Below, piece by piece: positions 1-64,000 of a stretch of 64,000 nt of DNA (positions within the stretch are counted from its first letter, which is position 1; every line of letters begins with the position of its first letter). The translations under genes were made by a program, and so were the position numbers. This DNA is from Macrostomum lignano (lineage: Eukaryota). The notes beneath the pieces were generated by a model that had not been told where the DNA came from, did not search any database, and saw only the letters and a list, made by a program, of their open reading frames with translations. The stretch is from positions 340,996 through 404,995 of the forward strand of contig NIVC01000650.1 in the NCBI GenBank assembly GCA_002269645.1. Reading direction: 5' to 3'.

Positions 1-237
1 GCCAGTATCTGGGCACCTATGCTAGAATTTAAACTATACTTTTACTTTTCAATATAAAAAGTGTTTTTGAGGATGGTTTTAAACAAGCTTTGTTATTTTG
101 CTTTTTTGTCTTAATTCACAAAGAACTAAACATGTATTTTTTTCGTTTTTAGAAGTACCGACTGATTATTCTTGAATCATTAAAAAAATTATAATTTTTA
201 ATTTATACAATTTCGAAGCACTCACTTATCAATTCTA

Positions 238-790
238 CTCTGAGAATCGTCTCAAATCTATCCTAAGAATCACCTCAAATCTACCCTGAGAATTGCTTCA
301 AATCTACTCTGAGAATCACCTCAAATCTACCCTGAGAATTGCTTCAAATCTACTCTGAGAATCACCTCAAATCTACCCTGAGAATTGCTTCAAATCTACT
401 CTGAGAATCACCTCAAATCTACCCTGAGAATCGCTTCAAATCTATCCTGAGAATCACCTCAAATCTACCCTGAGAATCGCTTCAAATCTACCCTGAGAAT
501 CGCTTCAAATCTACCCTGAGAATCGCTTCAAATCTACCCTGAAAATCACTTCAAATCTACCCTGAGAATCACCTCAAATCTACCCTGAGAATCACCTCAA
601 ATCTACCCTGAGAATTGTCTCAAATCTGCCCTGAGAATCACCTCAAATCTACCATGAGAATTGCTTCAAATCTGCCCTGAGAATCACCTCAAATCTACCC
701 TGAGAATTGCTTCAAATCTGCCCTGAGAATCACCTCAAGTCTACCCTGAGAATCGCTTCAAATCTACCCTGAGCATCGCTTCAAATCTTC
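238..790. repeat. Minisatellite, 23-bp unit (TGAGAATCACCTCAAATCTACCC), ~24 copies
   Basis: Head-to-tail units with minor variants read directly from the sequence. Confidence 0.95.
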
Positions 791-1254
791 CTTCTTAAAC
801 TAAGATTTAAACCGCGTTCAAAACCACTCTGCAGAATTGCACTTAAGATGCAAATAGTTCCGCTACCATTTAAAGTACAAGAATTTGATAGGTGTACTTT
901 TAATTATCAACATCGTGTTGATCTGTAAAACAACCGCATGCCCGCATTTCGTGTCACTGTCATCACTATTTCTGATTTCAGAGACTCGCTTGTGATCTAC
1001 TTTGAGTAGTATTTTTCTAATTAAAAATTATTTTCTCCGGCACGGGTGGATAGCCTTGTGTATGGCTGTGTAAATTACAAGTTCTTCAAATGTACATTAT
1101 AAATGGTGTATGGGCATTGTACCTCTTAAAATGATTTTTTCAAGTCCTTGATTTTTATTCTTGATTCTATTGTCATTCACTGTCATTCCCTTCATGCGTT
1201 CTGAGCTTTCCGTAAAAGTTGTGTTATTTCTCAGTATTTATCTATTCCACTGGA

Positions 1255-1430
1255 AGAGAAAGGAGAACGGATATGAATTGGGATTAGAGGGATAAGAGGG
1301 GAGAGACAAAGAGGAGATAGAAGGGAGCGAGGAAGGGAAAGGGGGTAGAGAGGAAGGGAGAGAGGAAGGGAGGCGGGGGAGAAGAAGGGAGAGGGGAGAG
1401 AAGAAGGGAGAGGGGCGAGAATAAAGGATA
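1255..1430. repeat. Purine-rich (GA/GGA) low-complexity tract
   Basis: Nearly pure A/G run; accounts for the Pro/Leu/Ser ORF 1231-1434. Confidence 0.85.
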
Positions 1431-2020
1431 TCATATTAAACAGAGGAGGATATTGAGAGGCTCATAATAACAGGGACTGAGCTGTTGACAAAAGGCAACA
1501 TCAAAGGAACAAGAGTGCGCAAAGGAACAGACCTATCTGTAAAAAAGCAGGCAACTGTGTTTGCTTTTTAGTCGATTTTGTCAAACTGAACAGCACAGAC
1601 AGCGTTATGCTTGGCTCAGCTTCAGTCTCAATGTATTCTAGAGCGTGTCTGTCATTGAGAGAAAGTGCAAATCTGGCTAATTGGTCTCACCCCTCTTTCC
1701 CAATGCTTCTTTCTATTTTGTTGCTGCGAATGGGTATTGCTCGTAATTACAAAGTTTATCACAAGAAGGCTTTGCCTATTTTTTCTCTTTCCTAAATTCT
1801 CAATCCACTCTTTATCCAGCCTGTCGGAATAATTGCGATAATACAGTTTTGTTAATTCGGTGCCAGCCTTTTGCTATTTATTCAGTGCAAAATACTTCAA
1901 AATCTTGATGCTGTTCGTGTTTGAATTTCTTTTAATTTTTGAAGTTTCTGTCGCCATGCTAGGCATGTCTGTAGAAAGAGTCTAATAATTCACTTCTAGA
2001 GCTGGGTAAAAATTAACCCA

Positions 2021-3021
2021 GGTGACACTTCATTTGGCGCCTCCTGTGACACTTAATTTGGCGCCTCCTGTGACACTTAATTTGGCGCCTCCTGTGACAC
2101 TTAATTTGGCGCCTCCTGTGGCGTCATTTGGCGCCTCCTGTGACACTTAGTTTGGCGCCTCCTGTGCCATTTAGTTTGGCGCCTCCTGTGACACTTAATT
2201 TGGCGCCTCCTGTGACACTTAATTTGGCGCCTCCTGTGACATTTAGTTTGGCGCCTCCTGTGATACATAATTTGGCGCCTCCTGTGACACTTTATTTGGC
2301 GCCTCCTGTGACACTTAATTTGGCGCCTCCTGTGGCGTCATTTGGCGCCTCCTGTGGCGTCATTTGGCGCCTCCTGTGACACTTAGTTTGGCGCCTCCTG
2401 TGACACTTCATTTGGCGCCTCCTGTGACAGTTAGTTTGGCGCCTCCTGTGACACTTCATTTGGCGCCTCCTGTGACACTTCATTTGGCGCCTCCTGTGAC
2501 ACTTCATTTGGCGCCTCCTGTGCCATTTAGTTTGGCGCCTCCTGTGACACTTCATTTGGCGCCTCCTGTGCCATTTAGTTTGGCGCCTCCTGTGACACTT
2601 CATTTGGCGCCTCCTGTGACAGTTAGTTTGGCGCCTCCTGTGACACTTCATTTGGCGCCTCCTGTGACACTTCATTTGGCGCCTCCTGTGACATTTAGTT
2701 TGGCGCCTCCTGTGACAATTCATTTGGCGCCTCCTGTGACAGTTAGTTTGGCGCCTCCTGTGACAGTTAGTTTGGCGCCTCCTGTGACAGTTAGTTTGGC
2801 GCCTCCTGTGAAATTTAGTTTGGCGCCTCCTGTGACATTTAGTTTGGCGCCTCCTGTGACAGTTAGTTTGGCGTCTCCTGTGAAATTTAGTTTGGCGCCT
2901 CCTGTGAAATTTAGCTTGGCGCCTCCTGTGACATTTAGTTTGGCGCCTCCTGTGACAGTTAGTTTGGCGCCTCCTGTGAAATTTAGTTTGGCGCCTCCTG
3001 TGACACTTCATTTGGCGCCTG
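2021..3021 (+). repeat. Minisatellite, 24-bp unit (TTTGGCGCCTCCTGTGACACTTCA), ~41 copies
   Basis: Direct tandem units; source of the LAPPVT/HRRRQ pseudo-ORFs. Confidence 0.97.
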
Positions 3022-3180
3022 TAACACCTAATGTGGCGCCCTGTGACACTCAAATGTGTCACTTCTTTGACACTCAAATGTGTCACTTCTTTGACACTCA
3101 AATGTGTCATCATTGTGACACCAATGTGTGACACCTAATGTGACGCCACTGTCAGATGCCCAGTGCAGTGAATCGCCTGG

Positions 3181-3411
3181 GCGATTATGCTGAGTGAATT
3201 GCAGTCAGAGCCAATCAGCGATCTCGTCGATATGCCTGCCTACTTGTACTCGAGTTACCCCGCTCTATCTTGCCTTTATACAGTCAAACTGCAGCTCTGC
3301 CGCAATTGCGTTGCCTCAAACGCATATCTTAGCGACCTAGTCGTATTATTGCTGCCTGCTTAAAAATTTAACGAATCTGCAGTGATACCGGCGCTTCGAG
3401 ATTCGGTAAGT
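3181..3411 (+). promoter_or_regulatory. Candidate promoter / non-coding first exon (CCAAT box and 5' splice donor)
   Basis: AGCCAATCAG at 3209-3218 and CG|GTAAGT donor at 3405/3406 in unique sequence between two inverted minisatellites. The next + strand coding exon (6800) starts at an acceptor, so an upstream exon is required. The link between them is inferred. Confidence 0.4.
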
Positions 3412-3524
3412 GAGCTAGCCGTTCACGAAAATAAGTGATAATATCACTATTGTCCAATGTCATAAAGCTGATCATACTTGTGTTCATTAGTGACTTGCGC
3501 AATCAATTTTTATTAACTTGCCAT

Positions 3525-3738
3525 AATGAGTGCCTGAGGCGCCAAAATGAGTGCCTGAGGCGCCAAAATGAGTGCCTGCGGCGCCAAAATGAGTGCCTGA
3601 GGCGCCAAAATGAGTGCCTGCGGCGCCAAAAGGAGAGCCTGAGGCGCCAAAATGAGGGCCTTCGGCGTCAAAATGAGAGCCTGGGGCGCCAAAATGAGAG
3701 CCTGAGGCGCCAAAATGAGAGCCTGAGGCGCCAAAATT
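3525..3738 (-). repeat. Minisatellite, 21-bp unit (GAGGCGCCAAAATGAGTGCCT), ~10 copies, inverted relative to the 2021-3021 array
   Basis: Reverse complement contains TTTTGGCGCCTC, the core of the 24-mer array. Confidence 0.92.
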
Positions 3739-4254
3739 AGTGCTAGCAACACCGATTTTCAAAATAATGCACATGCAGGAACTTTAGTCGTGTACAAGCA
3801 GAGTTCTTGGCTTCCCCCCCCACCATGATAAAATACATGGCGACGGCCCATCTCTCAGGTCAGCAGTCCTTGCTGTCATGCAGTCAGTCTCTTACTCCGC
3901 TAAATGCAGAGCCAGTATGGATTTATGCATATTTCATATTTCATATCGCGATATCTTCAAGTATGGGAACGCTGCCGCTGCAGGCTCCCTGCTGTGCGTG
4001 TTAGGGGGTGTAATGCTGCTGACACCTATATTTAGCTGAGAATTCCCCAAGGAGCTGTAGGCCGCTGGCTCAGCAAATGTTGATTGCAGCTGTCGGCATA
4101 TGCAATTTTTTGTTTCTGGCTTCAATGTAATGTTTACACTTCCTGTATGACTGTTGCATGTACATAGCATGTGCATGTAATAGCTCAAACTACTTTCGTT
4201 ATTATTGTCAATTTATGTAATTTATAGTCATTTTTACAGCCCTACATAATAGAT

Positions 4255-4995
4255 ATAGTAACTGAGTCTATTACTAGTAACTGAGCCTATTACTAGTAAC
4301 TGTGTCTATTACTAGTAACTGAGCCTATTACTAGTAACTGAGCCTATTACTAGTAACCGAGTCTATTACTAGTAACTGAGTCTATCATTAGTAACTGAGT
4401 CTATTACTAGTAACTGAGTCTATTACTAGTAACTGAGTCTATCATTAGTAACTGAGCCTATTACTAGTAACTGAATCTACTACTAGTAACTGAGTTTCTT
4501 ACTAGTAACAGAGTCTATTACTAGTAACTGAGTCTATCTCTAGTTACTGAGTCTATTACTAGTAACTGAGCCTATTACTAGTAACTGAGCCTATTACTAG
4601 TAACTGAGCCTATTACTAGTAACTGAGCCTATTACTAGTAACTGAGCCTATTACTAGTAACTGAGCCTATTACTATTACTAGAGTTTCTTACTAGTAACT
4701 GAATCTACTACTAGTAACTGAGTTTCTTACTAGTAACAGAGTCTATTACTAGTAACTGAGCCTATTACTAGTAACTGAGCCTATTACTAGTAACTGAGCC
4801 TATTACTATTAACTGAGCCTATTACTAGTAACTGAGTTTCTTACTAGTAACTGAGCCTATTACTAGTAACTGAGCCTATTACTAGTAACTGAGCCTATTA
4901 CTATTAACTGAGCCTATTACTAGTAACTGAGTTTCTTACTAGTAACTGAGCCTATTACTAGTAACTGAGTTTCTTACTAGTAACTGAGTTCATAT
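4255..4995. repeat. Minisatellite, 19-bp unit (ACTGAGCCTATTACTAGTA)
   Basis: Direct tandem units, each with the palindrome TACTAGTA. Confidence 0.95.
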
Positions 4996-5479
4996 TACTA
5001 GTAGATGAATCCAATACGAGTAACTATTTCCAAAAACCTGTTTAAAACTTGAAGCTCATCTGAACTTTGCTTTTTCTGTATTTTCTGTGTATCTGACCAT
5101 CAGGATTTCCCTAATCTATGTCTGCAGTCGAAGTTCAATGTCTCAAACACGAGCTATTTCGAAGAAATTGTCCAATTTCTAGTTCGCAAAAGTCTTAAGC
5201 CACTCGCTGGGATTTGAGTTGCAGAAAGCTGATAGCACCCGACCCAGTTTTCAGGCCGCGTCCGCTCGGCTGCATCAGAACTTGATCTGGCTTTTCCGCA
5301 TGAAAAGTTTTCTTTCTCTGTAGCGAGTCTTTGACTATGAATTCGAGTTTGAATTCGCCTTGATGCGCGAGACTGTCTCGCAGCTTTTCTGCTTTGAGGA
5401 AAATCCCAGTTTTCAGACTCTCCATTGTCTATTGATTGCTCAGCCATTTGTCTGCCTTTGTTCGACTAATTTTTTTCTG

Positions 5480-5761
5480 ATTGATTGATTACCTGCTTGC
5501 TTTCTTTCTTGCTTGATTGATTGATGGACCGATTGGTTGATTGATTGGTTGATTGATTGATTGATTGATTGATTAACTGAGTGGTTGATTGATTGATTGA
5601 TTGATTAGCTGATTGATTGATTGATAGATAGATTGATTGATTGATTGATTGATTGATTAGCTGATTGATTGATAGATAGATAAATAGATAGATTGATTGA
5701 TTGATAGGTTGATTGATTGATTGATTGACTGATTGGTTGATTGATTGATTGATTGATTGAC

Positions 5762-5798
<37 letters not shown>

Positions 5799-5840
5799 TG
5801 TTGATTGATTGATTGATTGATTGATTGATTATCTGATTGG

Positions 5841-5898
<58 letters not shown>

Positions 5899-6012
5899 AT
5901 CTGATTGATTGATTGATTGATTATCTGATTGATTGATTGAATGATTGATTGATTAGCTTATTGATTGATAGATAGATTGATTGATTGATTGATTGATTAA
6001 CTGATTGGCTGG

Positions 6013-6069
<57 letters not shown>

Positions 6070-6150
6070 GGATTTATGGATTGATTTATCAACTGATTGA
6101 TTGATTGATTGATTAACTGATTGATTAGTTCAATGATTAATTGACTAATT
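5480..6150. repeat. (GATT)n microsatellite
   Basis: Long imperfect GATT/GATA run. Confidence 0.97.
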
Positions 6151-6394
6151 CATTTGATTTCTGGCGTACATATGCGAGCAAGATATTTCTGATGCTAATT
6201 TTTTACAAACAAGATTAGCAAGCAATTTTCGCTCTTAAACCAGACACCTTCAATTTCGTTCGACAAAAATCCCCATTTAGCTCGGGGCTTTACGGCTGAG
6301 CAACCTGAGACTGTCTCCATCAGTCAGCATCTCTCCGCTGTTTCCAGTCGAACAGCAGATCGACTGTTAGAATTAAAATTTGAAAATTTCTACA

Positions 6395-6625
6395 ATATGA
6401 GATTCTCAGTTAGACAGTGAGAGTCTATGCTATGAGATTCTCAGTTAGGCAGAGAGTCTATCCTATGAGATTCTCAGTTAGGCAGTGAGAGTCTATCCTA
6501 TGAGATTCTCAGTTAGGCAGAGAGTCTATCCTATGAGATTCTCAGTTAGGCAGTGAGAGTCTATCCTATGAGATTCTCAGTTAGGCAGAGATTTTATGAG
6601 ATTCTATGAGAGTCCAGCCTATGAG
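6395..6625. repeat. Minisatellite, ~31-33-bp unit (TATGAGATTCTCAGTTAGGCAGAGAGTCTATCC)
   Basis: About 6 tandem copies. Confidence 0.9.
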
Positions 6626-6822
6626 ATTCTAAGCTAAGGCTGAGTCTGCAATCCCGTGAACTTTCGCGGACTTGAGAAGAAAAGTTCGCCTGTGATCTTG
6701 GATTACCAAGTGATATTAAATGGAATTTGTAAGGAAAATTCCCTAATGACATTGAGAAGACTGCAAATACAGTGTAATCACTAAATATTCTTCTATTAGT
6801 GCACCAGAAGTCCAATATCGGC

Positions 6823-16939
<10,117 letters not shown>

Positions 16940-17686
16940 CACATTTTCAGATGCTCAGGTTCAAAGATCAAGACTTCACAAAGTCGCTTTATAATGTCTT
17001 CATAATAGCGAATGCACTTTTAGGACCAAGGATCAACGTGCATTGCGGATGCATCAGGAGAAAAAACCCTTATTTTTATGTACAATTTAACATGCGTTTT
17101 CTGGATAGAATATCCACCTTTTTAACCGCATAATACATGATTGCTTAACTTCTGCTATTACAACTATCACATGAGAAGCTCTTTGTCAGGGAGCAAGACT
17201 AAAGCAGTCCTCATGCTGCGTGGCTTGGGGACCCCAGACCTCGTTGGAACGTGGTTATTACGACCGTATCGTAGGCGAAGAAAAATCTTCCAGAAATCTT
17301 CGAGTCTTTTCCCTAGCCACCTACACGCAGTTGTTAATTTTATAAATTCATATAGGTAGCTTTGTACTCGTAAAAAAGAGACTGCCAGAATCCTGTGGAG
17401 TAAGATCAGTATTTTGCTATTTTGCTTACAGAACGTGACTACTAGTGGCGTTGTTTTTGTACTAATAGTGACAGATATCTACAATATTGCTATTGAATAC
17501 ATGAACATTTATTTTAAGTGTTCTGGTAAACTACTTATTAATCTGTTGTTAATAGCCAAAACCGAGTATTATTACGGCATAATTAAGTTGCCAATGAATA
17601 ACAAAACGAATAAATTGTTTGTTTTTTGCTGCATGCAGAGGAAGCCGTATTTTAACTGTTTCTGTATTTTATAGTCTTTAATCTTT

Positions 17687-17879
17687 GGGCCGTATGCAGA
17701 AAGCCTAGTCCAGACTAGCTAGTCCGGACTTGGGTAGTTCAGTCTATAGTCTATGGTCTAGCTAGCCTAGTTCTGCTATAGTAGACTGGTCTAACTTTGT
17801 ATTTCTGCATACCAAATCCAAGTCTAGACTAGCTTTTGAAGACCGGACTACCCTAGACAGAGCTTTCTGCATACGGCCC
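17687..17879. mobile_element. MITE (~190 bp) with 18-bp TIRs, PIF/Harbinger-like termini
   Basis: GGGCCGTATGCAGAAAGC ... GCTTTCTGCATACGGCCC; no clear TSD. Confidence 0.7.
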
Positions 17880-18742
17880 ATAGCAAGTGCTTCACTCGTA
17901 ATGCAATGGTTATTTAACAATAATAACCTCTCCCCTTATACTTTCAAACACTTCTCTGATGCAAACTCTGGTGTTCACTTTTCCCTCTTTTCAGTCAATC
18001 TTTCAGTCAGCACGATTGTTGTAGCGTAGAAAGCTCTTTAGGGTCGGGATTTGGTTTGAATTTATACGAGCCACAATACATGTGCATCACTTTCACTGAA
18101 AATCTGATAGGTTGCTGTGTGTATGTTGGTGAGTGCATGTTGCTGAGTGTACATATATGTTGCTGAATTTATGTTGCTGGGTGCATGTTGTTAGGTTTAT
18201 GTTAATAGAACGACAGCTTGCTGTAAAAGTGAGCCTATAGTAGGAATTTTCACAGCTTACCAATAAGCTGACTGGCTTGACTTAAGTTCTCACATAAAGT
18301 GACTTTGCAATTCGAAACTTTCCAAACATTCTAACCAATATGCAATGGCTTAACGTTTCCTATTACAACCACGACAGTTGATGGATGAGAACTTCTAACA
18401 AGTTAACAGGAAAACAGCGAAGTGACGGTGCTTAATAATCTGCTGAACGCCTTTGGATCTGACGGGTATGCAAGATATCAAAGCGTCTGTCAAAAAAATC
18501 TATTTGCTCATTGGTTTGCTAAAATTAAACTTGAATATCGCGAGCTTGAAGATGCACTCGTGCGTGACGAGTGTTTCCGTCATGCTTCTCAATGATTTTT
18601 AAGGTCGATATTTTGCCTTTTGATTTCACGGATAGATCAGCGATTTAAAAATCCGACCCTCGCTTGATGGATTATGTTTACCAAAGAAAGTTTATTGAAT
18701 CCGCTCCAGAAGGGAGTCAAAGATTCTTCAGAATTTCCCTTG

Positions 18743-19873
18743 TCACGCAGTGGCCGGTGTAGCAGACCTCTGCCCGTCCGGACGCTCTGTCCTATTGACA
18801 CACGAAAGCAGTTCCACAACTGACTGCCGGAAGCTGCGACTTTGGTGCAGCATCACCAGGACATTGCAGGCCTGATTCGTTATTGCCAGAGCCTTGACCA
18901 CGAACACCATCTCGAGTAGGATGGGCACGGATTCCTGGGTTCTGTTCAGGAAGAACAGGCTCCATTCCATGGGCAGTGAAGGCAGATTCGACAGCAAAGT
19001 CACCGTTGACAGGACAAGAACAATCTTTGTAGCGCGCAGTCTCGTGGCGTCTTGCTTGAGGCGGTCGCTCAATCCGATACCGGTGGATAGAGCTTGGCTG
19101 CGTTCGCGTCTCACTCGAAACATGCCAATCAAAAGGTTTAAGTTGAACATCAGGATGAGCAGCAGCAGCAGTGTTGGCGGGCTGCAGGCCATGTTCCAGT
19201 AGAACTGCTCCGCAAAGCTGCCGTCCGATGGCACGCAGCCAACAAGCACGTGACCAGATCCGTCCGGGAATCGAGCCTGCTTGCTAAAGAGCATCTGCGG
19301 GCATGACAAAAGCAGGGCAAACAGTCCAGCGGTCAGCATTGTCTTGACCGCGAACTTTGGACCGAAGCGATGAAATCGGAATGGAGCAGCCATCGACAGG
19401 GCCCGATCCGCCACCATGGCCAGGAGAAGAGCGGCAGGTAGGACCTGGCCCATACCGGCAATAAAAAAGTGCAGCTTGCAGCCCCACAGCTGTTGATTGT
19501 ACAGAATGAATCCGTATTTGCCTCCGCTCAGCCAGGGCAGGCCTTTGGGTAGGAAGAGCGCGATCAGTCCTAGGCCTGTCACGGTGGCAGCGTCGGCCAG
19601 AGCGATGCAGCCAAAGTAGGTGTTCTGCCTCGTGAGCGGCCTCTGGCGAATGAGCGTCACGTATCCAACCAGACCGTTGCCTAGGAGGCTAAACACCATC
19701 ACAACAGGTAGGACGCAGCCATAGACTGCTCCAGCCAGTGTCGATGCGATGCAAGCAGCTCTCTTGTCAACCAGGCAATCTTTGAGCAGACCCATCAGGC
19801 TAAACATTTCGATCTCGATGTCATGATAGTTTTTAGTAGTTGATGATGTGCCATTTCCATTTTGTTGCTCCAT
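18743..19873 (-). CDS. Intronless rhodopsin-like (class A) GPCR, probably peptide-receptor-like orphan, 376 aa
   Basis: Seven hydrophobic segments; GN in TM1, IALAD in TM2, WGC before TM3, DRA in place of DRY, P in TM6, SRSFR helix 8; N-glycosylation sequon near the N-terminus. Confidence 0.92.
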   Translation of the reverse strand: MEQQNGNGTSSTTKNYHDIEIEMFSLMGLLKDCLVDKRAACIASTLAGAVYGCVLPVVMVFSLLGNGLVGYVTLIRQRPLTRQNTYFGCIALADAATVTGLGLIALFLPKGLPWLSGGKYGFILYNQQLWGCKLHFFIAGMGQVLPAALLLAMVADRALSMAAPFRFHRFGPKFAVKTMLTAGLFALLLSCPQMLFSKQARFPDGSGHVLVGCVPSDGSFAEQFYWNMACSPPTLLLLLILMFNLNLLIGMFRVRRERSQALSTGIGLSDRLKQDATRLRATKIVLVLSTVTLLSNLPSLPMEWSLFFLNRTQESVPILLEMVFVVKALAITNQACNVLVMLHQSRSFRQSVVELLSCVNRTERPDGQRSATPATA

Positions 19874-19899
19874 TATATTGTTGCTCGCATACGAGTGTA

Positions 19900-20110
19900 A
19901 TACTACTTATAACTCACAACAATAAAAAATTATGTACGCCGTCAGAGGTATTTAGTTAAAATAAATTGCAGCGTCACTGGGCCCAAACGAATCTCGGGAG
20001 GTGGCGGCGTCTCAGCAGCAGACAGTCGATAAAACGCCGAATGCGTGCCTGTCCTCGCTGGTAAGTGTAGCTGCTGCCGAAAACTCAACGATCGTCACTT
20101 TGATGGGCTA
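19900..20110 (-). mobile_element. Short 3' fragment of the same LINE family as 21360-22620
   Basis: GCAG..AGTCGA..AAACGCCGAATGCG is shared with 21495-21530; ACAAC-type tail remnant near 19915. Confidence 0.6.
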
Positions 20111-20715
20111 TAGGCCGAGTTGTGTTGCCTTGCTGGGACTCTTACACGGATATTGTTGGATATTAGCTAATAACGCAATTTAACGGGTCGTTTTAGTATA
20201 TGTGTATGGATTTTGAATTCTGAAGAAGTTATTTATAGAAAATCGCGCGTTACATTAGTTTTAATTGACCTTTGTATTCCCATCGGCGTACAGTACATAT
20301 ATTAGGCAGTCAAGAACCTGTGGGTAACAAATCTTCCGAGTTTCCTCAAACAAGCGCCAATCAAGAGCTGTTACAATAATTTAACACAAAAATCCCAAAA
20401 CCAATAGCACAAGATTTAATGCATTCATTATCAGCGTTTGAGATCGGCTCTGCTCAATAGTAGCCAAGCTATCAGAATTGAATCTCACACCTCAGAATAA
20501 AAGTTTTGTATACATACAGTACATGTACATGTATTTTTGGTCAAAAAGCTATTGCAGAAGTACTGCAAATCCGCTTAAAGTTCGCTAAATTTTATCAGTT
20601 TTTTATTCATTCCTTAAAAATCGCATTTTAAGAAATGAAGAAAGAGAACAAGACCAATTTAATTCATTCCATAAGACTATTAACACATCTCATTTACGTC
20701 TATATTTACACGTCT

Positions 20716-21315
20716 TATATACTGTCCGTCAAAAGTTCCGGAACCCTTGCTACGATGTCTTCTAGCGGACATAATTTCAGTCCGTTTCAATTGTAACTTG
20801 ATTCAAATGAAAGCTGCGGATCTCAGCTCCATGATGTGGTCAAGAAAAAGTTTATTCGAAGGAGCGCGTGTGCGAACAGGCCAGTGTTATGTACATAAAG
20901 GTTAGAGAAAAAAAGTGAGGAAAAGACAAACAAGCAATTGTCTATGGTTGCTGAGTCTATGGAGCAAACACACATGGGAAGGAATCAGTTTGCGCGCAGT
21001 GTTCAGCCTGGCTAACATTAGTCTATGGCCAAAACTTGTGTTGAAATCAACAGGCTCTTATGGATTCTTGTGCAGTCAGCTTTCATGGGAGAGTCAATTG
21101 CTTGTTTGTCTTTTCCTCACTTTTTTCTCTAACCTTTATGTATTAACACTGGCCTGTTCACACGCGCTCCTTCGAATAAACTTTTTCTTGACCACATCAT
21201 GGAGCTGAGATCCGCAGCTTTCATTTGAATCAAGTTACAATTGAAACGGACTGAAATTATGTCCGCTAGAAGACATCGTAGCAAGGGTTCCGGAACTTTT
21301 GACGGACAGTATATA
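20716..21315. mobile_element. Palindromic MITE: ~220-bp near-perfect inverted arms around a ~154-bp spacer, TA flanks (Tc1/mariner-type)
   Basis: Arm 20716-20940 is the reverse complement of 21095-21315 (ACTGTCCGTCAAAAGTTCCGGAACC ... GGTTCCGGAACTTTTGACGGACAGT), flanked by TATA. Confidence 0.88.
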
Positions 21316-22075
21316 TACTGACGGCGGCTATATAGTGCTTAAAAGACCGAAGCTCAATTATAGCTAGCACAACACCAACAACAACAAAATACGTTGTCAG
21401 TCAGTCAGCAGACAACGTCACAGGGCACGTTTCAAGGCCTGGGCGCGAACTTAGGCAGCACCGCCGGTGCAGTGTCCGGGGCGCCGGCATCAACCAGCAG
21501 GCAGTCGACGAAACGCCGAATGCGGGCCTACCCCCGACGGTAGGGTGCCTGCAGCGTCAGCAGCAGCAACTCCTGCACCGGCTGCGGGCAGTACGACTCG
21601 GCTCGGATGAATGGCCTGTCAGCTGGAGTCGCCGACGGCGCAACAGTTCGCTGGGACGAGACAGGCCGGTGCGGCGATCGAGTGCCACATTGGTGACTCG
21701 CTCGTAGCCGATCTTGAAGGTGGCACGCAGCAGGCCAACGTGCGCCGCATCGACCAGCTGTTCGAGCGAATCCGTCAGCGTCCAGGTCTCAGCGTTGTAC
21801 AACAGGACGGTCTCGATTACCGCCTGGAACAACGCCGCCCTCTGGTGGTCGGACAGCTGGCCTCGGACTGCAGAACAGCCTTCACGGAACGAAAGGCAGC
21901 CCAGGGAAGTCCACGACGAGGTTGCAACTAGGTCCTCGCGAACGTCAGACACCGGTACCGTCAAAACGGTAGACGAACTGTTGACAGCACGGAAGCTTCG
22001 TCACCTGCCCACTAGCGCCTCGGCAGAAAATTGCAGCCTCGATGTCTTCCGGTACGCAGAGCACGATGGTCTTCT

Positions 22076-22124
22076 CAAGGACTACTTAAGTATACATGTA
22101 TATACGTTACTTTAGTCGTCCTTG
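22076..22124. mobile_element. 49-bp mini-element with 7-bp TIR and perfect 8-bp TSD (hAT-type)
   Basis: GGTCTTCT|CAAGGAC...GTCCTTG|GGTCTTCT; interrupts the LINE RT. Confidence 0.8.
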
Positions 22125-22463
22125 GGTCTTCTGCGTGTTGACCACCAGGCCGACGCTTGCAACAACGCTCACCAGCCAGCCCAGCTGGCGCTGGGCACCC
22201 GCGACGGTCGAAGATAGCATGGGCGAGATCGTCGTAGCCAAGCACGCTGAGCCGACTCTCCGATTGGCGTCGACCCAGGCATTTCTGCATGCAGCAGGAA
22301 TTGCCGTCATCGTTAGAAGGGAGAGCAGCCCGCAGCACCCAGTCAAGCACCAGAACGATCGGAACGGCTCAAGCGTATCTCCTAAAGCACCCCAGAGGAT
22401 GTCTCAAAGAAATCCGACAGGCCGTCCATAGCACAGAAGCTAGCGTTCGTACTATTATACAGC

Positions 22464-22513
22464 CAAGGACGACTGAAAGTAATCTATATATATCTACTTA
22501 AGTATAGTCCTTG
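22464..22513. mobile_element. Second 50-bp copy of the mini-element, opposite orientation
   Basis: TATACAGC|CAAGGAC...GTCCTTG|GATGCAGC (6/8 TSD match); internal sequence is the reverse complement of 22076-22124 with a few changes. Confidence 0.7.
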
Positions 22514-22829
22514 GATGCAGCGCCATGACAGCAGAAATCAGCTGCTCTGGCACGTTGTACGCACGAAGCACCTTGAGGAGCAGGGTCCTCACAAACAGTG
22601 GAAATTAAAGGCTTCCTAAGTCAAATATCAGCTGAGAGCAATCAGTATTATAAGCTCGACATGGTAGGTCCGCGCTTCCTCGCGGAATCGGCAAATATAT
22701 TTACATAAATTATAAATACACTATTATTGCCCGATTATTGCACAAAATTTTAGTCGCTGTCTTCGATCAGCATTCCGTCTAACGACGCTACATGTATATA
22801 TGCTGCAGTACATGTATGTTAAATGATAT

Positions 22830-25800
22830 CCCAGTGAAAAATGATTCATGGATTCCACGTGGGTTCCACGTGGCCATGTGGAATTTAAATGTTTCTTTAA
22901 TTTTTGCAAATTAATGACTTAAAGATGACATAATGGTATGCAAAGTATTTTTTATGCATTATTTTTTTATTTTTACTGTCCTAATGTTGATGTGGATTTT
23001 ACAAGGAATTCATGAGAAATAAGCGTATATTGATTCAACATGGAATCCACTTCGATAAAAAACTGTGATACACCTTATTTAGACGTTTTTATGAAATTAC
23101 TAAAATTAATTATTATATTTATATGCTTTTAAGTAAAAATTATTATCTAAAAGCTAAATTATAATCGGAAAATAAGACACTGTTTGTTAAAATAGACAAA
23201 ATAGAAGTTAACAATAAAAAACGTTTCGTACGTTTTAAAATTAAATTAATTTTATTTTATATTCGTCAATGTCTTGGTCCAAGGCCTTGAAAGATAAAGT
23301 GCCTTGTTTATGGCTATTTAAGCACCTTAAAAATTTTAGTAGACCTAGCCTATAGGCAATAACTTACGAGTATAAGGCCATGGCCTCCATGGGATTAGAA
23401 ATTAGATAAATCAGTATTTTATCATAGATAGGCCTAGTACTTTTGGTAAAATCCATGATAAATTTATTTAGGCCTAGGCCCTATCCAATTTCTAGGAATC
23501 CCATGGCCATGTCCATAGATTGGCTACTCATTTTTTAACTTAAATAGGCCTTTAGAAGTTCATAATTTCCTCTTAGTCCTACCTATCTATTTATATGTAT
23601 GCTTATTAGGCCTATTTTAAGCTAGGCCTATAACTATCAATTTAGGTCCTTCTATTTTAATTAAGGTTGGGAGTTGGGACTAGCTTGACTTTGTGAATTG
23701 TGACTAGTCAATCTAGTTAATCTGTTAAAAATCTATTAATTTATGATTTTCTTCAAAAAAGCCTATTAGCATCTTTTGGACTTGTTGCATTTTTAAAAAC
23801 AGTATTATTAATTATAATAAATAATTCTGCATTTACACTTGCAACTTGCTTTTGGCATAGCTAGCCTAGCAGATCCCTAAGGTTGCTATTATAAATAAAT
23901 AATGATTATTGTAAATTTGATCTGATTTAGGCCAAGTCCAGAATTTAATAGCCATAGGCATAGGGCATAGCTATTTAGGCTTAGGCCTAATGTTAAATCA
24001 TACTAGGCCAGCAAATATAAAAAAACATGCATTGCTTTGCCTAAATACTTTATAGTTTAAAATCAATTTTAAAATAAAAAATTAAATTTATAGAAACATA
24101 GGAATATTAATTATTTTTGTATTTATTATTTTATTGGTTTATTGATTGACTTAGGTAGGGTTTTCTTTTTTGCTAGAGACAAAGTGCAAAATTATATCCT
24201 ATGCTCACTTTCAGGGTGTTACAGGTGTGATTAATTATTATATAATATTCCACCGATGTTACCAAGTTGTCGTAGGGGGGTTGGCTATAATTCTATACTT
24301 TTATTATATTAGCTTATTAGATTTGTTATGAGCCACTAAAATACGGTGTTATGGAGGTAAGATTATGGGCTTTCACGTAAGTACGGATTGCCCTGGTAGC
24401 GCGCAGTGCCCGAGCGGCAAGACACTGTTCAGCTAGGGGGAGAGGGGGGGTGACTAAGTCCTAAGCAGCGTCCTCCAATGGATCGAGGTTGCCCGGTGAA
24501 TTTCAATTTCCTCTTACAGATTTGCTCTTGTCAGGTACGACTTTCTCATTGGTTGTTCAATTCGAATATTTCTATTGGGATATTTCTCCCTTTTTTATTG
24601 GCTGGCTACGCCTCTGCTCTTTGCAAGTACGCAATTGGCTCTTAGACTATTCGTCTTTTACTCTTGGTAATTTCTACCTTCTGTCCAATGAGCATTCGCT
24701 CTTAGTTTTCTAGCAAATGAAGGAAGACTTTAGCAAAATTAGCTTATTCAATTTGTTAGGCAGATAGCCTTGAACCAAAAACGGTTGCCTCTCTGGGCGC
24801 TGAATTCACTTGTATTTATAGTAGAATTGGGGTGGGGGACCAGCTACATTTAAACAAAAAATTCTTTCCCTAGTTATGTTTCTATATCAACGCGAAAATT
24901 TAAATTGGGCCTACAGCACAGGGTTTTATGATTTTAAGGCTTAGAATGCAATTTCTCTTTTTTCTTATATAAAGGCAGTGCAAATAAGGCTTCAACAGAA
25001 AAATAGGTAATGAAATTGCACCTAAACTGTATCCACTTTTTAATTTCAATTTTCAAGGTGCAATTTTAAAATTTAAGGCGCATATGCACACTTTGCGCTT
25101 AAAAAAATAAACCTAGAACTTAAGCCTAGTTAATTTTAAAATAAACTTTATTAAGTATTCATCCTTAAATTAGTTTTATGAATTATATCAATATAATCTA
25201 TCAATCTTAATTGGCAACAATTATTTTTCTATTTCATTTCAGCCTAACATTACATGGCCCATCCTCAAACTTGGATGTCACCTTGGTCTTTCCTTTGAAG
25301 AAGCATGCAAAGCTACTTGGAATTTGAATATAGTATCTAGAATGCTACCTTTTGTGAAGCAATGGTAAGTTTTAGTTAAAAACTGATTTTTTTCTGTTAT
25401 CAAAATCTATTATAAGATCAAAATCTATCAAAATCTATTACAAAATCTATCATCAATCTGTTATAAAATTCTGTAATTTAACCCCTTTCTTTTCTAAGGT
25501 TTCTCACCTGACCTGAAGAAGCAGCATTCTGGCAATTGGCAGCAGCATGTTTCTGACTGTTCTAATTCTGGTGCATTATATTATTGTTAATCAATTAATG
25601 CTATTGACAATGTCAATTTCAAATTATATATTATATCATATGCGCAGCGCAACTTTAAATATATCAATATCTATATCAGTGTGTTTATTCTTTGTGTGCC
25701 AGTGACTCACTACTGTATATAAATACACCTTACTTATTGAGACATCCTTTTTGAATATATTTTTGTGCAGAAATATTTTTTCGCTATAGCTAGTGTTTTT

Positions 25801-26088
25801 ATCTGTGTTTCAGTTTCTTTTATATGGTATTGAGATCTGGGGTTCATATGAAGTTTTGAGATCTGATATTATTTTGAGATTTAGGATGCAACAATTTATT
25901 ATGGCAACCAGTATAATGGCTGTTTACTCAATGACAATGTGGATTCTATGTGAAATACATAATTACTTCCATGTGGATCTTCCATGTGGAATCCATATCT
26001 CAATTCCACATGGATGGACGGAGACAAATGCACATATGGATTTCATATGAAAAATCCACATGGAATCCATATACTTTTTTTCACTGGG
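22830..26088. mobile_element. Non-autonomous CACTA/EnSpm (CMC)-like DNA transposon, 3259 bp
   Basis: Termini CCCAGTGAAAAA...ATGGATTCCA.GTGG and its reverse complement; 2-bp AT TSD; subterminal TTCCAYRTGG repeats at both ends; AT-rich interior with no transposase ORF. Confidence 0.75.
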
Positions 26089-27167
26089 ATTTGAAACATT
26101 TTTTTGGATCTTAAAACATCTTTCCAGGCGCGAAAGAGCCTTCGATCACAGCTGTGGAATGTGCTGGCCGCCATGATTGCTAGCTTTGCAAGCTGCTGAA
26201 ATTTTGTCAAAAATCATGCAAGCGCGCAATTTCTGTGATACTATACATACCTGCAGTCTATACTACGAGCTAAATTAGCGGAACAGAATTGAAAAACGGA
26301 ATATCGCTAATCCCTTAAGAGAAAAAATAGCGAATTCAAAGATATAATATATATATATCTTTATATACCTATATATATAGGTATATATATATGTTTCTTC
26401 TTATCGATCGCTCGCGCTCGATCGGATCATCGATTCTCCAAATTTTATGTTCCCATGACCCAGTTCTCTCAACCTAATGCTACGATTGTCGTATTTTCAC
26501 AGAGTCACAACGTTTTTTATATAACTCACGCACCGTGGCATGTTTTTACTGAAGTTTGCAACCGACTTGCAATAATCCAGATGGCCATGACTTCGAGTGA
26601 CATGTACATTAGGCTTACGTAATCAAGGTCAAGTATGTGCAGTTAATAAGGAATAAACCTTATTCTTAAGTGTAAAAATGTTATTATATCCTCCTATTAA
26701 ATCTTACCTAAGCCATTATCACTTTCTTGGCTACATACTAAAGAATATCCAACCATAAAATGTTTTAATGCTTTGTACTTTGACCAGGAGTTTAAATATT
26801 GGGGATTTGGGTTCGCAGATTTCTATTTTTTTTTTAACGAACTCGAAAATTCGTGATCGAGGGGGGATCAAGCTTGAATATTGAGCATTGAGCAGCTCGG
26901 AGTTCTGGAAATAGGACTCTAGCCAGTAAGCCTAGATTTTATACCAGAGCCGTAAAACAGATTTTTAAGCATATTCGGGTTTAGTAAGGATCCCCTGTCC
27001 TAGTTATTCATAAAAAAAACTTTTCAATGTTTCTAGATTAGGCCTAGTTTCAAGCAACACGCCTACAGTGCCTGCATGCTTGCTAGTCTTGCAGGGCTAC
27101 TAAAAATTAGGGATTATATAAGATTAAATTATAACATAGGCCTAAGTTCAGTCTTGCCTGAATTGCG

Positions 27168-30100
27168 ATGGCTGGAAGACCTAACCCCATGCCAAATGAA
27201 AAGGCTGAAGATGGTTTAGAACTTTTTTTGAAGATGACAGAACTTTGTGGAAAGACTGTAAGCTTTATTGTTCCATGTAAGTAAATATCTGAAATTGCCT
27301 CAGTTCATTCTCCATAGTGGTTTCTCCATTTGTCTAAGTATTAAATATGTCATACTGCTCATGAATGTAGGGCCTAAGAATTTTTTTGCTTTGCTTGCTA
27401 TATCAGTATATGCAGGCCTATATCTAAAAGATACAATGCATGCCAAAATTTTTCTAGCATGCATTTAAAAACATCAGTGTTCACAATGACAATATGCATT
27501 TTAAAATAGGGGCCTATCAGCATGCATTGTATATGTAACTAAAACTAAAAGTCAAATGAGATCCCAATCCCAATCCAAAATCCAAAATCAATTGTATTCT
27601 CGCGGGACCAGGATCCCAACCCTAAAAAACATAAGAATTGGGAACAGGTCTTTTTATCAAAAGTTTATAGAATTAGTGATTGTATTTTGTTTTAACTTGT
27701 ATTCATTTACATTATTATTTTGTTTGTTACAAAACTTTGCATTAATTTTGTTGTTTTACTTTTGATCTTGACATTTTTTGCTCAATTTTTGTTTAACTTT
27801 ATATGGACTTACAAACTACAATATACTAAAAGACCTGATCCCAAATCCCAATCCCAATCCTAAGAAAAAATTATTCCCAATCCCAATCCTGCCTAAAGAT
27901 TTCAATCCCATCCGACCTCTATATATAACTGAAAGGAAGTGTCATTCTCAGTGTATATGATTACTTTATAATATGCATTGTGGCATACTAGTACAAGGCA
28001 TATATATAATAGATAGACATTTAAGTTATTAGCAATAATGTTTTTTACAATTAGAGGATAAATTATAAAAATAGTTTTTCTTAAGATAAAAAATTTATTT
28101 AATTGACAATATATCAATAGTTTATTAACATGGAGGCTATATAGATAGTTTAGTTAAAATTAAAGCTCATATTATAAAAAATTAAAACTACAAAAAGGTC
28201 CTTTATTATTGCAATTATGATCAGTATTGATGCCAACTTAATTGTAGAAACAGATGCGGATACCAAACAGATTCGTATACTAAAATGTGGATACAGATGC
28301 AGATTACTATTTTGCGGAATCAGATGTAAATAGCAGATGTAAAAAATCTCTAGATTTAGTCTTCTGTCAAAACATTGATTTATATTTTGCTTTATACCTA
28401 GTTTTATTTAATTTGTAGATAAATTTTTCTTACTTAAATTTATTGTGAATAATGACAGAAAATCATTGTCTCTATTAAAAAAAACAAATCACAATGAGGA
28501 AATCATCAAGAGATTTATATGTACTTTACACAATTAGCACAGGTACATGAAAACAAGAAACTAGTCAATCTAGACTTGAACTATCTACTTGAAATATTTA
28601 GAATCCAAACTTAAACTTTACATACTTGTGGTCTTTGGAAGTACATGTTATATATGTACATTTTTCTATTATATCTAGCAACAAAAATAACTTCAAACCT
28701 AATCAAATTTCTTATTTACTACTATCAGTAGTGTATTTTGGAGCAGCTTTACTTTTGAAAACAGAGAAAATGATTTTCCATCATTATTTCATAATAAATT
28801 TAAAAGAGAACAATTTACCTACAAATAGGGCCTAAACAAAAACAGAAATAAAGCAGAATATAAATTCATGTTATAACAGAACTAAATCTGGAAATTTTCT
28901 GCAGCTTCTATTTATATCTGTATTGATTCTGCAAAAGTAATCTGTATCCATATTTGTATTTTAGCATACAAATCCATTCCATATCTGTATCTATTTCCCC
29001 AATTTAGTTTGTACCATCAGTATCAATGTTTATTTACTTTGCATCAGTGTGCATTGCTTTGAAGCATTTAAGAATATACTCAGTATGATTTAGACTATGG
29101 TATAGTATGCAAAAGGGTTAGATCAAAGTCTATAGACCATAGCATATGTGCCAATAGGCTCATTCCATATAAGATGGACATTTTTGGAAAATAGAAAAAA
29201 GTCAATATTTGTGCTTGCCATTGCCTTATCAGCCAATTTTTTACCAAATGTTTTTTATATGTAATATCTACAATCTAAGAATAAATGAATGATAAAATGT
29301 TAGATTAGTATGCTATCAAGTGGCAAAAAGTCATTTTTGTAAAAATTTAGACATTTTTTTAAGCAAAAGACATCATTAAGTTTGTGTACCTTTTAAAAAC
29401 AAATAGAAAGCTTTGGAAGGTTGAAACAAACTATAGATAAAAGTATAGTACTTGCATCATCAGATAAAAGTATTGGTGACCAAATAATCTATTATATTTT
29501 TAATATATTGGTACCTCAAAGTTACTGAATTGACAGAAAAAAATATGTTACGACCATAATGTTACGACCATAAGGCTGCCTTTTCTTTTGTATCTTTGTT
29601 GCCTTTTTGAGTTTATATATTCTACAAAAAGAGTATGATTACTAAAGATGTTCTTAGTCAAATTTTAAAAAATGTATTGCAAAATATCAAAAATAAAAAT
29701 GTTATAAGACTTTTACCTTTTAGTTTCTATATGTCAAAAATCCTGTTGTTACGACCATAAGTGCCATTCAAGGTTTAATAGCATCTATACTAATGATGAT
29801 ATCTACATGAAACTCTATAAAAATATTTTTGACAAAATTATCTTTCATTTAAAATATTGGTTTAGTATATTCTATTATTATATTTCATTTTATAAGTAAA
29901 AATAGCCTGTCATGTTATGACCATGCTTATATGGAATGAGCCAATAGACTAAAGGAGGGGGGCAAAAGGAGATAGTAATAAAATTGCATTCAGAATTGAA
30001 GAATGAAGAATGGAATGGCACTCAGAACGAAATGAAATTTTATTATCTAAAATAAATTTCTTACCATTAGACTTATGCCAGGCTTAGGCCACTGCATATT

Positions 30101-32973
30101 AGGTATAATAGACTAGGAGAAAGGAAAGGGTGACATAGGCAGTTTGTATAAAAATTTTGTTACTCAAAAAAGTTTAGTGTTTCCAGTTTTGTATATTTTA
30201 ATTGTAAATTTATAAATATAAAAATTAATCAAAATATTGATATAAAAACAGAAGTTATTGCATTTTTAGCAAAGTTTCATTTTTTAGAGTTTTTAGCACC
30301 CGGTACAGGATAAAAGATAACACGCAAGAGGGAAAATTAGGGATTCCACCTTATGAGCTTTAATTTACATAATGTCAATGCTCAACAAGCTTCTTAGTTA
30401 TCCAAAAAATTCTGGCATCTTGGTCAAAAATAGCCATTATAGTGGCCTTTAGTTCTTTAAATTGCAGAAATTGTATAATTTTTTTACTTTGATGAAAGCT
30501 ACCCTAAGACAAACTGTTCATAGTGAACAATCAGAAAGTGCACTATAGCAAGCAATATAGGAAGGAATAGAAACACAAATTCTTTATTGTCTTGCAAGCA
30601 GTCTATAAAGTACTCGTATGTTGCAGCTAAGTGCTTTTAGAAACATGCAATTTCTGAATCCCAATTTCTCTTAGAGTTGCTAAGTCTAATGTTGCAACCC
30701 TCAAACTAATGATAAACTGCTGTTAAGACTGGCACATCCAATAGCCATTTGCAAATTGTTTTTGCATCAAACAAGAGGCTCAGCAATGGTATAGTGGAAA
30801 TTTAGATCCCATCAACTTCTGGTTCTGCATTAATGAGCTCAACTGATACCCACTGCTTGCAAAGCTTTCTATCAGTATACTTAGTGTACTATGTGGCAAT
30901 GCAACTACGGATAGAGTATTCAGTTTGCTGTCCCCATCAAGAGGTGCAATTCAGGACTGGCATCCATGAACTTCGAGATCTCTGATTCACTTGTTAATCT
31001 GCATGTAATGCATATGCAGCAGTAATGAAGTGACTGAAACGATATAAGATGACATTCATGCACAACCTCAGAAATTACACAAGTCATGCAACTTAGTTTT
31101 GTGACTTACACAAAAAATATTCAATTTGTCATCAAATGTTCTCAAAAAGTAAAAAAAAATCGTCAAAAATGTTGGCAGTCTTTCTAAGCACCATGATATA
31201 TATTGTAGTAATTTCTTACCTAATCTTACAAATTAACCTTACTGCAACAGCTGTCTACAAAGTTCATGGCGACTTTCTTGCCGAGGTGCTCTATGCGTGT
31301 GGAAATTTTGCTGCTACAATCAGGAAATATTATCATTCTGGATTGTTGTTAAAGACATTAAGTGGAAATGTAAGCTTTTTGATATAATTTCTTTTAAATT
31401 CTGTAATAGCTTTCATATCAAGTTTTTTGCAATCTCAATTCATGCATGATTCTTTATATTCTAGACTGTCGAGTTCATCAAAAAGTTTGTTGAAGTCTTT
31501 GAAGTGGTGCTGGAATGCTGCGCCTACAAGTTTGGCTCTAAGCAGATAAAATGGACTTCAATTTTATTTCTGCAAGGATTCAAGTAGGCTTATGTTTATT
31601 ATTTTTTATTTATAGGTGAGGTGTAATTTGAGGTCAAATAAGGGCGCTTTGCTGAGGCCATGTTAAAATTTATAAAAATAAGTTGCGAGATGACCAATTA
31701 AGCTCAGGGTTTTAGCGTCAATTGAAGTTAATTTGTAGGGTCAATCAGGGTCAATTAAGGTCAAATTTAAGGTCAACTGAGGGTAGTTTACATGGTCAAT
31801 TAAGGTCAGATTGCAGTGTCAATTAAGGTCAGGTTGCAGTGTCAATTAAGGTTTGATTGCAGTGTCAATTTAGGTCAGGTTGCAGTGTCAATTTAGGTCA
31901 GGTTGCAGGGGACAATTAAGGTCAGGTTGCAGGGGACAATTAAGGTCAGGATTTGATGGAGTTTAAGTTCATTTAGGTCAGTTGAACCCGCCCTTTTTTA
32001 AAAACTCACCCAGGCTGCTGCTCCGCCTCTATCTCATCAAAGTCCGCGGCCAGGTGCTAAACGATACCTGTCAATCAACGAGTGCTCGACAGTGCCGCTG
32101 TCCGAAACTGGCTGGCGCCGCTTCATCAACTTGCCAGAATCGGCCTCGCTTAGCCGAGCTGTTGTATTCGGCCAGGCCATTGCTGCACACCTGCCTGTAC
32201 GTGTGCCAGGGACCGGCCGCCTGGCTGCCCTGGGCCGCCTCAGCTGGCCTGGATCTGCTGTCGCTTGCCTGCCTGCCCAGCCCCGCGTGCCTGACTCAGC
32301 GGCAGAGAGACTGCCGATCTGCTCGGCTGAAATCGCTAGCTCTGGTGTACGCGTTTCGCACTCCGGCTCACGACAGCTGCGTGCAGCCAATTGTTGCTTG
32401 GCTGGCCGAGATTCCCCTGCCGTTGGTTAGATCGTTTTTTAGTGAGTCTCCGTTCTTTTAATGAGCAGTCAGGTGAGACTGAGTGATTAAATGAGCAGTC
32501 AGGTGAGACTTGAGTGACCGAATGAGCAGTCAGGTGAGACTGAGTGATTAAATGAGCAGTCAGGTGAGACTTGAGTGACCGAATGAGCAGTCAGGTGAGA
32601 CTTGAGTGATTGAATGAGCAGTCAGGTGAGACTTGAGTGATTGAATGAGCAGTCAGGTGAGACTTGAGTGACCGAATGAGCAGTCAGGTGAGACTTGAGT
32701 GATTGAATGAGCAGTCAGGTGAGACTTGAGTGATTGAATGAGCAGTCAGGTGAGACTGAGTGATTGAATGAGCAGTCAGGTGAGACTTGAGTGATTGAAT
32801 GAGCAGTCAGGCGTAGAGAAGCTGAGTGAGCTAGCAAAAAATAAGCAAAAGATACTTCTTACCTGTGAGTAGCAAATGTAACAAACAAGCCTCTGCATCC
32901 CATGAAAATTTCAGAGCTAGTGCTAAACTACATGATTTACTGGCGTCTGCACTACATGAATATGTGGAGCTAA
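27168..32973 (+). CDS. PEX16: Peroxisomal membrane biogenesis protein PEX16, 277 aa, 5 exons
   Basis: Exons 27168-27276, 31251-31369, 31465-31583, 32014-32441, 32915-32973 join in frame (834 nt). Motifs EVLYACGN, FEVVLECCAYKFG..IKWTSILFLQGFK, LAELLYSARPLLH, WLPWAASAGLDLLSL and C-terminal LNYMIYWRLHYMNMWS parallel known Pex16 (AEFLYIARPLLH, WKPW, MDYLPTWQKIYFYSWG). Confidence 0.85.
28220..29030. mobile_element. Old degenerate MITE with ~110-bp imperfect inverted arms in PEX16 intron 1
   Basis: 28225-28340 resembles the reverse complement of 28900-29025 (GGATACAGAT..CAGATTACT..TTTGC.GAATCA). Confidence 0.55.
29157..29942. mobile_element. 786-bp MITE with 17-bp TIR and 4-bp AATA TSD
   Basis: AATA|GGCTCATTCCATATAAG ... 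CTTATATGGAATGAGCC|AATA; internal GTTACGACCATAA repeats. Confidence 0.8.
30700..31010 (+). pseudogene. hAT transposase C-terminal dimerisation-domain remnant
   Basis: Broken frames give DPINFW..YPLLAKL and LSVLCGNATTDRVFSLL, like the hAT motif ...S.ERVFS. Confidence 0.55.
31700..31985. repeat. Intronic minisatellite, 23-bp unit (GTCAATTAAGGTCAGGTTGCAGT)
   Basis: Tandem units in PEX16 intron 3. Confidence 0.85.
32461..32810. repeat. Intronic minisatellite, 31-bp unit (AATGAGCAGTCAGGTGAGACTTGAGTGATTG), ~11 copies
   Basis: Tandem units in PEX16 intron 4, each containing CAG|GTGAGA. Confidence 0.95.
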
Positions 32974-33539
32974 TTTTGCATCTTTATCCTATCCTGCCAA
33001 TCTAATGATGACTTAATATTCGAGTTAACAGTTTTTCAAAATGAATATCTAGATTTCTTTTCATAGCTTCTACTTACAGTAGTCTGTAAGTGATTTTGCG
33101 ACGCTTTTCTAAAATTACGTTTGTTGAATGTTGAAAATTTTCAACTTGGTAGAAAATCAGGCTGTCTTAAATGATTAGAAATGAATGAATTTGATTTGCC
33201 AAACTTCTATATTTGTATTTGTGTTTTAGTGTTGATTTTTTAAATAAATCATTATAACATTTCTTTAAATAAGCTAAGGTCTTTGTTTCTCTCATTTACT
33301 GCATATCTGCCCCTTTTTTGAATACAGTAGACTGGTATTTTTAAAACTAGGTGAGGCTAGGAACAGATTGGCTTTTCATTGTCTATGGCCCAAGTAGAGG
33401 GTTTCTGTAGCAGCCAGTTGTGCTAGCCTTGGGCCTTCTTTATTACTTTTATTGCCCCTGTCCTCATGGCCAGATGTGCAACCGACCGCTCAGCCACAGC
33501 TATTGCGCGGCGCATCTGAAGGCTGCGTACGGCTGTTCA

Positions 33540-33680
33540 GTCCAAGGACTGGTTGGGGTCGCCACACACACACACCCTCAATTACCCCAGCTTATGCTGG
33601 CACCCATTTTTACAGCAGGGTGGACTGAAGCAATACAGAGTTAAGTGCATGTCTTGCTCAAGGACACGAGTCGTGAGTCC
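33540..33680 (+). mobile_element. Possible SINE remnant with a CORE-like domain
   Basis: CCCATTTTTACAG...GAGTTAAGTG..TCTTGCTCAAGGACAC resembles the conserved SINE core ...GTTAAGT.ACTTGCCCAAGG.CAC; judged from memory, not aligned. Confidence 0.4.
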
Positions 33681-33935
33681 AAGTAGGCCATAGACTCTAT
33701 GAAAAGCCAGTCTTCAACTCTGCTCCTATACTATAGGCTTGATTTGGCTTGTGGAAATTACTATATCTGATTTTAAAGATGTTAGATTAGGAAGTATGTC
33801 TGTAAAATATGTTTTTACCATAGACATAAATACGTGATGTTCTTCACAGCTTCGAACACAGCGATTTTAACATAGTTCATTCACTTTCAGCTAACCGATT
33901 GATTCGTTATTGGATTCGAGATTAATCCACTAGCC

Positions 33936-34945
33936 ATGACTGATCAAACCACTTCTACTACCGGTGAAGAGCCGCTGCGAGTTGTTCTGTTAGCCATTGA
34001 CGGCTCCAAGCATTGCCAGCGGGCGTTTGACTATTACGTTAAACAGCTGCGGCGCCACAACGATGTGCTGCTGTTGGTGCACGCTATCGAGCCGCCTTCG
34101 GTGCCCGGCTCCCTGTCTGTCAGCAACAGCGGGGACGCTTTTCTGAGAAAGCACGCCGAAATGCTTGAAGAACAGGTGAGAGAGTGTCTCGTCTGCATAG
34201 CAACCGTATACTTTGCATAGGAACTGCTTCCTCTGCATCGTCTATATAACAATCGTATATTGTGTAAAGCAACTATTTCCTTAGCGTAGCAACCATTTCA
34301 CCCAGCATAGCAACCGTTTCACCCAGCATAGCAGCCGTTTTCCCCAGCATAGCAACCGTTTCCCCCAGCATAGCAACCATTCCACCCAGCATAGCAACCG
34401 TTTCCCCCTGCATAGCAACCATTCCACCCAGCATAGCAACCGTTTCCCCCTGCATAGCAACCATTCCACCCAGCATAGCAACCGTTTCCCCCTGCATAGC
34501 AACCATTCCACCCAGCATAGCAACCGTTTCCCCCTGCATAGCAACCATTCCACCCAGCATAGCAACCATTTACCTCGGCATAGCAACCATTTACCTCAGC
34601 ATGGCAACCATTTACCTCAGCATCGCAATCATTTACCCTAGCATAGCAACAATGCCAAACCTGCACCCCCAGATTGCCGAGGCCAGGCGCATGGAGTCGC
34701 GCTGGAAAGATTCGTGCCGCGAACTGGGCATGAACCACTTCAGCTTCCTGCTAGTGTCAGGCGAGCCGGGCGAAGCCATCTGCCGCGCCGCCGAGGAACA
34801 CTCGGCCGACATGGTCGTGATGGGCAGTCGCGGTCTCGGCTTGCTCCGCCGGACCTTCATAGGGAGCGTGAGCGACTACGTGCTGCACCACGCCTACAGG
34901 CCCGTCATGATCTGCCCGCCGACTAAACGGGAGGCCACTGAATAG
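33936..34945 (+). CDS. Universal stress protein (UspA domain), 170 aa, 2 exons
   Basis: Exons 33936-34175 and 34673-34945 (phase 0). VLLAIDGS, LLVHAIE, GEPGEAIC, and DMVVMGSRGLGLLRRTFIGSVSDYVLHHA with an intact G-2X-G-9X-GS ATP-binding motif. Confidence 0.95.
34285..34650. repeat. Intronic minisatellite, 21/42-bp unit (CCCAGCATAGCAACCGTTTCC)
   Basis: Fills the USP intron. Confidence 0.92.
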
Positions 34946-35189
34946 GCAACTCGTGTGTTGCCGCCAACAATTCCCCCAGTTGGATCAATTTTGACAAAAA
35001 TTATAGCTCGCAACTATGACTAGCCCTATTTTCTGGGGACTGTAGCAACAGCTATATTAATTTATTTGTCTTGAAACAACTAACTCAAATCAAAAGTTTT
35101 CAAATCTGTCATCTCCTGTCATCATAGCCTCTTCATAGCGACTACCCCCCCCCCCTCGCATAACAACCATATCCCCTGAATAGCAACGT

Positions 35190-35590
35190 TATCCTTGGCA
35201 TAGAAACCATAGACTCAGCATAGCAACTTTATTCTTAGCATAGCAACCATAGTTATTGCATAGCAACCATAGCTATTGCATAGCAACCATAGCTATTGCA
35301 TAGCAACCATAGCTATTACATAGCAACCATATTTATTGCATAGCAACCATAGCTATTGCATAGCAACCATAGCTATTGCATAGCAACCATAGCTATTGCA
35401 TAGCAACCATATCCTTAGCATAGAAACCATAGCTATTGCATAGCAACCATATAGTCTGCGTGGCAACCATTTTGTTAGCATAGCAACCAAATCCTTAGCA
35501 TAGCAACCAAATCCTTAGCATAGCAACCAAATCCTTAGCATAGCAACCATATCCTTAGCATTGAAGCCATAGCTATTGCAACCATAGCCT
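35190..35590. repeat. Minisatellite, 20-bp unit (GCATAGCAACCATAGCTATT)
   Basis: Shares the GCATAGCAACC core with the USP intron array. Confidence 0.9.
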
Positions 35591-36009
35591 CTGCTAGTTG
35601 ACACGGCTGGTTTAGCATGCCAGAAGTAGAAATAATAGTTTACTTACCGTACCGATATCGATCCCAGTGAATGTATATTGTTGTATTAGGTCTTGTTAAT
35701 AATAACACAAACACTGACAGCGTTAATCAATATAATTGAACAATATAACACGAAAGCAATTTATTTAAGTCAGCTGCATTCTTAGTTCGGGGCTCAGATC
35801 ATTCAAGGTGCCACACTCGGTGACTTTAATAAGTTTTATAAAAACATTGCTGAAATACACACAAACCCCGGCCTGTTTTTTGGCAAGTTTTTCTATTTCT
35901 ATAATGTCAGGACTCGATGGTTTGGCTTTCTTTCTGTATTTTTGTGCCAGTATATTTTAGATACAGTTTGTGGAAAAGTCTGCTTGTGTCAGTTTGTCAG
36001 GGAGTGTCA

Positions 36010-37425
36010 CATGCAGTGTCAATCTGTTACAGCCAGTGTCAGTCAGAATCAGCCAGTGTCCGTCTGTTACAGCCAGTGTCAGTCTGTTACAGCCAGAGTC
36101 AGTCTGTTACAGCCATTGTCAGTCAGTGTCAGTCTGTTACCGCCAGAGTCAGTCTGTTACAGCCAGAGTCAGTCTGTTACAGCCAGAGTCAGTCTGTTAC
36201 AGCCAGAGTCAGTCTGTTACAGCCAGTGTCAGTCCGTTACAGCCAGTGTCAGTCAGTTACAGTCAATGTCAGTCCGTTACAGCCAGAGTCAGTTAGTTAC
36301 AGCCAGTGTCAGTCTGTTACAGCCATTGTCAGTCAGTGTCAGTCTGTTACAGCCAGTGTCAGTCTGTTACAGCCAGTGTCAGTCTGTTACATCCAGAGTC
36401 AGTCTATTAAAGTCAGAGTCAGTCTGTTACAGCCAGTGTCAGTCTGTTACATCCAGAGTCAGTCTATTAAAGTCAGAGTCAGTCTGTTACAGCCAGTGTC
36501 AGTCTGTTACAGCCATTGTCAGTCAGTGTCAGTCTGTTACAGCCAGAGTCAGTCTGTTACATCCAGAGTCAGTCTATTACAGCCAGTGTCAGTCTGTTAC
36601 AGCCAGTGTCAGTCTGTTACAGCCAGTGTCAATCTGTTACAGCCAGAGTCAGTCTGTTACAGCCAGAGTCAGTCTGTTACAGCCAGTGTCAGTCCGTTAC
36701 AGCCAGTGTCAGTCAGTTACAGTCAATGTCAGTCCGTTACAGCCAGAGTCAGTTAGTTACAGCCAGTGTCAGTCTGTTACAGCCATTGTCAGTCAGTGTC
36801 AGTCTGTTACAGCCAGTGTCAGTCTGTTACATCCAGAGTCAGTCTATTAAAGTCAGAGTCAGTCTGTTACAGCCAGTGTCAGTCTGTTACATCCAGAGTC
36901 AGTCTATTAAAGTCAGAGTCAGTCTGTTACAGCCAGTGTCAGTCTGTTACAGCCATTGTCAGTCAGTGTCAGTCTGTTACAGCCAGAGTCAGTCTGTTAC
37001 ATCCAGAGTCAGTCTATTACAGCCAGTGTCAGTCTGTTACAGCCAGTGTCAGTCTGTTACAGCCAGTGTCAGTCTGTTACAGCCAGTGTCAGTCTGTTAC
37101 CGCCAGAGTCAGTCTGTTACAGTCAGTGTCAGTCTGTTACAGCCAGTGTCAGTCTGTTACAGTCAGTGTCAGTCTGTTACCGCCAGAGTCAGTCTGTTAC
37201 ATCCAGAGTCAGTCTGTTACAGTCAGAGTCAGTCAGTTACAGCCAGTGTCAGTCTGTTACACTCAGTGTCAGTCTGTTACAGCCAGTGTCAGTCTGTTAC
37301 AGTCAGTGTCAGTCTGTTACCGCCAGAGTCAGTCTGTTACATCCAGAGTCAGTCTGTTACAGTCAGAGTCAGTCTGTTACAGCCAGAGTCAGTCAGTTAC
37401 AGCCAGTGTCAGTCAGAGCCAGCCA
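36010..37425. repeat. Minisatellite, 20-bp unit (AGTCTGTTACAGCCAGTGTC), ~70 copies
   Basis: Tandem units ending just upstream of cyclin H. Confidence 0.97.
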
Positions 37426-37482
37426 GTGTCACAACAGCTGACCCGTCACATGCCCGCAGCCCCAGCTCAAACAGCATCGCCC

Positions 37483-38403
37483 ATGTTCAGCACGAGCAGT
37501 CAGAAGCGGCGGTGGCTTTTCGAGTCGCCAGACGAGCTGGATCAGCTGCGGCAGGACTGCCACACCCGAGCAGTGCGCGACTTCGCCCACAGACACCAGC
37601 TGTCTCCGGCTGACGCAGAGGCGCAGGCCCTCACCCAGGCGGAGGCCAACCTTCTAGTTAGTCAGTACGCCACTGTCCTTGTCAACACCTGTCGATCATT
37701 CAAGCCCGACCTGCCGCCTACTGTCACCGCCACTGCCGTTCATTATTTTCGCCGATTCTACCTGCTCCACTCACCCATGGAGGTGCACCCCAGAGATGTA
37801 CTTTTCACCTGCCTGTACCTGGCCTGCAAAGTGGACGAGTTCAGCCTCTCGATCGGTCAGTTTGCTGAGAATATTCCTAGAAACAAAGAGAAATACGTTG
37901 ACCTTATACTCAACTCGGAGCTGTATCTGATCGATAAGCTGGGCTTCGACCTGATTGTACACGCTCCATTTCGTCCGCTGGAAGGCCTGCTACTAAAAGC
38001 AGCAGCCGCCCTGCCCGGCTCCATCGATTTGCTCGGTCGCAAAGCCGTGGATTTTGTAATTCTATCCTTGACCTCTGATGCGGCGTTTCTGTTCCCGCCT
38101 GCTCAGATCGCTCTGGCCGCGTTTGTTGACTCGGCCGAAGGTCTGGGCCTGGACGCTGGCCAGTTTGTGCTCGGCCAGCTGTGCGACGGCGATGCCGGCT
38201 CCAGCAGCAAGCTGATGACCAGAATTCGCCAGCTGCTTCGGGATTTCCCCGTTGCCGAGGGCGGCGGAGGTGGCGCTTCGGAAGCCCTGCGGCTCATCGA
38301 CCGGAAGTTGGCCGTGTGCCGGGACCCCGCTGGTGATCCGGACTCGCAGCTGTTCAAGGACCGGCGGGCTCGGATTCAGGAGGATGCTGGCAGATTTCTG
38401 TAG
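37483..38403 (+). CDS. CCNH: Cyclin H (CAK/TFIIH subunit), intronless, 306 aa
   Basis: MFSTSSQKRRWLF N-terminus; cyclin box FKPDLPPTVTATAVHYFRRFYL..SPMEVHPRDVLFTCLYLACKVDEF; LIVHAPFRPLEG; FLFPPAQIALAA. An in-frame ATG at 37450 would add 11 aa. Confidence 0.96.
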   Translation: MFSTSSQKRRWLFESPDELDQLRQDCHTRAVRDFAHRHQLSPADAEAQALTQAEANLLVSQYATVLVNTCRSFKPDLPPTVTATAVHYFRRFYLLHSPMEVHPRDVLFTCLYLACKVDEFSLSIGQFAENIPRNKEKYVDLILNSELYLIDKLGFDLIVHAPFRPLEGLLLKAAAALPGSIDLLGRKAVDFVILSLTSDAAFLFPPAQIALAAFVDSAEGLGLDAGQFVLGQLCDGDAGSSSKLMTRIRQLLRDFPVAEGGGGGASEALRLIDRKLAVCRDPAGDPDSQLFKDRRARIQEDAGRFL

Positions 38404-38464
38404 CTCGGGGACTCTTTAAGCTCTTTTCGAATTTCCATTCTGAATATTATGATTTTCAACCCCA

Positions 38465-39200
38465 AACTAATGATTTCCGATTTCCACCCTGAAGCTTATG
38501 ATTTCCATCCGGAAGTTGATTACTTCCATCCTGAAGCTGATGATTTCCATCCTGAAGCTGATGATTTCCATCCTAAAGCTGATGATTTCCATCCTGAAGC
38601 TCATGATTTCCATCCTGAAGCTCATGATTTCCATCCTGAAGCTCATGATTTCCATCCTGAAGCTCATGATTTCCATTCTGAAGCTCATGATTTCCATCCT
38701 GAAGCTCATGATTTCCATCCTGAATCTCATGATTTCCATCCTGAAGCTCATGATTTCCATCCTGAATCTCATGATTTCCATCCTGAAGCTGATGATTTCT
38801 ATCCTTAAGCTCATGGATTTCCATCCTGAATATAATGATTTCCATCCTGAAGCTATGATTTCCATCCTGAAGCTATGATTTCCATCCGGAAGTTGATTAT
38901 TTCCACCCTGAAGCTCATGATTTCCATCCTCAAGCTTATGATTTTCATCCTGAAGCTTATGATTTCCATCCGGAAGTTGATTACTTCCATCCTGAAGCTA
39001 TGATTTCCATCCTGAAGCTATGATTTCCATCCTGAAGCTAATGATTTCCATCCTGAAGCTATGATTTCCATCCTGAAGCTATGATTTCCATCCTGAAGCT
39101 ATGATTTCCATCCTGAAGCTATGATTTCCATCCTGAAGCTATGATTTCCATCCTGAAGCTATGATTTCCATCCTGAAGCTATAATTTCCATCCTGAAGCT
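38465..39200. repeat. Minisatellite, 21/20-bp unit (TGATTTCCATCCTGAAGCTCA)
   Basis: Tandem units right after the cyclin H stop. Confidence 0.95.
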
Positions 39201-39884
39201 GATTTTCTTTAGCCTGAACCTCATGATTTCCATCTTGACCTGAACCTGATGATTTCCATCTTGACCTGAACCTGATGATTTCCATTCTGAATCTGAATTA
39301 CAATCACAAATCAATAAGTTCCACTCTGAAGCAAAATTTTCTATCCGTAAACTTTTTAAGTCCCAATTTCATGACAGACTTTCCTATCTGCCCAGAAATA
39401 AACTGAAAAACGGGGCATTTCTAAACCGATTGTTGATAACTATAGTCCATATTGTTAACCCAATTGAATTTTGTACTCTCTATGCAATACCTGAATAACC
39501 TTTTTTAACTTCCTTTAAAAGTGTGCCAGAATATGTTTGCTTCATTTTTCGCGTGTATCGACAGTCAGTTGTCATTATCTGAAGTCTTTCTTATGCAGCC
39601 AGCATTTTTGTGTGAGTGACAGTCAAATACTTTAGTAATATAGAATCGATACGGATAATCTAGGGTATCTTTTCCCATTAGCTGGACCGTGCTTAATAGC
39701 TTGTCGGTTTAATATTACTTGGTTAACATAAAATTACTGACAACTTATGTAATGCAGTTGTTTGTTCTGTGTGCGACTAAATAAATAATAAATATACATA
39801 TTTATTTATTTATTCATAAACGCATATATATACCATGCTTTTGATTGTTTTTGGTTCCTTTCGTTAGATTCAGACAGGGTAGAG

Positions 39885-41325
39885 GGCGGATTAGGATAGA
39901 GTAGAGGGTGGATTAGGATATTATAGTAGAGGGTGGATTGGGATAGAGTAGAGGGTGGATTAGGATAGAGTAGAGGGTGGATTGGGATAGAGTAGTGGGT
40001 GGATTAGGATAGAGTAGAGGGTGGATTAGGATAGAGTAGAGGGTGGATTGGGATAGAGTAGAGGGTGGATTAGGATAGAGTAGAGGGTGGATTAGGATAG
40101 AGTAGTGGGTGGATTAGGATAGAGTAGAGGGTGGATTAGGATAGAGTAGTGGGTGGATTAGGATAGAGTAGAGGGTGGATTAGGATAGAGTAGAGGGTGG
40201 ATTGGGATAGAGTAGAGGGTGGATTAGGATATTATAGTAGAGGGTGGATTAGGATAGAGTAGAGGGTGGATTTGGATAGAGTAGAGGGTGGATTAGGATA
40301 GAGTAGAGGGTGGATTAAGATAGAGTAGTGGGTGGATTAGGATAGAGTAGTAGGTGGATTAAGATAGAGTAGTGGGTGGATTAGGATAGAGTAGTAGGTG
40401 GATTAAGATAGAGTAGTAGGTGGATTAAGATAGAGTAGTAGGTGGATTAGGATAGAGTAGTAGGTGGATTAAGATAGAGTAGTGGGTGGATTAGGATAGA
40501 GTAGTAGGTGGATTAAGATAGAGTAGTAGGTGGATTAAGATAGAGTAGTAGGTGGATTAAGATAGAGTAGTGGGTGGATTAGGATATTATAGTAGAGGGT
40601 GGATTGGGATAGAGTAGAGGGTGGATTAGGATAGAGTAGAGGGTGGATTGGGATAGAGTAGAGGGTGGATTAGGATAGAGTAGAGGGTGGATTTGGATAG
40701 AGTAGAGGGTGGATTAGGATAGAGTAGAGGGTGGATTAAGATAGAGTAGTGGGTGGATTAGGATAGAGTAGTAGGTGGATTAAGATAGAGTAGTGGGTGG
40801 ATTAGGATAGAGTAGTAGGTGGATTAAGATAGAGTAGTAGGTGGATTAAGATAGAGTAGTAGGTGGATTAGGATAGAGTAGTAGGTGGATTAAGATAGAG
40901 TAGTGGGTGGATTAGGATAGAGTAGTAGGTGGATTAAGATAGAGTAGTAGGTGGATTAAGATAGAGTAGTAGGTGGATTAAGATAGAGTAGTGGGTGGAT
41001 TAGGATATTATAGTAGAGGGTGGATTGGGATAGAGTAGAGGGTGGATTAGGATAGAGTAGAGGGTGGATTGGGATAGAGTAGAGGGTGGATTAGGATAGA
41101 GTAGAGGGTGGATTAGGATAGAGTAGAGGGTGGATTAGGATAGAGTAGAGGGTGGATTAGGATAGAGTAGAGGGTGGATTAGGATAGAGTAGAGGGTGGA
41201 TTAAGATAGAGTAAGGGTGGATTAGAACGGTAGAGGGTGGATTAAAATAGAGTAAGGGTGGATTAGAACGGTAGAGGGCGAAGTAGAATAGGGTAGAGGG
41301 CGGATTAGAACGGTAGAGGGCGGAA
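39885..41325. repeat. G-rich minisatellite, 22-bp unit (GGGTGGATTAGGATAGAGTAGA), ~60 copies
   Basis: Tandem units with block-level duplication, ending at the MTIF3 start codon. Confidence 0.96.
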
Positions 41326-41339
41326 TAAGACAATGTAGA

Positions 41340-43117
41340 ATGGGAGAGCAGCGCAGCCCCCTAGCTCCCAGTCCCAATGGCTCACCGCAGCAGTCTCGCG
41401 CTCTGCCAGCCGTTTACCAGTCGGTTGTAGCGACTCTCCGCTGCTGTAGAAATGCATCGGCGGCGCTGCCAACCGCTTCTTCTTCGCTAGCCGGCCGCAT
41501 ACGAAGCTTCAGCAGCTCAGGAAGCGTCGGCGGCGGCAAGCGAGGCGGAACCTCCCGGCAGCAGCAGCACAGCCGCACCGAACTGGAATTGGCCGCTTCT
41601 CACGATCTTCGTCGACCGGTTCGTCTGCTGGGCATCTCCGGTGAGAGCCTCGGCGTGTGCCGCCTGGATCAGGCTCGAACCCGGGCGGCCGAGAGCGGTG
41701 CCAGGCTGCGTCTGGTTCCGGAGAAGTCCGGAGCCGATTCGGCTGGCGATGAAAACTCGCTGCCGATCTATCGCATGGTGACGGAGGCGGCCAATTTTGG
41801 CGACGAAGAGTAAGTGGTCTGGTCTGGGAGGGGCCTTCAAAGAGTGCCCGTAACGGCCTTCAAGGCTGTCCTTAACGGCCTAACAAAATGTGTCCTTAAT
41901 GACCTTCAAAGAGTGCCCTTAACGGCATTCAAAGACTGTCCTTAACGGCCTTCAAAGACTTCCTTAACGGCATTCAAAGACTGTCCTTAACGGCATTCAA
42001 AGACTGTCCTTAACGGCATTCAAAGACTGTCCTTAACGGCATTCAAAGACTGTCCTTAACGGCATTCAAAGACTGTCCTTAACGGCATTCAAAGACTGTC
42101 CTTAACGGCATTCAAAGACTGTCCTTAACGGCCTTCAAAGACTTCCTTAACGGCATTCAAAGACTGTCCTTAACGGCATTCAAAGACTGTCCTTAACGGC
42201 CTTCAAAGACTTCCTTAACGGCCTTCAAAGACTATCCTTAGCGGTCTTCAAAAGTGTCCTTAACGGTCTTCAAAAAGTGTCCTTAACGGCCTTTAAAGAC
42301 TGTCCTTAATGGCATTCAAAGACTATCCTTAACGGTCTTCAAAAATCGTCTTTAACGACCTTCAAGGACTATCCTTAACGGCCTTTAAAGAGTGCCCTTA
42401 ACGGCCTTCAAAGACTGTCCTTAACGGCCTTCAAGGACTGTCCTTATCGGCCTTCAAACGTTGCTTAAGGACCTTTAGGACTGTTGTTGACTGCCTACTA
42501 GTCTTTCTTAACGACCGTCAAAGACCCTTCCTAATGTTCTTTAAAACCGGCGCAGATAACAGCATTCCAGCAGATAACAGCATGTCAACATTTTGTAAAA
42601 TATAGCCTTCAAAAGTAAACCTCTGTCCTTCAAAATCGTATTTAAGTCCTTCTTGAGGACTGAGACCGTCTTCGATTGATTTTTGCGTCCATTTTCTGAC
42701 AATTCCCTTGAACTGAGAGTAGGTTTTATTCTCAGCCCGCAGAAGCTTCGCCAAAAACGCCGCCAGCAGCAGCAGAAGCCGCCGCCCGAGATTCGAATCT
42801 CGGAGCGAATCGATCCGCACATGCTGTCGGTTAAACTGCAGCAGACTCGTCGCTTGCTAGACAATCAACAACGTCGACGAGTTGAAGACGGCGTCAACGT
42901 CAGCGGAGTCCGTCTGATGATCAGCGCCGATCGCAGAAAGTCTGGCGGTCAGGCGGCTCTGGAATCTCTGGTCAGTAGGATTTCAGCCGAACTGATGAAG
43001 CCAAGCGATGGAAGCGGCGGAGGCGACTTGGAATCTGGACTGCAGCTGCGGCTGACTGTGACCGGACAGGCCACGGCCGAGTCTGTTGTATGTCTAGTCA
43101 CCTTGGCCACAGCTTAG
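41340..43117 (+). CDS. MTIF3: Mitochondrial translation initiation factor IF-3, 283 aa, 2 exons
   Basis: Exons 41340-41809 and 42736-43117 join in phase 2. Arg/Ser-rich transit-like N-terminus; IF3-N motif PVRLLGISGESLGV..LRLV..PIYRM; IF3-C motif EIRISERIDPHMLSVKLQQTRRLL. Start codon uncertain. Confidence 0.75.
41830..42470. repeat. Intronic minisatellite, 23-bp unit (CCTTAACGGCATTCAAAGACTGT)
   Basis: Fills most of the MTIF3 intron. Confidence 0.94.
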
Positions 43118-43199
43118 GACAGCTCGGTCGGTACAGATGGGTTCGAGAAGAGGCAAACAGTATAGATGGACAAATGGAGAAAGCTAGAGATCGTAAATA

Positions 43200-43830
43200 G
43201 AAGTTAAAAATAAAGGACGCTAAAAATAAAGGAGAGAAGACTGGATGAAGAGAGGTAGATAGAGGGGGTAAGAGATGTAAATAGAAGAGAGGAGTAGTTA
43301 TATGGGAAGAGAGTTAGATAGAGAAAAAGAGAAGTAGATAGAGGCGAAGAGAGGTAGTTACAAGCGAAGAGAGGTCGATAGAGGCGAAGAGAAGTAGATA
43401 AAGGCGAAGAGAAGTAGATAAAGGCGAAGAAAGGTAGATAGAGGCGAAGAGAGGTAGATAGAGGCGAAAAGCGGTAGATAGAGGCGATGAGAAGTAGATA
43501 CAGGGGAAGAGAGGTGGTTAGAGAGGAAGATGTAGGGGAAGAGAGTTAGATAAAGAGGAGAGAGCCGAGAGGTAAATATAGGCGAAGAGAGGTAGATACT
43601 GCAGAGGGAAGAGGTAGATAAAGAGGAAGAGAGGTAGATACAGGCGAAGAGAAGTAAAGGGGAAGAGAGGTAGATATAGGCGAAGAGAAGTAGATAGTAA
43701 GTAAGAGAGATAGATAGAGAGGAATAGAAGTAGATAGAGGGTAAGAGAAGTAGATAAAGGCGAAGAGAAGTAGATAGGGTAAGAAAGGTAGAAAGAAGAG
43801 AATTAGAGGTAGTTACATAGGAAGAGAAGT
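43200..43830. repeat. Purine-rich degenerate ~20-bp repeat (GAGGCGAAGAGAGGTAGATA)
   Basis: Imperfect tandem units. Confidence 0.85.
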
Positions 43831-44477
43831 AAAGAGTTAACTCTCTCTCTCTACTATGAAAAGCGAGGGCTAAGATATGCGCTCTTTATTTGTAAACTGT
43901 TGACTGAAACGTCATTGTAGATGGCAAAAACGCCAAGCGCTTAAGTCCCTCCGCACTCCCTCTATCCTTGAGTGTTTTGTCTTTCTATCATTGCGGCTAT
44001 AAATTGCATGTAAGATGCCGTTTTGCCGCGCGTGTCATTTTAATTTTCAATATCATGCTTCCAATGTTTGTGCTGTTACTAAACAAATAAATGCTTGCGA
44101 TACTGATTAGACAAACATAAACGTAGGTTGCTCAACTCAAACACCATAAAATGGTATATAATGAGTCCTCTAATTTATTTGAGTTAATTAGTGCGTTGAA
44201 CTAAGACTATAGGCAAGCGGTTGGAGGTAAAGTGTATTAAGCAGCATGCTAGTCTAATTATTTATCAATAAGGCAATGGGGTGCAAGGTAGATAAAAAAA
44301 TGTCCATTTGTATTACAGTTTGTCTTGTGAAATCGTATACTCGTAGTATATGTCACGTGAATTAAGTTCGTGTCGTTTCATTTCAAGCTTGATGAATGCG
44401 CGACTTGTGAGGAGTTCAGTTCTGCGGATAAATCTAAGTTTGGATGCTAAAACCCAATTCTCATTCCAATACATGTA

Positions 44478-44860
44478 GCTGATCCCAGATCCAATCCCAA
44501 CTCTGATCCCAGATCCCCAATCCCAACTCTGATCCCAGATCCCCAATCCCAACTCTGATCCCAGATCCCTAATCTCAACTCTGATCCTAGATCCCCAATC
44601 CCAACTCTGATTGCAGATCCCCAATCCCAACTCTGATCCCAGATCCCCAATCCCAACTCTGATCCCAGATCCCCAATCCCAACTCTGATCCCAGATCCCC
44701 AATCCCAACTCTGATCCCAGATCCCCAATCCCAACTCTGATCCCAGATCCCCAATCCCAACTCTGATCCCAGATCCCCAATCCTAACTTTGATCCCAGAT
44801 CCCCAATCCTAACTTTGATTCCAGATTCCCAATCCCAACTCTGATCCCAGATCCCCAATC
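44478..44860. repeat. Minisatellite, 26-bp unit (GATCCCAGATCCCCAATCCCAACTCT)
   Basis: About 14 tandem copies. Confidence 0.95.
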
Positions 44861-44971
44861 TCCAATTCTCAATTTTTTAATTAATTCGAATGTAAGTCAC
44901 GTTCTAGTTTCAGTTATCCCGGCATCCCAGTTACATTTATCCCAAATTGCAGAAAAGCCCCAATTCCGCGG

Positions 44972-47900
44972 TTACGTCTCGCTGTGGGGCTTTTTACTAG
45001 TCGGATGTTGGACCAGAAAGGCGGGCAGGGCCACTAGGCTCACAGTAATAAACATGATGATGGTCAGGCTGACAAAGATCCAGAAGAAGATTCTGTCCAG
45101 TGCGAATGCGGCCGAACGCCAGTCGTCCGTGAAGTCGACGGTGTTGTTGGCCGTTGTGGCTGCTTCAATGCTCGACTGCTGCTGCAACGGCGCCGGCAGT
45201 TGCGGGCCGCTGCTATTCAATTGCAGCTGCCGCTGCGAGGCCGTCTGGCTGCTGCCGTTAACTGCCGAATTCAGGGCGCACTTGAAGTAGCTGGCCGATG
45301 GTGGCACCTTGTAAGAGTTCAAGTGGAATACGATCGTGCTTCGGTTTGTTGCTATGCAATTTCGTTAAATGTAATAAAGCTACAGAGAAAGGTGATTGTA
45401 GTCAGTGCGGATCGGAACTAAATTTTTCCATTCTTTATCTTTTGCAAACGTCCGAGTGTGTCGAAAACTGAGAGGTTCCAAAGAATCCTTACTCTTCGCC
45501 AAACGGTCTTATTCGATGAGCTGCAGAATGAACTCAACCTTGAACAGACTCATTTGAAGTTATTTGCGCAAACTACTAGAGATTTGCTTCGTGTTGATTC
45601 TTTCCTTGCTACTTGGAAGAGATAAAGAATTCGACCTTGAAGAACTAGAGCTACTCTCGCATCTCCAATATGCGAGACGTCAACTGTAGAAGCGTTTTAA
45701 ATATAAGCTCCTGTTAGTCCATGTGCGAGTTTTGTAGTTTCTGTACACCAGCTATTCGGGCATTTCTGTTTGTCTTTAATGTGCTGATTAGCATGCTACA
45801 AGATCTGAAGATGAAGATTTGGAAAATAATTCGGGATCGCTCTTCGCACAGGGACTAAAAGTTAAGCAGAGTTCGCCACGGTTAGTAGGTGGCACTACAC
45901 TACTAGCATACCAAGCCTTTGGATGCTGTGTTGCAATTCACTTCCTTGGCGGCACGCCTGGCCAACCTTGCTTCTATTTCTATGAATACGTTGCTATACA
46001 CTTCCGATACGTGGTCAAGCAGTTTATACTCATCCTTTCTTTAATCAAAGTTCAATCGCACCTGGCTCATGGTTGGTGCCCAGTTCTGGCGCTGAATTGG
46101 CGAATAGTCATCGGATGCGGCCGTGCAGCTTGCTGGGAAATTATCGCCGTCGGCGGAGTTCAAGCTGGCCGCGTCGAACTGTTCGATCTGGCGCATCCGG
46201 GCGATGCCTCGCCGCAGGCGCAGACTCACCTCCAGCTGGTTTGCGGCCGCTTCTTCGCGCCGGCTCCGCCACTTACGGTGCAGGCGCGCCAATTTGAGCA
46301 CGAAGTCTCCTGGCCTGGCCTGCGCTTCGGAAAAGTAAAAATGCGTCACCGTCACCGCCATGACAACCGCCAGGGCCACCATCAGCATTGTGACGCTGAA
46401 TAAAAGACCTGGATCGGGTAAATTAAGGAATGAGATCGGGATGCAGGCGAGGATGAAGACCAGCAGACAGTGGCGTACGCAGGAATTTCAATGAAAGGGG
46501 CCAGAAACCCTAAAGGGGCGCCAATAATCCAATATTTAGTGTTTTGGTAGGCGCCCCTGTCTCTTGATGGGCGCCCCTGTCTCTTGGTGGTCGCCCCTGT
46601 CTCTTGGTGGTCGCCCCTGTCTCTTGGTGGTCGCCCCTGTCTCTTGGTGGTCGCCCCTGTCTCTTGGTGGTCGCCCCTGTCTCTTGATGGGCGCCCCTGT
46701 CTCTTGGTGGGCGCCCTGTCTCTTGGTGGGCGCCCCTGTCTCTTGGTGGGCGCCCCTGTCTCTTGGTGGTCGCCCCTGTCTCTTGGTGGTCGCCCCTGTC
46801 TCTTGGTGGGCGCCCCTGTCTCTTGGTAGGCGCCCCTGTCTCTTGGTGGGCGCCCCTGTCTCTTGGTGGGCGCCCCTGTCTCTTGGTAGGCGCCCCTGTC
46901 TCTTGGTGGGCGCCCCTGTCTCTTGGTGGGCGCCCCTGTCTCTTGGTAGGCGCCCCTGTCTCTTGGTAGGCGCCCCTGTCTCTCTTAGTGAGCGCCCCTG
47001 TCTCTTGGTGGGCGCCCGTGTCTTGGTGGTCACCCCTGTCTCTTGGTGGTCGCCCCTGTCTCTTGGTGAGCGCCCCTGTTTCTTGGTGGGCGCCCCTGTC
47101 TCTTGGTGGGCGCCCCTGTCTCTTGGTGAGCGCCCCTGTTTCTTGGTGGGCGCCCTAATATTTGGTTAAGAGGCGCGGCCCCCTGCCTTCCCTCTGCGTA
47201 TGCCGCTGTCCGCACGATCCACTAATAACGAGAGTCCTCACCAACTATGGGCACCGCATCCGGAGTTGGCGGCATAGCCTCGCTAACCATGAGCAGGAAC
47301 ACCACCAGAGCCAGCAGCACTGTGATCTCCAGGTTGACTTTCTCGCCGGACTCAATCGGCAGGAAGAAGCCCAGAATTGATACGCAGTAGATGAGCAGGC
47401 AGGGGCAGATGAGGTTGATCACGTAAAACAGGCACCTGCGAAACATGTGGATGTTGAAGTGCACGAGCGGAAACGGCTCGGCACAGCAGGGGTAATTTTT
47501 CTCCTCCAGGTACGGCGTTATGGCCGTCACCATCCACTCCTGGTTACGCTCGATGAAATAAACTTTCTGATTCTCTGGCCCGGTGTGGTTCAGCTTCAGT
47601 CGCTGCCCGTCGTAGGTCCAGGACATCATAGTCATGTTGCAGTCCTGCGTATCGAATGGAAAGTAGCGAACGTCGAGGGTGCAGTAGAGTTTCACCACGA
47701 TGGGAAAAGTCCACATCACACTGCCGGTGGAGGTTACTATGGCGTTGGTGTTGATGTAGTCGGAGTACTCGTCGTTGGCGCTGAGGGTTTGACGGCAGAA
47801 ATGGAATAGCTTCGGAAACGGTAGCAGCAACTGACAAAGCATCTGAGAGGGTGACAGAGCAACTGCGAGGGTGATAGAGCAACTGCGAGGGTGACAGAGC

Positions 47901-50072
47901 AACTGCGAGGGTGACAGAGCAACTGCGAGGGTGACAGAGCAACTGCGTGGGTGACAGAGCAGCTGCAAGGGTGACAGAGCAACTGAGAGGGTGACAGAGC
48001 AACTGCGAGGGTGACAGAGCAACTGTGTGGGTGACAGAGCAACTGCAAGGGTGACAGAGCAACTGAGAGGGTGATAGAGCAACTGAGAGGGTGATAGAGC
48101 AACTGAGAGGGTGACAGAGCAACTGCGAGGGTGACAGAGCAACTGCGAGGGTGACAGACCAACTGAGAGGGTGACAGAGCAACTGCGAGGGTGACAGCAT
48201 CTGAAAGGGTGACAAAGCAACTTAGAGGGTGACAGCATCGCAGAGGGCTACAGCATCAGAGAGAGAGTGACAGAGCATCTGAGAAGACGACAGCATCGGA
48301 GGGTGACGGCCTTAAAGAGGGTGACAACATCGGAGAGGGCGACAGCATCAAAGAGGCTGTCAGCATCGGAGGGTGACGGCCTTAAAGAGGGTGACAGCAT
48401 CGGAGAGGGCGACAGCATCAAAGAGGCTGTCAGCATCGGAGGGTGACGGCCTTAAAGAGGGTGACAGCATCGGAGAGGGCGACAGCATCAAAGAGGCTGT
48501 CAGCATCGGAGGGTGACGGCCTTAAAGAGGCTGTCAGCATCGGAGGGTGACGGCCTTAAAGAGGGTGACAGCATCGGAGAGGGCGACAGCATCAAAGAGG
48601 CTGTCAGCATCGGAGGGTGACGGCCTTAAAGAGGGTGACAGCATCGGAGAGGGCGACAGCATCAAAGAGGCTGTCAGCATCGGAGGGTGACGGCCTTAAA
48701 GAGGGTGACAGCATCGGAGAGGGCGACAGCATCAAAGAGGCTGTCAGCATCGGAGGGTGACGGCCTTAAAGAGGGTGACAGCATCGGAGAGGGCGACAGC
48801 ATCAAAGAGGCTGTCAGCATCGGAGGGTGACGGCCTTAAAGAGGGTGACAGCATCGGAGAGGACGACAGAACACTGGAGAAGGGAAGGCAGTATCGACGA
48901 GAAAGATTATGAAGAGGGGCAAATGAGAATGAGAGAAAATAAAATCAGGTATGTAAGAAGGGACCTGTCAGCTAAAAGACAGAAAGGACTGTTGGCACAG
49001 TGTGACTATAGACTTCTCAGTCGGAAAGATCCAAACCAATTGGATTACTAATCCCATTCTGATCCCATCAACAATCCATGTTGTCAGCTTAACTTAGTCT
49101 GCTCTTGCAGATTAAATCCGGTGTCAATCAAACGCTCAAACACACCTAGCCCACCAAAAAAGCAACTATTGTATAAATGGAGGCGGCAACCTGAGATCGT
49201 TAACTTCAACAAGTGCTTTGTGCTTCGCATTAAGACCCTATTTTTCTCACGCTCGAACAGATTTTTTACTCTATAACTTCTATACTTCTTTGTGTACGAA
49301 ATTATTGATCTTCTTCAATATCGTTCCTTAATTCCTTAATTGAGCTACTTGGTCTAAAGTACGCCTGTCTGCAAAGGCTGATTTTATCGATTTTCCTGGT
49401 CAACTCTTCAATTCTTGTTTTTCTACCCCAGCCAATCCCAACTCGCTGTCATTGGCTGGCCGGGGGTAGGGGGTGAGAGAGACCCTAGCGTAACTCCTTC
49501 CCTATATCAAGCCTACCCACTCTATCGATTTTAGCGCCGCATGACTCACTAGTTGGAGATGATCACGTCCGGGCGCCAAATACTTCTCGACGGGATCCAG
49601 ATTTTCTCAATAGGATAGGTGCTTAGATTCCAGCGCATGTATTCGTCCACCCAGTACTGCAATGTTAAAATCGTTTTTTAATTAGAAAGCACAATCGATA
49701 TATAAAGCTGGCTCCTGCTGAGCACATACCAATCTGAGTGAAAGCAGTGCTGACACCGTTTGATGCCTTTCGCTCTGAAAAAGAATTAATAATGAAGCTC
49801 TCAGCTTCTCATTTGAATCAACATAGACAAAAATATTATCCGAGAACCAGAGAATGACAGGTTGATACGAGTATTGAGTAGCTAATACTCCGAGCATCTC
49901 ACAGTGTCCAGGATGTGAAACAGCGACACACCGAGATCGCACGTGACCGCTGTTTTGTCGTCCCGGACTGGCCGGCTCGTGACGTCATAGCCTTTCATAA
50001 GGAACTGCTTGAGTCTGTACTCAACAGACGAATTACCGTACGGCAGGTCGCTTGTCCAGGTGTAGGCTCTCG
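44972..50072 (-). CDS. Cys-loop ligand-gated ion channel, nicotinic acetylcholine receptor alpha-like subunit (5'-incomplete)
   Basis: Exons (-) 50072-49903, 49774-49730, 49656-49550, 47780-47242, 46408-46062, 45307-44972 all join in phase (~514 aa). GYDVTSRPV, WRPD, Cys-loop CTLDVRYFPFDTQDC, SWTYDG, vicinal YPCC, TM2 GEKVNLEITVLL, TM4 DWRSAAFALDRIF. The signal-peptide exon was not found in the window. Confidence 0.93.
46550..47155. repeat. Intronic minisatellite, 20-bp unit (CTTGGTGGGCGCCCCTGTCT)
   Basis: About 30 copies in a receptor intron. Confidence 0.95.
47830..48200. repeat. Intronic minisatellite, 20-bp unit (GAGGGTGACAGAGCAACTGC)
   Basis: Tandem units. Confidence 0.93.
48280..48860. 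repeat. Intronic 70-bp tandem repeat, ~8 near-identical copies
   Basis: Unit CAGCATCGGAGGGTGACGGCCTTAAAGAGGGTGACAGCATCGGAGAGGGCGACAGCATCAAAGAGGCTGT, built from diverged sub-units related to the adjacent 20-mer. Confidence 0.93.
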
Positions 50073-50119
50073 CTGGAAGGATTAGAAATGGGAATGACCC
50101 TGTCTTATCTCATTATATA

Positions 50120-50680
50120 TATTCTTACCATCCATTCTCACCCCATCCATTCTCCACCTATCCATTCTCAACTTATCCATTCTCACCCTATCCATTTCAC
50201 CCTATATCCATTCTCACCTCATCCATTCTCATCCCATCAATTCTCACCCCATCCATTCTCACCCCATCGATTCTCAACTTATCAATTCTCACCGTATCCA
50301 TTTCACTCTATCTATTTCACTCTATTTATTCTCACTCTATCCATTCTCACGCCATCTATTCTCACCCCATCCAATCTCAACTTATCCATTCTCACCCCAT
50401 CGATTCTCAACTTATCCATTCTCACCGTATCCATTTCACTCTATCCATTTCACTCTATTTATTCTCACTCTATCCATTCTCACCCCATCTATTCTCACCC
50501 CATCCAATCTCAACTTATCCATTCTCACCCCATAAATTCTCAACCTATCCATTTTCAACCTCTGTATTCTCTCACTGTCCATTCTCACACTATCCATTCT
50601 CACACTATTCATTCCTACCCTATCCATTCTCCTTTCCATTCCCACTCTATTCCATTCTTATCCTATTCTTTCTCATCCTC
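50120..50680. repeat. Degenerate ~16-bp pyrimidine-rich repeat (TATCCATTCTCACCCC)
   Basis: Imperfect tandem units upstream of the first visible receptor exon. Confidence 0.85.
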
Positions 50681-50806
50681 AAGTATTTTAAAATTTGTTT
50701 GTGACTTGACTATTCTAATGGTTAATGCCGATATGTATCGAAAAAAACTTTGTAAGGAAAGATCGAAAGTTTATGCATTTCGAAATCTATCTATAATTTT
50801 ACTTTC

Positions 50807-53022
50807 TGATGTAACCGCCCTTGTCGCCTGTCCGCTCCGTAGAGAGACGAACGCATGACTAGAGGGGCCAATGACCGTAGGCTGCCTATGACCGGGCAAT
50901 GACCTGACGGACCTCCAGCACCAGACTGTCCCGCCCACATGATTAGTAGCTTTGGTAGCGCTTCGTGACCAGAGGGCCAAGGACCCACATGGACCCCACC
51001 TGTAGCCAAGGTGCAATAGTTGGTCACTCGGTCATAGTATGACCGAGTGGCTGCCACCACTCTATGTGACCTGGCGCACCTGGATCTTTCTACCAGACCT
51101 CTCGAGGCTAGAGCCCCGCCTGGATTGGTTACCAGGGGATTTAGGCTAACAGGGGAGACGCATGCAGCCGAGTACAGGGACTCTGCTTGGGGCATGATCG
51201 GGAACTCTGGGCTCAATCCTGGAGGATTTCTCAGCAGGGGATCCTTTGTGGCTGTGAGCGAGGCTGACTTGCGACTTTGATTACTAAGAGTAGTATGAGG
51301 CGAACATGTACTGTCTACAGTTTAGATTGCTCAGGGCGAAGGGACGCGTTAGCATGGGGTTGCAACCTTCCTACTGCCATTCTGTGCCAAGACTCGCTAA
51401 TCCCTCTACTGCACGCACACGCGGCCCCGCAGCACGCACTCACAGGCGGGCTTTGCACGGGGAGAGGCCATTAGCTTACCCAAACTTCCTTATGCTTTGC
51501 CACCCCGGGAGAAAGGCTTAGCAAGCCATGAGTGAAATGATGGTGAAAGATTGAATAATGATGAAGTTAGTTAATAGTTAATAATTAGGCCCTTAGGCAA
51601 ATAAGCAGGCAATTAGGCGGCTTCACTATTGAGTAAAATACAGCAAAAGATACGGTATCACAATTGGCTCAGCTCTCTAATCAGACAATGGAAAATAGGC
51701 AAACCCCGGATAAGCAAAGGCAATTAGAGCACAAATTAGTAGCAGGAACTTACCGGCAGCTGCACAGAGAGAGAGAGAGGCGGAGTGACCGAGGGCGGCT
51801 GTAGGCTGCAGTCAGGCAGACGGTGAAGCGGCGATGCGCTGGAGCGACGAGGCGCTGATGTAGATCAGGCGATGCTGATGATGCTGGGCGGTATCAGACC
51901 GCTGGCCGATAGGCGAGCTCACTTGGGGAGCTAAGGATAACTTGGCGGTAACAGACCGCGGGCCGGCAGGGATTCGTCTTATAGACGAATGGGTCAGAAC
52001 TCAATCTGACAGCAAGTCCAAAGAAGGACGAGGAGAGGAACAGAGATAAACTCAGTTGAGTATTCTCATGCCGAAATCGCTTCCTTTTATAGACCTCACA
52101 GCCGCCTCCTCAAGGTCGTTACCATGGCTCCCTCTCTCTGATTGGCTGCCGGCAGAATGACGTCAGAATGAGTCATGATGAGAAGCATGAGACCGGCATA
52201 GCAACATGAGAAATCGGGAAATTGCGCAATCCGGAGGTGGGGTGGGGGGATAATTGGCGCAGCGGGTGGTCGCGAAAGTGTTGCGCAAGCAAACATTGAG
52301 AACAATAGGGCTGGGGTCGAGAACAAAGGAATTGGAAATCGGGGATAATTGGGGAAAACTGAGAACAATGGAAAAGTAAACATTGGAGAAAAGGTGATAA
52401 TTAGGTGCGAAAACGAGAACAAAAGAAAGAGAAAATCGGAGAAAATGTGATAATTGGTGGGGTCGAGAGAACAAAAGAAGCAAAAACGAGAACAATAGAA
52501 GCGGAGGTGGGGTGGGTGTCACATGAGAAATTTGGGAAGGAGAACAATAGCGTGAGAAAAGGTTGCGCAAGAGAGGGGGATGAGTCATCGATGAGTCACC
52601 GAGGGGGAGAAGGGGTCACACGACTTGCGTCACCGTTTGGGAGTTTGAGAGGGGATGGGGAGACGGTGAGCACACAAAGTACTGTAAGTAGACACAGGGA
52701 AAGAGGGGACAGCGCAGGAAAAGAGTGCAGAGGGAGACAAAAAAAGGGAGGAGGTAGAGAAAGTACAGGAAGAATAGGGCGGGAACAGAAGAGATAGGGT
52801 AGAGGGGGAGGTACAGAAAGGGGTAGGGGCTCCGGAAAGGCAGGTGTGGCGGCAGGAGAGACGGGACCAAGGCAGCAGGAGGGTGCAGCAGAGCGGGAGT
52901 CTCCAGGCCCGGTCGGAGACCTGGCCGAGTCTCGACAGCTCTGTGCAGAGGGTGCACGGGATAGGAGGCACTTTCGAAAAAGTTCCCATGCCCTATCCCG
53001 CGACCAGAGCGTGGTTACATCA
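50807..53022 (-). repeat. 3' LTR (2216 bp)
   Basis: Direct repeat of 61748-63960 with fewer than about 10 differences seen by eye, mostly homopolymer indels; TATAAAAG at 52084-52091 and CCAAT at 52140-52147 on -. Confidence 0.97.
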
Positions 53023-53039
53023 CACCCCCACTGCCTTTT
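53023..53039 (-). other. Polypurine tract
   Basis: AAAAGGCAGTGGGGGTG on - immediately before the 3' LTR. Confidence 0.75.
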
Positions 53040-53626
53040 GTGACGGAACTGGTTCCGTCATCATCACTGCCCAACATGGAACCACACAGACGGGAGCGGG
53101 ATCTCAACCGAACGTGAAATCACAGAATTAACAAACCGCGAGCGGGAATGGAAAAAGGCGATAAAATAGAGGGGATAGCAATAAATTCACAAAACGAGAT
53201 ACATAGGTTGGAGTGCAATACAGAATTTCAAAAATTTCAACTGTTGCTGTGGCTAAAGTGGGAGGGGGGAAACACAGACAGCGCAATAGTAGGGAGAAAA
53301 ATAGCGAATTGTCAACAATAAATTATCATAATTGGATAGAAGCGCAGCTGGGAAAGAGAGGAAACGGGGAAGGGTGAGGGAAGTGGGGAAAAAGAAGGGG
53401 GAAGGGTTGCTAGCACACAGCCAAGGGCAGAGCCTCGGGGAGAATGACGATTACACAGGGGAAAAATACTAATGCAGCGCAGTAAATTAATAAGCTAATT
53501 TCGCCGGGAGTTCAACCGCACGGAGGCCTAGCGTCCTTGAAGGCTCGGACCCCGCTTCAGCCAGTCAGAGGGCTTCGGGGCGATCGGTTGTAGGCTGGGA
53601 GGCGCCGCGCCGTGCGCTGGCCACTG

Positions 53627-53740
53627 TATAAAAGGCGCCACTGATAACGGGAGCCGGCTGCCTGCAACCTACACGGAGTCGCAGTTTCCAACCAAGGCAC
53701 TCAGCGCGATTTTCCAAACTATACAACTACTCGGTAAGTC
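53627..53740 (+). promoter_or_regulatory. Antisense TATA promoter and non-coding first exon inside the LTR element
   Basis: TATAAAAG at 53627-53634 after a GC-rich stretch; CG|GTAAGT donor at 53733/53734. Confidence 0.5.
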
Positions 53741-54081
53741 CCATCACCAACCTGATTTCCTTTCGCCTATACGTTAAACGAAATCTACCCACTCGCCATG
53801 CCTTTCGTTTTAAACTGAGCCAATTGCAGTAATAATATATGGCCTTTCTTACGGTAAAAGTAGTGAGCAGCCAACACAGAGCCATTTTTAGGAATTTTTA
53901 GAATAATGACACAACAATGACTCGTATATTGGTTATTAAAGTTTAAAAATGAATATTATGGAAGAACCGAATATTAATAGGATAATTTCACACACACACA
54001 CACGACAAACACACAACGCAAGGGGGCGGAAAGGCGGGTCGGACCGGCCGGCGGACGTCGCTCAGCAGGCAGTCAGCATCC

Positions 54082-55431
54082 TTACTCGAAATGGGCCTCT
54101 TGATTTAGCTGGTACGGGCCATATGCCGCCACCTGAGCCATGGCACTTGCCCATGCTTCCACATAACGTTGGGCTGCCGCGGCCGTGAGCACCACTCGGT
54201 GCCATCGGCTAGGCAAGATGTCGTTGCGCAGCACGCCCCTCAACTGCGGCAGAGTCGGGATGCCCAGGGCTTGGCATTGGACGACGAAGGCCGCATTCCG
54301 TACTTGTTGCAGCCGTGTCAGAGTTGGTGCAGACAGGGGCGGCTGCGCGATTGCAAAATGCTGCAAAGTGCCACGGGGCACCTCGGCCAGGCCCGCGTAG
54401 CCGGGCTCAACGTCGCCCAGGGCCGCCAACACCCACCCACAGCGGCGATTGAACCGTTGCGAGAGAGTGGCGGCCCAGGCCACTGTGGCAAACGGCGCAT
54501 AGAGGAGGGGCGCAGAGGCCGGCGCGGAGGCCGCAAGAATGCCGTCGTGGATGACGAGAGCCTCTTCCCATTCGGCGCCCTCGCTCAGGAAGCCCCAGAG
54601 CAGCCCTGGCAGGTCCGCAGGAAGCATGCCCCAGCGGCTGGCCAAGCTGGCCAGGCCAATCAATAGCCGGGCTCTCTGGGTTGGTGTCAGTTGTCTAGTC
54701 ATCTGAGAGGAGGCTGCGCAGCTGATGATCACCTTCTTGTAGACCGGCCGATCGCAGGTGCTGAAGATTGCTGTGATGGGGGCACAGGACGGCGGCCGGG
54801 CTGTCAGGTGTGATGGTTCCTCATCCACAACCTTGCGGAGGAACTTGGCGGCCTGCCGGACTAGGTCGCCGAGGGCGTATTTGTAGGCGCTCTGGGCCGC
54901 TGCCTCGATGTACATTAACAGCGTATTGTCAACCAATCCCAGCAGGGCCGCTTTTGACAGGATGAGCAGACAGGGCCGGTCCAGGTTGTCGCGAAGTTGG
55001 CGCTCTAGAGTCGCATGCCTGTCCTCGGCCTGGAGTGGGCCATGATAGGACTCAGGCCCGACCCAGTGCACCAGATCCATAGCTGTCGCCGAAGGTTCGC
55101 CAGCCACCTGACCCCAATCGACTTCTTCTCTTTGCAGGGCGATGTCCACACTTCGGCGGCTGTTGGGCAGAACATCACGCAGGCGGCGGGCCGCCTCGCC
55201 GAATTCGGCCGCCAGGTCCGAAATGTCCGCGGTGTCGCCCCCAGCATTGGCCGGGTCGATTGTCTCGTCACCTTCTTCGACCCTGGCGGAGGCCGCCGCT
55301 GGCGGCTCGGGGCCGTCCTCCGCCTCTTGGATGGCGTCACGGGGCCGCTTTCGGCTAACTGGGCTGGCAGGACGCTCAGACGGTAAGCTGGAGCATAGCT
55401 GAATTCGATTGATGGTAGGCTTCGTGTCCAT
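54082..55431 (-). CDS. ORF3: unrecognised 449-aa protein carried by the LTR element
   Basis: Long intact ORF with ATG. Acidic/Pro-rich N-terminus with NLS-like RKRPR, then ~330 aa of apparently helical sequence. No signal peptide and no RT/IN/env motifs recognised. Confidence 0.75.
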   Translation of the reverse strand: MDTKPTINRIQLCSSLPSERPASPVSRKRPRDAIQEAEDGPEPPAAASARVEEGDETIDPANAGGDTADISDLAAEFGEAARRLRDVLPNSRRSVDIALQREEVDWGQVAGEPSATAMDLVHWVGPESYHGPLQAEDRHATLERQLRDNLDRPCLLILSKAALLGLVDNTLLMYIEAAAQSAYKYALGDLVRQAAKFLRKVVDEEPSHLTARPPSCAPITAIFSTCDRPVYKKVIISCAASSQMTRQLTPTQRARLLIGLASLASRWGMLPADLPGLLWGFLSEGAEWEEALVIHDGILAASAPASAPLLYAPFATVAWAATLSQRFNRRCGWVLAALGDVEPGYAGLAEVPRGTLQHFAIAQPPLSAPTLTRLQQVRNAAFVVQCQALGIPTLPQLRGVLRNDILPSRWHRVVLTAAAAQRYVEAWASAMAQVAAYGPYQLNQEAHFE

Positions 55432-56842
55432 GTCAAGCTGGATAGTTCATAGAATGCTTCAGCGATTGAAGGACAGAATGATTTCTCTGATTGATGATTT
55501 CCAGCTCTGGCAGGCGTGGGTCTTCTTATAGTGCCGGGGCTGGCTTCCCATTGGTTGAGCACATTGGGAGGCACACCTGCTGCGGCCGGGGTCGCCGTTG
55601 GCTTGGGACCGCTCGCTCTAGTCTCCGTGCGCTCTGATTGGCTGGTTCCGCCGCTTCCTGTTTCCTCACCTGTGAGCAGGGGGCAGACCCGAGACCACCT
55701 CCGGTCGCGCCCGCGGCAGATCCGTACTCCAGCCGACAGAGATCGCACTCCCACCTCACATGCACACATTCAGATCAGGCACACAAATTAATTTGGTTAA
55801 TATGAATAGAAGAGGGATTTGGGAGATTAGACTCCGGAGGATAAATGATGATGCGGCCCAACTCCCTTCGATTTCTTCCTTCAACGCCACGCGCACGCAG
55901 TTCTCATCCATGCCTCCGAGACCCTCATAAACTTAACAGCCGAAAGAATTCGAAAGAGGAATTAATCATTAATTTGACTGCCACCAGTTTGATGTACTAT
56001 TATAAAAGAGAAAGGGGAACCTACCACCATCTTGGCGCATTACCAAAGAAAAGAAAAGGAGGATCAGCCACCATTTTGAGAGAGGTTGCTAGGGAAAACT
56101 GCCACCAATTGTACATTAACAGGGAAGAGAAAGAGGGAACCCGTCACCAATTAGAGTGGATTGCCCGGGGAAACTGCCACTATTTGCCCTTCTACCAGAG
56201 GAGAGGAAGACGAAAAACTGCCATCCTTAGAGGTGTATCATTAAAAGAAGGCGGGGAAGAAGGCTACCACTACTTGATCACCTAGAGCTCAAGGGAAGGA
56301 GAGGGAATGAAGAAAGGAAGAAACCCCCAGGAAGGCCACTACCACACGCCATAAAGTTAAAATCCCCATCTATCTACATCCTAATACCCGGCTAGTTCCC
56401 TACTTCTATTTCATCCCTTAAATTCTCATTTTCAGGATTCCGGCCGCTAGTAGCCGAGCCCATCCTTGAAGAGGAGTCCGACTACGAAGCGCCCGAAGAC
56501 AGCCATTCAGAGCCGGACGCCCCCTCTGATTCTGGGCCGGCTGCGCCATCTGGTGACATAGGCGCCGCGGCTCCCGGGCCATGCGACCGCCGGGCCGCCA
56601 GCGAACCAGCGTCCGGGGCCGGTTGGCATCCGGTACCACCGCCGTTGTCAGCCCGAGCGCACGCTCCGCCGCCGGTCGCCGCGGTGACGCCCGTGGCTGC
56701 CGCTCCACAGCCCTTGCCAACCCCTGTGGTGGAGACCGACGGCTCCTGGCATTTGGTCGTGCTGTCGACGGCCCTAATAGCCGGTCTCACAATGCACTGG
56801 CTACTGCTCTTGGAGCTATTTCTGCGGCTTCCCAACTGCTGA
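55142..56842 (+). CDS. Candidate spliced antisense ORF, 215 aa, Arg-rich N-terminus and C-terminal hydrophobic anchor
   Basis: Acceptor TTCTTCTCTTTGCAG|55138, ATG 55142, donor ACG|GTAAGC at 55382 (phase 1), acceptor TTCTCATTTTCAG|56436 in matching phase, TGA at 56840-56842. Confidence 0.45.
55523..55641 (-). promoter_or_regulatory. Internal promoter for ORF3 (two CCAAT boxes and TATA)
   Basis: On -: AGCCAATC (CCAAT 55637-55641), ACCAATGG (55550-55554), TATAAGAA (55523-55530), ~90 nt upstream of the ORF3 ATG. Confidence 0.6.
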
Positions 56843-57428
56843 TGCTGGTGGTTCTTAATGCTTACTTACTAATTCTGAACTATCTGTCCCCATAACTTGA
56901 CTTTAATTACTTACCTGACTTTACATTGACTAAACCACTGGCCTACTCTAAACTAATTGCTGCCCCATTTGCCTGATAAACTTAATTACATTGAATGCCC
57001 CCCCTATTGCCTCATCGAAACCAATTAAAAGTTTCCCAAAATCGGACTTTCACAAAGTGTGAACAAACACACGAAATCAGACCTAAAGGTGCTAATTTCC
57101 TACGGTCCCAGACTTCCATTGTTCCCAGAAAATCTTAAACAGCGGGGCAGGACCTCCTGTGGAGCAGACCCATAGAAATTTTACTAGTTTCCAAGTTAAT
57201 ATTTACTGATAGGGAATTAACGCATACTGTACGGGCCTAATTTTCGAGCTAAAATCTTAGATATTTAAACAACACCAACGAGCACGAGGTCACAACATAA
57301 ATTCGAGTAATAGAGGGCATACGTAAATACGCGAAAAGCGGTCTCCAACGGGGCAACACGAGCAAAATTTCGACACGCGAATCGGGGGGGGGAATTAAGC
57401 AATCACTGGCTAGCTACCGATCTGTTAC

Positions 57429-57944
57429 TCAGCGGGGGTCGAATGGGAGACTCACACCTAGCAAGTAAACCTTTTCTGTTCGATAGTCTATGATAGCATG
57501 CGTACTGGCTAGAAAAGCACTACCCAGGAGGGAAACTGCTGCTGAATTGCCAACGACCAGAAAGAGGATTCTCACCTCTTCTAGCCCAATAACTGCTGTG
57601 AGGGTGGCCTGGCCTAGCATCTCTAATTCATTGCCCGTGTAGGACACGGCCTTCACACATGGGGGCTCCAGGGCCTCCACACTCTGTCCGGTAATTTTAG
57701 TAAAGTCTTTGACTGTTAGCAAAGACAGCGCACTGCCCCCATCTACCAGGAGGCGGGTGGGAACATTCTCAATTGGCAACTCTACAACAATATCTCTCCC
57801 GCGTTGTCCTCTAGCTGGTCTTGGCTGATAGAAATCGGGTACCTTCTCAAATCTAAACTTCTTGCTGGGCGGACGTGGCAGGTTAAGCTGGGCCCTAGAG
57901 AGGGAACGGGGCTGAGTTCGGGCCGGGCCATTCAGCCCTCCCAC
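57429..57944 (-). CDS. Retropepsin-type aspartic protease in the -1 frame of gag
   Basis: LLVDGGSALSLL active-site motif and C-terminal SLLGSAFL; overlaps the gag end; stops at 57429 with no RT following. Confidence 0.88.
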   Translation of the reverse strand: MGGLNGPARTQPRSLSRAQLNLPRPPSKKFRFEKVPDFYQPRPARGQRGRDIVVELPIENVPTRLLVDGGSALSLLTVKDFTKITGQSVEALEPPCVKAVSYTGNELEMLGQATLTAVIGLEEVRILFLVVGNSAAVSLLGSAFLASTHAIIDYRTEKVYLLGVSLPFDPR

Positions 57945-57953
57945 GGGTTTCCC
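57908..57953 (-). other. -1 programmed ribosomal frameshift signal
   Basis: G GGA AAC slippery heptamer in the gag frame (57947-57953), 8-nt spacer, GGGCUGA/UCAGCCC stem. Confidence 0.75.
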
Positions 57954-59377
57954 GAACCCGGGGGCTCTTCAGGCGTGGAAGGAGGAGGCATCAGAGCTTG
58001 CGCGCGCAGCTGGGCGAGCCTCTCCTGCCTCTCCCTGGTAGCCTCGTCTAACATATCTCTGCCCCACTCCTCTAAATCTTGCCTATGGCGATCAGGTGGC
58101 GCACGAAGCTGCAATTGCTGCTGCTGCACACCCGGCGCCGGCGGCGTGGGCGCCTCCTGAATTGCAAGCGGCGGGGGCTGGGGTTGGCGCCAGTTCCTAC
58201 TGCTATTAGAGCCGCCCTGCCCCTGCCTCCAGTTCCTGTTGGGAGTGGCGGGGCGAGGGGGCCTCATCTGCTGGGGCAGCTGGGCAACAGACTCTGCTGT
58301 CGCCTTCATAGTTTCATTGAGCTGCACCAGCTGGTTGCGCAGATCCTTTTGCGTTTGCTCTAGCGCGCCCAACCTCTCTTGCATCTCTGATAGGCCGTCA
58401 CCGTCCTCCTCCGTCTCGTCAGCTTCCTGGTTCACCATCCTGACCCACTTGCGAGGGGGCCTGGGTGGCTGCTGAGGTTGCAGACGGACTTCGGTGCGGG
58501 ACTCAGACCTGGGCGGGCCACTACTGTCCCATTTCCCGGCTAAGTCTGCGGCTTCTAACAGGGCTTGCTGCTGTTCTAACACCTGCTCAATTGTCTGCCA
58601 GCGACGGCTCAACAGATCTTGTCTGACCTGGCGGGGGAGCTTAGCGTGTTCCAAGTAGGTGTACACGATTTCTTGTTCTCTCTGCTCACCCTGAATCTGA
58701 GGAAACATGGCCGTTATCTGAGATCTTATCATAGCAGCAAAAGCACTATGTGATTGGCCGGGTTTCTGGCTCAGATTCTTCAGCTTATTTCTCTTAGCCA
58801 GATCAGTGTTGGCCTCGCCCAACTGCTCTCCTAATCTAGATACGAACTGCTCAAAGGGCAATTGCCCGTCCAATCCTAAGGCTAAGTTCTGAAATTCACC
58901 TGGGAGGTGCGAGATGAGCACCTGCTTCCTAGCCTGATCTCCTACAGTTCTCTCCGCGTCCAGCTTGTAGATCATTCTCTCTACCCATTGCACAAAACAG
59001 TGTTCGCCGGGAGAGAACTTTTCTACGTAGATTTTCGGCCTCTGGGCGTCTTGGCCCATGTTTAGCTGGTTAAACGCATTGGCTATAGCGGCAACTAAGT
59101 CTCCTAGCTGCGGGACTGCCTGAGGAGGATTCTGGGCTGCGTCCGGGGGAGCAGCGGCGGCTGCTGCGCCACCCTGATTGGGAGCGGGAGCTGCTACTCC
59201 TTCATCTGGTTCCTCAACTACTACTGCTTCTGGAGGCTGAGGGACCTGGTTACCAGCGGCTGCGGCCATTGCGGCTGCGGGGGCGGCAACTGCTGGGGTG
59301 TCAGCGGCCGAGGGTGGTTGACCAGGGGCGTCTGCGCACACAGCTTCTACGACCCTATCTCCACGCGCCCGTGACAT
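57932..59377 (-). CDS. Gag-like protein, 481 aa
   Basis: Ala/Pro-rich N-terminus; capsid-like core (EKFSPGEHCFVQWVER; LKNLSQKPGQSHSAFAAMIR); coiled-coil and RP/Q-rich C-terminus; no CCHC knuckle; located between the PBS and the protease. Confidence 0.85.
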   Translation of the reverse strand: MSRARGDRVVEAVCADAPGQPPSAADTPAVAAPAAAMAAAAGNQVPQPPEAVVVEEPDEGVAAPAPNQGGAAAAAAPPDAAQNPPQAVPQLGDLVAAIANAFNQLNMGQDAQRPKIYVEKFSPGEHCFVQWVERMIYKLDAERTVGDQARKQVLISHLPGEFQNLALGLDGQLPFEQFVSRLGEQLGEANTDLAKRNKLKNLSQKPGQSHSAFAAMIRSQITAMFPQIQGEQREQEIVYTYLEHAKLPRQVRQDLLSRRWQTIEQVLEQQQALLEAADLAGKWDSSGPPRSESRTEVRLQPQQPPRPPRKWVRMVNQEADETEEDGDGLSEMQERLGALEQTQKDLRNQLVQLNETMKATAESVAQLPQQMRPPRPATPNRNWRQGQGGSNSSRNWRQPQPPPLAIQEAPTPPAPGVQQQQLQLRAPPDRHRQDLEEWGRDMLDEATRERQERLAQLRAQALMPPPSTPEEPPGSGNPWEG

Positions 59378-61726
59378 GTGAATGCCGGATAGCTGGGGGA
59401 GTACCCACTACCGGGAAGGAAAAGAAAAGAAAACCGGGGCAACTACAGGTAAAGACCGAAAAGTTGATCCGAAACACACAAACACACTCACACACACAAA
59501 CACAGACAAAACCACACACTTGCGGCGTCGAAGAAAACAAATTGAAAAACGGGTGGCTCCACATAATTCCATTTAGGCAGTCCTAACGGCTTCACTCGGC
59601 AAAGCACACTGACTCAAACTGCGGCTACCACTACCAGTTGTCTATGGCACATCCTGACAGGGAAAAATTGGCTATTCAGAGAGACTTGACCTTCATTTTG
59701 CGGCCATGCTAGGGAACCCAAATGCCGACCGTAAACGGACTTACGGCACCTGTACAAATTCTCCCCTAGGGTTGCGCGCCGGACCCCATTTCCTTAAGAA
59801 AGCTACTACGAAGAAGCGTTGGCGCCTGGACCCAAAAACCCAAGTGGCGGGAGCAATCCCCATGGAGGTCCTCCCACTTTACTGCCCTTGCACAGCCGGA
59901 AAACCGTCGGAGTCCAGTGGGGCTTCCACCTCAGGACTACCAATCTTGTACACGCAGCTTCACAAAAGGCGGGAATCCAGCTCCCCTACGTCTAGCAGAA
60001 TCCACAAAAACCAAGACCTCCCCCTTCTGTTCAGAGCGAAGGCGCGCAGCGGGAGTCCAGACTAAACTGTCCCCGAAGTTTTCAGGTTAGGCGGATTACA
60101 AGCCTGAAACTCTCGCCCGCTTTCCTAGGATAAACAGACCTAAGTGAGTATCTTCCTGAAATGCTTGCCCCTCCGATACTCCACCTTTGCTGCAGCTCGA
60201 AATAGCATACTTGGGACCTTTATCTGATGGCGGAGAAAGTCCTACAGTTGTCAGCCTCTCCACTTTACTGTACTTGAACGCCCGGTTCTACCAGGAGACA
60301 GCGGTACCTCCATCTAGGTTATTCCAAGTTGCCAGAGACGTCAACCCGTCTTATTGACCTTGCGGGGCACTGGGGTGGCACTCTATGTACCGGGGCTTTA
60401 CATTAGGGGACTGCATGCAACCCTGCGTCTAAGCGCTTAGTGGGCTGCAGTGGCCAGAGGGGAAAAGAGTTGCGCAATAGCGCCTTCCTGGGCCAGGCTG
60501 ACAAGTCGGGCAGGAGCGCCGTTCTACCGGGTCGGGCTGATTGGCACACCCACCTCCCCTATCAGACTGACAGCAGGGGGGAGGAATTACTAAAGGAGGA
60601 GAATGCAGCAGGAAACATTACGAGATCACTGGGGGCCACCAGACTTCCAGTACACCATTCCAATACTCACTGAACTCCACTATCAATAGGATACTATGGG
60701 ATCTACTATTTCCAGCCACTGCACCAGCCCAAATGCAACCAAAGCAGTTACTACCGGGTCTGCAATACAGTGGGGAGAGTCAGCAGACACGTTGGGATCG
60801 AATCCCAGCCATGAAGGCACCAGGGGTTACCGCAGAATTCAGGTCCGGGCTGATCGCAGGTATTCCATAGGAGGTGACACTTTTTTTAGCCCGAGATTTT
60901 TGAGTCACACTGATACCCTACAGAGATACAATCACACCGCTATTCCCATTCCTGCGAGACTTTGGTATCCCCCAATGTTTCCAAGGCCATGACTACTGCT
61001 TCCCTTACTATGCATATATAGCGAGTTCCCCATAGCCCTTGATAGCTGTTCATTCTAATGGACAAACAAAACACGCTCCGGTCTCTACGCATTTCTAGGA
61101 TTAACTGAGCGATCAGGGAGAGCGACTGTTACACTCCCCCGAGTAAAAGAAAGAGGTAGGACAAAGGAAAGAAATGCTTCGCTTCCAGCTTCCCTGTGCT
61201 TGCGTGATGAGGCTTCCGTACCTGGCTGGCTGTCCACCTCAACACTCACACAGTTCTGCTGTAGGCTAGGCGAGAGAAAGAAAGGGAGGGGAAATAAAGC
61301 ATATTACCATGAAATAGAAAGTGAGTCCGGAAAATTCACTTTCGCAGTTCTTCACACACTCCGTTACCAGGTAGCTATTCTGATTGTAATCAAATCCGCT
61401 CGTCTACCACTTCACACTTTCTAGCGCTGAAACTGATCGGCTAAATTAATTTTAAATTGAATCAGGGGCTTTTGGCGAATGAATGAATTTGGAAATTTCG
61501 AATGAATTGAACGAATTCGCAGCCCGAAAAATTTGAAAAGTTACATTAATATTTTTGGATTTTGTTGCCTCACGCCATGGGAGAAGAGAATGACGATTGG
61601 CGATTTTTACGATTGGTAGATTTAGACATGGCACTCTTTGCGCTTCGGCCACCATTCTGAGGGATGCCACAGGTGCGCTTGTCACATCTAAACCACCAGT
61701 CCGAAACTCAGCGCTGTTTGCACCAG

Positions 61727-61744
61727 ATCCCACCGCTGCCACCA
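61727..61744 (-). other. Primer binding site complementary to the tRNA-Leu 3' end
   Basis: The + strand reads ATCCCACCGCTGCCACCA, the 3'-terminal 18 nt of eukaryotic tRNA-Leu(AAG/UAG) including CCA, 3 nt from the 5' LTR. Confidence 0.88.
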
Positions 61745-61747
61745 TTT

Positions 61748-63960
61748 TGATGTAACCGCCCTTGTCGCCTGTCCGCTCCGTAGAGAGACGAACGCATGAC
61801 TAGAGGGGGCAATGACCGTAGGCTGCCTATGACCGGGCAATGACCTGACGGACCTCCAGCACCAGACTGTCCCGCCCACATGATTAGTAGCTTTGGTAGC
61901 GCTTCGTGACCAGAGGGCCAAGGACCCACATGGACCCCACCTGTAGCCAAGGTGCAATAGTTGGTCACTCGGTCATAGTATGACCGAGTGGCTGCCACCA
62001 CTCTATGTGACCTGGCGCACCTGGATCTTTCTACCAGACCTCTCGAGGCTAGAGCCCCGCCTGGATTGGTTACCAGGGGATTTAGGCTAACAGGGGAGAC
62101 GCATGCAGCCGAGTACAGGGACTCTGCTTGGGGCATGATCGGGAACTCTGGGCTCAATCCTGGAGGATTTCTCAGCAGGGGATCCTTTGTGGCTGTGAGC
62201 GAGGCTGACTTGCGACTTTGATTACTAAGAGTAGTATGAGGCGAACATGTACTGTCTACAGTTTAGATTGCTCAGGGCGAAGGGACGCGTTAGCATGGGG
62301 TTGCAACCTTCCTACTGCCATTCTGTGCCAAGACTCGCTAATCCCTCTACTGCACGCACACGCGGCCCCGCAGCACGCACTCACAGGCGGGCTTTGCACG
62401 GGGAGAGGCCATTAGCTTACCCAAACTTCCTTATGCTTTGCCACCCCGGGAGAAAGGCTTAGCAAGCCATGAGTGAAATGATGGTGAAAGATTGAATAAT
62501 GATGAAGTTAGTTAATAGTTAATAATTAGGCCCTTAGGCAAATAAGCAGGCAATTAGGCGGCTTCACTATTGAGTAAAATACAGCAAAAGATACGGTATC
62601 ACAATTGGCTCAGCTCTCTAATCAGACAATGGAAAATAGGCAAACCCCGGATAAGCAAAGGCAATTAGAGCACAAATTAGTAGCAGGAACTTACCGGCAG
62701 CTGCACAGAGAGAGAGAGAGGCGGAGTGACCGAGGGCGGCTGTAGGCTGCAGTCAGGCAGACGGTGAAGCGGCGATGCGCTGGAGCGACGAGGCGCTGAT
62801 GTAGATCAGGCGATGCTGATGATGCTGGGCGGTATCAGACCGCTGGCCGATAGGCGAGCTCACTTGGGGAGCTAAGGATAACTTGGCGGTAACAGACCGC
62901 GGCCGGCAGGGATTCGTCTTATAGACGAATGGGTCAGAACTCAATCTGACAGCAAGTCCAAAGAAGGACGAGGAGAGGAACAGAGATAAACTCAGTTGAG
63001 TATTCTCATGCCGAAATCGCTTCCTTTTATAGACCTCACAGCCGCCTCCTCAAGGTCGTTACCATGGCTCCCTCTCTCTGATTGGCTGCCGGCAGAATGA
63101 CGTCAGAATGAGTCATGATGAGAAGCATGAGACCGGCATAGCAACATGAGAAATCGGGAAATTGCGCAATCCGGAGGTGGGGTGGGGGATAATTGGCGCA
63201 GCGGGTGGTCGCGAAAGTGTTGCGCAAGCAAACATTGAGAACAATAGGGCTGGGGTCGAGAACAAAGGAATTGGAAATCGGGGATAATTGGGGAAAACTG
63301 AGAACAATGGAAAAGTAAACATTGGAGAAAAGGTGATAATTAGGTGCGAAAACGAGAACAAAAGAAAGAGAAAATCGGAGAAAATGTGATAATTGGTGGG
63401 GGTCGAGAGAACAAAAGAAGCAAAAACGAGAACAATAGAAGCGGAGGTGGGGTGGGTGTCACATGAGAAATTTGGGAAGGAGAACAATAGCGTGAGAAAA
63501 GGTTGCGCAAGAGAGGGGGATGAGTCATCGATGAGTCACCGAGGGGGAGAAGGGGTCACACGACTTGCGTCACCGTTTGGGAGTTTGAGAGGGGATGGGG
63601 AGACGGTGAGCACACAAAGTACTGTAAGTAGACACAGGGAAAGAGGGGACAGCGCAGGAAAAGAGTGCAGAGGGAGACAAAAAAAGGAGGAGGTAGAGAA
63701 AGTACAGGAAGAATAGGGCGGGAACAGAAGAGATAGGGTAGAGGGGGAGGTACAGAAAGGGGTAGGGGCTCCGGAAAGGCAGGTGTGGCGGCAGGAGAGA
63801 CGGGACCAAGGCAGCAGGAGGTGCAGCAGAGCGGGAGTCTCCAGGCCCGGTCGGAGACCTGGCCGAGTCTCGACAGCTCTGTGCAGAGGGTGCACGGGAT
63901 AGGAGGCACTTTCGAAAAAGTTCCCATGCCCTATCCCGCGACCAGAGCGTGGTTACATCA
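61748..63960 (-). repeat. 5' LTR (2213 bp)
   Basis: Copy of 50807-53022; TATAAAAG at 63024-63031 (-); splice donor CCG|GTAAGT at 62695/62694 (-). Confidence 0.97.
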
Positions 63961-64000
63961 TCGTTGCACTCTGTGCAATTCGTCAAAATCCAAAAGCAGT

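Follow-up and report, generated by a model that had tools for sequence, protein, structure and literature searches.

Introduction

Segmented genomes are frequent among viruses. Within the Ortervirales, no segmentation is known except in the fossil florendoviruses, according to the available text of PMC10377300. Among LTR retrotransposons, the wheat Gypsy element RLG_Sabrina_SA encodes only GAG-Pro, is termed semi-autonomous and co-evolves with RLG_Wilma, and template switching has been proposed for LTR transfer in systems of this type (PMC9744471, in the sections available). RLG_Quinta, which encodes GAG and an unknown domain, is thought to be a GAG donor to RLG_Cereba and is termed partially mutualistic (accessible part of PMC11302176). 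HTLV-1 HBZ is named as a case of an antisense gene in the portion of PMC11963269 at hand. No reciprocal pair of LTR retrotransposons was found in the open-access literature searched. Here, a gag-protease element (family A) and an RT-bearing family with the same LTR (B) are described from Macrostomum lignano. Together they are probably an old, recently active bipartite Ty3/gypsy LTR retrotransposon, with halves that likely complement each other in common particles. The basis of this reading is genomic throughout; we infer processing, co-packaging and transposition.

Element structure

The window is a 64,000-nt stretch of contig NIVC01000650.1 (GCA_002269645.1, positions 340,996 to 404,995). Its element occupies 50807-63960 on the minus strand and carries LTRs, a tRNA-Leu PBS, gag, a protease and two extra genes, without pol. 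The 5' LTR (61748..63960, minus strand, 2213 nt) has a TATA box at 63031-63025 (minus strand) and is 99.3-99.7% identical to LTRs of the RT-bearing partner family B1. It differs from the 3' LTR (50807..53022, minus strand, 2216 nt) by 1 substitution and 5 single-base gaps. LTR termini are TGATGTAACC...GGTTACATCA; TG...CA ends, a tRNA PBS, a PPT and a short target-site duplication, as in Ty3/gypsy (Metaviridae) LTR retrotransposons, are all present in this family. The 18-nt PBS (61727..61744, minus strand) follows the 5' LTR after a 3-nt spacer, is complementary to the 3' end of tRNA-Leu(AAG), and is identical in B1 and in a second pair of families, A2 and B2. The PBS complement plus T-loop matched 21 genomic sites, and ARAGORN called tRNA-Leu(AAG) at 1 of the 3 PBS-complement sites retrieved. 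A preliminary description of this DNA had called the cis-elements intact; this holds for the 2.2-kb LTRs and the Leu PBS, but the PPT is short and imperfect.

The target-site duplication (TSD) of the window copy is imperfect (TTTC left, TC right), and empty alleles (n=2) have 18 other bases at the insertion site. TSDs of 4 bp flank 4 other copies of the window's family, A1, and 5/6 B1 copies with both ends read. Two other causes of the odd ends, a TSD type of 2 bp and a misjoined assembly, were rejected on the TSDs of the other copies and the empty alleles.

The gag gene (57932..59377, minus strand) encodes 481 aa with a capsid core, a coiled-coil and a Q/P/R-rich tail, in which no CCHC zinc knuckle was found. 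Its dN/dS against a diverged copy on C100 is 0.097. By sequence homology, window Gag corresponds to a B1 domain that was folded and modelled as an Arc/PNMA2/Ty3-like capsid. A GGGAAAC slippery site in the gag frame (57947..57953, minus strand) is predicted to direct a -1 frameshift into the protease, and a hairpin 3' of it folds at -29.7 kcal/mol, a value with no shuffled-sequence comparison. The retropepsin frame (57429..57968, minus strand, -1 relative to gag) has a D-G-G motif, not D-T/S-G, and stops with no pol behind it. The protease matches retroviral-like aspartic protease 1 (E 1.5e-7), Pfam weakly (E 0.021), and a protease HMM whose training left it out (E 3e-16). Its 3 synonymous and 4 non-synonymous changes are too few for dN/dS. 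Pfam scans of 9 window ORFs detected no family of RT, RNase H or integrase. The intact gag and protease and the missing RT, RNase H and integrase agree with the preliminary description.

Accessory genes

ORF449 (54082..55431, minus strand) encodes an orphan accessory protein of 449 aa with a predicted helical domain and a predicted alpha/beta domain. A candidate internal promoter lies upstream of it (55525..55641, minus strand), with three CCAAT boxes and a TATA-like box (TATAAG). Fifteen full-length copies are stop-free at 99-100% identity, and dN/dS against a diverged copy is 0.10; the 449-aa ORF of the preliminary description is thus a real gene. No Pfam family, no match in the Atlas and nothing in a metagenome scan was found for ORF449; word-index searches also returned nothing, but carry little weight, as known homologs escaped them too. 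The second pair has homologs (22%), and a further one, the assembled-read protein P0004 (30%), hints at a third lineage elsewhere. Against a library of representatives, 3 matches were obtained, two of them true homologs and one a spurious TPR repeat. The structure model has a pLDDT of 56, with no PDB or BFVD match in Foldseek at E<=0.001; its best VIA Z of 7.6 was to generic helical bundles, with no clear fold match. ORF449 has no strong transmembrane stretch. Among 20 stretches from copies with no ORF449 match, 16 have the ORF deleted, so the unit is dispensable in cis.

The second extra gene is read from the plus strand. A TATA box (53627) and a candidate non-coding exon 1 with a donor at 53733 (53627..53733) precede it, the start site and first intron being inferred; all 9 B1 loci have this region, with the box altered in one of them. 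Exon 2 (55138..55382, ATG 55142, plus strand) overlaps the ORF449 N-terminus and is frame-compatible with the last exon, giving 215 codons in total. Its acceptor, ATG and donor are kept in the diverged C100 copy (dN/dS 0.23). Intron 2 (55383..56435, plus strand, GT..AG, 1053 nt) is spliced out in contigs of 2/4 sequencing runs (X2, X9), as compared with the A sequence only, and is retained in 15/15 genomic stretches (14 loci) with both flanks. The last exon, exon 3 (56436..56842, plus strand, 134 codons), is acidic and Pro-rich with a hydrophobic C-terminal stretch; it is stop-free with dN/dS of 0.20 and 0.33, and every other frame has stops. The skipped intron and these ratios confirm the spliced antisense gene first proposed from the DNA. 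The leader is uncovered in contigs of two runs; contigs alone carry no meaning on that point.

With dN/dS of 0.1-0.3, the two extra genes evolve under purifying selection, the opposite of the lack of conservation between copies that had been named as grounds for dropping the earlier reading. They are conserved orphans with no relatives known outside their lineage. As a tentative first choice among possible roles, their proteins may function in trans, either in regulation or in modulating host defence.

Partner elements

B1 was found at 9 loci and has its LTR, PBS, leader, first gag codons and 3' end in common with A at 98-99%. The common 5' block (59168..63960, minus strand) comprises the LTR, the PBS, a leader of 2.35 kb and some 55-70 codons from the start of gag, and is 98.6-99.0% identical across ~4.8 kb in 6/9 B1 loci; two of the others have internal deletions and one is cut at a contig start. 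The common 3' block (53023..53856, minus strand) ends in a purine-rich tract adjoining the 3' LTR and, LTR included, is 97.9-99.1% identical. Between these blocks, the B1 middle is a uniform 4.5 kb with one 1553-codon frame encoding a capsid, a dUTPase fold, RT, RNase H and integrase (Pfam RVT_1, RNase H, rve and H2C2). The model of the B1 N-terminus (pLDDT 85) places the dUTPase fold ~25 residues behind the capsid. The capsid model is of the two-domain Ty3/Arc-like kind, aligning to Arc (Z 10.2, rmsd 3.8, 118 aligned) and to PNMA2 (Z 8.7, rmsd 7.3, 167 aligned). With a full capsid domain, B could in principle assemble alone.

No protease was detected in B. Pfam returned no protease family for B1 at E<=0.1, and an HMM of 17 sequences (window protease excluded, A2 protease included) matched none of the 9 B1 and 2 B2 elements at E<=10 when all six frames were searched. 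Positive controls matched, and the A2 protease, itself in the training set, scored E 8.5e-32. All five nearest RT relatives tested have a protease, so its loss in B is derived. With no aspartic protease detected, B1 lacks one of the genes expected of an autonomous LTR retrotransposon. The preliminary description had expected an autonomous helper, and the only RT-bearing family with the same LTR proved to be this protease-less one. The family it described is recently active, pol-less and equipped with its own protease, but the idea of a satellite of an autonomous element is not supported.

Judged from gene content only, mutual dependence of A and B is likely. A lacks copying enzymes and B lacks protease, so each likely needs the other to spread; the relation looks reciprocal because the only RT-bearing family with the same LTR has no protease. 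Dependence could instead run one way, with B effectively autonomous, its polyprotein uncut or cut by a protease of the host or another element, and A a semi-autonomous satellite like RLG_Sabrina_SA or RLG_Quinta. One frame of B does hold a complete capsid fold with RT, RNase H and integrase, the genome has many complete, protease-encoding gypsy families, and the ~5 to 1 excess of A over B is frequent for parasites. We nevertheless consider this unlikely. Ty1/Ty3 and retroviral Pol require protease processing, and A has kept its protease in both pairs (A2 dN/dS 0.20), to no purpose if B could do without one. The entire Gag tail behind the capsid is also missing from B.

The RT-RNase H-integrase order and Ty3-like RT are found in B1 only, the window element being without pol. 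In sequence matches, B1 pol is far nearer Ty3 (E 5e-118) than the best retroviral RT (E 5e-37). This bears on the proposal that the window element is organised like a complex retrovirus. Foamy viruses have an internal promoter, and a defective provirus with Tas/HBZ-like accessory genes would fit the long LTR, the candidate internal promoter and the spliced antisense gene under selection. Given the Ty3-like partner pol, and since scans of A and B1 ORFs turned up no env family and no env-like ORF, we regard such a provirus as very improbable and the likeness as analogy only. Extra and antisense ORFs are moreover already known in gypsy elements (PMC11963269, available part).

Copies and relationships

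Exact LTR-PBS junctions (n=60) comprised 47 A (gag-protease), 9 B (RT), 4 truncated and 0 complete elements, an A:B copy ratio of ~5:1. LTR 5' ends total 473, and 7 neighbourhoods with no PBS match were checked. The assembly is fragmented and redundant and many copies stop at contig ends, so counts are lower bounds.

No pol follows the protease in any of the 20 stretches from copies with no ORF449 match, in further A1 copies inspected or in A2 copies. A pol in other copies had been named as the result that would overturn the first reading; no examined copy has one behind the protease, and a simple pol deletion in the window copy is ruled out. The sole integrase inside A copies (C616, C3989, C3922) belongs to a nested Ginger-like transposon of 2.1 kb with a CCGG duplication, and was rejected as the element's own. 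Locus C100:600000-618499, at first sight a pol-bearing ancestor that carries the accessory ORF, was likewise rejected as such; it is either chimeric or a pair of nested elements, and four siblings lack the ORF.

A2 and B2 are split in the same way, with their own common LTR. Pair-1 and pair-2 LTRs are alike at their ends only. LTR, leader and 3' end are common to A2 and B2 at 96-98%, and B2 is 54-61% identical to B1, with synonymous sites saturated. Both full B2 copies (2/2) have a common frameshift near the start of the capsid domain, leaving no uninterrupted B2 among those seen. The RTs of B1 and B2 match at 70%, the next nearest RT is at 50%, and no RT between these values occurs among the best 142 of 4571 candidates scored. 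The capsid tree supports A+B (100/100), A1+A2 (98/98) and B1+B2 (98/98), with B1 on a long branch. In the common blocks, B1 is nested within A1 diversity. B-diagnostic substitutions are absent from the LTR and all lie in the last ~90 columns of the common block. An 8-site haplotype in the 3' block is common only to one A1 and one B1 copy.

These data also bear on whether a complete helper with the same LTR is missing or collapsed in the assembly, or was lost very recently, leaving A and B both parasites. The state of the assembly favours this idea. A semi-autonomous satellite would have a complete partner with common cis motifs, and 0/60 junctions showed one in an assembly that may be incomplete. 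We judge a missing helper quite improbable, as 0 of 56 typed junctions are complete and the RT interval between 50% and 70% is empty among those best candidates. Furthermore, B1 and B2 have the same protease-less layout at saturated synonymous sites, and the idea would therefore need not one but two separate helpers to be absent.

Proposed replication

In the bipartite reading, identical LTRs would lead to co-expression of both RNAs. A would supply bulk Gag, plus Gag-protease through -1 frameshifting, and the B polyprotein would be brought into the shell by its own capsid domain, where A's protease would release RT and integrase. The common leader would allow packaging of either RNA, followed by tRNA-Leu priming, copying and integration. 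Template switching in mixed particles would keep the cis blocks alike as the coding middles diverge. The split likely happened once, when an ancestor of both pairs was duplicated and the two copies underwent reciprocal loss, earlier than the divergence of pair 1 from pair 2.

A more specific form of this reading seems to us reasonably likely: a living, obligately bipartite LTR retrotransposon from one ancestral Ty3/gypsy split into a Gag-protease-accessory segment and a protease-less, capsid-tagged RT-integrase segment, with at least two segment pairs, each held together by LTR/leader recombination, in which the copy ratio of ~5:1, not frameshifting, sets Gag:Pol. If true, an LTR retrotransposon in two parts and with recent activity would open to test both how segmentation originates and is maintained and whether defective mobile elements are able to cooperate and not only parasitise. 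RT-seeded surveys such as that in the available text of PMC12801592 would miss half A and might file B as an ordinary family.

Comparison with known systems

Retand elements also have extra 3' ORFs and antisense coding (PMC11963269, part available). No sequence or fold similarity to Retand, HBZ or foamy virus was found, and the window element lacks env. BARE-2/BARE-1 and TR-GAG resemble A and B as protein-coding non-autonomous LTR elements complemented in trans. However, BARE-2 lacks GAG and borrows it from complete BARE-1, and TR-GAG elements are <4 kb and encode GAG only, no partner having been found for TR-GAG1 (PMC4350172, sections available).

Like RLG_Sabrina_SA, the window element is GAG-Pro without RT and integrase. 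Wilma is described as autonomous, with few common motifs, whereas B lacks protease and has 4.8 kb and 3 kb in common with A at 98-99% (PMC9744471, as far as available). The LTR ends, PBS and PPT are common to Quinta and Cereba, as they are to partners here, but Cereba encodes all proteins including protease and the dependence is one-way, whereas A and B are both defective (PMC11302176, accessible text).

The nearest working analogy is provided by ePVCVL/ePVCVL2 (PMC5491270) and the bipartite florendoviruses (PMC10377300), which, in the text available, have complementary defective genomes with non-coding regions homogenised by recombination. A and B likewise carry complementary sets of genes, and their non-coding regions are homogenised. 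Those plant Caulimoviridae are fossil and non-integrating, with protease in both partners (PMC5491270, PMC10377300, same portions). As far as these sources go, plant pairs with one-way dependence and fossil pararetroviruses in two parts come closest as precedents; in contrast to the latter, A and B are an integrating animal Ty3/gypsy element, divided at the protease, whose insertions include very recent ones.

Results

The element at 50807-63960 (minus strand; LTRs of 2216 and 2213 nt) is real and probably represents one of the two segments of a bipartite retrotransposon of the Ty3/gypsy type, which extends a preliminary description of a satellite-like, pol-less element by an RT-bearing partner and a paired split. 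It belongs to A1, a family encoding gag, protease, a 449-aa accessory protein (ORF449) and an antisense gene. Its LTRs are nearly identical (one substitution and five single-base gaps), and the insertion is therefore very recent. Two other assembly copies of the same locus are both empty of the element. The PBS is complementary to tRNA-Leu(AAG) at its 3′ end. Gag is 481 aa and lacks a zinc knuckle. The protease lies in the -1 frame after GGGAAAC and stops at 57429, and no pol domain was found behind it. The TSD is imperfect at this copy but is 4 bp long in four other A1 copies for which both ends were read. Several upstream ORFs lie in the 2.35-kb leader (59378-61726). It also has a TATA-like run at 61020 and, directly before the gag ATG, a polypyrimidine-AG stretch; the gag transcript may be spliced or have an internal start.

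Nicotinic acetylcholine receptor-type exons (47222-48247, minus strand; Pfam Neur_chan_LBD and Neur_chan_memb) lie 2.6 kb from the element, with many different minisatellite arrays around them in 1-50700. A near-identical, element-free flank is present inverted on the same contig and also on C2952. Substitutions between 50807-55537 and copies C616 and C100 are strand-skewed, with plus-strand A/G changes (37 and 35) exceeding C/T changes (17 and 6).

About 50 A1 gag-protease loci were found in the genome, and ORF449 is present at full length and without stops in 15 copies at 99-100% identity (all 94 candidates were scored); the assembly is redundant and several A1 copies have common flanks, so independent insertions are fewer than counted copies. 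Pol was absent after the protease in all 20 stretches fetched from A1 copies without an ORF449 match, and its absence is thus not a deletion peculiar to one copy. Deletions of ~2 kb, in at least three breakpoint classes, remove ORF449 and antisense exon 2 in 16 of these stretches, so the accessory unit is dispensable in cis. The remaining four stop at contig ends (two) or are truncated in gag (two).

Three A1 copies (L021, L023, L028), two with a common flank, carry a 2.1-kb, presumably Ginger-like integrase transposon at window-equivalent 55534-55537, immediately 5′ of the TATA-like box of ORF449, with a CCGG duplication and a frameshifted integrase. Copy C1570 (L025-L026) has a 6.2-kb insertion at window-equivalent 57197-57200, the ends of which we take to be a Helitron-like pattern. 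Tandem A1 units with one common LTR and a second PBS after it occur on C3414, C546 and C4958 (L057, L059, L061-L062).

Both accessory genes are real, and their conservation and the splicing of one antisense intron are borne out. ORF449 (55431-54082, minus strand) compared with the diverged copy C100 has dS 1.44 and dN/dS 0.10 (0.063 for residues 101-449). The plus-strand antisense gene (TATA 53627, candidate first donor 53733, acceptor 55137, ATG 55142, donor 55382, acceptor 56435, stop 56842) has compatible exon phases and 215 codons. Contigs from two of four runs (X2 and X9, from two studies, taken as RNA by automated guess only) skip intron 55383-56435, but each of the 15 genomic stretches (from 14 loci) that span both flanks retains it. 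The intron has GT..AG on the plus strand and therefore belongs to the antisense direction. Exon 3 is stop-free, with stops in all other frames, and has dN/dS of 0.20 and 0.33; exon 2 retains its acceptor, ATG and donor in C100. No known family was found for either protein; the predicted ORF449 model is weak and gave no clear fold match.

A pattern search for the LTR end plus PBS returned 96 sites (control, 0), 60 with the spacer of pair 1 (A1 and its partner family, B1). These comprise 47 sites ~2.6 kb from an A1 gag match, nine B1 loci, and four truncated or tandem junctions. B1 is 98-99% identical to 63960-59168 and 53856-50807 and differs in its 4.5-kb middle. Its single 1553-codon frame begins with A1's first gag codons, followed by capsid, beta domain, RT, RNase H and integrase. 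The frame is uninterrupted in two of nine loci, which are identical to each other there, and interrupted in seven. TSDs of 4 bp flank five of six B1 copies read at both ends. An AlphaFold model of the N-terminal 305 residues (pLDDT 85) predicts an Arc/PNMA2/Ty3-like capsid, ~25 residues and a dUTPase fold. This fold, named from predicted structure, comes after the protease in complete elements of this genome.

A protease HMM was built from 17 domains of this genome, the window protease left out. It detected A1 (3e-16) and the second A-type family, A2 (8.5e-32; A2 is in the training set). At a cutoff of E≤10 it matched none of the six-frame pieces from nine B1 and two B2 (A2's partner) elements; 3149 pieces were scanned, controls included. 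In place of the autonomous LTR- and PBS-sharing partner that had been sought, nine loci hold an RT-bearing element in which the HMM found no protease. All five nearest RT relatives examined have a protease. Ty1/Ty3 and retroviruses need protease processing; that B might need no protease from a partner is one of the two main alternatives, and we consider it unlikely.

Complete gypsy elements nearest B by RT (L155, C3853; L158, C27; L159, C108; L103, C1104) have an extra ORF 3′ of integrase, the start of which, recognised by eye, is presumably DnaJ/J-domain-like; C3853 and C27 have an HPDK-type motif in it. Another complete group with a Leu-type PBS (C299, C833, C3152, C764, C991, C1189, C1847; L093-L102, L111) has extra 3′ ORFs of 300-500 aa unrelated to ORF449.

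A2 shares ~40% protease and ~45% capsid-core identity with A1. Its 2.0-kb LTR resembles that of A1 at the ends only; it has the same PBS and 4-bp TSDs, lacks pol, and also has deletion derivatives. It encodes an ORF449 homolog of 384-397 aa (dN/dS 0.11), which matches at 26% over 148 aa (E 2e-5), and has an antisense ORF at the corresponding position (dN/dS 0.20). P0004, encoded on an assembled-read contig, is a third homolog, and no close match to it was found in this genome. B2 lies behind A2's LTR at two loci plus a 3′ remnant, without protease. It is 96-98% identical to A2 in the cis blocks and 54-61% to B1, and both full copies have one common frameshift early in the capsid domain. At C100:594000-618499 (L085-L086, L100), a pol-bearing element of another family precedes an accessory ORF and 3′ region of diverged A2 type; this is a chimera or nested pair. 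Truncated A2/B2 pieces are nested with other retroelements (L143, C621; L083, C1319; L091, C2038; L088, C255), and several open with an LTR start that is fused straight to mid-ORF sequence of the accessory gene.

RT identity between B1 and B2 is 70%, against 50% for the next nearest RT (best 142 of 4571 candidates scored). In an unrooted capsid tree (14 rows, three short rows dropped), A and B cluster together (100/100); within that cluster A1 joins A2 (98/98), and B1, which has a long branch, joins B2 (98/98). Given this tree and the pairwise-shared cis blocks, relationships among coding regions follow type, and those among LTRs follow pair. Judged from these sequences, the A/B split is old and paired. 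When the 3′ block is compared among 25 copies, all B-diagnostic substitutions fall at the edge adjoining the unique middle, and a tract of eight sites is common to one A1 and one B1 copy only, a pattern such as template switching would leave.

Discussion

A and B have complementary gene sets and common cis blocks, both types are recently integrated, and A's genes are under selection. In a bipartite element, A and B would be co-expressed, B would join A in assembly via its capsid domain, A's protease would cleave the B product, and B's enzymes would copy A or B RNA alike. Mixed particles would allow recombination. The other main alternative, a complete helper that was missed, is very improbable. 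Among 473 LTR starts, seven more neighbourhoods that lack a PBS match were examined, and none held pol of this lineage.

No reciprocal LTR-retrotransposon pair was found in the literature searched. A flatworm LTR survey was RT-seeded, and its main text does not mention protease, gag or non-autonomous elements (PMC12801592). Wheat has GAG-Pro elements with autonomous partners (PMC9744471, PMC11302176), and GAG-less BARE-2 occurs alongside complete BARE-1 (PMC4350172). Fossil plant pararetroviruses are described with reciprocal complementation and homogenised non-coding regions (PMC5491270, PMC10377300).

Follow-up and report, generated by a model that had tools for sequence, protein, structure and literature searches.

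A spliced antisense gene under protein-level selection encloses ORF3 in an LTR retrotransposon of Macrostomum lignano

Results

The host element and its genes

The window, a 64,000-nucleotide stretch of a Macrostomum lignano contig (NIVC01000650.1), holds an LTR retrotransposon in which gag, a frameshifted protease and an additional gene, ORF3, are present, and reverse transcriptase (RT) and integrase are absent. On the opposite strand, an antisense gene of three exons encloses ORF3 and its predicted promoter. The features are listed below by position in the window.

50807..53022, minus strand: 3' LTR (TG...CA), 99.7% identical to 61748-63960
53627..53633, plus strand: TATA box (TATAAAA) of the antisense gene, read in the sequence, from which the start site is predicted
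53655..53733, plus strand: antisense exon 1, which has no ATG and is non-coding; spliced through joint 53733>55138 in run X13; 5' end placed from the TATA box
53734..55137, plus strand: antisense intron 1, 1404 nt, GT..AG joint; contains the 3' three quarters of the opposite-strand ORF3
54082..55431, minus strand: ORF3, 449 aa, without a recognised domain; dN/dS 0.07 in the part that does not overlap
55138..55382, plus strand: antisense exon 2, joints on either side; ATG at 55142, 80 codons over the ORF3 N-terminus
55383..56435, plus strand: antisense intron 2, 1053 nt, GT..AG joint in X8, X9, X10 and X13; contains the ORF3 start and promoter
55524..55641, minus strand: putative ORF3 promoter motifs, TATA 55530-55524 and CCAAT 55550-55554 and 55637-55641, kept in copies L051 and L053
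56436..56842, plus strand: coding region within antisense exon 3, 134 codons and stop, from dN/dS and alignment
56468..56494, plus strand: acidic YxxP motif EEESDYE[A/V]P with the sole tyrosine of the protein, conserved in 4/4 alleles
56747..56839, plus strand: predicted membrane anchor, made up of the hydrophobic C-terminal segment and a short tail; hydropathy peak 2.02, dN/dS 0.13-0.14
57024..57029, plus strand: candidate poly(A) signal ATTAAA, conserved in L051, L056 and L059
57429..57968, minus strand: aspartic protease frame with a DGG variant motif (Pfam gag-asp_proteas, E 0.021, below cut-off)
57932..59377, minus strand: gag-like ORF, 481 aa, from position and conservation
61727..61744, minus strand: primer-binding site behind the 5' LTR, which we take to be tRNA-Leu-like
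61748..63960, minus strand: 5' LTR, pairing with the 3' LTR at 99.7% identity

Direct LTRs with TG...CA ends, the primer-binding site and the target-site duplications of other copies identify an LTR retrotransposon; 4-bp duplications were found at 4/4 other copies with both host flanks visible, and none is evident around the window copy. The gag-like ORF, for which Pfam gave nothing significant, is 32% identical to the gag of a sister family and 40% to the N-terminus of a partner element (both described below). Entry into the protease frame is predicted to occur by a -1 shift at GGGAAAC (57953-57947). The frame shows 40% identity to the protease of the sister family, where the motif is DSG and not DGG, and is followed by no RT: the element carries gag and protease only, not the single-element PR-RT-RH-IN pol of Ty3/gypsy. 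No heat-shock elements of the canonical pattern were found. In a subfamily that is spreading (8 of the fetched loci), ORF3 and exon 2, including its ATG, are gone.

Both the sister family (E 2e-4) and Logan assemblies (33% identity over 341 aa) contain homologues of ORF3, which has no Pfam match and no relative of solved structure (best E 0.2); word-indexed searches were blank and an Atlas search was empty. Both structure models were poor (pLDDT 33 and 43). Nothing in the fold searches reached E<=0.001; the top match, to an SGNH-type alpha/beta fold (Z 7.4, rmsd 3.7, 137 aligned), lay within background and serves at most as a lead. Assignment of the sister ORF3 as a HAD-like phosphatase was rejected, the Atlas scores (<=0.79) being at chance level, and two of four ORF3 profile matches (P0005 and P0007, long bacterial-type repeat proteins) were discarded as repeat artefacts.

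Splicing of the two introns at the foreseen positions

The initial annotation had proposed the antisense gene from four plus-strand splice signals, all of which can be read in the sequence: donors TCG/GTAAGT after 53733 and, in phase 1, ACG/GTAAGC after 55382, and acceptors TTTGCAG/ at 55137, with the ATG at 55142, and TTTTCAG/ at 56435. The spliced frame is open to the stop at 56840-56842 and encodes the 215 aa product it had foreseen; the ATTAAA that it placed at 57023-57028 was off by one and lies at 57024-57029, and the contigs of the runs continue beyond it. Its arrangement relative to ORF3 also holds, exon 2 covering the 5' coding region and intron 2 the conserved predicted TATA/CCAAT promoter. 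The strength of the splice-site motifs alone is not beyond chance (three donors of at least 8.7 bits on the plus strand of 53023-57400 vs 1.2 expected), and an open stretch of 80 codons in this antisense frame has P ~0.08, the rest of ORF3 showing 11 stops in 352 codons. The gene is nevertheless confirmed because independent lines of evidence agree: both junctions were seen, and codon selection fits only the predicted frame.

Junction 55382>56436 was present in contigs of four of eight sequencing runs, from three studies, and junction 53733>55138 in one (X13), in each case at the exact predicted bases with GT..AG borders. The runs with joints were classed as RNA-like by an automatic guess, none being recorded as RNA. 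The plus strand of the junctions follows from GT..AG polarity, as contigs tell neither strand nor expression level nor cell type. In X13 the intron 1 joint had a depth of 9.0 vs 14.7 unspliced, and the contigs of X8, X9 and X10 were unbroken over the acceptor at 55137. The intron 2 joint was absent in X1, X2, X14 and X16. DNA-like run X16 had neither joint, though both introns were covered at a depth of ~200-220; X1, X2 and X14 likewise had none, X14 at a depth of only 2-6, and such absence from contigs proves nothing. Minus-strand splice joints of gag or ORF3 were not seen in the run contigs. That the joint stems from a genomic copy with a deletion was rejected, as 0/47 matches lacked exactly intron 2 (40/65 candidates scored). 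A coding exon 1 joined directly to exon 3 was also rejected: the frame, though open, lacks an ATG, no such joint was seen, and dN/dS singles out no coding frame in exon 1 (0.32 vs 0.46).

The gene may have a promoter of its own: the TATA box is conserved in the 86% identical copy L051 and in 5/5 partner copies checked, and exon 1 is spliced. Among public gene models these exons appear in chimeras only; one automatic model (P0001) joins exon 2 and exon 3 in the same frame.

The antisense frame is constrained as protein

Exon 2 and ORF3 have their third codon positions in common. Acceptor, ATG, open frame and donor of exon 2 are all kept in the copies of 86% and 72% identity, and the donor survives amino-acid changes in ORF3, GTAAGC having become GTGAGT in both diverged copies. 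Changes silent in ORF3 that alter the antisense protein numbered 0/32 in exon 2 vs 81/476 (p=0.005, an optimistic value, as the four pooled comparisons reuse reference sequences). The overprinted exon 2 is thus constrained in the predicted antisense frame.

In exon 3, purifying selection acts on precisely the frame that was predicted, with dN/dS of 0.20, 0.33 and 0.34 in the window, L051 and L056 comparisons (p 1e-6 to 1e-5) and 0.57, not significant (p=0.14), against copy L059. The predicted frame gave 0.20 and four others 1.07-2.01; the wobble-sharing antisense frame gave 0.29, but has stops. The last 38 codons, the hydrophobic tail, reached 0.13-0.14. At >=98% identity, 30/87 exon 3 matches were full length, and many others were frame-split pieces.

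Exon 3 encodes an acidic tyrosine motif, a Pro/Ala-rich linker and a hydrophobic tail. The 19-residue Kyte-Doolittle peak is 2.0-2.15 in 3/3 alleles scored; the hydrophobic segment spans about residues 186-206 of 215, followed by one Arg and one Glu in a tail that is not net basic, and residues 1-80 are nowhere above 0.9. By hydropathy, there is a single hydrophobic segment, within ~30 residues of the C-terminus, and no signal peptide. The likeness to a tail-anchored membrane protein in the initial annotation stands for the hydrophobic, conserved C-terminus; anchoring itself is a prediction from hydropathy and conservation. The protein starts with MST in 3/3 alleles, not with the myristoylation motif MGxxxS/T. 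Its N-terminus is rich in Arg, Ser, Thr and Leu, has no acidic residues and is amphipathic (moment up to 0.79), and short motifs comprise an Arg cluster at residues 5-16, the acidic YxxP and W-x-P-x-PPP. The Arg-rich start is equally dictated by the ORF3 codons. We consider a tail-anchored adaptor of low complexity the most likely product.

A partner element and a sister family

A partner element has the LTRs and UTRs of the window element and encodes RT, RNase H and integrase, arranged as in gypsy; Pfam, motif and tblastn searches found no protease in it. Over the full LTR and the two UTRs, partner and window element are ~99% identical, and the members of the sister pair 95%. The partner retains the predicted antisense promoter, exon 1 and its donor, without exon 2 or 3. 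Neither this partner nor the sister family figured in the initial annotation. The protease-less partner occurs in two separate pairs, in place of a partner with a full polyprotein. Protease copies of >=97% identity all lie in frames of <=186 aa (best 150 of 158 matches; 150/959 candidates scored).

The sister pair, with unrelated LTRs, has the same split into a gag-protease and an RT-integrase element and the same three-exon antisense layout, its joints being predicted at 4196>5774 and 5862>6464 of copy L070. Its middle-exon donor lies at ORF3 codons matching those of the window element, and acceptor, ATG and donor are kept in 6/6 covering copies. Its last exon is also constrained (dN/dS 0.19-0.21), is unrelated to the window exon 3 (profile comparison probability 0.2%) and lacks a membrane segment, hydropathy peaking at ~1.0; therefore, the layout does not conserve tail anchoring. 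The sister antisense protein has a conserved LDSIQE motif, presumably of the PP2A-B56 docking type. A signal-peptide-like frame in sister exon 1 was rejected, its ATG being lost in 3/6 copies.

Discussion

Splicing removes the two introns exactly where predicted, ORF3 and its predicted promoter lie within the gene, and the sister layout is the same. The antisense gene is transcribed, spliced and protein-selected, and we hold it to be rather probable that its 215-residue product serves the life cycle of the element as a tail-anchored adaptor. Transcription would start ~25 nt past the TATA at 53627 and translation at 55142. The C-terminal segment may insert in a membrane, with ~185 low-complexity residues facing the cytosol or nucleoplasm, where the Arg cluster, the acidic YxxP and W-x-P-x-PPP could dock host proteins in the manner of polyomavirus ALTO and middle T. 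We favour the ER or nuclear envelope, because the order of basic patch, linker and membrane segment matches, by analogy, the inner-nuclear-membrane targeting of Heh2; there, the protein could aid the traffic of a particle or pre-integration complex. Its action would be in trans, with particles assembled from its own element's Gag and protease and the partner's RT and integrase as the target. Antisense expression is probably tied inversely to that of ORF3, because the RNA crosses the ORF3 promoter and is complementary to genomic RNA. Design analogues are described in the accessible parts of PMC11348336 and PMC4695851.

A real and translated protein could instead be self-limiting or host-modulating, through copy-number control or signalling, and might reside at mitochondria or the plasma membrane, which we judge unlikely. 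An N-terminus of such amphipathic, acid-free, Arg/Ser/Thr/Leu-rich composition does resemble a mitochondrial presequence. The LDSIQE motif of the sister protein would also suit this role, as would the behaviour of ALTO, the closest design analogue, which reduces viral gene expression according to the part of PMC11348336 consulted; the lack of a net basic C-terminal tail argues against it. It is more doubtful still that the selected trait is mainly antisense transcription, silencing ORF3 and the genomic RNA either by interference or through double-stranded RNA, the protein being a passenger open to exchange. The layout is common to both families and the last exon is not, partners have kept promoter, exon 1 and donor in the absence of exons 2 and 3, and micropia antisense RNA provides a precedent (PMC7264820, in part). 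However, amino-acid constraint is strong in exon 2 and in the last exons of both families, and with a partner 3' block ~99% identical, retention may reflect recent recombination only. That cryptic splicing in read-through host transcripts accounts for the joints, the frame being a shadow of other constraints, appears very improbable: motif strength is near chance, the RNA status of the runs is guessed and public models are chimeric, but exon 3 overlaps no known gene, the synonymous excess is found in one frame in three alleles with no indel, and an independent family has the same layout and both phases. The selection, dual-frame and sister data largely rule it out.

Beyond the adaptor itself, the element appears to be one of two complementary parts of a retrotransposon, neither of which is likely to move without the other. 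We give about even chances to a wider scheme of obligately bipartite, segmented elements, in which the antisense gene would be an ancient switch against ORF3 with a swappable last exon, here encoding a membrane adaptor for particle traffic. Segment 1 would carry Gag, protease, ORF3 and the spliced antisense gene, and in segment 2 a Gag remnant would be joined to RT, RNase H and integrase, LTRs and packaging UTRs being common to both. The antisense slot would be a regulated one, in which promoter, start exon and splice phases are fixed and the last exon is free to be exchanged.

Plants provide examples both of antisense accessory genes and of elements limited to gag and protease. The accessible parts of two papers describe antisense ORFs (aORF-3R) of plant Ty3/gypsy elements, namely maize Grande gene23, rice RIRE2 and Silene Retand (PMC7264820, PMC11963269). 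Like these, the flatworm gene is antisense to gag, lies in the 3' internal region between the coding region and the 3' LTR, is conserved over copies and has no homologue outside elements; aORF-3R has its own internal promoter, which, to judge from the TATA, the flatworm gene may have too. Unlike them, it is found in an animal host, has three exons and two proven introns, and is wrapped round and overprinted on a sense accessory gene, and its product has a hydrophobic tail where aORF-3R encodes a nuclear protein or a Transposase_28 domain. A search for spliced antisense transcripts is called for in PMC7264820, which also cites the HTLV antisense promoter, and in the accessible text of the Retand paper (PMC11963269) the words 'intron' and 'overlap' do not occur. 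We found no report of a spliced, nested and overprinted antisense form in a literature search that left most subscription journals outside.

In retroviruses, HTLV-1 HBZ is a spliced minus-strand gene, and HIV-1 ASP overlaps a sense gene in a wobble-sharing frame. The flatworm gene resembles both in being a minus-strand gene, HBZ in its splicing and ASP in the overlap with a sense gene sharing wobble positions, but its predicted promoter sits inside the element, 600 nt away from the 3' LTR, the element has no env, and no likeness of sequence is to be expected. Polyomavirus ALTO and middle T likewise combine an overprinted frame, a conserved C-terminal hydrophobic domain, tyrosine docking motifs and no enzyme domain (PMC11348336, in part); they overprint on the same strand of a DNA virus, which makes this a design analogy only. 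The sORF2/FAST-like proteins of insect MDG1-group elements are small membrane proteins, as the flatworm product is predicted to be, and likewise come from an accessory gene of an env-less LTR element (PMC11952523, in part). They are 63-107 aa long, encoded on the sense strand, with a central membrane segment, short ectodomain and basic patch behind it, and often myristoylated, none of which applies to the flatworm protein, with its C-terminal segment and one Arg in the tail.

For the two-part organisation, the nearest parallels are wheat semi-autonomous elements, Sabrina_SA and WHAM (Gag and protease) with Wilma, and Quinta with Cereba (PMC9744471, PMC11302176, both in part). There, as the flatworm element would, a Gag(-protease)-only element uses a partner's RT and integrase, a relationship termed cooperative or partly mutualistic; the wheat partners are described as autonomous (the Cereba protease is named), whereas the flatworm partners have no protease in two pairs and match the other half along the entire LTR and in the two UTRs. 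Within the same limits of journal coverage, no report was found of a protease-less partner or of mutually dependent gypsy elements.

In this locus, an LTR retrotransposon of an animal is shown to carry a spliced antisense gene, and selection can be traced in each of the two overlapping frames. Such genes and two-part genomes could be widely overlooked, because RT-seeded annotation, the method described in the accessible part of PMC12801592, would not start from an RT-less half. If the protease split is obligate, these would be segmented LTR retroelements, held as such in two lineages with Gag only 32% identical. As the host is a transgenic-tractable stem-cell model, the role of retrotransposon antisense accessory ORFs becomes directly testable.

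An antisense gene enclosed by an LTR element

A minus-strand LTR element of 13.2 kb, in which neither RT nor integrase was found, encloses the antisense gene.

Features of the window element and the antisense gene
50807-53022 and 61748-63960, minus strand: LTRs, 99.7% mutual identity
59377-57932, minus strand: gag-like ORF
Minus strand, reached via a predicted -1 shift at GGGAAAC: protease frame
55431-54082, minus strand: ORF3, 449 aa
53655-53733, 55138-55382 and 56436-56842, plus strand: antisense exons 1 (5' end predicted), 2 and coding part of exon 3, 215 aa

A DNA search of the genome gave at least 47 matches to the element (40 of 65 candidates scored), and among database proteins antisense exon 3 occurs only in three chimeric gene models labelled Macrostomum lignano. 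Two loci (L065, L066) and many short matches are non-coding derivatives that retain, at 70-85% identity, parts of the exon 3 region and of the end of the protease; they may be a dispersed repeat that arose from the element. The minus strand has strong splice motifs (donors 62695, in the LTR, 56915 and 55670; acceptor 59408, just before gag), at which no joints were seen; donor 56915 is missing from two copies (L051, L059). Window 1-50700 is very dense in minisatellite arrays (63 rows), among them 20-bp arrays in inverted orientation (11046-11593 and 13196-14029), and behind a 20-bp tandem array a plus-strand frame (36757-38403) matching cyclin N- and C-terminal domains (E 1e-8, 5e-9) is probably a host exon.

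The antisense gene is spliced

The four splice signals, TATA, ATG and 215-aa frame proposed in the initial annotation all lie where it placed them, and its ATTAAA, put at 57023-57028, lies one base further on, at 57024-57029. By themselves, the strength of the donor motifs (3 strong donors vs 1.2 expected) and the exon 2 open frame (P about 0.08) are unremarkable, the latter because the antisense frame has wobble positions in common with ORF3. Eight of 24 listed sequencing runs, taken as RNA by the tool's guess only, were examined, all as contigs, which carry no ends, strand or level. The predicted junction 55382>56436 (GT..AG) is present in four of the eight, from three studies, with spliced vs unspliced depths of 31 vs 20 (X8), 28 vs 9.5 (X10), 10.5 vs 5.8 (X13) and 6.9 vs 5.6 (X9); 53733>55138 is present in one of the eight, X13 (9.0 vs 14.7). 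The GT..AG polarity of the joints assigns the RNA to the plus strand. Neither joint was seen in contigs of X1, X2 and X14, nor in X16, a DNA-like run with continuous element cover at depth >200, and no genomic copy missing exactly intron 2 was found among the at least 47 matches (40 of 65 candidates scored). Contigs from X8, X9 and X10 run unbroken through the first acceptor and may represent ORF3 RNA, genomic RNA or retained intron 1. One genomic copy (L019) has a GC variant of donor 2 (window 55384), also carried by X10's unspliced contig, as if donor-mutant copies stayed unspliced, on the showing of this one contig. The antisense gene is almost certainly real and spliced.

Selection on the antisense frame

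Among 30 near-identical loci, acceptor 2 is kept in all 30 and donor 2 is GT in 19 of the 20 covering it, a retention that says little at 98-100% identity. Diverged copies are more informative. Between exon 3 and an 86%-identical allele (L051) there are 25.5 differences that are synonymous and 15.5 that are not (dN/dS 0.20, vs 1.07-2.01 in four other frames); bringing in L056 as a third allele (72% identical in amino acids and free of indels) gives 0.33 and 0.34 (p at most about 1e-5), the last 38 codons 0.13-0.14, and L059 a non-significant 0.57. Copies at 86% and 72% identity retain the exon 2 acceptor, ATG, open frame and donor, the last as another consensus donor while the overlying ORF3 residues differ. 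ORF3 itself is strongly conserved (dN/dS 0.07). ORF3-silent wobble changes that would alter the antisense protein occupy 0/32 opportunities in the overlap vs 81/476 outside (p=0.005, which is optimistic because the four pooled comparisons, from two families, have references in common), and changes silent in both frames are not reduced there (56/225 vs 262/1269 outside). The antisense protein is very probably translated in the predicted frame.

ORF3 and the overlap

As initially suggested, the antisense transcript spans the ORF3 promoter region, the conserved ORF3 TATA/CCAAT motifs sitting within antisense intron 2. Promoter-promoter interference is geometrically possible, and interference with ORF3 is a somewhat doubtful reading. 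ORF3 has relatives in Logan assemblies (33% over 341 aa); both structure models were poor, and fold searches gave matches no better than background. In three copies (L055, L057, L063), of the subfamily carrying the 72% exon 3 allele, the ORF3 promoter contains at 55537 an insert of ~2.1 kb that bears integrase-core and zinc-finger frames.

Eight copies (L031, L033, L035, L037, L039, L045, L049, L050) form a subfamily missing ~54000-55890 (ORF3, its promoter and antisense exon 2), with CA-rich repeats on either side of the join; runs X13 and X9 show the junction as a loose end. Near 55890, its breakpoint coincides with the end of a 72%-identical, frame-broken ORF3 cassette elsewhere (L053 1594-3480, G000:C201), with promoter and with no LTR or exon 3 nearby. 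Their loss in a subfamily that is spreading shows that neither ORF3 nor exon 2 is required in cis, and agrees with action in trans.

A protease-less partner

The gag search led to a partner (G000:C936, L067 4373-9031) with the window element's LTR, which has in common with it the 5' UTR (window 59168-63960, including the LTR) and the 3' block (53023-53856), antisense TATA, exon 1 and donor included. Its single 1543-aa ORF encodes a Gag remnant, a linker found after protease in complete elements of the same genome, then RT, RNase H and integrase; no protease was found in it by Pfam, motif or tblastn. Nine full copies and one partial occur among 14 matches, and no close copy of the window protease leads into a long pol among the matches listed. 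Gag-protease-only elements are known in wheat, whose partner is described, in the parts of those reports available, as autonomous (PMC9744471, PMC11302176), whereas the M. lignano partner is protease-less. An obligate two-part genome is the somewhat favoured reading.

The antisense protein and its proposed working

The first 80 residues are basic and rich in Ser and Ala (12 K+R, 3 D+E). The acidic/Pro-rich linker and the resemblance to tail-anchored proteins noted earlier were both borne out: residues 81-125 are acidic, 126-180 Pro/Ala-rich, and a hydrophobic segment (186-206, hydropathy peak 2.02) precedes nine C-terminal residues. The parts best kept across alleles are this tail and an acidic YxxP motif, in which the protein's only tyrosine lies; Pfam gave no family match. 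Judged from its sequence, the build is that of a tail-anchored motif scaffold, and tail anchoring is likely. The same build, by analogy only, is seen in polyomavirus ALTO/middle T, with an overprinted frame, tyrosine docking sites and a hydrophobic domain conserved at the C-terminus (PMC11348336, in part); Heh2 reporters, whose inner-nuclear-membrane targeting needs the order basic patch, linker, membrane segment (PMC4695851, in part), offer another analogy, the antisense protein having that order too. It lacks the features by which sORF2/FAST fusogens are defined, as far as the excerpted source gives them (PMC11952523).

We propose that an internal antisense promoter would yield an mRNA of roughly 0.93 kb (length inferred) enclosing ORF3, whose translation, beginning in exon 2, would give an adaptor anchored in a membrane and acting in trans on particles built of Gag and protease from the window element and RT and integrase from the partner. 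A trafficking role at the ER or nuclear envelope is put forward tentatively, as rather less than probable.

A sister family with a matching predicted layout

In plant gypsy elements, accessory ORFs of unknown function are known that run antisense and have a promoter of their own, and the review describing them, in its available portion, urges looking at antisense and spliced transcripts (PMC7264820); an RT-seeded survey of M. lignano LTR elements describes no such genes in the text accessible (PMC12801592). No description of a spliced antisense layout or protease-less partner was found in the literature covered, which leaves out most subscription journals.

A second pair shows the same split with unrelated LTRs:
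G000:C151 (L070), C3095 (L080), C1757 (L082): second gag-protease and partner pair

Its gag-protease element (gag 32%, protease 40% identity to the window element; LTRs without similarity) has LTRs and UTRs in common with a second protease-less partner, 54% identical to the first. Its ORF3 is homologous to that of the window (E 2e-4; 22-24% in alignment). The antisense strand has only two donors >7 bits in 3.5 kb, both marking a window-like predicted layout: exon 1 with a TATA-like box, both within the 3' block; a middle exon that bears the ATG over the ORF3 start (its donor lies 46 nt from the ORF3 ATG, vs 49 nt in the window); and a last exon in phase 1. All 6 copies covering the middle exon keep its acceptor, ATG and donor; for the last exon dN/dS is 0.19-0.21, leaving out L098, L104 and L105 (spurious alignment or truncated there; 0.86-1.07). 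The last exon codes for an RG-rich stretch and an LDSIQE motif. This exon is unrelated to window exon 3 and has no membrane segment. With the predicted layout repeated and the last exon unrelated, sequence comparison indicates that the antisense layout is old and its cargo swapped or diverged past recognition.

What the first reader, a model, noticed from the sequence alone, without database searches (positions are those of the whole stretch)
54082..55641. Orphan 449-aa ORF3 with a dedicated CCAAT-CCAAT-TATA internal promoter
The ORF occupies the env-like position but has no signal peptide or obvious fusion/TM architecture. It has an NLS-like RKRPR, an acidic disordered N-terminus and a long predicted-helical region. 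Canonically spaced promoter motifs directly upstream imply expression independent of the LTR. Candidate roles (inference): transactivator, anti-silencing factor or captured host/viral gene.
Basis: partly seen in the sequence, partly recalled or inferred. Interest (0 to 1): 0.8.

Follow-up and report, generated by a model that had tools for sequence, protein, structure and literature searches.

The report
Accessory gene in polymerase-less retrotransposon
A young jumping-gene copy in an invertebrate genome lacks the enzymes it needs to copy itself but carries an intact extra gene of an undescribed protein family behind what looks like its own promoter, possibly a regulator that helps the element stay switched on.

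Summary
The 449-codon ORF (54082-55431, minus strand), the RKRPR motif, the acidic N-terminus, the lack of a signal peptide and the upstream CCAAT/TATA cassette are all there. There are three CCAAT boxes, not two, and such a cassette arose in 0 of 20,000 shuffles. The ORF is a real protein gene: two unnamed proteins share its C-terminal ~190 residues (about 40% identity, E 3e-21 and 6e-5), so it is a near-orphan. No family or fold was assigned; the shared domain models as alpha/beta at low confidence. ORF3 is therefore not an env behind pol but an accessory gene of a non-autonomous Ty3/gypsy-like element. Best reading: a separately transcribed nuclear accessory protein that regulates the element, as proposed for maize Grande gene23. 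Promoter activity, localisation and function are inferred, not shown. Extra ORFs in LTR elements are well known; this architecture and protein family were not found in my literature searches. New variant of a known kind; interest 0.5.

The parts
61748..63960 (-). 5' LTR (2213 nt) with promoter-like motifs: TGACGTCA 63105, CCAAT 63085, TATAAAA 63031, and a splice-donor-like site at 62694
   Evidence: 1 mismatch and 5 gap columns in 2217 against the other LTR
61727..61744 (-). Primer binding site directly inside the 5' LTR; complement of a tRNA-Leu 3' end (assignment recalled, not from a call)
   Evidence: Mag-lineage elements of Culex use tRNA-Leu or tRNA-Ser (PMC3286476 passages)
57932..59377 (-). 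gag-like ORF, 481 aa, with a strong splice acceptor at 59407; gag identity is inferred from position only
   Evidence: ORF; no significant Pfam, PDB or NCBIfam match; no CCHC knuckle; acceptor rank 3 of 633
57429..57968 (-). Retropepsin-type protease frame (179 codons, DGG at the catalytic motif) overlapping the gag end in the -1 frame at a G GGA AAC heptamer; ends in a stop, no pol follows
   Evidence: phmmer to retroviral-like aspartic protease 1 in PDB, E 2.2e-7; Pfam PF13975 E 0.021, below cut-off
55978..56272 (-). Degenerate array of PBS-like TGGTGGCAG motifs, each followed by a pyrimidine tract, about 450-750 nt upstream of the ORF3 TATA
   Evidence: 5 copies within 1 mismatch in 400 nt; 0 of 1000 shuffles reach this, host flank maximum 1; 9 copies within 2 mismatches, where host minisatellites reach 17
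55525..55643 (-). Internal promoter-like cassette: CCAAT 55641 (AGCCAATCAGAG, identical to the LTR box), CCAAT 55567, CCAAT 55554, TATAAG 55530; start site expected near 55500-55495 (inferred)
55433..55450 (-). Five-codon uORF whose stop lies 1 nt before the ORF3 ATG
54082..55431 (-). ORF3, 449 aa: RKRPR (55339-55353), acidic segment (55192-55338), helical middle, conserved C-terminal domain
54136..54681 (-). Conserved domain (residues about 251-432) shared with P0002 and P0004; models as three helices followed by a five-strand alpha/beta unit
53925..53940 (.). Back-to-back polyadenylation-like hexamers in an AT-rich stretch: AATATA (-, 53930) after ORF3 and ATTAAA (+, 53935)
   Evidence: use as poly(A) sites is inference
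53559..53739 (+). Antisense promoter-like cassette facing ORF3: AGCCAGTCAGAG 53559, TATAAAAG 53627, donor-like GTAAGT 53734
53023..53040 (-). Polypurine tract next to the 3' LTR
50807..53022 (-). 3' LTR (2216 nt); termini TGATGTAACC...GGTTACATCA; no 4-6 nt target-site duplication under either of two end definitions

Best explanation
ORF3 is a genuine accessory gene of a very young, non-autonomous Ty3/gypsy-like LTR element (LTR-PBS-gag-pro-ORF3-PPT-LTR, 13.2 kb) that must borrow RT, RNase H and integrase from another element. SHOWN: intact ORF, protein-level conservation of the C-terminal domain, absence of pol, the motifs and their excess over chance. INFERRED: (1) ORF3 is transcribed as its own short mRNA from an NF-Y/TBP-type internal promoter built like the LTR promoter, starting near 55495-55500 and ending near 53900 (about 0.7); (2) the protein enters the nucleus through RKRPR (about 0.65); (3) it is a non-enzymatic regulator: the conserved alpha/beta domain binds nucleic acid or a host chromatin or transcription factor and the acidic segment acts as the effector, so that the element's (and perhaps its helper's) transcription is raised or shielded from silencing, independently of whether the LTR is already on (about 0.35-0.4). 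The uORF and the convergent antisense promoter would hold its dose down.
For: ORF not by chance and with gene-like codon bias. Homologues P0002 (E 2.8e-21) and P0004 (E 6e-5) among 1.84 billion representatives; 71 of 176 identities to P0002. LTRs differ by 1 mismatch and 5 gap columns, and gag, protease and ORF3 frames are all open. No YxDD, RT, RNase H, integrase zinc-finger or core pattern in six frames of 53024-61748, and the longest stop-free stretch between protease and ORF3 is 127 codons on the sense strand; 0 of 7 other internal frames match Pfam. Promoter cassette 0 of 20,000 shuffles; AGCCAATCAGAG within 1 mismatch occurs 6 times in the window against 0.51 expected, 5 of the 6 inside the element, exact copies at the two LTR promoters and the ORF3 promoter. 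Weak acceptors before ORF3. NLS-like and acidic segments, no secretory features. [quoted passage not shown]
Against: No transcript, TSS or localisation data. No family, solved-structure or fold match supports nucleic-acid binding. The conserved domain is not basic (17 K/R against 13 D/E in 219 residues). The NLS and acidic segment lie outside the part shared with the two homologues, which are 225 and 100 aa on contigs of 1910 and 987 nt with no context, so their conservation and the homologues' link to a retroelement are untested. Only one copy could be examined. Splice donors exist in the LTR (62694) and at 56914 and 55669, so a spliced route is open. An efficient poly(A) site at 53930 would cut the full-length RNA short, and no AATAAA or ATTAAA lies on the sense strand of the 3' LTR. 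No target-site duplication, so this copy may be recombined or misassembled. The review seen (2019) knew no TE-encoded anti-silencing factor against piRNA pathways.
Confidence: 0.4

Rival explanations
1. ORF3 is a passenger cassette (promoter, ORF, poly(A) site) captured whole from an unknown DNA virus, another transposon or the host, which replaced pol; it is expressed but does nothing for this element.
For: Self-contained anatomy with its own promoter and 3' hexamer; GC 0.63 against 0.48-0.49 in the flanking internal segments; it sits where pol is missing. Capture of extra ORFs is common in invertebrate LTR elements (PMC5408684; PMC6431247).
Against: No donor found: 0 hits in phages, 0 confirmed of 25 candidates in GTDB genomes, no viral fold match. 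The promoter box is identical over 12 nt to the LTR's, which fits shared regulation, though most of that is the NF-Y consensus. gag is also GC-rich (0.59).
Confidence: 0.25
2. ORF3 is expressed as env genes usually are, from a spliced LTR transcript (donor 62694 or 56914) or by trans-splicing, using an acceptor at 55669, 55456 or 55437; the CCAAT/TATA motifs are a relic.
For: Good donors (8-9 of 9 consensus positions) at 62694, 56914 and 55669; the AG before 55437 would remove the uORF start and is in frame with the ATG; third ORFs are typically expressed from spliced messages (PMC5408684 passage); 38.8% of M. lignano genes are trans-spliced (PMC5730564 passage), if that is the host.
Against: These acceptors rank 37, 54 and 64 of 633 by a crude pyrimidine score of my own, while the gag acceptor ranks 3; the promoter cassette is complete, ordered and far above chance.
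Confidence: 0.2
3. The conserved alpha/beta domain is a diverged enzyme or dead enzyme (SF3/P-loop helicase, GDSL esterase, DEDD exonuclease, methyltransferase-like) acting on the element's RNA or particle.
For: Five strands alternating with helices; conserved H-x-G, YAP and GW..AxGD positions; residues 64-193 of the model align weakly (Z 2.2-3.5) with several methyltransferase folds; enzymatic ORF3s exist in rotifer LTR elements.
Against: No Walker A; profile-profile comparison with nine D5-type SF3 helicases gave probability 0.1%; profile search of PDB sequences 0 hits at E 10; Pfam 0 families for 3 of 3 members; no chain at Z 8 or more among 48,161. The model is low-confidence, so this is weak evidence either way.
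Confidence: 0.12
4. ORF3 is an unusual envelope or fusion protein.
For: Third ORF in sense orientation before the 3' LTR; one moderately hydrophobic window at 154-172.
Against: No signal peptide, sequon, furin site, CxxC or C-terminal anchor; only 7 Cys; no Pfam, PDB or BFVD match to a fusogen.
Confidence: 0.03

Closest known systems
Maize Grande gene23 and other Retand/Tat-lineage additional ORFs (PMC7264820, PMC11963269)
   Same: Extra ORF in a long 3' internal region of a gypsy-type element, transcribed from its own promoter, nuclear product, proposed regulatory role; some family members are non-autonomous; tandem repeat arrays nearby.
   Different: Those ORFs are antisense, in plants, mostly with a TRP28 (PF04195) domain; ORF3 is sense, in an animal, and matches no Pfam family.
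Bdelloid rotifer LTR-retrotransposon ORF3s: env, GDSL esterase, DEDDy exonuclease (PMC5408684)
   Same: Invertebrate LTR elements with a non-env third ORF in sense orientation.
   Different: Those elements keep a full pol and the ORF3s belong to recognisable families; here pol is absent and no such family was matched.
TR-GAG non-autonomous LTR retrotransposons of plants (PMC8704663)
   Same: Keep LTRs and an intact gag but lack RT, RNase H and integrase, and can be mobilised in trans.
   Different: Described there with a single gag ORF; this element is 13 kb with 2.2-kb LTRs, a frameshifted protease and a third gene with its own promoter-like cassette.
VANC21/VANC6 anti-silencing proteins of Arabidopsis VANDAL transposons (PMC6719617)
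   Same: Possible way of working: an accessory protein acting on its own family through a short motif repeated within the element.
   Different: DNA transposons, plant DNA methylation; no sequence link was detected and no anti-silencing activity is shown here.
Mag clade of Ty3/gypsy (most numerous clade in Macrostomum lignano, 78 of 137 families, PMC12801592)
   Same: tRNA-Leu-type PBS as in several Culex Mag families; protease related to the retroviral-like aspartic protease 1 family.
   Different: Clade is defined by RT phylogeny, which cannot be run on an RT-less element; LTRs here are 2.2 kb against 119-304 nt in the Culex Mag rows seen; no TSD.

Membership tests
LTR retrotransposon (structure) | Long direct terminal repeats with TG...CA ends | tested here: met
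LTR retrotransposon (structure) | PBS next to 5' LTR and PPT next to 3' LTR | tested here: met
   tRNA-Leu identity recalled
LTR retrotransposon (structure) | 4-6 nt target-site duplication | tested here: not met
   both end definitions; only 40 nt of right flank in the window
LTR retrotransposon (structure) | Retropepsin protease | tested here: met
   E 2.2e-7; catalytic motif reads DGG
LTR retrotransposon (structure) | Recognisable gag capsid domain | tested here: inconclusive
   no significant match; position and overlap with the protease frame only; not folded
Autonomous Ty3/gypsy (Metaviridae) | pol with RT, RNase H, integrase | tested here: not met
Mag clade | RT phylogeny | not testable with these tools
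   element has no RT
env / viral fusogen | Signal peptide, glycosylated ectodomain, furin site, C-terminal membrane anchor | tested here: not met
Retand/Grande antisense accessory ORFs | Antisense orientation to gag-pol | tested here: not met
   ORF3 and gag both on the minus strand
Retand/Grande antisense accessory ORFs | TRP28 (PF04195) domain | tested here: not met
   0 Pfam families
Retand/Grande antisense accessory ORFs | Own active promoter and nuclear localisation | not testable with these tools
   motifs present; activity needs experiments
SF3 helicase | Walker A motif | tested here: not met
SF3 helicase | Profile or fold similarity | tested here: inconclusive
   0.1% probability against D5-type set; parvovirus-type tested only through Pfam and PDB sequence scans; model pLDDT 55
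GDSL esterase / DEDDy exonuclease ORF3s | Family profile match and catalytic motifs | tested here: inconclusive
   0 Pfam and PDB sequence matches; fold search on a low-confidence model cannot exclude them
VANC-type anti-silencing factor | Family-specific loss of silencing caused by the protein | not testable with these tools
   needs experiment; repeated motif array present

The most novel reading that the evidence does not exclude
An animal LTR element that has dropped its replication enzymes and kept instead a dedicated regulatory circuit: an LTR-independent nuclear protein of a new family that recognises the element's own repeated motifs (the PBS-like array or the shared CCAAT-box promoters) and keeps the element, and perhaps its helper, free of host silencing, with an antisense promoter and a uORF as brakes. 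This would be an animal, retrotransposon-borne counterpart of the plant VANC anti-silencing system and a helper-satellite partnership in which the defective element pays with a regulator.
Probability: 0.12. Interest if true: 0.85.

Novelty: new variant of a known kind. Interest (0 to 1): 0.5.

Why it matters
Accessory ORFs of LTR retrotransposons are common and mostly unexplained. This one is compact, intact, very young and carries a promoter that can be tested directly; if the host is Macrostomum, transgenic LTR-reporter assays already exist (PMC12801592). The element would be missed by RT-seeded annotation such as the DARTS pipeline used for M. lignano, so a class of pol-less, cargo-carrying LTR elements may be uncatalogued. 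The conserved domain defines a small protein family with no known sequence or fold relative in the libraries searched. If ORF3 counters silencing it would fill a gap that a 2019 review named explicitly; if it is a passenger, it is a modest addition to a known list.

Tried and rejected
Family and structure searches with ORF3 or its alignment, all without a significant match: Pfam, PHROGs, NCBIfam, PDB sequences, ESM Atlas whole and residues 225-445, word-indexed homologue search at near and shorter lengths (10, 27; longer proteins were not searched), phages, plasmids with P0002 (59, one hit at E 0.3), GTDB genomes. P0003, the third hit, was dropped: seven repeats of one 37-residue match to a repeat protein add up to its E-value, each about 34 bits. 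Single-sequence AlphaFold model pLDDT 37, not searched. Three-sequence model of residues 226-449 (pLDDT 55, pTM 0.53): Foldseek best E 0.15 in PDB and 0.11 in BFVD (49, 50); VIA-align best Z 7.6 over 63 residues of a designed helical binder, 0 of 48,161 at Z 8 or more; 0 of 997 at Z 5 or more. These blanks do not show a new fold. The N-terminal half (1-225) has no usable model. SF3-helicase resemblance (recalled) tested against nine phage D5-type domains: 0.1%. Four WG/GW dipeptides suggested Argonaute hooks, but only 1 of the 3 inside the aligned region is kept in the homologues. No LxCxE, PxDLS, PxVxL or PIP motif. No heat-shock element in the element. No tRNA gene in the window and no Rfam match in 50000-64000. 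The hairpin after the slippery site is no stronger than shuffles (z -0.68). No second copy of ORF3, gag or protease in the window. None of five proteins looked up by exact sequence is in the protein collection. The LTR terminus and PBS motifs were not found in the readable part of supplement 5 of PMC12801592 (six families, long rows cut).
Full report
Setting. The window is animal genomic DNA rich in minisatellite arrays. Five of eight host frames tested match Pfam: Usp, cyclin, a ligand-gated channel, a rhodopsin/Srw-type GPCR and a claudin. This mix resembles the flatworm Macrostomum (15% simple and tandem repeats, 21% LTR elements in M. lignano; PMC5730564 passages), but the host is my inference: none of five proteins looked up by exact sequence was in the collection.

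The element. Two 2.2-kb direct repeats, 50807-53022 and 61748-63960, differ by 1 mismatch and 5 gap columns in 2217 and end in TGATGTAACC...GGTTACATCA. On the minus strand an 18-nt PBS follows the first repeat (61744-61727; tRNA-Leu type by recall) and a purine tract precedes the second. There is no 4-6 nt target-site duplication under either end definition. After a 2.4-kb leader comes a 481-aa ORF that I call gag by position only (no significant match), then a 179-codon protease frame that overlaps it at a G GGA AAC heptamer and matches retroviral-like aspartic protease 1 at E 2.2e-7. The protease frame ends in a stop at 57429. No RT, RNase H or integrase core pattern occurs in any frame of the internal region, the longest sense stop-free stretch between protease and ORF3 is 127 codons, and 0 of 7 other internal frames match Pfam. 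A 15-codon stretch at about 57260 with a GPY triplet could be a trace of an integrase tail or chance. The element is thus non-autonomous, and ORF3 does not follow a pol gene.

The ORF. It is as described: 449 aa at 54082-55431, not reached by 2000 shuffles and with gene-like codon GC. RKRPR (27-31) and the acidic stretch (32-80) are real; secretory and fusogen features are absent, apart from one moderately hydrophobic window at 154-172. A full HMMER scan of 1.84 billion representatives gave 3 hits: P0002 (225 aa, E 2.8e-21) and P0004 (100 aa, E 6e-5) align to residues about 238-432, with 71 of 176 identities for P0002; P0003 is a repeat artefact and was dropped. A profile search returned only the same two proteins, on contigs of 1910 and 987 nt. 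So the C-terminal half is a conserved domain of a very small family, and the N-terminal half has no detected relative. AlphaFold on the three-sequence alignment gives three helices and then a five-strand alpha/beta unit at pLDDT 55; four fold searches gave nothing above background. A recalled likeness to SF3 helicases failed (no Walker A; 0.1% profile probability).

The promoter. CCAAT boxes lie 111, 37 and 24 nt before a TATAAG that is 99 nt before the ATG. In 20,000 shuffles of the upstream 300 nt, 5 had a TATA with two boxes and 0 with three (post hoc). The distal box, AGCCAATCAGAG, is identical to the box of the LTR promoter; within one mismatch the 12-mer occurs 6 times in the window (0.51 expected, 0 of 100 shuffles), 5 times in the element, two of these being the LTR pair. 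One such copy heads a plus-strand TATAAAAG at 53627 that faces ORF3 from its 3' side, with back-to-back poly(A)-like hexamers at 53930 and 53935 between them. CCAAT boxes also appear in the M. lignano LTR sequences visible in supplement 5 of PMC12801592 (read by eye). Against exclusive use of this promoter: good donors exist upstream, and three weak acceptors lie before the ATG (ranks 37, 54, 64 of 633 by my crude score; the gag acceptor ranks 3). A 5-codon uORF stops 1 nt before the ATG. Upstream of the promoter is an array of PBS-like TGGTGGCAG motifs, 5 within one mismatch in 400 nt (0 of 1000 shuffles; host maximum 1), though at two mismatches host minisatellites exceed it.

How it most likely works. 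The LTR drives a genomic RNA and, through the strong acceptor at 59407, a gag(-pro) message; RT and integrase come from a helper. ORF3 is a separate unit with its own promoter and 3' end, so it can be made when the LTR is quiet. With an NLS-like motif, an acidic arm and a conserved folded domain, the most economical guess is a nuclear regulator that supports the element's expression (confidence 0.4 for the whole chain; about 0.95 that it is a real gene, 0.7 for the promoter). Rivals: passenger cargo that replaced pol (0.25), spliced expression (0.2), diverged enzyme (0.12), env (0.03); the first two concern origin and expression and are not exclusive of each other. Nothing here shows nucleic-acid binding, and the conserved domain is not basic.

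Comparison with the known. It works like, at best, maize Grande gene23 (own promoter, nuclear product; seen only as reviewed in PMC7264820, parts 1-2 of 3, and PMC11963269 passages), but fails membership of that group on orientation and domain. Non-env third ORFs occur in rotifer LTR elements (PMC5408684, part 1 of 5 and passages) and planarian Burro elements (PMC6431247 passages), with pol retained. Pol-less gag-bearing elements are known as plant TR-GAGs (PMC8704663 passages). VANC is the anti-silencing precedent (PMC6719617 passages). PMC3286476 (passages) supports a Mag-like PBS; PMC8220671 (passages) added nothing. The M. lignano catalogue (PMC12801592, parts 1-2 of 6, supplement 1 whole, supplement 5 part 1 of 8 and a term search) starts from RT domains and would not list this element; supplements 2-4 were not read. 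Searches showed no description of this element or protein in the held library, which lacks most subscription journals.

Verdict. New variant of a known kind: a pol-less LTR element with an intact accessory gene of an undescribed family behind a likely internal promoter. Interest 0.5, down from 0.8 because extra ORFs with their own promoters are precedented, only one copy could be seen and no mechanism could be tied to the protein. The bold case, an animal retrotransposon-encoded, sequence-specific anti-silencing factor, has probability about 0.12 and would merit 0.85.

Noticed in passing
window 53559-53940 (+): Antisense promoter-like cassette (CCAAT-like box, TATAAAAG, donor at 53734, possible acceptor near 53829, ATTAAA at 53935) with no ATG ORF; may make a short non-coding RNA or an antisense transcript across ORF3.
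   Followed up: partly
window 56396-56895 (+): Strong plus-strand acceptor at 56436 (rank 2 of 569) opens a GC-rich stretch where two frames (148 and 104 codons) each end in a hydrophobic segment of about 2.0, followed by ATTAAA at 57024; could be an antisense exon for a small membrane protein. No Pfam match.
   Followed up: partly
window 55978-56344 (-): Array of about nine degenerate PBS-like motifs with pyrimidine tracts; could be protein-binding sites, tRNA-fragment decoys or packaging signals.
   Followed up: partly
window 50807 and 63960: No target-site duplication although the LTRs are nearly identical; recombination between two insertions or an assembly join are possible.
   Followed up: partly
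window 61748-63960 (-): LTR is unusually long, with TATA about 930 nt from its start, seven TTGTTCTC repeats and three TGACTCAT sites upstream, a second TATAAG at 62923, splice donors inside, and no AATAAA or ATTAAA on the sense strand.
   Followed up: partly
window 57932-57968 (-): gag-protease overlap has a G GGA AAC slippery heptamer, so a -1 frameshift would give a Gag-PR protein with no pol; protease motif is DGG.
   Followed up: partly
window 59407 and 55437 (-): The AG sites before gag and before ORF3 are both in frame with their ATGs; flatworm spliced leaders end in AUG (recalled), so trans-splicing would give short in-frame extensions. One chance in nine by itself.
   Followed up: no
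window 1-50806: Host genes with introns filled by 8-70 nt minisatellites: Usp (about 34600-34945), cyclin (37450-38403), ligand-gated channel (about 44970-47740), intronless GPCR (18743-19873), claudin-like (16505-16939).
   Followed up: partly
window 20716-21315: Perfect 157-nt inverted repeat pair 286 nt apart, possibly a MITE.
   Followed up: no
window 27920-29256 (+): Six TATA-like sites with two to four upstream CCAAT in an AT-rich host region; probably repeat-derived.
   Followed up: no
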